Virus record (IMG/VR): IMGVR_UViG_3300017764_000033
Origin: a virus
DNA length: 34,147 nt
Strand: one strand, 5' to 3'
This document shows positions 1 through 34,147 of the stretch, piece after piece. The notes beneath the pieces are model-generated. The model worked only from the letters and a program-made list of their open reading frames with translations. It was not told the DNA's origin and did not search any database. The translations under genes and the position numbers were made by a program. Numbering within the stretch: the stretch's first letter is position 1; each line of letters opens with the position of its first letter.

Positions 1-123
1 ATTGAAATACAGCGTATCTCCATCTTGAAACACCTCAACCAATGACGTAGGGTCATTCGTATACCCAAAGTCAAGCCCGTAGCTTATCAGCTTGGCATGA
101 GGTGGCACTTTCATTATTGTGTC
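1..123. repeat. Terminal direct repeat, copy 1. It is identical to 34025..34147 and is most likely the assembly overlap of a circular or circularly permuted genome.
   Basis: Base-by-base comparison: attgaaatacagcgtatctcc...cattattgtgtc occurs at both window ends, 123/123 identical. The repeat lies inside the terL coding frame. Confidence 0.95.
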
Positions 124-774
124 GAATCTGAATATCACAGCTTTGTTCTGCGCTCTCTTACCTTCTCCGTATACACGCCAATACGTCTCATCAATATCCT
201 TGAGTCTCTCGATCTCAGCAACAAGGCTTTTGTCAAGGAACGGATTATCTCTATATGTCGTTATGTGGAAATCACAATCGTCCCTACCGACTACTTGATC
301 ATATAGCCAATGGAACTCGTCAGAAGGGTTGTAATCAACTATCACCCTCTCAATGGTACGGATGTTCAACTGAAAGAAATCCTCGTATCTAAGCTCATTA
401 CCTTCGTTTATGAATAACAGGTGTCTCTTACGACCTCTAATCTTCTGCGGCTCATCTAAACTCACGAACTCTACGAGATTACCATTCAGCCTGTACTCAT
501 TCGTACTCTTGCTGTGGTTTATCTCGCTATACATGTTGTACTTGTTCAGCAACTCAAAGAAATCCCTCATAGCTGATCCTCTTAACGAAGGGCCATGCTT
601 ACGACATATGGTAACGATCTTGTTGTTGTTGCTCATGCAATACTTGAAAATGATCCATATCAAGATATTGTACGTCTTACCCGAACGTGTACCTCCTTGC
701 TCCACAATGAACCTCTTATCACTAAGGTCAATATGATCAAAAACTACATTCGTTTGTAAAGCTATCTCAGCCAT
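1..774 (-). CDS. terL: Terminase large subunit, N-terminal ATPase part. The gene wraps the circular junction and continues at 33632..34147.
   Basis: Minus-strand frame is open from ATG 774..772 to the window edge (258 complete codons). It is absent from the ORF track because it runs off the edge. My translation is MAEIALQTNVVFDHIDLSDKRFIVEQGGTRSGKTYNIL... It has Walker A GGTRSGKT (673..696) and Walker-B-like HLLFINEG. It looks PBSX/XtmB-type (Terminase_3-like) by recall. The frame is continuous through the 123-nt overlap. Confidence 0.9.
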   Translation of the reverse strand, partial: MAEIALQTNVVFDHIDLSDKRFIVEQGGTRSGKTYNILIWIIFKYCMSNNNKIVTICRKHGPSLRGSAMRDFFELLNKYNMYSEINHSKSTNEYRLNGNLVEFVSLDEPQKIRGRKRHLLFINEGNELRYEDFFQLNIRTIERVIVDYNPSDEFHWLYDQVVGRDDCDFHITTYRDNPFLDKSLVAEIERLKDIDETYWRVYGEGKRAQNKAVIFRFDTIMKVPPHAKLISYGLDFGYTNDPTSLVEVFQDGDTLYFN

Positions 775-1136
775 TATTCTTCTTTACGCAATACCTCTAT
801 CTTAACATCAAGTCCCTTACCATCTGCACCTGTAATTTCAGTACGCTCTACATATCCTCTATGCTTACCCTTAGTCTTGAGCAAAAAGATCACTGAAGTC
901 GGATTCTTGTCATCCACTAATTCATACAGCTTACTCTCCGCAAAGTCCAATACAATGTTCTGCACCTCATCCATTGCATCTGAAAATTCGCTGTCCTCTT
1001 TAGCCCACCTGTATGGTGTCGTGCGATCTATGCCTATGCTCTTACAGGCTTGGCTCACAATACCCATCTTCTTTTCAAGAGCTTCTAAGAACTGCTCTTT
1101 TTTAAGGTGTTGTTTTTGTTGCTTCTTGTCGCTCAT
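774..1136 (-). CDS. terS: Terminase small subunit (HTH type)
   Basis: 120 aa with an N-terminal HTH (GIVSQACKSIGIDRTTPYRWAKED). It sits directly upstream of terL, and its TAA stop overlaps the terL ATG (TAATG at 772..776). Confidence 0.75.
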   Translation of the reverse strand: MSDKKQQKQHLKKEQFLEALEKKMGIVSQACKSIGIDRTTPYRWAKEDSEFSDAMDEVQNIVLDFAESKLYELVDDKNPTSVIFLLKTKGKHRGYVERTEITGADGKGLDVKIEVLRKEE

Positions 1137-1331
1137 CTAAAGGTCGTGTTCTATGTTCTTCCTCTCAATATACCTGCGCCACATATTGGCCGCCCAAGCC
1201 TTTCTCTGAATCTTGTTTGGGTACACCTTTCTTAGTCTCGCATTTGCTATGCGTAGGAACTGCTTCATCTTGTCAGTCATTGCAATCGTGTTTATCATTA
1301 TCATAGTAGGTGTGGCTATTGCAGTATTCAC
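1137..1331 (-). CDS. Hypothetical small basic protein
   Basis: 64-aa ORF that abuts the terS start (1136/1137). The true start may be the internal ATG at 1280 (MTDKMKQF...). Confidence 0.55.
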   Translation of the reverse strand: MNTAIATPTMIMINTIAMTDKMKQFLRIANARLRKVYPNKIQRKAWAANMWRRYIERKNIEHDL

Positions 1332-1358
1332 ATACCCAATACATGCCCTCTTCGTATC

Positions 1359-1877
1359 CTACTTCTTGCCTTGTTTGGGACTTCTCCATGCTTTGCTATA
1401 CTTATGCTCTTTGATATTCAACGCATCGAATACTCCATCCTTGTACAATAGGTCTATCTCATCTTTCGTACAACCTATGCCCTCCATAATCTGCTGTCTG
1501 CTGTAATCGTGATCATCAATAAGGCTCTTCACTATGTCATGCATCTTGATTGCCACGTGATTACCCTTAGCTCTATTGATCCTAATTGTCAATAGCATTC
1601 GTTCGGGTTCAGTCAGATCCATCATAACTACAGGACATTTACCATCGTACTTCTCCTGTAGCAGTTTGCTGTTCTTGCTCAAAAAACTCCTGTGATACCC
1701 ATCGATAATCATGAGGTTCTTGTCTACGAGTACAGGTTGTATCCACCCGTTCTTCATAATACTGAACTCAAGAAGTTTTAGTTCTTGGTTCAGCACTACG
1801 TTCGGATTGTACTCGTTAGCGTTTAGATCATGAGCGTTTACCCATTGCACTTGGCTGATCGGATCGTCTTTATACAT
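1359..1877 (-). CDS. ParB-like nuclease-domain protein (IbrB/DndB-like)
   Basis: 172 aa. N-terminal ParB-type domain: ...YNPNVVLNQELKLLEFSIMKNGWIQPVLVDKNLMIIDGYHRS, with a DGxHR motif. Its start overlaps the upstream gene's stop by 8 nt. Confidence 0.7.
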   Translation of the reverse strand: MYKDDPISQVQWVNAHDLNANEYNPNVVLNQELKLLEFSIMKNGWIQPVLVDKNLMIIDGYHRSFLSKNSKLLQEKYDGKCPVVMMDLTEPERMLLTIRINRAKGNHVAIKMHDIVKSLIDDHDYSRQQIMEGIGCTKDEIDLLYKDGVFDALNIKEHKYSKAWRSPKQGKK

Positions 1878-2268
1878 TGTGGTCTTTTCTTAGTATTGCA
1901 AAATCGTGTCGATATACAGGAGGCCATTGTCTGCCGTTTTGTACCTGTTGGAAATAGCCTTCTACGGCTTTGGGGTTTCTGCGTTTGCTGTGGTGCATCA
2001 TGTGGCATCTCCAACACAATGGTTCGAGTACGCTTTTGAGCTTTTCTATTTCATGGGGTTCGATGCTGATCGGGAATCGATTGAACACATCTTCTAACGT
2101 GTAAAATGTAACATCGTAGTCTTCATTATGCGTATGGATTATGCCTTCAGTCTGACCACACCTGTTGCATTGCTTTGGGTACTTGATCCAACCCATCTTT
2201 TGTGCGCGTTGCGTGTGCTTTAAGGATGCCTTACGGAATTCTGCTGACCACTTTTTGTAACTTTTCAT
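1870..2268 (-). CDS. HNH-type zinc-finger protein (putative endonuclease)
   Basis: 132 aa with the pattern CNRCG...IIHTHNEDYD...LCWRCHMMHH. That is a CxxC ... H/N core ... CxxCHxxxH arrangement, typical of HNH nucleases. Confidence 0.5.
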   Translation of the reverse strand: MKSYKKWSAEFRKASLKHTQRAQKMGWIKYPKQCNRCGQTEGIIHTHNEDYDVTFYTLEDVFNRFPISIEPHEIEKLKSVLEPLCWRCHMMHHSKRRNPKAVEGYFQQVQNGRQWPPVYRHDFAILRKDHNV

Positions 2269-2277
2269 GCTGTTTTA

Positions 2278-2306
2278 CTTTTTGATTATGGATTATACTT
2301 AACATA
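2278..2306 (-). promoter_or_regulatory. Internal promoter-like / leader element upstream of the HNH-like gene
   Basis: The minus strand reads TATGTTAAGTATAATCCATAATCAAAAAG. It shares the TTAAGTATAAT and AATCAAAAAG blocks with the intergenic promoter cassettes, and it overlaps the 3' end of the GNAT gene. Confidence 0.35.
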
Positions 2307-2732
2307 TGTGATGCCATTACGATTGACTCCCCTTTCCAAGAAGTTTTCTTTTAGGTATTTCGGTAGCGACATCTCAGTGCAGTAAGCCGATATCGTATGT
2401 ACATCATATTCCTTAAAGATAAGGTTTATTCTATAGTCCCAAAGTGCTGAATATAAACCTTTTCCACGAAAATTCTCTCTAACGTAGTCGGTCTTGAAAC
2501 GTATGTGCCCTTCTTTGATCTCTTGCCACCCTACTACTGCAACAGGATGGATTCCATTCATCACACAGGCATAATGTGTCTTTGGATCTTGTTTCTTAAT
2601 TGCTACTCGCTCCTTGACTAATTCTCTACGGAATCTCCCGTATACCTCATCATGATCTATTCGATATATCTTCATACTCATAGTATTTCTCGTGTCTATC
2701 AGGTGTCGGTACAATTGATCTCTTGTAACCAC
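2286..2732 (-). CDS. GNAT-family N-acetyltransferase-like protein
   Basis: Acetyl-CoA motif-A-like RGKGLYSAL, followed by a beta-strand-rich C-terminus. The start is probably the ATG at 2675 (MKIYRIDHDE...), which cuts the overlap with the upstream gene from 83 nt to 26 nt. Confidence 0.6.
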   Translation of the reverse strand: MVTRDQLYRHLIDTRNTMSMKIYRIDHDEVYGRFRRELVKERVAIKKQDPKTHYACVMNGIHPVAVVGWQEIKEGHIRFKTDYVRENFRGKGLYSALWDYRINLIFKEYDVHTISAYCTEMSLPKYLKENFLERGVNRNGITYVKYNP

Positions 2733-3777
2733 CGCCTATAATCTTGCCAAAAACGTACAATGCAGGGAATCCTGCTAACGGGTCATCGGGTTTTGCATTC
2801 TTGGCACGGCTCTTTCTCACCTGTGCTACTTTTTGCATGGCTTGGTTGTACTGATACTCATCCGTTATGTTCTCTTTTATGTACAGGTATATTGCTCCCC
2901 ACGCATCTCCTGCCTTCTCCTTGTACTCGTATGCAATCTTATCAGTCTTTCCCTTTACCATGTCCTTATAGTATCTCGCCTGTACGTCAACTTCGGGAAA
3001 TACCTCCATGATCTGATTGTACAACACAGGATCATTGGTCTTGAGCTTATGCAACTGCTTGGCCGCCTCTGCGTGAATAGCTGAAGCTACTCGTAACGGA
3101 TCTTTATTGAACACTTGGTTGTCATATACCTTGCAATACTCTATATCCTTATCGTAGAAATACTTGAACACGTCCTTCTCACTCCAATCGTACACAGGTT
3201 TGAACATAGATACGTTCTTGACAAGTGGACTCTTCGTTAGATATGGTATTGTACTTGCCGTGATTCCTTGAAATCTCAACAGGCTCTCTTGCGCTCGTAT
3301 TCCAATACACAATGCAATCCTCTTGCGCTTATTCTTAAAGAAGTATTTCTCAAATTCCTCTTGCTTCATCACACCCTTCATAGTCTCAGCTACATCGGGT
3401 TTCGGAACGATCCAATTACCCTTGCGTTTCTCGTCCCATTGAACGTACTTACGCTTCTCTCCCAATATGTAGATCTCAGATTGCAATGGCGTGGCCAAGT
3501 ACACAAAATTGTATCTCGGATCATCATATTGCGATAATACAAAATCACGTATTGCGCCATTTATGACCTCTTCATCTCTGAAGATTACGTTTATCTTGTC
3601 TTTGTATCCCTTCATGTCAAGGTACTCTTCCATCAGCTTTAAGCAGACCAGGCTATCCTTTCCTCCACTATAACTAACCCATACCTCATCATGTGAATTG
3701 TAAACCCTATCGATGCGATCTAATGCCGCTTCGTAGACGTTCCTATCCTCATATATCAGATCCTCTTTTCGTGCCAT
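2650..3777 (-). CDS. PP-loop ATP pyrophosphatase, PAPS-reductase-like (IbrA/DndC-like)
   Basis: 375 aa. The PP-loop SGGKDS is encoded at 3652..3669 (checked codon by codon). A long C-terminal extension follows, as in DUF3440-type PAPS-reductase-like proteins (recall). Confidence 0.8.
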   Translation of the reverse strand: MARKEDLIYEDRNVYEAALDRIDRVYNSHDEVWVSYSGGKDSLVCLKLMEEYLDMKGYKDKINVIFRDEEVINGAIRDFVLSQYDDPRYNFVYLATPLQSEIYILGEKRKYVQWDEKRKGNWIVPKPDVAETMKGVMKQEEFEKYFFKNKRKRIALCIGIRAQESLLRFQGITASTIPYLTKSPLVKNVSMFKPVYDWSEKDVFKYFYDKDIEYCKVYDNQVFNKDPLRVASAIHAEAAKQLHKLKTNDPVLYNQIMEVFPEVDVQARYYKDMVKGKTDKIAYEYKEKAGDAWGAIYLYIKENITDEYQYNQAMQKVAQVRKSRAKNAKPDDPLAGFPALYVFGKIIGGGYKRSIVPTPDRHEKYYEYEDISNRS

Positions 3778-4430
3778 TACTCCTCGTCTATGTCGTATTC
3801 AATGAACTTGAGTATCAATTCACTCTCCTTCATGTTGTTATCGTTATACACCTCAGCTACATACGCAAGAACACGTTGGCTCACATTGTCATAGTCCTCG
3901 AATTTGTTTTTCAACTTACGCAAGAAGGAGTACCATACATCCATCTGCGCTTCATTGGCAAAGTAGATCGTGTAGTCATTAAACTTCGTGGTATCTAATG
4001 CCTCATCCATTGTCTCATCATCACCCTCTACGTTGAACATACTCGGATCCATGTCGAGTGCCCATTCATCTAACTGATACGCATCGAACTGATTGGCCAA
4101 CATCTCCCAATCCCACTTACCATACGCAATGTTGTCTTTGACTATGAACTCTTGCTTCTGCTTCTCCGTGAGATCCAACACACGCATAACAGGTACACGC
4201 TCTAACCCTGCTTCGAGACAGGCACGATATCTCATGTTTCCCCCAAGAACAACCATATCTTCATCCACCACAATAGGGCGAATATCAAGCATCTTAGGAA
4301 ACTTCTTAATGCTTTGTACCAACTTGCGGAACTTAACGTCCTCAATGTATCTTGGATTGACATCATTCAGCTTTATGTCTTTTACCTCCATGTAGATCGG
4401 CTCATACCGACCTGTTTCTCTATTCTCCAT
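3777..4430 (-). CDS. ParB N-terminal-domain protein (stand-alone, no fused methyltransferase)
   Basis: 217 aa with ...KLNDVNPRYI...IRPIVVDEDMVVLGGNMRYRACLEAGLERVPV..., a classical ParB box (GxxRxxA). Its stop overlaps the downstream ATG (TAATG at 3775..3779). Confidence 0.75.
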   Translation of the reverse strand: MENRETGRYEPIYMEVKDIKLNDVNPRYIEDVKFRKLVQSIKKFPKMLDIRPIVVDEDMVVLGGNMRYRACLEAGLERVPVMRVLDLTEKQKQEFIVKDNIAYGKWDWEMLANQFDAYQLDEWALDMDPSMFNVEGDDETMDEALDTTKFNDYTIYFANEAQMDVWYSFLRKLKNKFEDYDNVSQRVLAYVAEVYNDNNMKESELILKFIEYDIDEE

Positions 4431-4878
4431 ACGTCTTGTACACTTCGTTTACGTCATCTATCATTTTTTGCCATTTAGCAGGTGTACACTTGCAAGGCGT
4501 ATACAACTCATGATTGAAAATCCTGCTGTGCATATGCGCCACCTTCTGAGCTTCTGCATTCGTCATAAACTCTACATCACCTGCTTGAAATCCTGTCCAC
4601 CAAGTGTGCTCTTCCTCAGACATACAATTTGGATCTGATCCTTTGAACGGAATCAAGCGATTCAGAAGCTCTTTACGCTCATCACACCCACAATCTTCTC
4701 CTGCTATAAACTTGACAACAGCTTTGATACCTGTGGCCTCAGTAACACGCTCCACCGCATCACCTAACCCTTTCATGGGCTTTTTCTTAGATGTTTTTTT
4801 CTTTCCTGTACTCATTATACTCTTTTTTACATTCGTCTTTAATCTGATTACGAGTCTTTGCAAGGGTATGCTGTACAC
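4420..4878 (-). CDS. Hypothetical Cys-rich protein downstream of the sigma factor
   Basis: ORF whose likely ATG is at 4815 (MSTGKKKTSKKK...). It has a Lys-rich N-terminus and cysteines at CGCDE, NC and CKC. It overlaps both neighbouring genes. Confidence 0.6.
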   Translation of the reverse strand: MYSIPLQRLVIRLKTNVKKSIMSTGKKKTSKKKPMKGLGDAVERVTEATGIKAVVKFIAGEDCGCDERKELLNRLIPFKGSDPNCMSEEEHTWWTGFQAGDVEFMTNAEAQKVAHMHSRIFNHELYTPCKCTPAKWQKMIDDVNEVYKTYGE

Positions 4879-5302
4879 TTCGTGCGCTGATCCTTGTCGC
4901 TTTGCTTAGACTCCGTATACTATGATTCTCATCTACATAGGTCTTTAGCAATTTGCTGTTATACCAATGCATATTACCCATCATGGTTTCCACTTTGCTC
5001 ATTAGCACCTCGAACTTCTCTTCCATTAGTTCTGAATTGGAATCTGCTGTATCGCTCTCCATGTACTCAACCGATCTTGGTTTTCTCCTGTACATTGAGT
5101 GCATATTACTCAATACCGCAAAAATATAGCCTTTGTTTAGCTTGTCGTTCTGATACAAACGATCAAGACTGCCTTCTTTCTCTTCGATTATTAGCAGTTT
5201 TAGATACATATCCTGTACAAGATCATCTACAAGGTGCGATGGGCATCCAACGTACTTTGCAATCTTAATCCATTCCTTGTGCAGTGCGAATATCTCTTCC
5301 AT
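4787..5302 (-). CDS. Sigma-70 family (ECF-like) RNA polymerase sigma factor
   Basis: 171 aa. Region-2-like VDDLVQDMYLKLL...YIFAVLSNMHSMYRRK. Region-4 HTH-like HSIRSLSKATRISARSVQHTLAKTRNQIK. Confidence 0.7.
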   Translation of the reverse strand: MEEIFALHKEWIKIAKYVGCPSHLVDDLVQDMYLKLLIIEEKEGSLDRLYQNDKLNKGYIFAVLSNMHSMYRRKPRSVEYMESDTADSNSELMEEKFEVLMSKVETMMGNMHWYNSKLLKTYVDENHSIRSLSKATRISARSVQHTLAKTRNQIKDECKKEYNEYRKEKNI

Positions 5303-5306
5303 TAGG

Positions 5307-5324
5307 TTTTTACAATATACAAAA
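5307..5324 (-). promoter_or_regulatory. Short-form promoter/operator element upstream of the sigma-factor gene
   Basis: The minus strand reads CTTTTGTATATTGTAAAA, 5 nt before the ATG at 5302. The same core, TTTGTAyATTGTAAAA, occurs at 11125..11143. Confidence 0.45.
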
Positions 5325-5338
5325 GTTTAGCATACTGC

Positions 5339-5692
5339 CTACTTTACTGCCAAGTAGTACCTAACACGTTCTTCAAAGTCCTCAAATGATCTTGATACAA
5401 TGTACTTATACCCTTGATCCACCACATGCTTCTCAAATCTGATCTGATTATCAGTTTGCTTTCCCTTGCCCCACTTCATCTCTATGCACAATCCGTGATA
5501 GTCTTTATTCGGAACCAACAGGATGAGATCTGACACTCCTGCAACTACACCTTCTGCTTTTAGCTTTCGTGCTGTTGCAATATGCCTCTTTCCACCATTG
5601 GGTACTGAAAACAACAAGTCCCCATATTCGGGGAACTCGTATCTAAACCATCTAACACACGCTACTTGTAGCTGACTCTCAAGGCTTTTCAT
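5339..5692 (-). CDS. VRR-NUC domain nuclease
   Basis: 117 aa. QVACVRWF..., PNGG, GVSDLILLVP and GLCIEMKWGKGK match the PD-(D/E)xK arrangement of VRR-NUC proteins. Confidence 0.7.
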   Translation of the reverse strand: MKSLESQLQVACVRWFRYEFPEYGDLLFSVPNGGKRHIATARKLKAEGVVAGVSDLILLVPNKDYHGLCIEMKWGKGKQTDNQIRFEKHVVDQGYKYIVSRSFEDFEERVRYYLAVK

Positions 5693-6005
5693 TTTTAATA
5701 TGACTTATGTAATTCTCTTGCCATCGTTCTGCGGCTCTTTGCCTCTTGGCGTACTTCTCTCCTCTTAATTCCTCATTGACCTCTTGTAGCTTTCTTCTGA
5801 TCCGTGTAATCGTATCGGGTGTACTCAATGTACCATCTACATACAAATTCATCAACGTACCTGCTCCAATGCGTGAGTAGTCTAATCCTATCTCCTTCAA
5901 TTCCTGTGCCCAAACAACACAGGTAAGTCTTGCATCATTATCACGCAAGTGAACTGCTTTTGTCAAGACGTGCTCAACACGATCTCTTAGCTTATTCTTT
6001 TTCAT
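5679..6005 (-). CDS. Hypothetical protein
   Basis: 108-aa ORF that overlaps both neighbouring genes. No motif recognised. Confidence 0.6.
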   Translation of the reverse strand: MKKNKLRDRVEHVLTKAVHLRDNDARLTCVVWAQELKEIGLDYSRIGAGTLMNLYVDGTLSTPDTITRIRRKLQEVNEELRGEKYAKRQRAAERWQENYISHIKNEKP

Positions 6006-6193
6006 ATAAACATATGTTCATCTCCCATAGCCGACATGACTAATAGGACATAATTCTCATCCACAAGATCCTCTCTATCCAACAGGATTCTCGTACATGA
6101 CGAGCATACCTCGCTCTCCATCTTCCACTCAGTTAACGTGAAACTTGTATCACATCTTCTACATTGCTCTCTCATGCTGTTTGTTTTTGCCAT
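6002..6193 (-). CDS. Small zinc-ribbon-like protein
   Basis: 63 aa with CRRC...CSSC (two CxxC pairs). ATGA-type overlap with the downstream gene. Confidence 0.55.
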   Translation of the reverse strand: MAKTNSMREQCRRCDTSFTLTEWKMESEVCSSCTRILLDREDLVDENYVLLVMSAMGDEHMFI

Positions 6194-6366
6194 TCATTAA
6201 ACTCAGTTTGGCATCCTTCATAGTAACCTGCCCATTCTCGACACCGACCACATATTCCTATGTTGTCATTCTCATAGTGCAAATCCCATCCACAACATTC
6301 ACTACCCATATCATATAGATACTCTTGGTACTGATCATGATCCTTAAAGTTTTGGCTTCCATCCAT
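6172..6366 (-). CDS. Small Cys-rich protein
   Basis: 64 aa with CCGW...CGRC...C. It overlaps both neighbouring genes. Confidence 0.5.
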   Translation of the reverse strand: MDGSQNFKDHDQYQEYLYDMGSECCGWDLHYENDNIGICGRCREWAGYYEGCQTEFNEWQKQTA

Positions 6367-7033
6367 CTTCTATCCGCTTTTCAATTAAAAATGCTGTTAC
6401 TAATGCACGTTCGTAGTCATAATTACGATCCTTGCCTTGAAATGATCTGAAGGTCTTTGCATGAAAATCACTTCTTGACTTGACCTCCTCGTGTATATGT
6501 CTTGTCTTGCGCTCTGCATATCTCTTCAATTTTCCTATGATATAATCACGCTTCTCTTCGGTTATCTCTTGAGGACTAACGTATCCTTTCTCTACAACAT
6601 AACCCTGTAATGCTTCCAACTGCACAATGGTCATTCTGAATTTCGGATCTTCTCCAATTATATCTCTATAATAATCCTCTGCCGCATATACTAATGCCTT
6701 ACGATTACCTTCCTCCTGTTTTTGCTTACTTGCCTCTACCTCAGCTACACTGACCACCTTTGCCTCGTAATACCGATTCTTTGATGTCTTCATGTGCGTG
6801 TTCAGTATCCTACTTACGTTCATTGCGTTTACCTCACGGCTCTTAAGGTCAAGTGATCCTTCGCAATACCAATCAAAAGCCTCTCTTAACAGGACTGCAT
6901 AGTAGTTAGCATACTTCTTCTTAATCCAATGTGCTGTAAGTGGCGGATCATCGGGTAATTTCATGCCTGTCAATGAGGCAAGTCGCATCAGCTCTTCGCC
7001 TATCTCGGTCTTGGTCATGTCAGATATCTTCAT
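6344..7033 (-). CDS. Hypothetical protein in the replication-region context
   Basis: 229-aa ORF preceded by a promoter-like element. No motif recognised. Confidence 0.65.
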   Translation of the reverse strand: MKISDMTKTEIGEELMRLASLTGMKLPDDPPLTAHWIKKKYANYYAVLLREAFDWYCEGSLDLKSREVNAMNVSRILNTHMKTSKNRYYEAKVVSVAEVEASKQKQEEGNRKALVYAAEDYYRDIIGEDPKFRMTIVQLEALQGYVVEKGYVSPQEITEEKRDYIIGKLKRYAERKTRHIHEEVKSRSDFHAKTFRSFQGKDRNYDYERALVTAFLIEKRIEDGWKPKL

Positions 7034-7044
7034 GTTCAGTGCTT

Positions 7045-7060
7045 TTTGTAAATATACAAA
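7045..7060 (-). promoter_or_regulatory. Short-form promoter/operator palindrome TTTGTATATTTACAAA
   Basis: A perfect 16-nt palindrome, 11 nt upstream of the ATG at 7033. An identical 16-mer occurs at 20167..20183. Confidence 0.5.
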
Positions 7061-7066
7061 TAAAAT

Positions 7067-7735
7067 TTATTCCCACGAAACGTCATCTGAAATATCGCTA
7101 CCATATGGCAGTTCACCTTCCCATCTACGTTGGTTTAAATACGTTGTTAGGTAGGGCAGGTAGGGCATCTTCTTGTGCTTCTCGTGATGGGCTATATACA
7201 ATGGTACATTTACCTGCACTAAGCGTTGTTCTCCAATACTGAGCCTCCTGTATGCAGTATATGCTGTTTTCTTGACTCCCTTCTTCCTGTAGCTGATCCA
7301 TAATTCTTCAAAATCAAGTGAGTATACACTATTATTTTTACTATCTATTTTACTTATATCTTTAGAAGTATCTCCTCCGTGTATTTGGGCGGTAGGGTGT
7401 ACGTTAGATTGACGTGTACCCTCATCGTATTCTTGACGAGGAGGCTGTCCGTAGAACGGGCTATTCTGCACATAGATCCTGCGCTCTATAACCTGCTTAC
7501 CTTCGTATATCAATTCTCTTCTGATTACTTCCGCTCTCTCAAGTACAACAAGATCTCTTTCGAGGCTCTTAGCACTGCACCTGTTCATGAGTATCAATGT
7601 GCTGTTCTTAGCATAGCAGTAGCCTTTCTTAACGCTTAAACTATTCATGAGGCCTATGAGGGTACATTGCCTGTGGTTGAACCTGTCAAGGTAGGTCAAT
7701 GGATATAGTACGAAATAATTTGCTTCTTGATTCAT
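7067..7735 (-). CDS. Putative replication initiator / replisome organiser (winged-helix N-terminus)
   Basis: 222 aa. The N-terminus is wHTH-like (CTLIGLMNSLSVKKGYCYAKNSTLILMNRCSAKSLERDLVVLERAEVI). The C-terminus has FEELWISYRKKGVKKTAYTAYRRL, which resembles the F..FW..YP.K motif of phage DnaD-like initiators (recall). Confidence 0.45.
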   Translation of the reverse strand: MNQEANYFVLYPLTYLDRFNHRQCTLIGLMNSLSVKKGYCYAKNSTLILMNRCSAKSLERDLVVLERAEVIRRELIYEGKQVIERRIYVQNSPFYGQPPRQEYDEGTRQSNVHPTAQIHGGDTSKDISKIDSKNNSVYSLDFEELWISYRKKGVKKTAYTAYRRLSIGEQRLVQVNVPLYIAHHEKHKKMPYLPYLTTYLNQRRWEGELPYGSDISDDVSWE

Positions 7736-7773
7736 TATGTCTATCTTTACGATTCCGATGCTTCCACATCGGT

Positions 7774-7789
7774 GCTTTTTGATTATACT
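7774..7789 (-). promoter_or_regulatory. AGTATAATCAAAAAGC leader / -7-like block upstream of the initiator-like gene
   Basis: Same block as at 32142..32156, 32940..32955 and other sites. A 6-bp leader hairpin follows (CCGATG-N6-CATCGG, 7755..7772). Confidence 0.4.
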
Positions 7790-7793
7790 GAAA

Positions 7794-7812
7794 GAGGGGC
7801 TGTGCGCCCCTC
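7794..7812 (-). terminator. GC-rich hairpin after the SSB-like gene (weak T-tract)
   Basis: Minus strand GAGGGGC-GCACA-GCCCCTC, followed only by TTTC. Confidence 0.4.
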
Positions 7813-7829
7813 TCTCTTTTTACAATATA

Positions 7830-8309
7830 TTAAAACGGCAAGTCGTTCGCAACCGCAGGTGGCTTTGTTTCTACCACAGGTGGTAAAGCCTTCTCTTCAG
7901 TTTCTCGGAGTACCCATTTTTCAAGATCCTCCGCTACTGCTTTCATGTCTCCAATCATAACGTGTCCTGCTACTACAAGATCAGTTGCTCTTTGTAAGAC
8001 ATTCATGCGGACTATGCGCCCTTCAGTCTTAGGATCTTTGCCCTTGTATCCACCTCCACCATTAGATCCGTTAAAAGGCATTGCAGGAGGTTTAACGCTA
8101 TAGAACGTCTGCCCGTTGTATTCACGGCTTGTTCTTGTATACGATGCCTCTACACCTGTAACGAATTTTGTCTGATCGGGACTTTTACTATTGTAGTCTC
8201 CATACTCTCCGTTATCGAAGTGTACCTCGAACTTGTACATTGTCCCATACTTGCTGTCCCACGTTCCGTTAGGAGTTACGCTTTTTACAACTGCTTTACT
8301 TTCTTCCAT
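7830..8309 (-). CDS. Putative ssDNA-binding protein with an SSB-type acidic C-terminal tip
   Basis: 159 aa. Beta-rich N-terminal half, Gly-rich linker (NGSNGGGGYKG), Pro-rich tail ending ...ANDLPF. Compare the bacterial SSB C-terminal D-D-D-I-P-F tip. Confidence 0.45.
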   Translation of the reverse strand: MEESKAVVKSVTPNGTWDSKYGTMYKFEVHFDNGEYGDYNSKSPDQTKFVTGVEASYTRTSREYNGQTFYSVKPPAMPFNGSNGGGGYKGKDPKTEGRIVRMNVLQRATDLVVAGHVMIGDMKAVAEDLEKWVLRETEEKALPPVVETKPPAVANDLPF

Positions 8310-8497
8310 TTTTCTTGTGCTTGAAGTTTATATCCATATAAATTAAGTATTTCTCGTTTTTTCTCAGTGCTCAATCGCCCCAATCCGTACTGATGTCTCC
8401 ATGAGGCTACCGTATTATAGGTTGGCCCTGCATCAGTTAATGTCTGATTCGTATAACGAAACACGTCCGCTAAACAATCATCAATCGATCCTCTCAT
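8285..8497 (-). CDS. Hypothetical small protein
   Basis: 70-aa ORF that overlaps both neighbouring genes. Confidence 0.5.
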   Translation of the reverse strand: MRGSIDDCLADVFRYTNQTLTDAGPTYNTVASWRHQYGLGRLSTEKKREILNLYGYKLQAQEKWKKVKQL

Positions 8498-8612
8498 TTG
8501 TCCTTGCTTTTATTAAGTCATTTAACAATTCTGCATTCTCTTCTTTTGCCTCTTGTAGTGCAGTCTCAAGAGCTTTTATTCTTGCCTTCATGTATGTCAT
8601 ATCCTTTTCCAT
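8481..8612 (-). CDS. Unlisted 43-aa coiled-coil ORF
   Basis: My translation is MEKDMTYMKARIKALETALQEAKEENAELLNDLIKARTNERID*. The ATG lies 1 nt after the upstream TAA, and the 3' end overlaps the next ATG by 17 nt. It fills an otherwise 116-nt gap and is below the size cut-off of the ORF track. Confidence 0.4.
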   Translation of the reverse strand: MEKDMTYMKARIKALETALQEAKEENAELLNDLIKARTNERID

Positions 8613-8613
8613 A

Positions 8614-8823
8614 TTACATACATAAATATCCATACACATGATAAGGGTCTAAGTAAGACACTTCAAACGTATCCATGTTTTGACACACACATAATGGTGC
8701 GCCTTCTTTAAATCGTATTCCCATAAAAATGTACCGATTGTCATCATGCGTAAACTGCTCTTGCAAATGCGTGAGCAATGTCGTTACAGCATCTTCTTCC
8801 AATAGTTCGTCTAACCAAGTCAT
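8614..8823 (-). CDS. Hypothetical small protein
   Basis: 69-aa ORF immediately downstream of a full promoter cassette. Confidence 0.6.
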   Translation of the reverse strand: MTWLDELLEEDAVTTLLTHLQEQFTHDDNRYIFMGIRFKEGAPLCVCQNMDTFEVSYLDPYHVYGYLCM

Positions 8824-8844
8824 AATTTTTGCTTTTTGATATAC

Positions 8845-8875
8845 TAAAGGTAATGGTTCTTTGTGATATTACAAA
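8845..8875 (-). promoter_or_regulatory. Bacteroidota-type promoter: TTTG-N19-TACCTTTA
   Basis: The minus strand reads TTTG TAATATCACAAAGAACCAT TACCTTTA, then GTATATCAAAAAGC, and the ATG at 8823 follows 8 nt later. The -33 box lies inside the imperfect palindrome TTTGTAATATCACAAA. Confidence 0.6.
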
Positions 8876-8886
8876 ATACAATGGCA

Positions 8887-8908
8887 TAAAAAAGGGCTGA
8901 CCTCAGCC
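8887..8908 (-). terminator. Rho-independent terminator
   Basis: Minus strand GGCTG-AGGT-CAGCC, followed by CTTTTTT. Confidence 0.5.
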
Positions 8909-9077
8909 AACCCTCTCAAAGTAACGTAACACAATAATTACTCCGATAGCTTGTTTATACGTCCAATTCCTTGCGCCTGTAATGATCCATCACAACATTT
9001 TCTGCTGTACTTACCATTGCTACATAGACAACCACGCTCGTCATCTTTTCTTGTACTCTCTCCGTGCGTTTTGTTTC

Positions 9078-9944
9078 CTATCTCGTCCATATCGTTGGTA
9101 AAATCACTAATCTACATTTGCCTTGCTCTTCCGTATACACTAAATCTGCTACTACACAGCCTATCGGTTTAGGTGGTGCGCCTCTCTCAACGTGCCATCC
9201 CATATAACCATCCCTAAATTCATCTTTATAACACCCTGTTCTGAAGTGATGCACTTCTCTATGCTTAGGTATCATCGTATTCTTACACAGGTATTTCTTA
9301 CTCCACACCATCGTGTATAACTCATGAACGTGTCCCATCATAACAAGATCCGCACCTTCAATATCAGCCATTTGCCGTTGGTGCTGTATCACACCTCTTG
9401 TAACAGGGCCACCTCCACCACTTCCGTGATAGTAGTACATATTACATTTTACGGTCTTTTGGCTGTTATCGTAAGGCTTAATCTGCCATGACAACCAACC
9501 ACCATATCCACCAATCGAAAGCTCTCCATTTGCTACGTGATTAAACAGGTCTACAAATCTCTGCAATGGATCAGTTTCAATGTTCTTCACGATAGCTGTC
9601 TCATGATTACCATACCCTACCAAGATTAAGATACTTGCATACGGCTTAAACCACTCTACAGCATCCTCAATCACAGCATCAATATAGTTCGGCTTGTTGT
9701 GTTCGGGTAGTATGTCCTTCTTGCTTCTTCTTGGATCATACTTACCCTGCATCAAACAAAACAAATCTCCATTTATGATCACCTTACGATCCTCTGATAG
9801 ACATCGGTCTAAATGCTTCTTCAACAAATCACGATCACACTTCGGGTTGTCCCAATGTATGTCGCTCATAAATGCTAACTTTTGCTCCTTTACCCCGCTC
9901 GTCTTACCAACATGGCTGTTACGATGTTTTGCTACTAATTTCAT
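9078..9944 (-). CDS. Calcineurin-like metallophosphoesterase
   Basis: Motifs in canonical order: FMSDIHWD (DxH), INGDLF (GD), VGYGNHE (GNHE), MMGHVHE (GH.H). The start is placed at ATG 9944, which forms an ATGA overlap with the holin stop. The track ORF extends to 10031. Confidence 0.75.
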   Translation of the reverse strand: MKLVAKHRNSHVGKTSGVKEQKLAFMSDIHWDNPKCDRDLLKKHLDRCLSEDRKVIINGDLFCLMQGKYDPRRSKKDILPEHNKPNYIDAVIEDAVEWFKPYASILILVGYGNHETAIVKNIETDPLQRFVDLFNHVANGELSIGGYGGWLSWQIKPYDNSQKTVKCNMYYYHGSGGGGPVTRGVIQHQRQMADIEGADLVMMGHVHELYTMVWSKKYLCKNTMIPKHREVHHFRTGCYKDEFRDGYMGWHVERGAPPKPIGCVVADLVYTEEQGKCRLVILPTIWTR

Positions 9945-10324
9945 TTGACCTTTCCTCTTTTGTCTATGGTACGCACGGCAAAATAGCCTCCTATTACCGA
10001 TACGCTCACCATCTGCCATAATGATATCCACGCATCATCTACCTCAAGCCAATCCGCACCATCAAAAAAGGTCAGCAAGATCAGTGTACTTATTACTACT
10101 ATTAGGGTTAGCGGTCTAACGTTCTTAGATAGCCAAGAGTCTGACTCCATGTCAGCTTTCCATCGTTCTGATATAGTACGCTCAATAGCCGCTTCAAACT
10201 CCTTTTTCTCTTCAGGTGTTTGGATAAACTTATCTGCCACATCAGATACTTCTTTAATGACCGATACAGCACCGCCTCCCAATAATTTCTTAAGTACACC
10301 ACTCATAATCTTTAACTTCCACAC
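9941..10324 (-). CDS. Holin (two predicted TM helices)
   Basis: The N-terminus, LLGGGAVSVIKEVSDVADKFIQTPEEKKEFE, resembles 3TM/GTA-type holins (recall). TM segments are PLTLIVVISTLILLTFF and ISLWQMVSVSVIGGYFAV. It lies next to the endolysin. The likely start is ATG 10306. Confidence 0.6.
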   Translation of the reverse strand: MWKLKIMSGVLKKLLGGGAVSVIKEVSDVADKFIQTPEEKKEFEAAIERTISERWKADMESDSWLSKNVRPLTLIVVISTLILLTFFDGADWLEVDDAWISLWQMVSVSVIGGYFAVRTIDKRGKVK

Positions 10325-10428
10325 CCCTCACAATCGGGGTTATCAATACTACACGCATTCTCATTCTTCGGATCAACTTCTAACTCGTTAACCCAATCAC
10401 TAAAATCATTACTCAATGATCCATCCAT
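10312..10428 (-). CDS. Possible 38-aa acidic Cys-containing peptide between endolysin and holin
   Basis: MDGSLSNDFSDWVNELEVDPKNENACSIDNPDCEGCGS*. The longer track ORF (to 10503) lies mostly inside the endolysin gene in another frame. Confidence 0.25.
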   Translation of the reverse strand: MDGSLSNDFSDWVNELEVDPKNENACSIDNPDCEGCGS

Positions 10429-10846
10429 ATTCCGCTTGTACATCAAAGCAAGGACACGCCTTACTACTAAATTCATTATGACCATGCAGGGTTGATCCTT
10501 CATATTGATGGGTTAGCAACTTCAACAGGTACGTCAGAGCAATATCTTGCTCATGCGTTCTTGTATCTTTAGGCTCTCCATCCTTATCAAGTCCTCCTAC
10601 ATAACATACACCCACACTGCCTGTGTTCTCTCCTTTTACATGAGCACCAACACGACTTACATCACGACCTGCGTGTACTTGACCATTAAGGTCTATCACA
10701 TAATGATATCCTATATCTGACCAACCACGCATTTTATGCCATTTTCTGATAGTTTCGACACTAATGGGCTGTCCTTCTCTCGTTGCACTACAATGCACGA
10801 TTACCTTACTGATTTCCCTACTTGTTCTCTCTAACATCTTCGGCAT
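10409..10846 (-). CDS. N-acetylmuramoyl-L-alanine amidase endolysin (Amidase_2 / T7-lysozyme-like)
   Basis: VIVHCSAT...WHKMRGWSDIGYHYVID..GQVHAGR...GAHVKG.N..SVGVCYVGG...HGHNEF..KACPCFDV. This covers the full set of PGRP/T7 lysozyme signature blocks. Confidence 0.9.
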   Translation of the reverse strand: MPKMLERTSREISKVIVHCSATREGQPISVETIRKWHKMRGWSDIGYHYVIDLNGQVHAGRDVSRVGAHVKGENTGSVGVCYVGGLDKDGEPKDTRTHEQDIALTYLLKLLTHQYEGSTLHGHNEFSSKACPCFDVQAEYGWIIE

Positions 10847-11108
10847 AATATATTCCCTTATCTAAATCCAGGGTTCCTTCTCCATATTGCTCTTCAAACG
10901 TGTTTAACTCCGCCTGTAAGGATGACGTTGCATCAAGAACCTCTTGTCTACTCGCCTGTAACACTTGCTCTAATTGCTCTTTGCTCCATGAAATCTCATA
11001 GAACTTAGCCTTAGCACCTGCAAGTACGTTGTTCATTTCGCGCAATTCCTCTAAATGCGTCTCGTTAATTTGCCTGTGAATAGGCGCGTGATCTTTCTTC
11101 TTACCCAT
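10818..11108 (-). CDS. Hypothetical coiled-coil protein
   Basis: 96-aa ORF that follows a promoter-like element and overlaps the endolysin start. Confidence 0.6.
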   Translation of the reverse strand: MGKKKDHAPIHRQINETHLEELREMNNVLAGAKAKFYEISWSKEQLEQVLQASRQEVLDATSSLQAELNTFEEQYGEGTLDLDKGIYYAEDVRENK

Positions 11109-11124
11109 GTTAAATGTTTTTTGA

Positions 11125-11143
11125 TTTTACAATGTACAAAAAA
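11125..11143 (-). promoter_or_regulatory. Short-form promoter/operator element
   Basis: The minus strand reads TTTTTTGTACATTGTAAAA, fused to the leader block (A)ATCAAAAAAC, with the ATG at 11108 following 7 nt later. Confidence 0.4.
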
Positions 11144-11243
11144 TATCAACGTCTATGGCGCATTTTTTGAACCGAGTCTAATTGGTCACGCAAATGGACT
11201 CTCCCAAATATGTCATACCAATCGCGTATAATTTGTATCCAAT

Positions 11244-12350
11244 TCATCGTATCTGATAGTTTATACCTGCTCGTAGGTTAAAGATATTTCTGTCCCAATA
11301 CTGCATATATTCAGCCTCAGTGAAAATGCCCCATCTCTGACCTAATTTCCAACCTAAAACCATTCCTGCATTATAGTCTATCCATTGGCCATCTACCCAA
11401 TGATTCGTGTTGTCAAGTTCGTCAGCGAAATTCTCATACGAAAACATATGATCCCCGTAGATGTGTCTATGCCAAGGCAATACACTTGCCCAAGCGTGAA
11501 TCCAAAACTTTTCTTCGTAGTGGTAGTAGTCTAATCCTACAATTGCACTTGCACTATACAAAGGCCCGACAAGAGCGTACATAGTGCGATTATAGTCATT
11601 CACTATGTTGCCGTATATGTAGGTTCTAAAGTCAGCATCAGTGGCCGCTACTTGCACATCATTTGCATCACACCATAGCCAATCTGAATTGTCAATCACA
11701 TCATCATTGTCAAAGTCAATACCATACGGGACATCCTTGTATCCATACTCATATGCTAAATCCCACCATGCCTTGTCCTGTAGGTATATTGCAACAGGAT
11801 TATACCCATATGCTCTATGTTGTCTTGCCGCTATACCAAAGCTGAGGTCTATTTCACCTACATGAAGTCTTGCTCTGCTCTCTACTTGTGTATAATTGAG
11901 ATCCACAAGACCTTGCCTGTAAAACTCTCCTTTCAACATGAAATACTTACTCAAGTACCTCATGAAATACCTCTGATTCACATAATCACGCCCTTGTTGT
12001 CTACCTCTATCGTATTGAGCAAGGTATTCTATACCTGTTACTGATCCTATTGTAGCACTGAGGGCTGTGGTGCTTTCCGTTTGACCATCGTAGAAGCGAT
12101 TTTGCTTATTCTCATAGTCATATCGTGCCACTCTTCTAATACCAATCGTTGCTTTGTAGTCAATAGGGTTCTGACGAGTAATATCCATCAACGAGCCATC
12201 TTGCGATACAAAGTATTCCGTTGGGGCATCCATAGGAGTAGAAGCAAAAAGGCTTGAGTACATGGTTGCGTACTTAAACAGCCCACCCACTTTTTGCGCC
12301 TGTACCATAGTGGTACACATCATAAAAAAGGTTACTAAAAATGCTCTCAT
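11244..12350 (-). CDS. Secreted beta-barrel outer-membrane-like protein
   Basis: 368 aa. Signal peptide MRAFLVTFFMMCTTMVQA/QK. Rich in Tyr, Trp, Asp and Gly, with many alternating amphipathic strands (ATIGIRRVARYDY, IDLSFGIAAR, AIVGLDYYHY, AGMVLGWKLG, WGIFTEAEYMQY, FNLRAGINYQI). The C-terminal strand ends ...GINYQIR. Confidence 0.55.
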   Translation of the reverse strand: MRAFLVTFFMMCTTMVQAQKVGGLFKYATMYSSLFASTPMDAPTEYFVSQDGSLMDITRQNPIDYKATIGIRRVARYDYENKQNRFYDGQTESTTALSATIGSVTGIEYLAQYDRGRQQGRDYVNQRYFMRYLSKYFMLKGEFYRQGLVDLNYTQVESRARLHVGEIDLSFGIAARQHRAYGYNPVAIYLQDKAWWDLAYEYGYKDVPYGIDFDNDDVIDNSDWLWCDANDVQVAATDADFRTYIYGNIVNDYNRTMYALVGPLYSASAIVGLDYYHYEEKFWIHAWASVLPWHRHIYGDHMFSYENFADELDNTNHWVDGQWIDYNAGMVLGWKLGQRWGIFTEAEYMQYWDRNIFNLRAGINYQIR

Positions 12351-12351
12351 A

Positions 12352-12705
12352 TCAAAATTTGTTAGCTCCTGTGATCCTATCTACCTCTCGCTGTACATTC
12401 ATATAGTCCACTCTGAGCTGTAGGCTTATACCTGCTTCCCAACGTGCTATCTCTTTACCATTATTGTACAATATCAATGAAGGGACACTCATTATGTGCA
12501 TTTGCTCCTGTATCATTGCGTTATCATCTATCCATATCGTGTACTTGTCAACGTCAATTACCTTTCTCTTGTCATTGAAGGTGTTATTTTCGTTAAATCG
12601 AGCGTTAAACTCTACAAGTGCAAGTCCTCTTTGCCATGCCTCTTTCTTCGCAGGTGTAAATGCACACATAATACATGCTAATATGGTCAGTAATGATCGT
12701 TTCAT
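12352..12705 (-). CDS. Exported thioredoxin-fold protein lacking the CxxC active site (possible lipoprotein)
   Basis: 117 aa. Signal/lipobox-like MKRSLLTILAC. ALVEFNARFNENN aligns to thioredoxin vLVdFwAeWCgpC, with both cysteines absent. SVPSLILYNNGKEIARWEAG matches the cis-Pro block (vPTlilfknGkev..G). Confidence 0.55.
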   Translation of the reverse strand: MKRSLLTILACIMCAFTPAKKEAWQRGLALVEFNARFNENNTFNDKRKVIDVDKYTIWIDDNAMIQEQMHIMSVPSLILYNNGKEIARWEAGISLQLRVDYMNVQREVDRITGANKF

Positions 12706-12980
12706 CGTATCTCAAATAATCTCTCTTCCATTCTTTCGAGCTGTTTCTTTATATCAGCTACGTCATCCTGTGTATTCATGATTGTCTCACGAACGAGTTT
12801 GTCTTTTAAGTCAAATTCAACTCTACCAATTACAGGTTGCGGTAACGTCTTAGCCTCTTGAACCTCAGCTTTAAGGTCAAAGTACCCCATTGTAGCCATC
12901 ACACAAGCCCCTATAATGACTCCTAACGACTTTAAACTTAATCCTAATACCGTGTTCTCGCTGACCTCGTTAATTGCCAT
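12702..12980 (-). CDS. Single-pass membrane protein with a C-terminal coiled coil
   Basis: 92 aa. TM segment LKSLGVIIGACVMATMGYF, then a helical, charged C-terminus (DDVADIKKQLERMEERLFEI). ATGA overlap with the next gene. Confidence 0.6.
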   Translation of the reverse strand: MAINEVSENTVLGLSLKSLGVIIGACVMATMGYFDLKAEVQEAKTLPQPVIGRVEFDLKDKLVRETIMNTQDDVADIKKQLERMEERLFEIR

Positions 12981-12986
12981 TACGTC

Positions 12987-13169
12987 TTAGCTTTTGTGGT
13001 ACATTACGAAGATCTTGTAATCTCCTGCATCCAATGTTTGTATTTTTGCTTCAGCATTAGCTATATCTGCGTAGCTCGTTACGTCAGTATCCCCAACGTA
13101 TTGCCTCCATTCCGTTCCGTGTAGCACTTGTGCGTTTGCTGTATCCTCGATGTAGTACTTCTTGTCCAT
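12987..13169 (-). CDS. Hypothetical small protein
   Basis: 60-aa ORF. Its ATG overlaps the fibre gene's stop (TAATG). Confidence 0.5.
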   Translation of the reverse strand: MDKKYYIEDTANAQVLHGTEWRQYVGDTDVTSYADIANAEAKIQTLDAGDYKIFVMYHKS

Positions 13170-14242
13170 TACGATAGTCTTATAATTTGAATAGCACCTA
13201 CATCACCTCCTGTACTCGTTACCTTGTGGTTCGCTACTCCCGAATGCAGGAATGTCTCTACCTCAATGTAATTACCATTTGATGCAGAAACTACAAACGA
13301 TGCGCTCGTAGTAGATTTGTGCCCGTAAGTGCTATGTCTAAAGTATTGTAGGTTACATGATCCCGCTATTGTAGTCCCGTTCTTCTGCACTACCGCTCCA
13401 AACGTAGATCGGTTAGCGTACAATGACTGCCAATTTATGTTGTACATAATCATGTAAGTCCCTGTAGCGTTAAACGTGATCCTGCTACTCGATATCGTTG
13501 TGCCTGTCGTGCCATCTAACTCTTGTGTTCCAATACTGATCTTAGCACCACTTGAGGTGTACGTTTGACTTGAAGTGAATAGATACTTGTCAGCCGTGTA
13601 CATAGCTCCGTTTGAACCATTCGAGCCGTTTGTCCCGTTCGTCCCGTTTGAACCTGCTGGGCCTTGAGGCCCTTCTACACCTTGATCACCTTGAGGCCCT
13701 TGAATTCCTTGTGGCCCCGTAGCACCATTTGAACCATCAGCACCATCACTTCCATCACTTCCTGCAATCCCCTGTGGCCCTTGAGGGCCTGTAGCTCCCG
13801 CCGCTCCCGCAGGGCCTTGAGGGCCCGTTGCTCCCGCTGAACCTGCCGCACCCGCAGAGCCTCTTACATTTCCTACATTAACCTCACCGAGATTATCAAT
13901 CTCTAAGACTAACTCATAGTTTTGCAAAGAAGCACCTGTTACTGAATTACCATCAGCACCTGCCGATCCATTAGAACCATTCGAACCCGCGGGGCCTTGT
14001 GGGCCTTGTGGGCCTGTAGGGCCTGTACTTGTAGGCAGGGTTACTGATCCACCACTATTGGATAACGTAAGCGTAGTACCACTAACGCTCAATGCTTGAG
14101 TATACGTTCCGCTTAGATCGGGTATACGAGCGGAACTAAATGTCCCACTCGTAATTTTTGCGGCTGACAGGTTCGGTACATCACTTGAAGCAATGTTCAT
14201 CGAACCCGTTACATCTAATGCGCCTAAAACCTTTACAGCCAT
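13169..14242 (-). CDS. Collagen-like tail fibre with a C1q/TNF-like C-terminal head
   Basis: 357 aa. Two Gly-X-Y blocks (aa 74-99 and 128-212). The C-terminal 145 aa have jelly-roll-like signatures (ITFNATGTYMIMYNINW...VVQKNGTTIAGS...SASFVVSASNGNYIEVE). The N-terminus, MAVKVLGALDVTGS, resembles that of the neighbouring fibre. Confidence 0.8.
   Translation of the reverse strand: MAVKVLGALDVTGSMNIASSDVPNLSAAKITSGTFSSARIPDLSGTYTQALSVSGTTLTLSNSGGSVTLPTSTGPTGPQGPQGPAGSNGSNGSAGADGNSVTGASLQNYELVLEIDNLGEVNVGNVRGSAGAAGSAGATGPQGPAGAAGATGPQGPQGIAGSDGSDGADGSNGATGPQGIQGPQGDQGVEGPQGPAGSNGTNGTNGSNGSNGAMYTADKYLFTSSQTYTSSGAKISIGTQELDGTTGTTISSSRITFNATGTYMIMYNINWQSLYANRSTFGAVVQKNGTTIAGSCNLQYFRHSTYGHKSTTSASFVVSASNGNYIEVETFLHSGVANHKVTSTGGDVGAIQIIRLS
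13607..13861 (-). repeat. Coding Gly-X-Y collagen repeat block 2 (85 aa)
   Basis: GSAGAAGSAGATGPQGPAGAAGATGPQGPQGIAGSDGSDGADGSNGATGPQGIQGPQGDQGVEGPQGPAGSNGTNGTNGSNGSNG. Coordinates were computed from aa positions. Confidence 0.9.
13946..14023 (-). repeat. Coding Gly-X-Y collagen repeat block 1 (26 aa)
   Basis: GPTGPQGPQGPAGSNGSNGSAGADGN. A 28-aa non-collagen interruption separates it from block 2. Confidence 0.85.
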
Positions 14243-14262
14243 ATCCCTATCTCTTTTTTACG

Positions 14263-16083
14263 TTACGCTCTAACGCCTGTTATTGCAATATAGTAATTCC
14301 CCGAAGGTAGCCCCGAGATTGTCACACTTGCATCACCTGTATCTTGAACGATCTCTGCCAATACTTGATTCCCGTTTGCATCATACAAATTGATGTTTGC
14401 AGGGAACTCTGCTCTATGCGCTGTCTGAGCTACTGATATCGAAGTAACGCCTGTAAACGATTGGTTATACGATACATACGAGTTGACAAGATCAACACCA
14501 TTACCCGAGTCATCGTCAGTTGCACTAATACCCGTGTGAGATGCACTACCTACCATTACGTCAGCAACGTAGTCTTTTACTTGTTCTGCACTCAATTGAG
14601 TATTCGCAGTACCCGAAAGCACACCACTTGAAATGGTGAGGTTCGATCCAACCTTAATACCACCAAGCGTATTTGATGCGGCCGTTGGTAACGAATAGGC
14701 ATTTGCACCATCCGCTATACCATCTAACTTATCCTTTAAGGTTGTCGTGAAGTCATTTTCAGTCTGCGCATCAGCAGATATAACACCACTTGCGATGCTA
14801 ATACCACTACCAATCTTTACACCACCAAGAGCCGAAGCAGTTGCTACGTTCAGTGCGATGTCATTTGCGTTAGCTGTAATACCTGTACCACCAACTACAT
14901 TTAACGTTTTGCTATATGCTCCACTCGTTACTGATCCACCACCTGTAAGACCATTTCCCGCAGTTACGGTAACACCTGTGATGTCTCCACTATTATTGCT
15001 GTACTCCGAGCTGATCGGTATGTTATAGAACGTTGATCCGTTATTCGTAAACTGCCAACGATCTGAACTCTCATCCCATTGGAATTTCACATTGGTAGCT
15101 GTTCCACGTTCTACTTCAAGACCTGCATCTTGAGTAGGTGTTCCTGTAACATCGTTATTCAACAAGATGCTATTGTCACCTGTGCTTAACGTGTTTGAAT
15201 TGATCGTGGTCGTAGTACCTTGTACGGTTAAATCACCACGAATGACAATCGTATCACTTGCCGCATCTGATCCAATCGTAGTCGTACCACCTAATTCCCC
15301 TAAACGTGATGCAAGATTCGTTGTGTTTACGTTAACATCCGTGTTCGTTACCTTCGCGGAGTTAGCAGTAATTGCATTTGCTTGAGCAGTCGTGATTCCT
15401 ACTTTCGCGCTGTTAGCCGTGATAGCTGTAGCCTGTGAAGATGAAATCGTAGTCGTGTCTCCCGCTAATGCTGTACTTGACGTAGTTCCAAGAGCAAGAT
15501 TCGAAGATCCATTACCCGTACCTGCACCGATCAATGTACGTACTTCTGCCGCTGATATTCCCGAAGCAAGACTTGGTGTCGAGCCGTTTGAGGTAATAGC
15601 AGGGTGTGAGGTAGCAGTTGCATTGGCATCAATGTTGTTCAACTTGTCGAGCAATGCTGACGTGAAGTCTTCAGTCGATTGCACATCTGCCGAGATAACT
15701 CCACTCGTAATGGTTATGCGAGAACCGATTTTCACACCACCTAATGCACTTGCAGTTGCAGTATCTAACGCTACATCATTAGCATTGGCTGTGATACCCG
15801 TTCCGCCTACAACATTAAGAGTTACTGAGCCACTCGCTCCGCCCCCTGTTAAACCATTACCTGCGCTTACGCCTGTAATATCTCCTGTACTACTTGACAG
15901 GTTTACCCAACTTGATCCATTGTAAAATCTAAGCTCGTTATCACTTGTATTATAGTACACTTGTCCTGCCGCTGGCCCACTCGGGTTCGCTGACGCATTT
16001 TGAAATCTTGCGTTCTTGAGTGAATTACCATTCAGTTCTAACGCCCCCGATACGTCTATATCGGATAGAAACTTTAAAGCCAT
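14263..16083 (-). CDS. Tail fibre protein with an internal duplication
   Basis: 606 aa, rich in Ser, Thr, Gly and Ala. The N-terminus, MALKFLSDIDVSGALELNG, is typical of fibre attachment. Repeated modules of the form GDITGV..GNGLTGGG...LNVVGGTGITANAND.AL..ATASALGGVKIGS.I.I.SGVISAD. Central block ...GLEVERGTATNVKFQWDESSDRWQF. Confidence 0.8.
   Translation of the reverse strand: MALKFLSDIDVSGALELNGNSLKNARFQNASANPSGPAAGQVYYNTSDNELRFYNGSSWVNLSSSTGDITGVSAGNGLTGGGASGSVTLNVVGGTGITANANDVALDTATASALGGVKIGSRITITSGVISADVQSTEDFTSALLDKLNNIDANATATSHPAITSNGSTPSLASGISAAEVRTLIGAGTGNGSSNLALGTTSSTALAGDTTTISSSQATAITANSAKVGITTAQANAITANSAKVTNTDVNVNTTNLASRLGELGGTTTIGSDAASDTIVIRGDLTVQGTTTTINSNTLSTGDNSILLNNDVTGTPTQDAGLEVERGTATNVKFQWDESSDRWQFTNNGSTFYNIPISSEYSNNSGDITGVTVTAGNGLTGGGSVTSGAYSKTLNVVGGTGITANANDIALNVATASALGGVKIGSGISIASGVISADAQTENDFTTTLKDKLDGIADGANAYSLPTAASNTLGGIKVGSNLTISSGVLSGTANTQLSAEQVKDYVADVMVGSASHTGISATDDDSGNGVDLVNSYVSYNQSFTGVTSISVAQTAHRAEFPANINLYDANGNQVLAEIVQDTGDASVTISGLPSGNYYIAITGVRA
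14698..14988 (-). repeat. Intragenic repeat, copy 2 (aa 366-462 of the fibre)
   Basis: See copy 1. A third, partial unit (ASNTLGGIKVGSNLTISSGVLSG) follows at aa 468-491. Confidence 0.8.
15619..15885 (-). repeat. Intragenic repeat, copy 1 (aa 67-155 of the fibre)
   Basis: About 90 aa that align with aa 366-462. The DNA has diverged, so the match is at amino-acid level only. Confidence 0.8.
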
Positions 16084-16095
16084 GTTTTTCTTGTT

Positions 16096-16419
16096 TTAGT
16101 TTAAATATGCTTTACCACTTTCAGCCCCATTGAATAAAACCGTGAGCTGATTGGCTGAATCGTATCGCACCTCGGTTATAAGTACATTGCCTCCATCGTC
16201 TACTATCGAAACGGATGGATGCTTTCCTAAATTATGTGTTATAATCCACTGATCCGTAGCATTGGATTGCGTGTGGGCATAATGAGCATCTCCCGAACCT
16301 ACGGCAAAACCACTCACCGATACACTCGTAGGTGCAGGTGTGCTTAAGCTGACCGCAGTGCTGTCATTTTGCTGTACGCTAACGGATGTTCCGCTATTTT
16401 GGTTAATGCTTACCCCCAT
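16096..16419 (-). CDS. Hypothetical virion-associated protein
   Basis: 107-aa ORF that is Ser/Thr/Val-rich at the N-terminus and sits between structural genes. Confidence 0.6.
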   Translation of the reverse strand: MGVSINQNSGTSVSVQQNDSTAVSLSTPAPTSVSVSGFAVGSGDAHYAHTQSNATDQWIITHNLGKHPSVSIVDDGGNVLITEVRYDSANQLTVLFNGAESGKAYLN

Positions 16420-16778
16420 TATTCAGTAACATCGTCGTTAACAATAAACAAGCCCTTTAGCCATGTGGCTATATTGCCTGTTCCTGTATGCGTAGCCTGT
16501 AGATCGTATACATAATTACCACCTTTTAGGCTCATGTCCGCACCTGCTTTATTCATGACTAAATCTCCTGTCGCATTCGTAGTGAAATCTCCTGTATTGA
16601 ATGTCAGAACCACTGAAGCACTTGTGCTACGCTTACGCACCTGTGCCTTGAACGTGTATGAAGTCAGATCAATTACTGCATCTGAACTATCAGTCCAATC
16701 CATGTCTAACTTGAACGTATCGTATCTTCTACATGTAATGTCGAGCGTACTCGCTATGTCTAAGTTAATTTTTGCCAT
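16419..16778 (-). CDS. Hypothetical structural protein (beta-rich, Ig-like impression)
   Basis: The likely ATG is at 16778 (MAKINLDIAS...). The track ORF extends to 16820 from a non-ATG start. Confidence 0.6.
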   Translation of the reverse strand: MAKINLDIASTLDITCRRYDTFKLDMDWTDSSDAVIDLTSYTFKAQVRKRSTSASVVLTFNTGDFTTNATGDLVMNKAGADMSLKGGNYVYDLQATHTGTGNIATWLKGLFIVNDDVTE

Positions 16779-16856
16779 TTCTCTTTGCTTTATTCGTTGC
16801 TTTTGACAAGTAAACCTCAAGTTTCTTGACGTTCACAACCTTTGGCTTATAGGTTC

Positions 16857-17360
16857 TTATAATACCCATCCTGTAAATCCATTTAAACTGCCCGAAGGAT
16901 ACATCCCTTCAGCTTGATAGTCGCTATACTCTGCATATAGGTCATTATTGAGGCTCAAATGCTTGACCAAAAAGTCTCTATAATGATCTCCTATGTCTCT
17001 TTGTTTCTGCACTAAGCGATCCACCTCGCCTTTGCTTACAACCTCACCGCTATCACTTGTATGCTTGTAGATTCCGCCATTCTCTACGCTGTATGCGTGA
17101 AATGCTAAGAAATCTGCTACACAATAATGAATCAATACAGGTTTCACATACTCCATGACAAGGTTCTCATAGGTCGCTGACAAATCATCTTCATCAATGT
17201 CCAACAGGATCTTGTCATATAGCTTCGTGCCGAGTAGACTCTGAATATGGATGTCTTGCGCTGTCTTAATGAAGGGCGTAATCTTGTCCATATCAATGTT
17301 CCCGCTCAATGAAGTGCGAGTCATTATATCCTCTCTCGTACACAATAATACTTCTGCCAT
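16857..17360 (-). CDS. Putative head-tail connector/adaptor (gp6-like impression)
   Basis: 167 aa, directly after the portal gene. The N-terminus, ...REDIMTRTSLSGNIDMDKITPFIKTAQDIHIQSLLGTKLY, resembles the head-tail connector N-terminal pattern (recall only). Confidence 0.4.
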   Translation of the reverse strand: MAEVLLCTREDIMTRTSLSGNIDMDKITPFIKTAQDIHIQSLLGTKLYDKILLDIDEDDLSATYENLVMEYVKPVLIHYCVADFLAFHAYSVENGGIYKHTSDSGEVVSKGEVDRLVQKQRDIGDHYRDFLVKHLSLNNDLYAEYSDYQAEGMYPSGSLNGFTGWVL

Positions 17361-17361
17361 C

Positions 17362-19146
17362 TTAGTTCAATTTTGCTTGATCGGGCATATCAGTAGGACG
17401 TTGTTGAGCCTCTTTCCACTTTTTAGGTTCAAATTTCGTATTAGGCACTCCTGCTCTTCTTGCACCGCTTTCAGCTATTCTCTTATCGTTTTCTAAATCC
17501 TTAGTAGACGATGCAGGTTTGATCCTACCCTTACCATCTCTTGCACGAACAAATACTTGTCTCACCCAATAGTGTTTGCAGTAAGCACCACCTTTAAATC
17601 GCCATATACTATATGTGCTTGTGCCTTTTGGACTCCATTCAGTGTTCACTTTACCTGCCATATTCTCAATATCCTCTCTGCGGTACACTACCCCTCTTTC
17701 TCCGTTCTGAACCATGTTCTTGCAGAACGTTCTGCTGTTATCAGAAGCCTTGAGTGGTGCATAACGATAACGGATCTTGTATATTCCTGCATCATCGTCA
17801 GACTTAGCTTGAGGATTTGCAAATCGCTTGAAGAAGTTATACTTCTCGTCCTCCGTGTCGGGGTCAACTTCCTCTTCATCCATCAATTCCCATTCTTCGA
17901 GATCCATTTGTTCGCCAATTTCACTCAAATGTTCAAGCCAATGAGATTCGTCCTCATCAGTCATATCCTGTAATGCCTTATTCTTAGCATCACCTTGCTC
18001 ACTTAGCTCTACACCTGTTTCTTTCTCTCTTGTCTCATCGTCAAGCATCTTACCACTAAGATCCACGAATTCAAGGGGCTGTAATGTCTTGAAATACAAG
18101 TCTAACGAGTACCCATTGTAGTGCAATACATCCTTAACAGCCTCTATAATAGCGTTTTGCATAGGTCTGATCACCGTATTGTCGAATAACACACTCGCTG
18201 TTCTTAGCTCATCTGCATTATTACCTAATCCTGTCTGATCCTTTATACCTAATAGCATAGGACTCGTTACCCTATGGCTCACCATGATCTTAGACATACA
18301 CTCATTGCTCAAAAAGCTGTACTGATTGTGCGCATCACTTAGCTGAATAGGCTCGATGGATGCTTGGCTGTCCTTATCATCATTAAAGGCTAAAATGAAG
18401 CGACCTGCATTGCTTGATCCACTAAATTTCTGCTTCAGTTTACTCTCTATCTGCTGTTGCTTACGCTCATCGGGAATCCCATTATTGAAATTCACCATCA
18501 TCGTAGGCAAAAGCGAATTTTTAATGTTGTTCAAGTGATAGTTCGCTATCTCACTCTCCATCTCAGCATACTGCAAACCACCTTGATAGTCCACAGGATT
18601 AAAGTAATCGTTACCTGTGCTGTACGGCTTTATAACGTACATAGCAACCATTGCATTGCCCTCATATCCGAAAGCAGGTATCCTTGTAGGCGTATCACTT
18701 GGCGTTGCCTCTGCCCAATTGTGGTGGTAGTAGTAAGCCTCTACCTCTCCCTTGTCGTTGGCCTTTTCGGGACGTAATGTGTAGATCGGGAAATGCTCTG
18801 CCTGTACAAAACGCTTTCCATCCTTACTCTTTATGACTTGAAACGATGCCTGTCCAAGCATCTTGAAGTCCATACACAATTTGCGTACACAATCATCTCT
18901 AAACAGCTTCTTGAAGCTCAAGTAACCATCCAATTGACGATCCGCTTTGACTACCTCTAACCCTCCACCAAAGATCAAGTCAGAAATACCCTTAACTGCC
19001 GCATTGTTCGTAGGACTGCTGTGGTACAATGAGATCAGATACTCATAAAACGAGTTATCGTCTCCGTATTCGATCCAATCCTTGTTCTTGCTCTCTACTA
19101 TAGCAGGGCTATTGTAGTCATGCAGTTGCACAAACCTTACACTCAT
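17362..19146 (-). CDS. Portal protein with a long C-terminal extension
   Basis: 594 aa. It is the largest head-module ORF. The N-terminal ~370 aa look portal-like (...SPTNNAAVKGISDLIFGGGLEV...), followed by a very acidic linker and then a basic Cys/His-containing domain. Confidence 0.65.
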   Translation of the reverse strand: MSVRFVQLHDYNSPAIVESKNKDWIEYGDDNSFYEYLISLYHSSPTNNAAVKGISDLIFGGGLEVVKADRQLDGYLSFKKLFRDDCVRKLCMDFKMLGQASFQVIKSKDGKRFVQAEHFPIYTLRPEKANDKGEVEAYYYHHNWAEATPSDTPTRIPAFGYEGNAMVAMYVIKPYSTGNDYFNPVDYQGGLQYAEMESEIANYHLNNIKNSLLPTMMVNFNNGIPDERKQQQIESKLKQKFSGSSNAGRFILAFNDDKDSQASIEPIQLSDAHNQYSFLSNECMSKIMVSHRVTSPMLLGIKDQTGLGNNADELRTASVLFDNTVIRPMQNAIIEAVKDVLHYNGYSLDLYFKTLQPLEFVDLSGKMLDDETREKETGVELSEQGDAKNKALQDMTDEDESHWLEHLSEIGEQMDLEEWELMDEEEVDPDTEDEKYNFFKRFANPQAKSDDDAGIYKIRYRYAPLKASDNSRTFCKNMVQNGERGVVYRREDIENMAGKVNTEWSPKGTSTYSIWRFKGGAYCKHYWVRQVFVRARDGKGRIKPASSTKDLENDKRIAESGARRAGVPNTKFEPKKWKEAQQRPTDMPDQAKLN

Positions 19147-19478
19147 AATGTCATAAATTTATTTTCGTATCCCATGTTCTCGGTGTACTTGTCTTTGATC
19201 ACGCTGAAGCTCTTAGCCTCTTGTGCTGTACAAAATACCTTACCTCTATACACAGGTATACCATCACTATCCTTTAGCACGATCCGATACCACTGCTCTT
19301 CTTGAAAGTTAAACGCAAACCCTACTTGTCGATAGCTATTACTAATCGTAATGCTACACGCAGGTTTGTATGTCTCTTTGCTGTAATCATCCCGTACCTG
19401 TAAGGTCAAATCACCCGTATAACTACGAGTGGCTACCTTAATTACGTGATCGGTTGTATTCGGACTAACTATTGTCAT
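19143..19478 (-). CDS. Hypothetical protein upstream of the portal
   Basis: ATG at 19478 (MTIVSPN...); the track start at 19493 is TTG. ATGA overlap with the portal start. Confidence 0.6.
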   Translation of the reverse strand: MTIVSPNTTDHVIKVATRSYTGDLTLQVRDDYSKETYKPACSITISNSYRQVGFAFNFQEEQWYRIVLKDSDGIPVYRGKVFCTAQEAKSFSVIKDKYTENMGYENKFMTL

Positions 19479-19512
19479 ACCTATATAATGCAAAACCTCT
19501 ATTTCAATACAT

Positions 19513-19541
19513 AAAAAAAGGGCAGACCTTTCGATCCACCC
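19513..19541 (-). terminator. Rho-independent terminator
   Basis: Minus strand GGGTGGA-TCGAAAGG-TCTGCCC (7 bp, including two G:U pairs), followed by T7. Confidence 0.6.
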
Positions 19542-19568
19542 TCTTCCGCTACAATAAATCGTTATACC

Positions 19569-19895
19569 CTATCGCGTATAAAAATCGCTTACCTTGACAT
19601 ACTGCAAATCAATCTCAATGTCGTTTGCTTTAGCGTATACGTCAACATATTCCTCTCCTTGTGTACTTATGAGCAATCCATTACCAAAGAACGGCACTCC
19701 GTTTACCTTGAAGCCAAATCCGTAGTTCTTAAACAAGCCTTCTTCATCTACAATGAGGTCTATATCATCTCTGAATCGTACAGGTTGAAAATACTCAGCC
19801 TTTTGGTGCAAGGCTTTCGATATGTCTTGCCATTCATCACCTATCTCGATGTCGTACATACCCTTGTTCTCAGCATCTATCTTAATTACTCTCAT
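19569..19895 (-). CDS. Hypothetical protein (possibly DUF3846-like)
   Basis: 108 aa. ...DLIVDEEGLFKNY...GNGLLI... resembles DUF3846-type small proteins (recall only). Confidence 0.55.
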   Translation of the reverse strand: MRVIKIDAENKGMYDIEIGDEWQDISKALHQKAEYFQPVRFRDDIDLIVDEEGLFKNYGFGFKVNGVPFFGNGLLISTQGEEYVDVYAKANDIEIDLQYVKVSDFYTR

Positions 19896-20146
19896 TTTGT
19901 TACTGATTTGCGGTTAAACGGATCGAGATTCTTATCGAATAAGACGTCTGCGAGGGCCTTAGTGTTCATGAAATACTGATCGTATCCATATGTGTCATTG
20001 AATAGGCGATAGTACACTACATGCTTCTTATCGTCCATTGGGTTGCCGAGCGAATACTGCTGTAGGCTGTAATGATTGCTGTTATCACGTTGGTCGCTTT
20101 CTAAGTCCCAACACGTCCAAGCGTTTACGAGTTTCCTGTTCTCCAT
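19892..20146 (-). CDS. Hypothetical small protein
   Basis: 84-aa ORF with its own promoter-like element. ATGA overlap with the next gene. Confidence 0.6.
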   Translation of the reverse strand: MENRKLVNAWTCWDLESDQRDNSNHYSLQQYSLGNPMDDKKHVVYYRLFNDTYGYDQYFMNTKALADVLFDKNLDPFNRKSVTK

Positions 20147-20166
20147 TTGATATTGCTTTTTGATTC

Positions 20167-20202
20167 TTTGTAAATATACAAAAGATATAGTGCCCCACCA
20201 AA
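20167..20202 (-). promoter_or_regulatory. Promoter-like element with palindrome TTTGTATATTTACAAA
   Basis: The minus strand reads TTTG-N20-TATATTTA, then CAAAGAATCAAAAAGC, and the ATG at 20146 follows 8 nt later. The 16-mer palindrome is identical to 7045..7060. Confidence 0.5.
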
Positions 20203-20211
20203 CGGCAGGGC
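20192..20211 (-). terminator. Hairpin after the 122-aa gene (possible terminator; overlaps the -33 box of the next promoter)
   Basis: Minus strand GCCCTGCC-GTTT-GGTGGGGC (8 bp, including two G:U pairs). The T-tract is weak. Confidence 0.35.
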
Positions 20212-20219
20212 ATCTATTC

Positions 20220-20588
20220 TTACTCTTCCCAAAAGTGCTCCATTAGCTCTAAAGCATTCTTGAGCGTACTATGGGACAACTGATTCATGTCCATCCAATC
20301 AGCAGGTACACCGCCATTCTTACGAGCGTGTTGCAGGTCATCTAAGACCATTTTGATTCTCTTAACAACATACGCCTTGTGCTCGTTAGGGCGTTGAATG
20401 AAATGCTCTTGAGGCAAGAAATCCTCTGCTGTGTACATAGTTCCGTACACCTCGTTCTGCTTCTTACAAAACCATATGATTTTGCTCTTTGCGTGTGCCT
20501 CATCTTCGGGAGTCTTGGCCTTGCAAAATTGAGACTGCCAAAAGTCGATCTTCGGCATGTACCCATCGGGGTATTTGGTTTTTTCCAT
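20220..20588 (-). CDS. Hypothetical protein
   Basis: 122-aa ORF with a full promoter cassette upstream and a hairpin downstream. Confidence 0.65.
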   Translation of the reverse strand: MEKTKYPDGYMPKIDFWQSQFCKAKTPEDEAHAKSKIIWFCKKQNEVYGTMYTAEDFLPQEHFIQRPNEHKAYVVKRIKMVLDDLQHARKNGGVPADWMDMNQLSHSTLKNALELMEHFWEE

Positions 20589-20612
20589 GATTGTAGCTTT
20601 TTGATTACATGG

Positions 20613-20643
20613 TAAAGATAAGTAATCTTTTTAAATCTACAAA
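20613..20643 (-). promoter_or_regulatory. Bacteroidota-type promoter: TTTG-N19-TATCTTTA
   Basis: The minus strand reads TTTG TAGATTTAAAAAGATTACT TATCTTTA, then CCATGTAATCAAAAAGC, and the ATG at 20588 follows 7 nt later. Confidence 0.6.
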
Positions 20644-20653
20644 ATAAACAGGT

Positions 20654-20683
20654 AAAAAAAAGGGCTTACTCCGCGTAAACCCC
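20654..20683 (-). terminator. Rho-independent terminator
   Basis: Minus strand GGGTTTAC-GCGGA-GTAAGCCC (8 bp), followed by T8. Confidence 0.7.
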
Positions 20684-20708
20684 TTTCTCTACTTAACACA
20701 AGTATGTA

Positions 20709-21248
20709 TTACGAGCCCGCAGTTACGGTCATAATACTGGATAATTCTGCTACGTCTACAAAGTTAGCAGGAACTTGCTCTTGAGCTGTCAATGACAAGG
20801 TGTATCCGTATAGATCACCCATAGCTGATCCTGTTACGATTGTTCCACCTGTTACATCTGCTTTGTGCTTTGCTCCCATCAAGAAGAACTTGCCGTTGTT
20901 GTCCTCTACGAGTACGTGAGGGCGGCCATAGGCCATTAGCTTTAGTTCTTTATGCGATGCTTTGCTTAAACCTTTAAGCTGTAGGTTCAAGACTTGCTCA
21001 TAAAATACAGTCCCATTCTCACGAGATGCGTTTACGTTCTGCTCGAAACTATTTGCTCCTTTAAGGTCATATTTGAATGCGGTAACATCTGAAGTACCAT
21101 CTGCCGCATGGATATCATCCACTACATCAGTATCAGTGCTGTCATATGTTAAAGACAAAGGCGCGTAATTAACGAAATATACTGCTCTTAGTCCACCGAC
21201 TTTATCTTTACAAGGCTCTAAACGCCCTAAACTTAAGTTACAACTCAT
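20709..21248 (-). CDS. Abundant-virion-protein candidate (putative major tail/tube protein)
   Basis: 179 aa, beta-rich, directly after the capsid gene and followed by a strong terminator. N-terminus ...CKDKVGGLRAVYFVNY... The assignment rests on position and general resemblance only. Confidence 0.35.
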   Translation of the reverse strand: MSCNLSLGRLEPCKDKVGGLRAVYFVNYAPLSLTYDSTDTDVVDDIHAADGTSDVTAFKYDLKGANSFEQNVNASRENGTVFYEQVLNLQLKGLSKASHKELKLMAYGRPHVLVEDNNGKFFLMGAKHKADVTGGTIVTGSAMGDLYGYTLSLTAQEQVPANFVDVAELSSIMTVTAGS

Positions 21249-21272
21249 TGTATGTTGTTTTTAGTCGGTAAA

Positions 21273-21299
21273 GGGGCAAGGCTTTCAACTCTCACCCCC
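21273..21299 (-). terminator. Hairpin after the major capsid gene (attenuator/terminator candidate)
   Basis: Minus strand GGGGTGAG...CTTGCCCC, a stem of about 8 bp with G:U pairs. The T-tract is poor. Confidence 0.35.
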
Positions 21300-21312
21300 T
21301 CCCAAGTTAGTA

Positions 21313-22179
21313 TTAACGATTAAGAACGATCTCAGATCCGATACCGAACTGAACACCACGAGTGAAACGCATTACGAAACGTACGTTTTTCGAGCCGTCG
21401 ATGTCAGCCATGTCGATAATTTTCACTTCGTTCATGTCATTCATCAAACCTGTACCGAAGAACAAGTTAGACTTCTGAGCCGCTACGATTTCATCTGCAC
21501 CAAGACCAGGACATACGATCATGTCTTTGCCTTCAAAGTTCAATGGCTTTTCGCCTACTGAATACACGTCATTGTATCCTGCGGTACCTAAGTTACGCAT
21601 GTACAATTTAGCAATCTTTGGAGATACATATAGAACTAAGTCCTCTGCATCATAGATTGTATTCGGGATAGCATCGATTACTGCCGCTAATTCATCATCT
21701 ACGTTAGCCGCTGTCAATACTGCTGTCGATCCGTTGTTAACTACACCTGATCCTGATACAGCGAATAACGCTTGAAGATCAGTCCAAATTGAAGTCTCAG
21801 TGTCTTGAGCTACTTGAGCCGCGATTTCAGCGATCAAGAAGTCTTGGAAATTCTTTGGCATAACGTCATGTGCGCTATAGCCCATTGAGATTGCATCCCA
21901 ATCTGATTGAAAGTCATCCTTACAAAGCTGTAAGTTCACTTGCTTCTCAGTCGGTTGCATGATACGCTCAGTAAGTACAACTGCACCTGCATCGCTAAAA
22001 TCACATGATGCGTTCTGAACTAATCCGCTTACTGCACCTTTACGGATAACTTGCTTGTACTTGACATTTGGCATGATGCTGATAGCCTGTGAGTCAAGAG
22101 TTTTTGCACTTAAAAGAGCCGCCGCGATGTATTTTGCCGCTGCTTCTCCTGCATATGTGCTTGTAATTGATAAAGACAT
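21313..22179 (-). CDS. Major capsid protein (HK97-fold type)
   Basis: 288 aa. It follows the scaffold-like gene and has no delta domain. The composition and C-terminal block (...NVRFVMRFTRGVQFGIGSEIVLN) are typical of HK97-like coat proteins. Confidence 0.75.
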   Translation of the reverse strand: MSLSITSTYAGEAAAKYIAAALLSAKTLDSQAISIMPNVKYKQVIRKGAVSGLVQNASCDFSDAGAVVLTERIMQPTEKQVNLQLCKDDFQSDWDAISMGYSAHDVMPKNFQDFLIAEIAAQVAQDTETSIWTDLQALFAVSGSGVVNNGSTAVLTAANVDDELAAVIDAIPNTIYDAEDLVLYVSPKIAKLYMRNLGTAGYNDVYSVGEKPLNFEGKDMIVCPGLGADEIVAAQKSNLFFGTGLMNDMNEVKIIDMADIDGSKNVRFVMRFTRGVQFGIGSEIVLNR

Positions 22180-22207
22180 AATTTTTAATCTTTAGGTTCT
22201 ACTTAAT

Positions 22208-23041
22208 TTACTTATATAAACGAGACAATACTGAGTCTTTTGTATTGGTGCGATGCTTACTCTTGTGTTTGTACAAGCGTACATCCTCACCTTTACCTTC
22301 AACGCTATGGCTCAATGGCTCTGCACTCGGTTCAGTAGCAAGTCTTTCTTTCAACTCATCAATCTCAGCACTAAGCTCAGTTTTGATTGTCTCTAATTCT
22401 GCTCTTTCCGTTGCCCATTGCTCCTTAGCTGAGGCAAATTCTACCTTCAACTTTTCTTGCTCTGCGAAATACGTTTCTTTTGACGTGGTAGTGCTTTCAA
22501 CGACCTTCTTAGGGTCTTTAGCTTCTGCTGTAGCTTCTGCTACTTCTGATACTACTTCGTCGCTCATTTCCACTTCCTTTTCCTTCTCAGCATCGATAGG
22601 TACACAATTCGGTACTTCTTTGCCATCTACCATTTTCGTTCCGTATTGCTCGTAGCCTTCCCAACATGGTTCTTTGAGATCTACATCACCTTCGCAATCC
22701 TTACATTCTTCTGAGGCTTCTACTTCTTCTGCCTCTTCTTCTGCTTTAGGCTCTTCGCCTTCTGCTTCCTCTTCTTCTACAGGGGCATCATCGTATGCTG
22801 AGATGACACCTTGATCATCTACCATCATTACTTTCCCATCCTCCATAGCGTAATGACCTTCGGGTGCAGGTATCTTCTCTCCATCCTCATTCATAATGAA
22901 TACAGCCTCTCCTGCTTCGAATGATTCTGCCTCAAAGACTACATCGCCTTCAGCCATTTTGCGTTCTTCCAAATTGATCTTTACTTCCTCAGCCATGCCA
23001 AGTGCAATCAAGATCTTATTCAATGTCGTTTGTGAATCCAT
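22208..23041 (-). CDS. Scaffolding protein candidate (highly acidic, coiled-coil C-terminus)
   Basis: 277 aa with Glu-rich runs (EEEAEGEEPKAEEEAEEVEASEE) and a helical C-terminus. It lies immediately upstream of the capsid gene. It contains a Cys mini-motif, EPCWEGYEQYGTKMVDGKEVPNCVP. Confidence 0.55.
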   Translation of the reverse strand: MDSQTTLNKILIALGMAEEVKINLEERKMAEGDVVFEAESFEAGEAVFIMNEDGEKIPAPEGHYAMEDGKVMMVDDQGVISAYDDAPVEEEEAEGEEPKAEEEAEEVEASEECKDCEGDVDLKEPCWEGYEQYGTKMVDGKEVPNCVPIDAEKEKEVEMSDEVVSEVAEATAEAKDPKKVVESTTTSKETYFAEQEKLKVEFASAKEQWATERAELETIKTELSAEIDELKERLATEPSAEPLSHSVEGKGEDVRLYKHKSKHRTNTKDSVLSRLYK

Positions 23042-23069
23042 ACCTATATAACTCTTTTACTTTGTTTTG

Positions 23070-23525
23070 TTACAAATTGCCTAAGCTCTTGACCTGTTTA
23101 AGGGCTTTTGCTAAAATATCAGCATTGGGGAAATTGAACTCTCTATCCTCCCAATCATTCAAGACCTCATCTAAATCAGCGATGTAATCTACCTCATCAC
23201 TCTCAATGTCTAACTCAGCTAATGATTTCTCAGCTTTTGCAAGTAGTTTTTGTGCGTTAGCACCCATCTTGTCAAAGCCCTTATCCCATGCAACCATATC
23301 TTCTCCTAATGCAACAAACTCCTTACGAGCCGCATTGAGCTTCCGCATGATTGCTACTCCATCTTTATCTGCTTTGATCAAGGCCTTTGTAGCAGACTTG
23401 ATGTCAGTTTTCAAACCAAGCTCTACCTTGACCAATCGCTCTGATTGCTCTCGTTTCTTGTTTTCCTGCTTTGCTTCCGTGTCAGCCATGAATTTCCACA
23501 CGGCTTTTGTTTTGTCATTTTTCAT
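23070..23525 (-). CDS. Hypothetical alpha-helical protein (head module)
   Basis: 151-aa ORF that overlaps the upstream gene by 11 nt. Confidence 0.6.
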   Translation of the reverse strand: MKNDKTKAVWKFMADTEAKQENKKREQSERLVKVELGLKTDIKSATKALIKADKDGVAIMRKLNAARKEFVALGEDMVAWDKGFDKMGANAQKLLAKAEKSLAELDIESDEVDYIADLDEVLNDWEDREFNFPNADILAKALKQVKSLGNL

Positions 23526-24480
23526 CTAATTGTCCTAATTCTCTAAGTTTATTTCTACTCCATCCCAATGCGCTCTTGCCACCCCATAACAGGTAACTTA
23601 TAGTACCACAGCTCGATGTATCTCCTGCATCGTAGTATACCTCAGCTCTACTAAGGTACGAATACATTCTCTTTATCGTGCTTACTGATATGCTCTTGCC
23701 CTGTGCTAACTGCTGTGCGCGTACCTTGCCTGTTTGCGTAGCACACTTATTGCCGTTCTTCTCATTAAGGCTAATACCTCGTTTAGCGTTATTGCGTACA
23801 CTCTTAGGGTAGTCAGTGTACATCTCAATCTTATTGGATGAGACACCTTTCTTAGATACAATGCTCTTTAGCATCTCTAATTGCTCTGAAGCATCTGCCT
23901 CATTGATCTCTTTGATCATTGTCTCAAGATCCATTTGAGCTGATTGCTCTACTGCTTGATCCTTATGCATCTTATCTACGAAGTATCCCTCTATAGAAAA
24001 TCCTGCCACTTCGCCCGATTTCACATACTGATTCCACACGTCATCGTTATCGATCTTCATAGCTATCATCCATGTACCTAAAGGCACGTCATATCCATAT
24101 AGCTTACTCTTATCTTGATCCTTGTCCTCAGTGATCCATGATTCTACTACGGTTGTTCCCTGTAATTGCACTTCATGCTCAAGCGTTGCGCTTTGTTGCT
24201 TACCTCTCTTGTGGTACAGCTCGTTTGCTTGACGTATGGTTTTGCGACTGAAGTACACATAGAACTCACCTGTCTCATTTACCCTGTATATGGGCTTATT
24301 TGGTATGAGCGCAGGGCCTAATAACAGGCGCTTCTCCTCATTTATAGTCGCAAACTTGTACTCCGTTTGAGATTTGAGCGCAATAAAGTTCTCCTCTATA
24401 GCAGGTTGACCGACAATGCTTATTGCATCAATGCCGTTAGCCATACTCGCCTCGTCTAATACTAATTCAATTATTCTCAT
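23515..24480 (-). CDS. XkdF-like prohead protease-family protein with an extra C-terminal domain
   Basis: 321 aa. N-terminus: GIDAISIVGQPAIEENFIA...EEKRLLLGPALIPNKPIYR...FYVYFSRKTIRQ...HEVQ...ESWI...GFSIEGYF, as in the PBSX XkdF family (recall). The C-terminus has ...LLWGGKSALGWSRNK. Confidence 0.55.
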   Translation of the reverse strand: MRIIELVLDEASMANGIDAISIVGQPAIEENFIALKSQTEYKFATINEEKRLLLGPALIPNKPIYRVNETGEFYVYFSRKTIRQANELYHKRGKQQSATLEHEVQLQGTTVVESWITEDKDQDKSKLYGYDVPLGTWMIAMKIDNDDVWNQYVKSGEVAGFSIEGYFVDKMHKDQAVEQSAQMDLETMIKEINEADASEQLEMLKSIVSKKGVSSNKIEMYTDYPKSVRNNAKRGISLNEKNGNKCATQTGKVRAQQLAQGKSISVSTIKRMYSYLSRAEVYYDAGDTSSCGTISYLLWGGKSALGWSRNKLRELGQLDEK

Positions 24481-24500
24481 ATCTATATAACGCCTTATTC

Positions 24501-26288
24501 TTAAATCGTTGCATTTTCCTCTACCCTGCGATCCAACGCTTGTTGACTTGTAACTTCAGTACCTACAACATACGCCTTAGATGGTTTACTCGTGTTCTTC
24601 TCAACTGCACTTAGTAATTGTGATTGAGCATCCACTCCACCTCCTGCTATATTCACGCTTGGCCCAACCATAGCAGGTGCTCCACCCGATCCACCCGAAG
24701 GAGCTGAATCCATACCTGTTTCATCTACAGCTAATATGCTTCTTACACTTGCAAAACCTGCCGCTAACGTACCTGCTAAGGCTACTATATTAAAGGGGAA
24801 CGGATTCTTAAGTGCCGCTGTTGCACCTACATAGGTATTGATCACTGCCTCTGCTACACCAAGTGCCTTACCTGCCTTAGTATTCTCACCAAGTGCAGTT
24901 TTTAAGGATGCCATAGTCTCTAATGCAAGACCTAATTTCTGCTGTTGCACCTGCCTTGCAAGTGTCAGCTCTGCCTGTGATGCTGTCTTGTTTACTATAT
25001 CAATCTGACCTTGCATCTCAGTGTATGCCATGCTGTTCTCAGCATACATCTTCTGCTTGTCGCGTAGTAGCTGTACCTCAGCCATCCTTTCACTATCAAT
25101 GCGATCCAATGACATTTGCAGTGCTAATAACTCACTACCACTACGTTCCGCTATAGCCTCTTGCTCAATCCGTGATACGTCAAGAGCTGTTTGTGCTTTT
25201 GCCGATTTGATGTCAGATATCTCACGCTCAAGTGCTACCTCAGCCATCAATTGCTCAGTCTTGAAACCTGTAGAAGCCGCTGTTACTGCCGCCAACTCAT
25301 TCTCTGCCATGATCTGAGCCTCAAGAAGCTCTATGTTTTGTGGCTGTAGTGCAAGGTTTGCATTTGCCGCCTTCAGTCTCATACCTGCTAAACGCAATTG
25401 CTCTGCCTCCATTTCTTCGAGCTTTGCAAATAGCTCCTCATTAGCCTTCTGCCGATCTTCTATGCTTAGACGTTCATCATCTCTTGTTTGCCTTAGCAAC
25501 TCAACTTGATTATTGTACGATTCTAACACACCTTGTGCCCTTGCTTCAGCTAAACGTGCATCCTTCTCAAGCTGAGTCATTCCTTTGGCTGTTTCAAGAG
25601 CCGATTTTACACTAATCTTGCCTACTTCCTCTACGATTTGTGTACCTATAGCACCTACTTCTCCTATGGCTTCTCCAAAATCTTCTACGATACCTGCTCC
25701 TGCTTTTATAGCATCAGATCCTATATCGACCATCTTTTCTCCAACCTCTGCTAATTGAGTCTTGAGATCCTCTATTGTCTCGGGATCTTTTCCTCCAAAG
25801 AACGATTGCTCCCAAGCTAATTGTGCCCCTAACAAAGCTCCTTTTATGGCTTGGAACGCAAGTAACATTGGCGTAATGGAAATCGTCATCACGTTTTTTA
25901 TCACTCTACCCATTGCATCGAAGTTCTCAGTGCTCTGCGATACATTCTCGTATACACTTTTGATAGCATCTGACACTTCAGCAAATATGACTGATAGGAA
26001 ATTGAACGCTGTGCTAAACGCATCTACAACGGTCTGATTCTGCATCAACAAGTCCTTCAAAAAGGTCAATCCTTGTAGCAAAATACCTATTCCTGCGGCC
26101 TTTATGGCTAACCCAATACCCGATATGCCCTTACCGAGCTTCTTAATACCGCTTACTGACTCTTCACCGCTTTTACCTACTTTGCCTAACTGATCCTTTA
26201 TCTCTTTAATCTGAGCATTTGTATCCTCTAAGTCTTTCTGAGCTTTTTTCGTCTCAGTGATCAGCTCAACTATTAGCTTTTCTGACAT
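24501..26288 (-). CDS. Tape-measure-like protein
   Basis: 595 aa. N-terminal coiled coil, hydrophobic Gly/Ala-rich segments (GISGIGLAIKAAGIGILLQG; ITPMLLAFQAIKGALLGAQLAW), a long central coiled coil, and a Gly-rich C-terminus. Confidence 0.55.
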   Translation of the reverse strand: MSEKLIVELITETKKAQKDLEDTNAQIKEIKDQLGKVGKSGEESVSGIKKLGKGISGIGLAIKAAGIGILLQGLTFLKDLLMQNQTVVDAFSTAFNFLSVIFAEVSDAIKSVYENVSQSTENFDAMGRVIKNVMTISITPMLLAFQAIKGALLGAQLAWEQSFFGGKDPETIEDLKTQLAEVGEKMVDIGSDAIKAGAGIVEDFGEAIGEVGAIGTQIVEEVGKISVKSALETAKGMTQLEKDARLAEARAQGVLESYNNQVELLRQTRDDERLSIEDRQKANEELFAKLEEMEAEQLRLAGMRLKAANANLALQPQNIELLEAQIMAENELAAVTAASTGFKTEQLMAEVALEREISDIKSAKAQTALDVSRIEQEAIAERSGSELLALQMSLDRIDSERMAEVQLLRDKQKMYAENSMAYTEMQGQIDIVNKTASQAELTLARQVQQQKLGLALETMASLKTALGENTKAGKALGVAEAVINTYVGATAALKNPFPFNIVALAGTLAAGFASVRSILAVDETGMDSAPSGGSGGAPAMVGPSVNIAGGGVDAQSQLLSAVEKNTSKPSKAYVVGTEVTSQQALDRRVEENATI

Positions 26289-26424
26289 TTCTCATCCTTT
26301 TTAATGTTGTCCAAAATCCTTTCCATGTCGTTACTCGCTCGTGCTTTCCTTTAGCAATTTCGACGTTCTCACTTACTCCGTGCCACTCATCCGAGTGCAG
26401 TAATTCAATCACTTTTCCTATCAT
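26266..26424 (-). CDS. Unlisted 52-aa ORF between the 724-aa gene and the tape-measure-like gene
   Basis: My translation is MIGKVIELLHSDEWHGVSENVEIAKGKHERVTTWKGFWTTLKRMRNVRKANS*. ATGA overlap with the upstream stop (26421..26424) and a 23-nt overlap with the downstream start. It fills a 132-nt gap. Confidence 0.4.
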   Translation of the reverse strand: MIGKVIELLHSDEWHGVSENVEIAKGKHERVTTWKGFWTTLKRMRNVRKANS

Positions 26425-28595
26425 GGTGTTGCTGTATTATCTGATCCTACATCTAACACAGGTGACACGTTCGGTAGGTCGGTACTCGTACTACCACTGA
26501 TCGGTGTTACATTTCCTAACGTGTTACTCTGCGATCCTTGACCTATATAGCTTGACGTGGCCGCTACAGGTGTTACATTCCATGAATTCCCTGTACTTAC
26601 TGCCGACCATACCGTAACATCGGGGTAACTGAACAAAGACAACTTAGCTACGTTGGTCGTTAGATCATACGTCAGCTTCTCTATCTTGAAATACCTTCCA
26701 TGAAACAGGATTGTCTGATTCATCTTTAAATCAATCCACTCACCTACAGGTAAAGTGGCCTTTATCTCAATAACCCTGCTTTGAGGGCTGTATATTCTTG
26801 ACAAGTAGCTTAACCAAAACGTTTGTAGTAGCGTATTCGATGGCGAATTGCCCTGTAAGCTACTCTCTAAACTGAATGCTACGCTCTTGCTTGATCCATT
26901 GGTAGGATGTTGGCTGTATGGAGCAATCACAGGGAACTTAGTCTGAGAAGTTGACTCAAACTTCCATAAATCCGATGTGGTTTTCTCTCCTACATAATAG
27001 AACAACAAGAAGTCTGCTTTTATAGGCGTGTTCTCGCTATCAATCATTTGCACAAGCTGTATCGATGAAGGGCCTGTAACTACACCACTTGAATTCTGCT
27101 TGTTTAGTATGGCAGGTGGCACTATCGTAAACGGACTTTCTACTTTAAGCTCCCCTGTTCCGAAGTCCACCGCCAACTCACTAAATACACTACCAAAATC
27201 TCTATCTGCGTTGTTCCTGTATGCTACATTCACGAAATCTTCTGAAGCCTTGTGGCTATACGAGACACTGCTTGGCACTTTTTGCTTCTTATGCACGATG
27301 CTTCCAATGTCCACATACTCAGTGTAATCCACTATGCTTCCACTCGCTAACCATGTCTGATATGGCTCTATATCTATTCGTGTATCATCGTATCGTACAA
27401 AGACCAGGTTAAACGTCTTAGCCACTTGACTCAAAAAGTCTACCACCTTCATCTGAGGTAGCAATTCACTCATGTTTATACTGATATTATTCGTAGTGCT
27501 TGGTGCTGAAGAACACTCAAACTCCATACCTGTAAGAGTCATACTCGAACTCGATGCTATGAACTTTATTTGTATGTTGTCTCCTGCATTAAGCGCATAC
27601 GTCCTCACGAAATTCGTATATCCTGCCGCAGAAGGCGCATAAAACTCTTGGTAATCTTGTGTCCCGTTTTTGAACACCCTTAGCTTAAGCGAAGAGTTAT
27701 TCGTAAACGCTCCTATCGTAAACCTTAAGTTAAACGTATACGATCCACTGACAGGTGCAGTATACCTACCATCGAACTGATTAAAGCTATTTGAATCATC
27801 ACTCGTTTCAGTCAATGTACCTAAAACCGTATCATAGGTAAATGCAATCAATTGACTCTTAGTAGCGAAAAACGTAGATGCCGTTGTCGTGTCATTCAAC
27901 GTACCTGCATAGGCACTTGGTGCTACATACAGGTCATCAAAATATGTATTCGTATAAAAAGTACCTTGACTCGTGTATCCGTAGTTCTCAAAGCACCTGT
28001 TCACTAACTCCTTGAGCAATATAGATGGCCTTAGATGCTCTATCTCTACTCCTGTGCCGTTGTCTATCCTAATGTTGTCTGCGTGGCTGTAGCCGTAGCT
28101 AAATGGCTTTCCCCATGCTATCACAGGGTACAAGATTTTACCGCTAAACAAATTACCCGACCAACTATTGTCTATGTTCGTTACGTTTCTCGTGTGATTC
28201 AAGTAGTTCATGTTCAGATCCTGCAAAGTATCTATACCCATTGCTGAGGTTACCTTCTTCACATCACCATAGAACGTAACGCTATAGTTCATAGGCGCAC
28301 CATTCGTGAAAGACACATCAATTACTTCAATTATACCCGTGAACACCTGTAGACTATCAATTTCTATGTGAGCATCCACCTTCTTGTTAGCATCAAAGCC
28401 ATCAATAATGTCGATATTCCACCAATGACTGAGCACCCCGTTGTTACGATCCGAAGCAGGTATCTTAAACGTCTGCGTGTAGTCAGTAGTCATCTTGCTC
28501 ACATCCTTAAAGTCTTTAAGCTGTCTTACAAGATTGAGGCTCTCATCAGCGTACATATCAACTGACTTGCCATCTATGAATAACTGATATCTCAT
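26421..28595 (-). CDS. Large tail/baseplate structural protein with an internal C1q-like segment
   Basis: 724 aa. N-terminus: MRYQLFIDGKSV...TQTFKIPASDRNN. Mid-region: FDGRYTAPVSGSYTFNLRFTI...LKLRVFKNGT..., a C1q/TNF-like signature (recall). Confidence 0.5.
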   Translation of the reverse strand: MRYQLFIDGKSVDMYADESLNLVRQLKDFKDVSKMTTDYTQTFKIPASDRNNGVLSHWWNIDIIDGFDANKKVDAHIEIDSLQVFTGIIEVIDVSFTNGAPMNYSVTFYGDVKKVTSAMGIDTLQDLNMNYLNHTRNVTNIDNSWSGNLFSGKILYPVIAWGKPFSYGYSHADNIRIDNGTGVEIEHLRPSILLKELVNRCFENYGYTSQGTFYTNTYFDDLYVAPSAYAGTLNDTTTASTFFATKSQLIAFTYDTVLGTLTETSDDSNSFNQFDGRYTAPVSGSYTFNLRFTIGAFTNNSSLKLRVFKNGTQDYQEFYAPSAAGYTNFVRTYALNAGDNIQIKFIASSSSMTLTGMEFECSSAPSTTNNISINMSELLPQMKVVDFLSQVAKTFNLVFVRYDDTRIDIEPYQTWLASGSIVDYTEYVDIGSIVHKKQKVPSSVSYSHKASEDFVNVAYRNNADRDFGSVFSELAVDFGTGELKVESPFTIVPPAILNKQNSSGVVTGPSSIQLVQMIDSENTPIKADFLLFYYVGEKTTSDLWKFESTSQTKFPVIAPYSQHPTNGSSKSVAFSLESSLQGNSPSNTLLQTFWLSYLSRIYSPQSRVIEIKATLPVGEWIDLKMNQTILFHGRYFKIEKLTYDLTTNVAKLSLFSYPDVTVWSAVSTGNSWNVTPVAATSSYIGQGSQSNTLGNVTPISGSTSTDLPNVSPVLDVGSDNTATP

Positions 28596-29728
28596 TATTG
28601 GAACTGATTTACGTCACTAAATCCTTGCGTAAAGGTCAAGGTATGCTGTATCAAACGATCATTCAGTGAGGTCTTTTCCTTGAATTGCGTGTTGTCTACT
28701 GCCACCTGTCTCCACTTACCATCGACATTTATGCATATGTAGGTGCTCAATAGCAGATCCTCGTACATAGCATTCTCTGCCTCGTCTAAATAATCGCTGT
28801 TCAAGGTGTACTTCGTTTCTGACTCTGAAGCAGTAACAAACATTTTACGACTCAGATCTATATCATAGCTGTCCGTAAACGCTGTACGCTTATAGTTCAC
28901 CCTGTTGTACGACACGTTTCGTGTTTTCTTTTTACTCATGAATAACGTCTCGAATACTCCAAATCGATTCAAGTACATCACAGGTACTACATAAAACTTG
29001 CTCTCACATACCATGTTTAGCGTTACGTCATCAGCCGCGTCAGTCGTTGTCCTGTATCTCAGTGTTGATCCATTACCACCTAACTCATCTATGAAGATTG
29101 CCATGATGTCTACATATTGCACTCTCGTTGCGCTGTTCGTTGTACTTGCTGTCAATGTCTCCGTGTAATCGTTACCCAACTCGTCAGTAATCGTTACGCT
29201 CGGTGCTCCTTGTCTGATCACAGGCACATAAAATGGATGCTCTAAATAAGCATCGGTATGATTTGGGCGCATAGCTACACGTCCTCCCGATACAAATCCC
29301 GCTGATCCGTTCATCTCTTCTCTTGAGGCAGGGTTGTATCCTCTCGTTACATAAAACTCATTGCCATTTGTAGTCGTAGTAGACGAGCCTACACCTAATA
29401 CCTCTACATATACCCAACATGCACCTGTACCTATGTCCTCTATCGTTTGAGTCATAGACTTAGGGGTGATCTCAGTTAGCTCAGATTGTATCAATCCGCT
29501 GATATTAAACACCACCCTGTTGCTAATAGCCGCATTTGGTGATTTCTCTAAGGTGTAATTCGCTGTACTTGGCTTGTTGGACGTTCTATCTCCATGCCAT
29601 ATGTACACCTTGCACTGATACTTAAAATTAGTTTGGTTCGATGCAGTGTCCGTAGCCACTATCAATATAGGGCTATTGCACAATTGCAATGAATTTGCTG
29701 TCGGCTGTTCGTTAATTGTCAAGGCCAT
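28595..29728 (-). CDS. Tail/baseplate structural protein
   Basis: 377 aa, beta-rich. ATG/stop overlap with the next gene. Its function is uncertain. Confidence 0.45.
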   Translation of the reverse strand: MALTINEQPTANSLQLCNSPILIVATDTASNQTNFKYQCKVYIWHGDRTSNKPSTANYTLEKSPNAAISNRVVFNISGLIQSELTEITPKSMTQTIEDIGTGACWVYVEVLGVGSSTTTTNGNEFYVTRGYNPASREEMNGSAGFVSGGRVAMRPNHTDAYLEHPFYVPVIRQGAPSVTITDELGNDYTETLTASTTNSATRVQYVDIMAIFIDELGGNGSTLRYRTTTDAADDVTLNMVCESKFYVVPVMYLNRFGVFETLFMSKKKTRNVSYNRVNYKRTAFTDSYDIDLSRKMFVTASESETKYTLNSDYLDEAENAMYEDLLLSTYICINVDGKWRQVAVDNTQFKEKTSLNDRLIQHTLTFTQGFSDVNQFQ

Positions 29729-30266
29729 CCGCTACGTCTTTTTTAAATGCTTCATATATGTTATCAAGCTCCTTATCGTAGCTCTCCTCTATTGCTTTAT
29801 CCATGAATGGGTACGCAGGTACTCCGTAATACGCCATACTCCTGTTTACCATGAAGTTCATACTGCTCATTGATCCTTTAGTCTTAGCTATGAACTTACC
29901 TGTAGCCATGTCTCTTGGCTTCAATCGTTTCATCTTAGACCATTTTGTTATTGCCCCAACAGGTGCTCCCTTGCTCTTGCCTTTGCGACCACTTTGCACA
30001 TAGTCCCCATATTTCTCGTAGTACAGCTTCAATCCTAATGTAGGTGTCAGCTCATACCTAATGCTCTTTTGCAGTTTACCACTTGCTACGCTGTTACGCT
30101 TAGACGTTACTTTCTTGGTGCTTGTCGGTGTCCATTTGTTACCCGACTTCTTCCATGTGCTACGATACCCTGTTCTCTTACGAACCACACCAAGGTTTAA
30201 TCGTGCTCTACGGACTATCTCTGATCCTAAGAACCTTACCGCTTTCTCTACATTAGCATAACCCAT
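29712..30266 (-). CDS. HK97 gp10-like head-tail joining (neck) protein
   Basis: 184 aa. ...ASGKLQKSIRYEL...YGDYVQSGRKG...VPAYPFMDKAIEE matches the sGnLr.Si...YA.yvE.G...pa.pFl..A pattern, with a basic insertion. Confidence 0.5.
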   Translation of the reverse strand: MGYANVEKAVRFLGSEIVRRARLNLGVVRKRTGYRSTWKKSGNKWTPTSTKKVTSKRNSVASGKLQKSIRYELTPTLGLKLYYEKYGDYVQSGRKGKSKGAPVGAITKWSKMKRLKPRDMATGKFIAKTKGSMSSMNFMVNRSMAYYGVPAYPFMDKAIEESYDKELDNIYEAFKKDVADGLDN

Positions 30267-30726
30267 CGTTGACTGCCGCGTTTGTCGTTGTTACACTCAT
30301 TTGAATCTGCCATCCTGCAAGGTTGTTCTCACCTTCACTAATAAAGCTCGTGCCGTTGATCGTATCATCTATACGATATAGCTCGGAGTACATATCTCCT
30401 CTACGCAGGTCATCTAATGCCATCTCAATCGTTAGGCTTATGTCATGCAGTATGTCTTGCACATTATCGTTGCCGTAAAATGGCTCACCATCATCGTCCT
30501 CATGCTCTTTGCTGAAGTCAATGATGTCAAACACACTAAGACTAAAGCTGTATGTCGTAGTGTTTGAATCAAAAACAGCACCCTGTGGACTGATATGGGC
30601 TAAAGGATATATGCTTTGTCTCCCAAGATCCACTATGTTCAGATCCCCGTGAGTAATAGTGCTTATTCTCCCTGCCTTATTAAATGCTTTTCTTATCGCA
30701 TCCGTTATACCGTAATATCCTGTCAT
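30253..30726 (-). CDS. Virion neck/tail-completion-like protein
   Basis: 157-aa ORF. Its ATG forms an ATGA overlap with the stop of the -1-frame ORF 30723..30998. Confidence 0.45.
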   Translation of the reverse strand: MTGYYGITDAIRKAFNKAGRISTITHGDLNIVDLGRQSIYPLAHISPQGAVFDSNTTTYSFSLSVFDIIDFSKEHEDDDGEPFYGNDNVQDILHDISLTIEMALDDLRRGDMYSELYRIDDTINGTSFISEGENNLAGWQIQMSVTTTNAAVNDGLC

Positions 30727-30998
30727 CTCTTCTTTATTTGCTGTTCCTGTAACTTACTCTTATCTGCATCGTAGGCTAACCACATTAAACACTTATGAAG
30801 TGGCTCTCTCGTAATGCTATCAATGCCTCTAATGTCATGTTTAGCGAGGCTAACAATACAGCCGTACCAACCCCACTTTGCCGCAAAGTTTGCTCCTGCG
30901 CTGTAGTCATCCCCTTCTCCTCTCGCAAAGACTTCATCATATGTTTCAACAAGTCGTTCCCTAAATCGCAAAAAAAAAGCAACGCTCCTAATACGCAA
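30723..30998 (-). CDS. -1-frame extension ORF, reached by a frameshift (or a homopolymer error) from 30785..31477
   Basis: It has no ATG (the track start is TTG). The frame is entered at the T9 run. Its stop is translationally coupled (ATGA) to the next gene. Confidence 0.5.
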   Translation of the reverse strand: MRIRSVAFFLRFRERLVETYDEVFARGEGDDYSAGANFAAKWGWYGCIVSLAKHDIRGIDSITREPLHKCLMWLAYDADKSKLQEQQIKKR

Positions 30999-31477
30999 TC
31001 CATTGTCATCTCCTCATAATCAAGCGTTTGCTCAAGGCTGTGCTTATAGTCCATGATCTCATATCTATCATTACGCTCTTTGACTATAGGTCTATACAGG
31101 ACTTTCATCAATGACTCGTAATTCTTGTACTCGTACTTCGTGCTGTCAAGATCCACAAACTCTCCAAAGCTCATCTTGTCAAGGTTCGGTACGAATCCGA
31201 GCTTAACACCCTGTAGCGTTGTAGTCATAACCAACTCCTCTTCTCTTGTGTTTATACACTTCTGAAGCATCAAGACCACACGTGATCTACTCTTCATTGT
31301 CATCTTGCGTATCAAGCCTCTACTCATCCCTGTGAATATGTGTATCATTTCATACACCCTATCCTCCTCATTGAGGTCTTCGGGCAAACTCATGAAACGC
31401 TTGTACTGCTTTAACGTGATGTCAGCCAAGCTCGTTGGCACTATCAATGTCTTACTATCCATACTTAAATAACTCAT
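30785..31477 (-). CDS. Frame-0 product of a possible tail-assembly-chaperone-like frameshift pair
   Basis: The track ORF starts with TTG at 31498. In-frame ATGs occur at 31477 (MSYLSMDSK) and 31462. It contains ...SFGEFVDLDS... and the slippery T run. Confidence 0.55.
   Translation of the reverse strand: MSYLSMDSKTLIVPTSLADITLKQYKRFMSLPEDLNEEDRVYEMIHIFTGMSRGLIRKMTMKSRSRVVLMLQKCINTREEELVMTTTLQGVKLGFVPNLDKMSFGEFVDLDSTKYEYKNYESLMKVLYRPIVKERNDRYEIMDYKHSLEQTLDYEEMTMDCVLGALLFFCDLGNDLLKHMMKSLREEKGMTTAQEQTLRQSGVGTAVLLASLNMTLEALIALRESHFISV
30970..30978 (-). promoter_or_regulatory. T9 homopolymer containing the -1 slippery heptamer T_TTT_TTT
   Basis: Frame 0 reads CTT TTT TTT TGC. The -1 frame reads GCT TTT TTT TTG CGA, and it is the only route into ORF 30723..30998. 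Confidence 0.5.
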
Positions 31478-31494
31478 TTCATTAAAATCGTAGC

Positions 31495-31519
31495 ACAAAG
31501 AAAGGGGCTAATGCCCCCC
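31495..31519 (-). terminator. Rho-independent terminator closing the small-gene region
   Basis: Minus strand GGGGC-ATTA-GCCCC, followed by TTTCTTTGTG. Confidence 0.55.
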
Positions 31520-31577
31520 TCTATGTCTACTAAGCCGTTTAAAACCAATAAACCAAACCAATATGCTCAGTAGAAAC

Positions 31578-31919
31578 CTAAGCTAATTCATTCTTCCACG
31601 CAATCCTGTCAACCGCCTTCTGAACTATGTCATGCTCATATGCGTGATCCTTTAGTGAGGCATACGCTAATTTCGTGATATCAGTTATGCCTCCTTCCCA
31701 ATGACTCATATCATCCCAATGCGTAACCCATAACCCTACCACAATAGCAAAGCAATCCTTGTAATATATACAGGTGTTGTCTATATCGTGTAGCAATAAC
31801 TCGTGTACTTTATCTTCTACATCCTCAATGCAGTCAAATTCAATAGTACGTTTGCTTAACTCTGACTCAATCATGTCGAGGAAATCTTCTTCCCAATCTC
31901 TATACTCGAACCTCATCAT
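31578..31919 (-). CDS. Hypothetical acidic protein
   Basis: 113 aa, rich in Asp and Glu (EYRDWEEDFLDMIESE...DCIEDVEDKVHELLLHDID). ATGA-type overlap with the upstream gene. Confidence 0.6.
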   Translation of the reverse strand: MMRFEYRDWEEDFLDMIESELSKRTIEFDCIEDVEDKVHELLLHDIDNTCIYYKDCFAIVVGLWVTHWDDMSHWEGGITDITKLAYASLKDHAYEHDIVQKAVDRIAWKNELA

Positions 31920-32131
31920 AACATTTCATAGATTACATTATCACCATCAGTCAAACAAACTGCGTATTCAATCCAATCATCGTGGTCTACAATTACTACT
32001 GAATCAGCCGTTGTATACCCATATAGGCTAAACTTGTCATTAAGCAGGATTTCCTCACCCTTGCTTATCTCTTTTACCATCTTAGCGGTAACGAAGCTCG
32101 ATGCGGCTTCAAATAAATACTCATGTACCAT
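31916..32131 (-). CDS. Hypothetical small protein
   Basis: 71-aa ORF downstream of a full promoter cassette. Confidence 0.6.
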   Translation of the reverse strand: MVHEYLFEAASSFVTAKMVKEISKGEEILLNDKFSLYGYTTADSVVIVDHDDWIEYAVCLTDGDNVIYEML

Positions 32132-32156
32132 GCTGTTGTGCGTTTTTGATTATACT

Positions 32157-32187
32157 TAAAGATAGTGTTTCTTTGTGAATCCACAAA
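32157..32187 (-). promoter_or_regulatory. Bacteroidota-type promoter: TTTG-N19-TATCTTTA
   Basis: The minus strand reads TTTG TGGATTCACAAAGAAACAC TATCTTTA, then AGTATAATCAAAAACGC, and the ATG at 32131 follows 8 nt later. Confidence 0.6.
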
Positions 32188-32195
32188 ATGTACAT

Positions 32196-32447
32196 CTAAA
32201 TTTCTCGTGTTATTGCGTATCCATCTACACCTGTATTCTCACATGATCTCTCGTATCTAAGAGCGTATCGTTGAGCAGGGGTCTTGGCTGTGAACTCTGC
32301 TAAGTCCACAACCTCATACTTCCCGTTCTTGTACTCGTAGCAGAATGCCCTGTGAGTCAGCTTACGTGATCTCTTCCTTACTCTACCCACGTTCCTGTAT
32401 CTTTTGATCCACCAAGTCTTTAACCCAATGCGATACAACAGGTACAT
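32196..32447 (-). CDS. Hypothetical basic protein
   Basis: 83-aa ORF with a 65-nt overlap with the upstream gene. The true start is uncertain. Confidence 0.45.
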   Translation of the reverse strand: MYLLYRIGLKTWWIKRYRNVGRVRKRSRKLTHRAFCYEYKNGKYEVVDLAEFTAKTPAQRYALRYERSCENTGVDGYAITREI

Positions 32448-32721
32448 GACCTCCTATATTCCATGTTGTCAATTTCGTAGTCGTGTATGCTCTATCATAG
32501 GTCTTCCAATCGTAGATAGTAGCGTACTCATTCACACTGCCGTTGTCAAACTTGATCACCCATTCTACCTGCACCTTGTCATCACCGCTTGGTTCAAGGT
32601 AGGTAGGTCTACCGAACGCCTTGACCAAATCCTTAAAGGTGTACCCGTTCAGATACCCTTTAAGATTTGTTCCGTTTATTTTCGAGCCTACTTGCCCTTC
32701 CTTCAGTACCTGTGTCTTCAT
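32383..32721 (-). CDS. Hypothetical protein
   Basis: 112-aa ORF (…FKDLVKAFGRPTY...DKVQVEWVIKFDNGS...ATIYDWK...W.IGG). It looks like a recurrent phage family of unknown function (recall only). Confidence 0.6.
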   Translation of the reverse strand: MKTQVLKEGQVGSKINGTNLKGYLNGYTFKDLVKAFGRPTYLEPSGDDKVQVEWVIKFDNGSVNEYATIYDWKTYDRAYTTTKLTTWNIGGHVPVVSHWVKDLVDQKIQERG

Positions 32722-32722
32722 C

Positions 32723-32953
32723 TTACAAGTAGTTTAAGTGTGCCTTGAACTCTGCTTCTTCCATAGCCCATATGCGCTTGGTGCTGTTCACTTGTGCGTG
32801 AATGTACATTACCTCTTGGTACGACAGGTAGCCGTGCTCCATTTGGTAGTTCTGCAATAACTGCTCTGCTGATTTTGCGTTGTTGTGGCACATTTCAAGT
32901 GCGATACTAACTAACTGCGCTTCGTTTCTCATGATGTTTGCTTTTTGATTCAT
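32723..32953 (-). CDS. Hypothetical small protein
   Basis: The start is ATG 32953 or, by analogy with the other leaders, ATG 32932 (MRNEAQL...). The track ORF's upstream part (to 33103) runs through a promoter, a terminator and another ORF, and is rejected. Confidence 0.55.
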   Translation of the reverse strand: MNQKANIMRNEAQLVSIALEMCHNNAKSAEQLLQNYQMEHGYLSYQEVMYIHAQVNSTKRIWAMEEAEFKAHLNYL

Positions 32954-32956
32954 ACT

Positions 32957-32987
32957 TAAAGATAAGGTATTTTTGTAAACACACAAA
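32957..32987 (-). promoter_or_regulatory. Bacteroidota-type promoter: TTTG-N19-TATCTTTA
   Basis: The minus strand reads TTTG TGTGTTTACAAAAATACCT TATCTTTA, then AGTATGAATCAAAAAGC. Confidence 0.6.
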
Positions 32988-32996
32988 ATTATACTG

Positions 32997-33022
32997 AAAA
33001 AAAAGAGGGCTATTTGCCCCCC
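32997..33022 (-). terminator. Rho-independent terminator
   Basis: Minus strand GGGGGC-AAATA-GCCCTC (6 bp, including one G:U pair), followed by T8. Confidence 0.65.
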
Positions 33023-33026
33023 TTTA

Positions 33027-33200
33027 CTAAATAAACTCTCCTGTGTTGATCCTAAAGAACACAAAGTCCCATTGCATAGGTTTCTCTTTCCACATAATAT
33101 CAAAGTGCAGTAGCTTGATCTCTATGCCGTACATATCAACGTACAATAAACTACCCCATGCTCTATCACTTGCCTTAAAATAATCGAATACTCTAATCAT
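33027..33200 (-). CDS. Unlisted 57-aa ORF
   Basis: My translation is MIRVFDYFKASDRAWGSLLYVDMYGIEIKLLHFDIMWKEKPMQWDFVFFRINTGEFI*. The ATG lies 4 nt after the upstream stop, and the stop lies 4 nt before the terminator. Confidence 0.5.
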   Translation of the reverse strand: MIRVFDYFKASDRAWGSLLYVDMYGIEIKLLHFDIMWKEKPMQWDFVFFRINTGEFI

Positions 33201-33204
33201 AACC

Positions 33205-33585
33205 CTACCTTTTACTTATATAATTATTGACTTCCACGTTATGCTTCCATCTGCTGTTTACTCTATGTTGCATAATGATCTCACGATACCAATGCAATGG
33301 TATGCTAATATCAGATATGTCTACACCACGTTCGTAGGTCGTATGTCCTCCATATGATCCATCGCTCATGGTGTCAATGGTCATTGTGGTCATACCGCTG
33401 TCCTCAAACTTGTCGTGTATACCGCAATCGTCTAATGAGATCTCTTCATGCCATACCTTTTGGTCATGAGTCATTCCTTCTCTCCACAAAAACAGGCTAT
33501 CGCATACCCTGTCGTACTCCATATTGTACTGCTTGTTGTTTATGACCACCTGTAAAGTGAGGTCGTTATCCGTGAACACTTTCAT
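33205..33585 (-). CDS. Hypothetical protein (first gene after terL)
   Basis: ATG at 33585 (MKVFTDNDL...). The track start at 33627 is GTG and lies inside the promoter. Confidence 0.6.
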   Translation of the reverse strand: MKVFTDNDLTLQVVINNKQYNMEYDRVCDSLFLWREGMTHDQKVWHEEISLDDCGIHDKFEDSGMTTMTIDTMSDGSYGGHTTYERGVDISDISIPLHWYREIIMQHRVNSRWKHNVEVNNYISKR

Positions 33586-33599
33586 ATCGTTGCTTTTTG

Positions 33600-33630
33600 T
33601 AAAGATACAATAACTTTTTGAATACACAAA
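33600..33630 (-). promoter_or_regulatory. Bacteroidota-type promoter: TTTG-N19-TATCTTTA
   Basis: The minus strand reads TTTG TGTATTCAAAAAGTTATTG TATCTTTA, then CAAAAAGCAACGAT, then ATG. It starts 1 nt downstream of the terL stop. Confidence 0.6.
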
Positions 33631-33631
33631 A

Positions 33632-34147
33632 TCACCTAAGAGCGTATCTACCCCTGTTTGGATTCTTCATGGCCATCCATACACCATATCTCAATGCATC
33701 AATGGCGTGATTGAACAGGTCAACAGGTTTGTTCAGTAGCTTACCATCCTTATCCTCTGCCCACTTGTAGTTACGCATTTCCTTTATACCATTGGTGCTG
33801 TTATCAGTCCATACAAGCCTATGCCTTCTTAGCATATCAATACCCATCATGACACTATCCTTACCCTTGCTCGTTGGTCTGACGTTGAATCCCCATCGGT
33901 GTATCTCATCAATAGCCTTTGGTTCTGCACTATCAGCCCATACAGGTATCTCTCTATCAATGTCAAACATCCTCATCTTTTCCGCTATACCCGCATTGGT
34001 CAATCCTGTCTCATATATCAGCTCATTGAAATACAGCGTATCTCCATCTTGAAACACCTCAACCAATGACGTAGGGTCATTCGTATACCCAAAGTCAAGC
34101 CCGTAGCTTATCAGCTTGGCATGAGGTGGCACTTTCATTATTGTGTC
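33632..34147 (-). CDS. terL: Terminase large subunit, C-terminal nuclease part (continues from 1..774 across the circular junction)
   Basis: GLDFGYTNDPTSLV..., VWADSAEPKAI and DLFNHAIDALRYG are RNaseH-like terminase nuclease motifs. The frame is open to the window end. The circular gene is 1167 nt (388 aa). Confidence 0.9.
   Translation of the reverse strand, partial: DTIMKVPPHAKLISYGLDFGYTNDPTSLVEVFQDGDTLYFNELIYETGLTNAGIAEKMRMFDIDREIPVWADSAEPKAIDEIHRWGFNVRPTSKGKDSVMMGIDMLRRHRLVWTDNSTNGIKEMRNYKWAEDKDGKLLNKPVDLFNHAIDALRYGVWMAMKNPNRGRYALR
34025..34147. repeat. Terminal direct repeat, copy 2 (identical to 1..123)
   Basis: See copy 1. Confidence 0.95.

Follow-up and report, generated by a model that had tools for sequence, protein, structure and literature searches.

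The five back-to-back minus-strand genes that lie directly upstream of terS/terL in the ORF list of this sequence are the marine-phage version of a widespread, biochemically uncharacterised phage module. The comparison of loci showed that its core is a triad, made of a PAPS-family PP-loop enzyme, its obligate IbrB/YbdM-type partner (ParB2) and a second ParB-N protein (ParB1), and that a transferase and a Zn protein form a mobile two-gene sub-module added to the triad. On its role, the idea of the first-pass annotation, a DNA-modification or counter-defence system, is in our assessment still the best reading: with a probability of roughly 0.4, this would be an ATP-dependent, ParB-assisted module of the IbrA/IbrB type that acts on DNA, for modification or counter-defence.

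The window, that is the whole sequence analysed (34,147 nt), is a complete, circularly permuted phage genome of ~34 kb, whose host is probably a marine Bacteroidota. Its first 123 nt are identical to its last 123 nt, and thus terL wraps over the sequence ends: on the basis of the translation and of the 123-nt terminal overlap, it runs on the minus strand from 774 and wraps to 33632-34147, and on the source contig it has Terminase_3, 6N and 3C Pfam matches. The terS gene (774-1136, minus), assigned from PHROG terS families, is also outside the module. Between ParB2 and terS there is an unassigned minus-strand ORF of 64 aa (1137-1331), which is also among the genes predicted on the source contigs and for which Pfam and PHROG searches returned no family match.

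Direct reading of the sequence confirmed the five minus-strand genes with the coordinates and junctions first proposed, and the motifs quoted for their products (LGGNMRYRA, SGGKDS, RGKGLYSAL, CNRC...HTHNEDY...CWRCHMMHH and DGYHR) were all found in the translations. The ORFs of ParB1 (3777-4430, 217 aa) and of the PAPS-like enzyme (2650-3777, 375 aa) share a 1-nt stop/start overlap in the TAATG at 3775-3779. The PAPS-like ORF overlaps the GNAT-like one by 26, 32 or 83 nt, according to the chosen start: the latter is open to a GTG at 2732 (2286-2732, 148 aa), while the gene callers on the source contigs start it at the ATG at 2681 (2286-2681, 131 aa). A 17-nt gap (2269-2285) separates it from the ORF of the Zn protein (1870-2268, 132 aa), which overlaps ParB2 (1359-1877, 172 aa) by 8 nt, ATGTATAA, at 1870-1877. 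As each of the five ORFs has many homologues and conserved synteny, they are not chance ORFs. On the upstream side of ParB1, a Cys-rich ORF overlaps it by 11 nt and also overlaps an ECF-type sigma gene. Of the operon proposed from the sigma gene to the terminase, the overlaps are present here, but the sigma linkage is not kept in the relatives, where ~2.8 kb of other genes separates ParB1 from the sigma gene and the Cys-rich ORF. This adjacency is local to the present phage only.

The gene neighbourhoods of 80 PAPS-centred viral loci were compared, 48 of which were informative (2.5 kb or more on each side). Among these 48, ParB2 was present in 44 and ParB1 in 37; these and the other locus counts include many close relatives, and thus they do not represent independent events. 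The order ParB1–PAPS–ParB2 was found in most of the 80 loci and also in cultured phages of Mycobacterium, Arthrobacter and Bacillus, and the module with its Zn protein is present in Bacillus phage PBC5, Rhizobium phage L338C and Mycobacterium prophi79-1. This repeated co-occurrence supports the functional linkage suggested for the five genes. The duplicated ParB, taken at first as an oddity, is instead usual in PAPS-centred loci.

The PAPS-like protein matches PF01507 (1.9e-12) and, over its full length, phrog_2302 (4.9e-84), which upholds its placement in the PP-loop PAPS-reductase family. E. coli YbdN matches the same phrog_2302 (1.2e-76), and hhalign between the two proteins gave a probability of 99.8% over residues 3-299. 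The SGGKDS PP-loop motif (residues 37-42; 3652-3669, minus) is invariant in 52 and 15 homologues, and D68, E70, E164, S165, R168, D197 and W198 are also invariant in the homologue alignments; no invariant Cys was found among the 52 and 15 aligned homologues. The sequence search returned no PDB relative, and the C-terminal third has no Pfam DUF3440 match. Judging from these profiles, the protein is a predicted PAPS-reductase-family PP-loop ATP pyrophosphatase of the YbdN/IbrA kind.

Against the NCBIfam models, the protein scores 34 bits for DndC (cut-off 290) and 14-22 bits for CysH, APS-reductase and CysD (cut-offs 154-235). With these sub-threshold scores and no invariant Cys, the identification as a DndC orthologue or as a sulfate-assimilation PAPS reductase was rejected. 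For the same reasons, classic phosphorothioation or sulfate reduction, the DndC/CysH-type sulfur chemistry first considered, is not supported. Furthermore, profile searches recognised no DndA-, DndD- or DndE-like genes in the phage genome, which, together with the missing Cys, makes phosphorothioation unlikely. The JGI label of the protein is predicted PAPS sulfurtransferase. Several phage papers have adopted the reading of an auxiliary metabolic gene, i.e., a true PAPS reductase that raises host sulfur assimilation, and both the Pfam PAPS_reduct match and the PHROG category of the family ("auxiliary metabolic gene") agree with it. It is hardly credible here, considering the CysH, APS-reductase and CysD scores, the lack of an invariant Cys as catalytic thiol, and the flanks of the gene, which in the PAPS-centred loci are almost always ParB-like and never sulfur-pathway genes.

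ParB2 matches phrog_2159 (2.1e-63), as E. coli YbdM does (4.3e-69), and the two proteins share 36% identity across the full length (E 3e-30), including the C-terminal YS+AW motif. The identity with the ParB2 of Bacillus phage PBC5 is 61%, the motifs NxYNPN, DGYHR, RINRAKGxH and YSKAW are near-invariant, and no match to DndB models was obtained. By sequence, ParB2 is an IbrB/YbdM-type protein of the ParB/Srx fold. The PAPS-like protein and ParB2 thus correspond to the YbdN/YbdM (IbrA/IbrB) pair, and the first-pass annotation overstated the novelty when it found no matching system. ParB1 passes the cut-off of Pfam ParB_N (2.5e-6) and matches phrog_498 (ParB-MTase, 1.4e-24) and phrog_620 (2.4e-24), so that profile matches bear out the presence of two ParB-N proteins. 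It has a GxxR box (LGGNMRYRA) and a D99-N100 box, with G64, R67 and N100 kept across 48 homologues, which points to a canonical-looking, stand-alone ParB N-terminal-domain protein. The same type also occurs fused to phage DNA methyltransferases (phrog_498; PADLOC MTase_II).

The family identity with YbdN/YbdM and IbrA/IbrB could also indicate a regulator, in which the ParB-like proteins would bind DNA of the phage or the host and, together with the PP-loop enzyme, turn on late or packaging genes in an IbrA/IbrB-like way. Coherently, homologues in phage records are annotated "co-activator of prophage gene expression", in the present phage the module is flanked by the ECF-type sigma gene and terS/terL, and many phages keep late-transcription activators just upstream of terS. 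We consider this unlikely, since an invariant PP-loop ATP site, an additional ParB, a transferase and a protein resembling a nuclease would be superfluous in a regulator. In addition, the sigma-gene adjacency is not conserved, only 17/48 informative PAPS-centred loci have a terminase gene no more than 3.5 kb away, and the IbrAB effect itself could stem from DNA modification.

The Zn protein has seven invariant residues, C34, C37, H47, C85, C88, H89 and H93 (Cys4/His3), and its AF2 model (pLDDT 94) places β44-48, β81-85 and α86-93. Foldseek found no significant PDB fold match, Pfam gave no family and no HNH match, and the HNH matches in BFVD were weak; the prophi79-1 homologue is annotated as HNH endonuclease, and a DUF2779 fusion occurs in one member of the family. 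The protein is probably a divergent HNH (His-Me finger). Of the HNH zinc finger proposed earlier, the motif and the predicted ββα core stand, but Pfam and PDB do not back them; as only the C..C/H/C..CH...H motif and this core support HNH, the assignment is weaker than earlier stated. PAPS, ParB1 and ParB2 were present in 27/27 informative Zn-centred loci, across at least eight gene orders and with identities as low as 25%, and terL in 19/27; the locus of Rhizobium phage L338C is among the 27. The Zn protein is thus a dedicated accessory of the module, which is a new observation.

In the present phage and in its closest relatives terS/terL directly adjoin the module downstream, and the prophi79-1 homologue of the Zn gene adjoins a terminase gene. 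HNH–terminase co-operation is established in HK97-like phages, and HNH genes adjoin the terminase in cos phages. The HNH-like protein and the ParB-like "nucleases" could therefore help the terminase to cut or recognise concatemeric DNA. This appears very unlikely: the Zn gene travels with the PAPS, ParB and transferase genes rather than with the terminase, it accompanies PAPS even where the locus is rearranged, and it is mid-genome in Rhizobium phage L338C. Moreover, most ParB1–PAPS–ParB2 triads have no Zn protein, and the PP-loop ATPase and the GNAT would be left without a function.

The AF2 model of the GNAT-like protein (pLDDT 93.7) had 565 Foldseek matches in PDB at E<=1e-3, the best being the GNAT 5jph (TM 0.78), and PF13673 was matched by 16/18 family members, with the present phage's protein narrowly under the Pfam cut-off. 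The GNAT fold is thus upheld, and the product is a predicted small GNAT-fold transferase; the analogy drawn with phage Mu Mom fails on sequence comparison. The tblastn search with the GNAT against 50,697 phage records gave zero matches, and the GNAT form of the module is absent from the cultured phages of this collection. The transferase is directly upstream of the Zn gene in 55/58 GNAT loci and 9/12 methyltransferase loci, and none of the loci compared has both. This slot holds either the GNAT or one methyltransferase family, never both, which is also a new observation. In sister modules it is taken by the phrog_11826 methyltransferase, and the absence of a methyltransferase, noted before as a peculiarity, loses its weight.

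The nearest relatives of the transferases leave room for a doubtful alternative, host takeover, in which the PP-loop enzyme would adenylylate a non-DNA target or yield an adenylylated metabolite and the GNAT or methyltransferase would modify a host protein, tRNA or polyamine amine. Indeed, the phrog_11826 methyltransferases have PrmA and protein arginine methyltransferases as their closest relatives and match tRNA methyltransferases weakly, and the structures nearest to the GNAT are protein, N-terminal and polyamine acetyltransferases. The ParB/Srx fold also includes non-DNA enzymes, such as sulfiredoxin. However, two ParB-N proteins, one of the DNA methyltransferase-fused type, and an HNH-like protein indicate nucleic acid, and the methyltransferase similarities span little beyond the SAM-binding motif.

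In the preferred reading, an IbrA/IbrB-type module that acts on DNA, the target would be double-stranded DNA after replication, with transcription shared with the packaging genes. No DNA polymerase, nucleotide-modifying enzyme or further methyltransferase was recognised in the rest of the genome, and for this reason any modification would be post-replicative. ParB1 may be a DNA-engaging or loading factor, given that ParB domains are fused to phage DNA methyltransferases and that ParB activators serve thymine dioxygenases and DpdA. The PP-loop enzyme would spend ATP to adenylylate, and so activate, a group on DNA, and ParB2 would be the partner that binds the nucleotide; the HNH-like protein may recognise, nick or open DNA for the transferase, which would add or cap a group (an acyl group in this phage, a methyl group in the sister modules). 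The chemistry need not involve sulfur. If this is true, the phage would evade host restriction or modification-sensing defence. Against a DNA target, the accessory transferases (GNAT, PrmA-like methyltransferases) look less like DNA enzymes than like enzymes that act on proteins or small molecules, the CoA-binding motif A of the GNAT is degenerate, and the HNH assignment is not firm in statistical terms.

Among known systems, ParB N-domains without ParA or parS occur in ParB-dependent modifiers: a ParB activator partners the DNA-modifying thymine dioxygenases of phages (PMC13229309), DpdB is the ParB-type partner of the DNA-modifying DpdA (PMC12839542), and in ParB-methyltransferase fusions the ParB domain resembles ParB1 by profile match. 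Here the catalytic partner is instead a PP-loop enzyme, a pairing for which we found no characterised example in the literature. The Dnd system (DndB/DndC; also SspD and BrxP) joins, as here, a DGxHR ParB-superfamily protein to a PAPS-reductase-family PP-loop pyrophosphatase, and the PAPS-like protein has weak DndC and BrxP profile matches; unlike Dnd, it has no conserved cysteines that could serve an Fe-S cluster or a persulfide relay. Anti-Dnd activity has been described for a Vibrio phage PAPS-domain::Dam fusion together with one further gene (Piel et al. 2022; bioRxiv 10.1101/2021.05.05.442762). This fusion joins a PAPS-reductase-family domain to a transferase and has a counter-defence phenotype, a likeness at the family level; its transferase is a Dam DNA methyltransferase with no ParB partners reported, whereas the present modules have a GNAT or a PrmA-like methyltransferase.

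The closest kin are E. coli YbdN/YbdM and IbrA/IbrB, in which a ParB-like protein partners a PAPS reductase/DUF3440 protein, and, as in that pair, the phage PAPS and ParB2 genes adjoin each other with translational coupling in most loci. The phage module adds ParB1, and here the GNAT and Zn genes sit between the two core genes. Family membership gives no mechanism, as we found no biochemical function reported in the literature; the only phenotype reported for the family, by Sandt et al., is co-activation of prophage eib expression, and we know of no experiment showing a DNA substrate for any member of this family. The ParB–PAPS reductase–(methyltransferase)–ParB arrangement recurs in Bacillus phages PBC5 and 031MP004, Arthrobacter phage Salgado, cluster B mycobacteriophages, M. 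abscessus prophi79-1, and Flavobacterium and Streptococcus phages. These cultured-phage modules share the three core families and their order with the present phage, often near the terminase or the genome end, and carry the phrog_11826 methyltransferase or no transferase in place of the GNAT; those of PBC5 and prophi79-1 share the Zn protein with the present phage.

The five open reading frames of the cassette were confirmed at the coordinates claimed by the first-pass annotation, all on the minus strand, as are all the genes of the window. They encode a ParB-like protein (ParB1, 3777-4430, 217 aa), a PAPS reductase-like PP-loop protein (2650-3777, 375 aa), a GNAT-like protein (2286-2681, open to 2732), a Cys/His-rich protein proposed to be an HNH-type zinc finger (1870-2268, hereafter the Zn protein) and a second ParB-like protein (ParB2, 1359-1877, 172 aa). 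The quoted junctions were all correct, namely the TAATG at 3775-3779, the SGGKDS motif at 3652-3669, the 17-nt gap at 2269-2285 and the 8-nt overlap at 1870-1877; the overlap between the PAPS-like and GNAT-like genes spans 26-83 nt, depending on the start chosen, and gene callers take a 131-aa GNAT from position 2681.

The PAPS-like protein matches PF01507 (1.9e-12) and, over its full length, phrog_2302 (4.9e-84), a group that the Escherichia coli K-12 protein YbdN (“putative PAPS reductase/DUF3440 protein”) also matches full length. The hhalign comparison between the PAPS family and YbdN gave a probability of 99.8% over ~300 residues, reaching YbdN residue 318 of 406, and no match to Pfam DUF3440 was found in the window protein. 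Similarly, ParB2 matches phrog_2159 (2e-63), as does E. coli YbdM, to which it is 36% identical end to end (E 3e-30), while its identity to the counterpart in Bacillus phage PBC5 is 61%. On the basis of the shared PHROGs and of these alignments, the PAPS-like protein and ParB2 are, at the sequence level, the YbdN/YbdM pair, which phage records name IbrA/IbrB or “co-activator of prophage gene expression.” ParB1 scores above the Pfam ParB_N threshold and keeps the GxxR box and the D-N box. Among PHROGs, it is matched best by the ParB domain found in ParB-methyltransferase fusions and by a ParB-like family, and this kinship accounts for the match of the PADLOC type II methyltransferase model to ParB1. 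The two ParB proteins share 24% identity over 98 residues and are no more than distant paralogues. Sequence searches of the PDB with the PAPS-like protein, ParB1, and ParB2 gave marginal matches only. A scan of IMG/VR with the single PAPS-like sequence returned nothing, and homologues there were gathered by alignment-based scans instead; each of the top 120 PAPS homologues consists of a single domain.

Annotations routinely mistake the module for a sulfur-metabolism gene or a partition protein. The SGGKDS motif of the PP-loop is intact in the PAPS-like protein and invariant among its homologues (sets of 52 and 15), and the E-S..R motif is also invariant in the family. Both motifs speak for an active enzyme, predicted to be an ATP α-phosphate transferase or pyrophosphatase. 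In the same two sets, none of the cysteines is invariant, C215 being kept in only ~90% of the homologues. The identification as a CysH PAPS/APS reductase was rejected: the CysH, APS-, and PAPS-reductase models score 14-17 bits vs cut-offs of 154-235, and there is no invariant Cys. Judging from these features, the protein is not a sulfate-assimilation PAPS reductase, and a role of the module in sulfur metabolism, despite the annotations that point to it, is extremely unlikely.

The likeness to DndC drawn in the first-pass annotation failed on score, cysteines, and partners alike, and the protein is not a DndC orthologue. The TIGR03183 model gives 34 bits vs a cut-off of 290.4, the cysteine dyad and the Fe-S ligands are missing, and PADLOC DndC models match the PAPS-like protein at just 5e-10, in two short stretches. 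Scanning 40 ORFs of the window, many of which remain unassigned, turned up no recognisable DndA (cysteine desulfurase), DndD (SMC-like ATPase), or DndE; the scan used PHROGs and/or Pfam for most ORFs, and NCBIfam and PADLOC for 7 of the 10 ORFs in and around the cassette. A host IscS could stand in for a phage DndA. A ParABS partition system was also rejected, since only ParB N-domains match, with no helix-turn-helix or dimerisation domains, and the genome showed no recognisable ParA. A search of the window for parS-like repeats found only promoter-like repeat families and no other repeated palindrome family.

The GNAT-like protein alone falls just under the Pfam cut-off, and 16 of 18 family members match PF13673. 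Its AlphaFold2 model (pLDDT 93.7) retrieved 565 PDB matches at E ≤ 1e-3 with Foldseek, the top ones all being GNATs (E 7.6e-9, TM 0.78), so that the modelled product of 2286-2681 has a GNAT fold. The predicted CoA-binding motif A (Q/R-x-x-G-x-G/A) is degenerate: the family keeps R72 and G73 without exception, and has mostly K at position four and always Y at position six. The suggested analogy with the Mom protein of phage Mu did not hold beyond the fold, the only thing in common, as hhalign of the GNAT family against Mom gave a probability of 1.4%.

The Zn protein has no Pfam or PHROG family, and a Pfam scan of 18 family members likewise gave no family, one of the 18 matching PF01844 at 0.046. 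Its invariant residues are C34, C37, H47, C85, C88, H89, and H93, and the canonical HNH Asn position is not conserved. The AlphaFold2 model (pLDDT 94) shows a core of β44-48, β81-85, and α86-93 with CxxC/CxxC, plus a two-helix insertion. Foldseek against the PDB was not significant (best E 2.4), the best matches being HNH domains, and against BFVD it returned two family members followed by many weak HNH endonucleases (E 0.05-1). Distant homologues are labelled HNH endonuclease or weakly match an endonuclease PHROG. The protein is probably a divergent HNH-type His-Me finger without the canonical Asn. Among the original domain calls, then, both ParBs, the PP-loop and the GNAT fold were right, while the HNH call is soft. 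The Zn family is large, with 3074 cluster representatives (50% identity, E ≤ 1e-3), and the single informative fusion among its long members is to DUF2779 (a 732-aa protein, entry P0116). Three metagenome-assembled contigs (L155, L156, and L160, one of them Methanoregula) carry a Zn gene with neither PAPS nor ParB closer than 7 kb.

To define which genes belong together, we annotated 57 viral loci sampled via the Zn family, using profiles grown from the window proteins, and 80 loci sampled via the PAPS family. Among the Zn-centred loci flanked on each side by 2.5 kb or more, PAPS, ParB1, and ParB2 lie beside the Zn gene in 27/27. This linkage persists down to 25% identity and across many rearranged gene orders, a variety that shows rearrangement to have occurred repeatedly and independently; many sampled loci are closely related, and the counts, those for the transferases included, are therefore not independent. 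The Zn-centred loci include Rhizobium phage L338C, and the same Zn-bearing module is present in Bacillus phage PBC5 and in a Mycobacterium abscessus prophage, both fetched separately. Seen from the PAPS gene, ParB2 is present in 44 and ParB1 in 37 of the 48 informative loci, whereas the Zn gene (11/48), the GNAT (7/48), and a methyltransferase (7/48) are much less frequent. The core of the module is the PAPS/ParB1/ParB2 triad. The “duplicated ParB,” taken as a peculiarity of this phage, is the module's normal state. Annotated cultured phages have the same ParB–PAPS–(methyltransferase)–ParB order.

Of the 58 loci with a GNAT, 55 have it as the gene immediately upstream of Zn; the methyltransferase takes this position in 9 of its 12 loci. 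The transferase/Zn pair shifts as one unit relative to PAPS and ParB2. GNAT and methyltransferase occur together in no locus sampled. The module methyltransferases (loci L001, L002, L003, L066, L072, and L144, from Bacillus, Arthrobacter, Mycobacterium, and metagenomic phages) all belong to phrog_11826, a family related most closely to PrmA and protein arginine methyltransferases rather than to DNA methyltransferases. Searches of Pfam, PHROGs, and the PDB led us to reject a Dam-like (or Dcm) assignment for them in favour of a class I PrmA/PRMT-like family. Action on a target other than DNA is, in our view, unlikely, even if the transferases resemble protein or small-molecule enzymes more, a point against DNA modification; on the other side stand the two ParB-fold partners and the HNH-like protein.

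Of 50,697 deposited phage records, 227 contain a ParB2 homologue and 143 a PAPS homologue, and none has the GNAT form of the module. The module spans phages of Actinomycetota, Bacillota, Bacteroidota, and Pseudomonadota. A scan of genome contigs found only 8 loci; these are mostly viral-looking metagenome-assembled contigs, so prophages gave no host assignment.

Nine copies of the Bacteroidota promoter motif TTTG-N17-22-TAnnTTTR are present in the genome, where 1.4 would be expected, and none of 100 shuffles reaches 9. Seven copies are on the coding (minus) strand, at 2414-2443, 8845-8875, 20171-20202, 20613-20643, 32157-32187, 32957-32987, and 33600-33630, and sit within longer repeat families. 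Since no copy is found between ~7045 and 2443, the genes for the VRR-NUC nuclease, the sigma factor, the Cys-rich ORF, ParB1, PAPS, and GNAT look like a single transcription unit. The copy at 2414-2443, inside the GNAT gene, resembled an internal promoter for Zn and ParB2 but is not relied on, as the motif recurs there in only 2 other lineages among 47 loci. A scan of 600-6200 for sigma-70-type promoters and terminators gave nothing above shuffles.

Upstream of ParB1 lie an ECF-type sigma factor (TIGR02937, 6e-7; GFO_1088-type model, 1e-5) and an overlapping Cys-rich ORF (phrog_32048), together spanning 4420-5302. Relatives retain both side by side, the Cys-rich portion being divided there between two ORFs, and the two may form a sigma/anti-sigma-like pair. 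The coupling of this pair to the cassette, put forward in the first-pass annotation, is real in the window, where it adjoins ParB1, but is peculiar to this phage, as in relatives it lies ~2.8 kb upstream. A regulatory role of the module, to which the “co-activator” names in phage records and the activation of prophage eib genes reported for IbrA/IbrB would correspond, appears improbable. Just upstream of the sigma gene is the VRR-NUC nuclease gene (5339-5692; PF08774, 7e-7; phrog_824, 3e-45); a VRR-NUC gene near the module is also seen in a few distant loci (L047, L078, L137, and L158).

The first 123 nt of the window are identical to positions 34025-34147, indicating that the phage genome (~34,024 bp) is complete and either circularly closed or permuted. 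Downstream of the cassette there are a 64-aa ORF, terS and terL; terL (388 aa, minus strand) starts at 774 and continues across the window ends at 33632-34147. The distance from the module to a terminase gene is 3.5 kb or less in 19/27 Zn-centred and 17/48 PAPS-centred loci, and help in packaging is a very unlikely function for the module. The phage probably infects a marine Bacteroidota bacterium, as suggested by the kinship of terL (nearest to Flavobacterium psychrophilum phage terminases, 39%), the Bacteroidota ECF-type model matched by the sigma factor, and the promoter motif. A nucleotide search with window positions 1-8000 had no match among the 50,697 phage records; the contig is also present in seawater metagenomes (JGI 3300017724). 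Between terL and the portal gene (17362-19146) there are ~14 kb (19146-33632), which is unusual in a head module, with large ORFs of 724, 595, and 377 aa that have no Pfam family and match PHROGs of unknown function only. A tail-fibre gene (13169-14242) contains collagen-like, 9-nt periodic repeats coding for Gly-X-Y (13733-14036, repeat families D1 and D8), with matches to collagen-like tail-fibre PHROGs; the G+C of this segment (0.45-0.48) is the genome maximum.

We propose, with a probability of roughly 40%, that the module serves DNA-directed modification or counter-defence. DNA is suggested as the substrate by the two ParB-fold partners, one of them of the methyltransferase-fused type, by the HNH-like protein, and by cases of ParB-like partners. 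DndB is the ParB-like partner of DndC. Among published cases, a ParB-like protein is a required partner of phage thymine dioxygenases (PMC13229309), and the ParB-like DpdB of the DNA-modifying DpdA (PMC12839542). Moreover, a Vibrio phage fusion of a PAPS domain to Dam, with one neighbouring gene, allows escape from Dnd (bioRxiv 10.1101/2021.05.05.442762; cited in PMC13551039), which ties phage PAPS-family domains, of this or another subfamily, to counter-defence. In the proposed order of events, the ParB proteins would engage DNA, the PP-loop enzyme would adenylylate a DNA group, and the transferase/HNH-like pair would then complete or vary the mark.

A more specific and rather doubtful form of this proposal is a new post-replicative DNA (hyper)modification route. 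The YbdN/IbrA-type PP-loop enzyme, loaded on double-stranded DNA by its two ParB-fold partners, would adenylylate a base or backbone position, and the swappable transferase/HNH-like pair would finish the adduct. Finishing by a GNAT or by a dedicated methyltransferase could yield acylated or methylated variants in different phages. Against DNA modification weighs, besides the soft HNH call, that no member of the PAPS-like/YbdN family has a demonstrated substrate; we found no biochemical paper on either YbdN/YbdM or IbrA/IbrB. If DNA modification were true, it would be a new phage counter-defence route, and many “auxiliary metabolic gene” claims would be corrected; the hypermodification route would also give a function to E. 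coli YbdN/YbdM and to IbrA/IbrB. If the module does not modify DNA, the cassette is just one ordinary example of a module that is catalogued already. The triad core, the Zn accessory, and the mutually exclusive GNAT and methyltransferase offer handles toward the substrate and, with them, a testable lead into a long-standing annotation puzzle.

Compared with known systems, the view that this arrangement matches nothing characterised has to be revised: the ParB–PAPS–ParB module is widespread in phages, with relatives in E. coli K-12 (ybdNM), and is of the common, catalogued, and biochemically uncharacterised YbdN/YbdM-IbrA/IbrB kind. On present evidence, it is not a categorically new system. What is new with respect to the catalogued module is its GNAT-bearing variant, the Zn/HNH-like protein as a module-specific accessory, and the alternation of GNAT and methyltransferase in one slot.

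What the first reader, a model, noticed from the sequence alone, without database searches (positions are those of the whole stretch)
11244..12980. Three-gene envelope module: membrane-anchored coiled coil, thioredoxin-fold lipoprotein lacking CxxC, and a beta-barrel outer-membrane-like protein
Seen in the sequence: three tightly coupled genes (an ATGA overlap at 12702..12705 and a 1-nt gap at 12351) lie between the tail fibres and the lysis genes. They encode:
- A 92-aa protein with one TM helix and a charged helical C-terminus.
- A 117-aa exported protein with a lipobox-like ILAC. It aligns to thioredoxin, but WCGPC is replaced by RFNEN, while the cis-Pro block SVPSLILYNNGKE is kept.
- A 368-aa protein with a cleavable signal peptide (VQA/QK). 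It has the aromatic-rich, alternating-strand composition of an outer-membrane beta-barrel.

Inference: together these would span the inner membrane, the periplasm and the outer membrane. Two functions seem plausible. One is a non-canonical functional analogue of spanins in a Bacteroidota host, since no small Rz/Rz1-like pair is visible next to the holin and endolysin. The other is a superinfection-exclusion or receptor-masking device. A phage-encoded 40-kDa OM barrel paired with a pseudo-thioredoxin is unusual in either case.
Basis: partly seen in the sequence, partly recalled or inferred. Interest (0 to 1): 0.7.

Follow-up and report, generated by a model that had tools for sequence, protein, structure and literature searches.

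The report
Conserved three-protein envelope module in phage lysis region
A marine phage that probably infects Flavobacteria carries three tightly linked genes (an inner-membrane coiled-coil protein, a redox-dead thioredoxin-fold periplasmic protein and an outer-membrane barrel) that recur together in hundreds of uncultured phages, often beside the lysis genes, and may be an undescribed way of breaching the outer membrane.

Summary
Three tightly packed minus-strand genes lie between the tail fibres and the amidase/holin genes.

- **p92:** one TM helix followed by a heptad coiled coil.
- **p117:** signal peptide plus thioredoxin fold. CxxC is lost across the family and the cis-Pro is invariant.
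- **p368:** signal peptide plus an orphan ~14-strand OM beta-barrel.

One detail is wrong. The "ILAC lipobox" is not a lipobox, because that Cys is not conserved and most relatives have SPase I ...AQ sites.

The trio is a conserved unit. At least 586 IMG/VR contigs encode the barrel. In 68 of 68 loci with enough flank, both partners are adjacent, in either of two gene orders. A recognised endolysin or holin lies within four genes in 31 of 59 loci, with three different endolysin types.

One clade has only p92-p117. In two of the six such loci inspected the pair sits directly before the endolysin, with the holin following. That clade's p117 lacks the C-terminal aromatic residue that barrel-linked p117 almost always has (108 of 109).

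This complete genome has no lipoprotein spanin candidate.

Best reading (confidence about 0.45): a trans-envelope, spanin-like or lysis-accessory complex. No function is demonstrated. About ten relatives carry a u-spanin-like gene next to the trio, which argues against simple spanin replacement.

The parts
12702..12980 (-). p92: bitopic membrane protein. It has a short acidic N-tail, one TM helix (about residues 14-34), an LPxP hinge and a 55-73-residue coiled-coil domain (E55, K59, D60 and R64 invariant). It is the i-spanin-like component.
   Evidence: - ORF.
- Family alignments. Subfamilies differ by an insertion of exactly 7 residues in the helix, which fits heptad register.
- TM position.
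- Only generic coiled-coil Pfam or PDB hits.
- At least 526 IMG/VR contigs encode a relative.
- Topology from the positive-inside rule is weak (K+R 1.94 on the N side versus 1.57 on the C side).
12352..12705 (-). p117: exported thioredoxin-fold protein. It has a signal peptide and is not a lipoprotein. The CxxC motif is replaced by F-N-x-x-N. The cis-Pro (P75-T76) is invariant. The C-terminus is a conserved aromatic residue (...NKF).
11244..12350 (-). p368: orphan outer-membrane beta-barrel.
- The signal peptide is cleaved before Q19.
- There are about 14 strands.
- A 32-residue periplasmic turn (74-105) is invariant in length and highly conserved.
- A 36-residue loop containing helix 238-261 is also invariant in length.
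- Loops 38-63, 179-204 and 299-324 vary in length.
12351..12351 (-). Single-base spacer between the p117 stop codon (TGA) and the p368 start codon (ATG), consistent with translational coupling.
   Evidence: Across loci, 33 of 44 p117->p368 junctions are overlaps or gaps of at most 4 nt.
12702..12705 (-). ATGA stop/start overlap between p92 and p117.
   Evidence: The same 4-nt overlap occurs in 27 of 73 loci, and 70 of 73 have an overlap or a gap of at most 10 nt.
10409..10846 (-). Context: Amidase_2 endolysin.
   Evidence: PF01510, E=8.7e-12; phrog_822, E=4.7e-59.
9941..10324 (-). Context: holin.
   Evidence: phrog_3427, E=1.4e-18; TM at about residue 68.
13169..14242 (-). Context: collagen-like tail fibre directly upstream of the module. 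Only a 60-aa ORF lies in between.
   Evidence: PF01391, E=2.3e-16; phrog_5073, E=1.5e-31.

Best explanation
The three genes encode one trans-envelope assembly made late in infection, as part of or next to the lysis cassette. It most likely acts at the outer-membrane step of lysis, as a spanin-like or spanin-accessory machine.

**Proposed arrangement**
- p92 is anchored in the inner membrane, with its coiled coil in the periplasm.
- p117 is a soluble periplasmic thioredoxin-fold adaptor with no redox chemistry. It keeps the cis-Pro peptide-binding groove.
- p368 is assembled in the outer membrane as a roughly 14-strand barrel.
- p117 docks on the barrel through its free C-terminal aromatic residue. 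The likely docking site is the conserved periplasmic turn at residues 74-105.
- p117 binds p92 through its vestigial active-site groove.

**Shown here**
- The folds and export signals.
- Obligate co-occurrence and tight gene coupling.
- Association with endolysin and holin genes.
- The link between barrel presence and the C-terminal aromatic residue of p117.

**Inferred, not shown**
- The topology of p92.
- The physical contacts between the three proteins.
- Late expression.
- The actual effect on the outer membrane.
For: 1. **Unit.** 68 of 68 barrel loci with at least 900 nt upstream and 1500 nt downstream carry p92 and p117 next to the barrel.
   - Two gene orders exist (92-117-368 in 44 loci, 368-92-117 in 29) and the trio stays together in both.
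   - p92->p117 overlaps or is within 10 nt in 70 of 73 loci.

2. **Compartments.**
   - p92 has a single TM helix plus a heptad coiled coil with 7-residue indels.
   - p117 and p368 have signal peptides obeying the Bacteroidetes Q-rule in 30-36 of 40-49 and 50 of 52 sequences (rule from PMC5837995).
   - p368 is a barrel.
   - Some p117 subfamilies carry paired Cys residues, which fits a periplasmic location.

3. **Lysis context.**
   - 31 of 59 full-trio loci have a Pfam- or PHROG-verified endolysin or holin family within 4 genes. The figure is 41 of 59 if small 2-TM proteins and u-spanin-like genes are counted.
   - A second locus set, selected by p92, gives 31 of 53 within 2 kb.
   - Three different endolysin types sit next to it: Amidase_2, M15 (phrog_894) and PG_binding+Amidase_2. 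Two holin families also occur.
   - In 164-kb phages the trio lies between a 2-TM protein and the endolysin/holin pair.

4. **Barrel-less clade.** Two of the six inspected loci (L145, L177) have p92-p117 directly followed by an M15 endolysin, with a holin after it; L151 has one small lipoprotein gene in between. This is the position where spanin genes usually sit.

5. **Barrel/p117 link.** 108 of 109 barrel-linked p117 sequences end in F, Y or W. Only 1 of 9 barrel-less sequences does.

6. **No alternative in this genome.** The window is a complete genome with a 123-nt terminal repeat. No ORF has a usable lipobox, so there is no o-spanin or u-spanin candidate.

7. **Barrel conservation pattern.** The periplasmic turn 74-105 and loop 228-263 are invariant in length and highly conserved, while three other loops vary.
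Against: - About ten relatives (L006-L013, L021, also L018 and L020) carry a u-spanin-like gene beside the trio, with an N-terminal lipobox and a C-terminal TM. A pure spanin substitute would then be redundant. Published surveys say Bacteroidetes phages use u-spanins (PMC12596118).
- 18 of 59 loci have no recognisable lysis gene nearby.
- The soluble domain of p92 is only 55-73 residues. Even with a thioredoxin domain added, it looks short for spanning a periplasm.
- p92 topology is not settled by charge bias: 1.94 versus 1.57 K+R.
- In barrel-less phages, p117 has no evident outer-membrane anchor.
- The C-terminal aromatic correlation rests on essentially one clade, so it counts as one evolutionary event.
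- No cultured phage carries the module, so there is no experimental anchor.
- Barrel Foldseek TM-scores to solved barrels are low (0.2-0.3), and I could not inspect the coordinates.
Confidence: 0.45

Rival explanations
1. Lysis-timing or lysis-inhibition sensor rather than a membrane disruptor. The barrel would act as an outer-membrane sensor or decoy. p117 would relay the signal, and p92 would modulate the holin in the inner membrane. This is conceptually like T4 RI/T or FecA-FecR trans-envelope signalling.
For: - It has the same lysis-cassette context as the best explanation.
- It coexists with u-spanin-like genes in about ten loci, which fits an accessory or regulatory role better than a redundant disruptor.
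- The p92 N-tail has nearly invariant residues (E8, K17, T18) next to the membrane.
- The barrel's putative surface loops vary in length.
Against: - No sequence similarity to any antiholin family.
- The cytoplasmic tail of p92 is only about 15 residues.
- The complete genome in the window has no other outer-membrane-disrupting candidate.
Confidence: 0.15
2. Superinfection exclusion or receptor masking. The barrel, with its partners, would alter or occupy the cell surface so that further phages, or released progeny, do not adsorb to infected cells or debris.
For: - The module lies next to tail-fibre genes in the window and in several relatives. This resembles T5 llp and lambdoid cor (own knowledge).
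- Phages do encode outer-membrane barrels, as the BFVD hits to phage porins and OMPs show.
- Three barrel loops vary in length, as expected for surface loops.
Against: - No PADLOC match.
- No copies in isolate or prophage genomes. Only 8 MAG contigs were found.
- The genes sit among the structural and lysis genes on the same strand.
- An inner-membrane coiled-coil partner is not needed for masking.
- The p92-p117 pair can exist without the barrel, immediately upstream of the endolysin gene.
- The module is conserved across phages of 30-164 kb, which presumably use different receptors.
Confidence: 0.12
3. The barrel is an outer-membrane enzyme or channel, for example a lipid- or LPS-modifying enzyme or a solute pore, and p92 and p117 are assembly or regulatory factors. 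The link to lysis genes would be positional only.
For: - Many invariant polar residues lie on barrel strands and loops: R72, E108, R176, S268, D274, H285, D325, E345 and N364, with H294 and S304 nearly invariant.
- Loops rich in His and aromatic residues are conserved.
- Other phage-encoded porins exist.
Against: - No similarity to OMPLA, PagL, PagP, LpxR, omptins or porin families in Pfam, NCBIfam or PDB sequences.
- I could not examine the geometry of any active site.
- This reading does not explain the p92-p117 pair found without the barrel next to endolysin and holin genes.
Confidence: 0.1

Closest known systems
Two-component spanins (lambda Rz/Rz1 type: i-spanin plus o-spanin)
   Same: - The first gene encodes a protein with an N-terminal TM helix and a periplasmic coiled coil.
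- The partner gene follows immediately and overlaps it.
- The location is in or next to the holin/endolysin cassette.
- Together the products would reach from the inner to the outer membrane.
   Different: - The partner (p117) is a folded thioredoxin-like protein with an SPase I signal. It is not a short proline-rich lipoprotein.
- Outer-membrane anchoring would be through a separate 368-aa beta-barrel.
- There is no sequence relationship to any spanin family in Pfam or PHROGs.
- The i-spanin-like domain is only about 55-73 residues.
- The module sometimes coexists with a u-spanin-like gene.
Unimolecular spanins (T1 gp11 type), reported as the only spanin type in Bacteroidetes phages (PMC12596118)
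   Same: Proposed role at the outer-membrane step of lysis in the same host phylum. In about ten relatives a gene with u-spanin architecture lies directly beside the trio.
   Different: A u-spanin is one protein with an N-terminal lipobox and a C-terminal TM. The trio is three proteins with no lipid anchor. The window genome has no u-spanin candidate.
Thioredoxin superfamily (Trx, DsbA or TlpA-like periplasmic members)
   Same: p117 has the fold, the strand and helix order, and the cis-Pro loop.
   Different: No CxxC, and no conserved Cys anywhere in the family, so no redox chemistry is possible. It is a pseudo-enzyme that probably serves as a binding module.
Phage-encoded outer-membrane barrels (lambda Lom; prophage porins such as Lc and NmpC; metagenomic phage porins in BFVD)
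   Same: A phage gene for an exported outer-membrane beta-barrel, placed near tail-fibre genes as lom is.
   Different: - Not an 8-strand Ail/Lom barrel and not a 16-strand porin.
- No Pfam family.
- Obligately linked to two partner genes.
- Conserved across hundreds of phage genomes that show no sign of lysogeny, rather than scattered as a moron.
T9SS outer-membrane barrels of Bacteroidota (PorV; PorP/SprF)
   Same: Same host phylum. Two distant relatives of the barrel lie just after a phage gene with a signal peptide and a Por_Secre_tail C-terminal domain.
   Different: No NCBIfam or Pfam match to PorV or PorP/SprF. Foldseek did not retrieve PorV. Most loci have no CTD-bearing neighbour.

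Membership tests
Thioredoxin fold (p117) | Sequence-profile similarity to thioredoxins | tested here: met
   The A3 profile hits 272 PDB thioredoxin-family sequences, best E=1.8e-12 and 4e-9. The single sequence is only marginal: PF00085 E=0.013 and TIGR01068 E=1.5e-4.
Thioredoxin fold (p117) | Beta-alpha-beta-alpha-beta-beta-alpha core with a cis-Pro loop | tested here: met
   AF2 pLDDT 87.7. All of the top 50 Foldseek PDB hits are thioredoxins, with probability 1.00 and TM 0.5-0.65. P75 is invariant and T76 nearly so.
Thioredoxin (as a redox enzyme) | CxxC active site | tested here: not met
   R-F-N-E-N in the window and F/W-N-x-x-N across the family align to WCGPC. No Cys is conserved.
Two-component spanin | i-spanin: N-terminal TM with a periplasmic coiled-coil domain | tested here: inconclusive
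   The architecture is met: TM plus heptad coiled coil with 7-residue indels. N-in/C-out topology is not decided by charge bias. The domain is shorter than in typical i-spanins.
Two-component spanin | o-spanin: outer-membrane lipoprotein with a lipobox Cys | tested here: not met
   The ILAC Cys of p117 is at residue 11, fails the lipobox pattern and is not conserved. The family has SPase I sites.
Two-component spanin | Adjacent, overlapping or embedded genes within the lysis cassette | tested here: met
   ATGA overlap. 70 of 73 loci have a gap of at most 10 nt. A verified endolysin or holin lies within 4 genes in 31 of 59 loci. Two of six inspected barrel-less loci read p92-p117-endolysin-holin.
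Two-component spanin | Membership of a known spanin sequence family | tested here: not met
   No Pfam, PHROG or NCBIfam spanin hit for p92 or p117.
Two-component spanin | Required for outer-membrane disruption; spherical-cell phenotype when absent | not testable with these tools
   This needs genetics in a cultured host-phage pair or complementation of a spanin-null phage.
Outer-membrane beta-barrel protein (p368) | Cleavable signal peptide | tested here: met
   A hydrophobic region followed by A/S/G-Q occurs in 50 of 52 family members. This fits the Bacteroidetes Q-rule (PMC5837995).
Outer-membrane beta-barrel protein (p368) | Closed antiparallel barrel with an even number of strands | tested here: inconclusive
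   DSSP on the AF2 model gives 14 long strands. All 50 best PDB Foldseek hits listed are membrane beta-barrels, almost all bacterial outer-membrane proteins, but TM is only 0.2-0.3. Coordinates could not be inspected for closure.
Outer-membrane beta-barrel protein (p368) | C-terminal beta-signal ending in an aromatic residue | tested here: inconclusive
   The family ends ...G-I-N-Y-Q-F-R or ...N-F-K-L. The aromatic residue is at position -2 or -3, not last. Terminal residues are R 26, L 12 and F 7 of 52.
Outer-membrane beta-barrel protein (p368) | Membership of a described OMP family | tested here: not met
   No Pfam hit for 52 members, no NCBIfam hit, no PHROG hit and no PDB sequence hit. A HMMER scan of 1.84 billion representatives listed its 150 best matches, and these look like the same family, many of them fragments; the weaker 300 or so were not shown.
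T9SS PorV or PorP/SprF barrels | Sequence or fold similarity to PorV or PorP/SprF | tested here: not met
   No NCBIfam or Pfam hit at E<=1. These proteins are absent from the listed Foldseek hits.
Anti-phage defence or exclusion systems | Match to a catalogued defence protein | tested here: not met
   No PADLOC hit at E<=0.1 for any of the three proteins.

The most novel reading that the evidence does not exclude
The trio would be a third architectural class of phage outer-membrane disruption machinery, a tripartite spanin. An inner-membrane coiled-coil protein would be connected, through a redox-dead thioredoxin-fold adaptor, to a dedicated phage-encoded outer-membrane beta-barrel. The adaptor's C-terminal aromatic residue would plug into the barrel. 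On this reading it is used by a large fraction of marine Flavobacteriia phages, most of which have no recognisable spanin.
Probability: 0.3. Interest if true: 0.85.

Novelty: new variant of a known kind. Interest (0 to 1): 0.74.

Why it matters
**Open question.** How phages of Bacteroidota breach the outer membrane is largely unresolved. Cultured flavobacterial phages mostly lack recognisable spanins (PMC8776804), and surveys find only u-spanins in this phylum (PMC12596118).

**What this adds.**
- It defines a conserved, widespread and wholly uncharacterised three-gene envelope module that sits in lysis cassettes. More than 500 viral contigs carry it, in genomes of 30-164 kb.
- It gives concrete, falsifiable predictions:
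  - which residues mediate contact (the C-terminal Phe of p117, barrel turn 74-105 and the cis-Pro groove);
  - which clade lacks the barrel.

**If it is a lysis device.** It would be a new structural solution to the last step of lysis. It would also be a rare case of a thioredoxin fold used purely as a connector and of a beta-barrel used as a lysis component.

**If it is something else.** It would still be one of the most widespread unannotated envelope systems in marine phages.

Tried and rejected
- **Lipoprotein reading of p117 (ILAC): rejected.** The Cys is not conserved, sits at residue 11 and fails the pattern. The relaxed-pattern hit IGAC in p92 was rejected for the same reason.
- **Cultured-phage homologues: none found.** Searches against 50,697 phage records found nothing: blastn on the region, tblastn with the barrel, tblastn with a distant barrel (P0120) and tblastn with a p92 consensus.
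- **Cellular homologues or prophages: none convincing.** The genome-contig scan returned only 8 MAG contigs, several clearly mis-binned.
- **Remote family assignment of the barrel: nothing.** Pfam on 52 members, NCBIfam, PHROGs, a PDB sequence profile and a HMMER scan of 1.84 billion representatives gave no link outside its own family among the matches shown.
- **PorV or PorP/SprF idea: not supported.** It was prompted by Por_Secre_tail neighbours in L001 and L004. Neither sequence nor fold supports it.
- **p92 family assignment: no result.** Only generic coiled-coil noise, such as DUF1664, FlaC and XhlA at E>1e-4.
- **Sigma-70 promoter and terminator scan: uninformative.** Counts were at or below shuffle expectation, and Bacteroidota promoters are not covered by the tool.
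- **Loop-length correlation between p117 and the barrel: not used as evidence.** Only the putative extracellular loops correlate, which probably reflects shared phylogeny.
- **p117-based locus scan: refused.** The alignment was too divergent, so the p92 alignment was used instead.
- **Literature searches: no description of this module.** Searches covered spanin, beta-barrel, and Flavobacterium or Bacteroidetes phage lysis.
Full report

Yes, apart from one detail. On the minus strand there are three ORFs: 12702-12980 (92 aa, p92), 12352-12705 (117 aa, p117) and 11244-12350 (368 aa, p368).
- The p92 stop and the p117 start share ATGA.
- One base separates the p117 stop from the p368 start.
- Only 6 nt separate the preceding 60-aa ORF from p92.
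- Upstream lie a 606-aa fibre and a collagen-like fibre (PF01391; phrog_5073, E=1.5e-31).
- Downstream lie a 96-aa coiled-coil ORF, an Amidase_2 endolysin (phrog_822, E=4.7e-59), a holin (phrog_3427, E=1.4e-18) and a metallophosphoesterase.

The window carries a 123-nt terminal direct repeat, so it is a complete genome of about 34 kb. All its genes lie on one strand.

**2. Host**

The portal protein's only cultured relatives are the Nonlabens (Flavobacteriaceae) phages P12024S and P12024L, at 35% identity. Those phages are syntenic with the window from portal to tail fibre to endolysin, holin and metallophosphatase.

Three further points fit a Bacteroidota host, probably marine Flavobacteriia:
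- Both exported proteins follow the Bacteroidetes Q-rule, meaning the signal peptide is cleaved before Gln (PMC5837995). This holds for 50 of 52 barrels and most p117 sequences.
- Two distant loci have a neighbouring gene with a T9SS C-terminal domain.
- The few genome-bin hits include Bacteroidetes and Flavobacteriaceae MAGs.

**3. The three proteins**

*p92*
- It has a short acidic N-tail, one TM helix, an LPxP hinge and then a helix of 55-73 residues with a 3-4-3-4 hydrophobic pattern.
- E55, K59, D60 and R64 are invariant.
- Subfamilies differ by an insertion of exactly seven residues, as expected for a coiled coil.
- No family is assigned. Only weak generic coiled-coil hits appear.
- Charge bias does not settle its topology: 1.94 versus 1.57 K+R.

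*p117*
- The single sequence is only marginal against thioredoxin models.
- A 49-member family profile hits 272 PDB thioredoxins, best E=1.8e-12. It places A-x-F-N-x-x-N against A-x-W-C-G-P-C.
- The AF2 model (pLDDT 87.7) retrieves only thioredoxins among its top 50 hits.
- No Cys is conserved, while P75 (the cis-Pro) is invariant. It is therefore a redox-dead thioredoxin fold that keeps the peptide-binding loop.
The Cys is at residue 11, is absent from relatives, and most relatives have ...AQ or ...SQ SPase I sites.
- The family has 536 clusters, all unnamed.

*p368*
- The AF2 model has pLDDT 81 and pTM 0.72, with 14 long strands.
- All 50 best PDB Foldseek hits listed are membrane beta-barrels, almost all bacterial outer-membrane proteins (NanC, NalP, BamA, FapF, EspP and others). 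TM-scores are only 0.2-0.3.
- BFVD gives one unnamed viral protein at TM 0.66-0.70 and otherwise phage porins at low TM.
- There is no match in Pfam, NCBIfam, PHROGs or PDB sequences.
- A HMMER scan of 1.84 billion representatives found 454 matches. The 150 best, which are the only ones listed, look like members or fragments of its own family.

Reading the strand order with the N-terminus in the periplasm gives the following layout:
- long loops at 38-63, 179-204, 228-263 and 299-324 on the outside;
- short turns inside, except for one 32-residue periplasmic turn at 74-105.

That turn is poorly modelled (pLDDT below 50) yet strongly conserved: Y79 and G89 are invariant, and E80 and Y87 nearly so. 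Its length is essentially fixed at 31-34 residues. The 36-residue loop with helix 238-261 is also fixed in length. Loops 38-63, 179-204 and 299-324 vary.

**4. Is it a unit?**

- At least 586 IMG/VR contigs encode the barrel and at least 526 encode p92. Their genomes range from 30 to 180 kb.
- HMM searches covered the six-frame ORFs of the fetched loci. In all 68 barrel loci with enough flanking DNA, p92 and p117 lie next to the barrel.
- Two arrangements occur, 92-117-368 in 44 loci and 368-92-117 in 29. p92->p117 stays in that order in all 73 loci, directly adjacent in 70 of them and 362 nt apart in the other three.
- p92->p117 overlaps or lies within 10 nt in 70 of 73 loci.
- Neighbouring genes are otherwise lineage-specific. 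The window's p60 and p96 have no homologues in any locus.

**5. Context**

- In 31 of 59 full-trio loci, a verified endolysin or holin family lies within four genes. The figure is 41 of 59 if small 2-TM proteins and u-spanin-like genes are counted.
- An independent set selected by p92 gives 31 of 53 within 2 kb.
- The endolysin type differs between lineages: Amidase_2, M15 (phrog_894) or PG_binding_1+Amidase_2. The holin type also differs (phrog_3427 or phrog_199). The association therefore cannot be explained by a single inherited gene block.
- In the 164-kb phages the order is 2-TM protein, barrel, p92, p117, endolysin, holin.

**6. The barrel-less clade**

- Nine of 62 p92-selected loci have p92-p117 but no barrel within 4 kb. 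I inspected six of them.
- In L145 and L177 the pair is followed directly by an M15 endolysin, with a holin after it. In L151 an 87-aa lipoprotein gene follows p117, ahead of the endolysin and holin.
- Eight of these p117 sequences lack a C-terminal aromatic residue. In contrast, 108 of 109 barrel-linked p117 sequences end in F, Y or W, and the one exception ends ...EKFK.
- The eight form one neighbour-joining clade. This amounts to roughly one evolutionary event and is not strong statistics.
- It still points to the C-terminal aromatic residue as the barrel-contact element.

**7. Spanins**

- The complete window genome has no ORF with a usable lipobox, and so no o-spanin or u-spanin candidate. 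It also has no homologue of the relatives' u-spanin-like gene.
- On the other hand, eleven loci carry a gene with textbook u-spanin architecture within three genes of the trio or inside it. Eight of these (L006, L007, L009-L013, L021) have it directly after the trio, and they include some of the window's closest relatives.
- The literature says Bacteroidetes phages use only u-spanins (PMC12596118). It also says most cultured flavobacterial phages show none (PMC8776804).
- The cultured relative P12024S has two unrelated genes in the slot between the tail fibre and the endolysin. These are gp11 and gp12, and gp12 has an N-terminal TM.

**8. Interpretation**

The best-supported reading is a trans-envelope assembly made with the lysis genes. 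It would consist of p92 in the inner membrane, p117 as a periplasmic connector and p368 in the outer membrane. It would act at the outer-membrane step as a spanin-like or spanin-accessory device.

- Shown: the folds, the export signals, co-occurrence, gene coupling, lysis-gene association and the link between the barrel and the C-terminal aromatic residue.
- Inferred: p92 topology, the protein contacts, expression timing and the effect on the outer membrane.

The main counter-evidence is fourfold:
- coexistence with u-spanin-like genes;
- the loci that lack nearby lysis genes;
- the short periplasmic reach of p92;
- the lack of an outer-membrane anchor in barrel-less phages.

The rivals are a lysis-timing sensor, exclusion or receptor masking, and an outer-membrane enzyme or channel. 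None is excluded, but each explains less. In particular, none explains p92-p117 sitting alone beside the endolysin and holin. There is no PADLOC match.

**9. Novelty**

- No cultured phage, Pfam, PHROG or NCBIfam family, or paper in the searched library describes this module.
- Its parts belong to known fold classes, and its likely role resembles that of spanins. I therefore rate it a new variant of a known kind.
- There is a substantial chance, about 0.3, that it is a genuinely new class of outer-membrane disruption machinery.

Noticed in passing
window 1-123 and 34025-34147: There is a 123-nt exact terminal direct repeat. The window is therefore a complete genome of about 34 kb, either circularly permuted or with direct terminal repeats. 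All of its genes are on the minus strand.
   Followed up: partly
L006:7120-7536, L009/L013:7081-7497, L021:7080-7496, L018:7596-8009, L020:7617-8027, L065:6634-6819: These genes have textbook unimolecular-spanin architecture: an N-terminal lipobox (for example LSSC), a beta-rich middle and a C-terminal TM. They lie directly after or inside the trio in relatives. The window has no counterpart.
   Followed up: partly
L145, L148, L151, L153, L154, L163, L174, L177 (p92 at about 4001-4280 in each): This clade has the p92-p117 pair but no barrel within 4 kb. In L145 and L177 the pair is followed directly by an M15 endolysin, with a holin after it. The clade's p117 lacks the C-terminal aromatic residue. 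L151 has an 87-aa lipoprotein gene right after p117.
   Followed up: yes
L001:4597-8004 and L004:3079-6588: On contigs of 230 kb and 109 kb, a protein of 1135-1169 aa with an N-terminal signal peptide and a T9SS C-terminal sorting domain (Por_Secre_tail) lies upstream of the barrel gene: immediately upstream in L001, and four small genes away in L004. A phage cargo for the host type IX secretion system would be unusual.
   Followed up: no
L001:9414-9761, L004:9733-10071, L062:1558-1863, L068:7185-7499: Some lineages have a second p92-like gene (TM plus coiled coil; HMM E about 2e-10 in L062 and L068) inserted within the module. L060 and L079 also have a weak 74-aa match to the p117 profile (E=5e-05 and 2e-05) upstream of the barrel.
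   Followed up: no
window 10312-10503 (-) and 8938-9090 (-): There are two small Cys-rich ORFs. One ends ...CEGCGS and is conserved next to the endolysin and holin genes in L016 and L023. The other contains CLCSNGKYSRKCCDGSLQAQGIG, and a near-identical 49-aa ORF follows the barrel in L035.
   Followed up: no
window 2650-3777 (-): A PAPS-reductase-like protein (phrog_2302, E=4.9e-84) is present. PHROGs classes this family as auxiliary metabolic or host-takeover.
   Followed up: no
window 13169-14242 (-): The tail fibre has collagen Gly-X-Y repeats and a weak BclA_C-like C-terminal domain (E=3.1e-05, below the Pfam cut-off).
   Followed up: no
L098 (Nonlabens phage P12024S) 8218-9194: This cultured relative is syntenic with the window from portal to metallophosphatase. 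In the slot where the window has the trio, it carries gp11 (99 aa, soluble) and gp12 (212 aa, N-terminal TM). Both are unannotated.
   Followed up: partly
L065:7739-8167: A second small outer-membrane barrel (142 aa, weak OMP_b-brl hit, C-terminal ...LRF) is encoded about 200 nt downstream of the trio in a phage contig. This suggests the region is a hot spot for envelope genes.
   Followed up: no
window 9078-10031 versus 9941-10324 (-): The mechanical ORF for the metallophosphoesterase (GTG start, 317 aa) overlaps the holin gene by 91 nt. Public gene calls use a later start that gives 288 aa, so the overlap is probably an artefact of ORF extension.
   Followed up: partly
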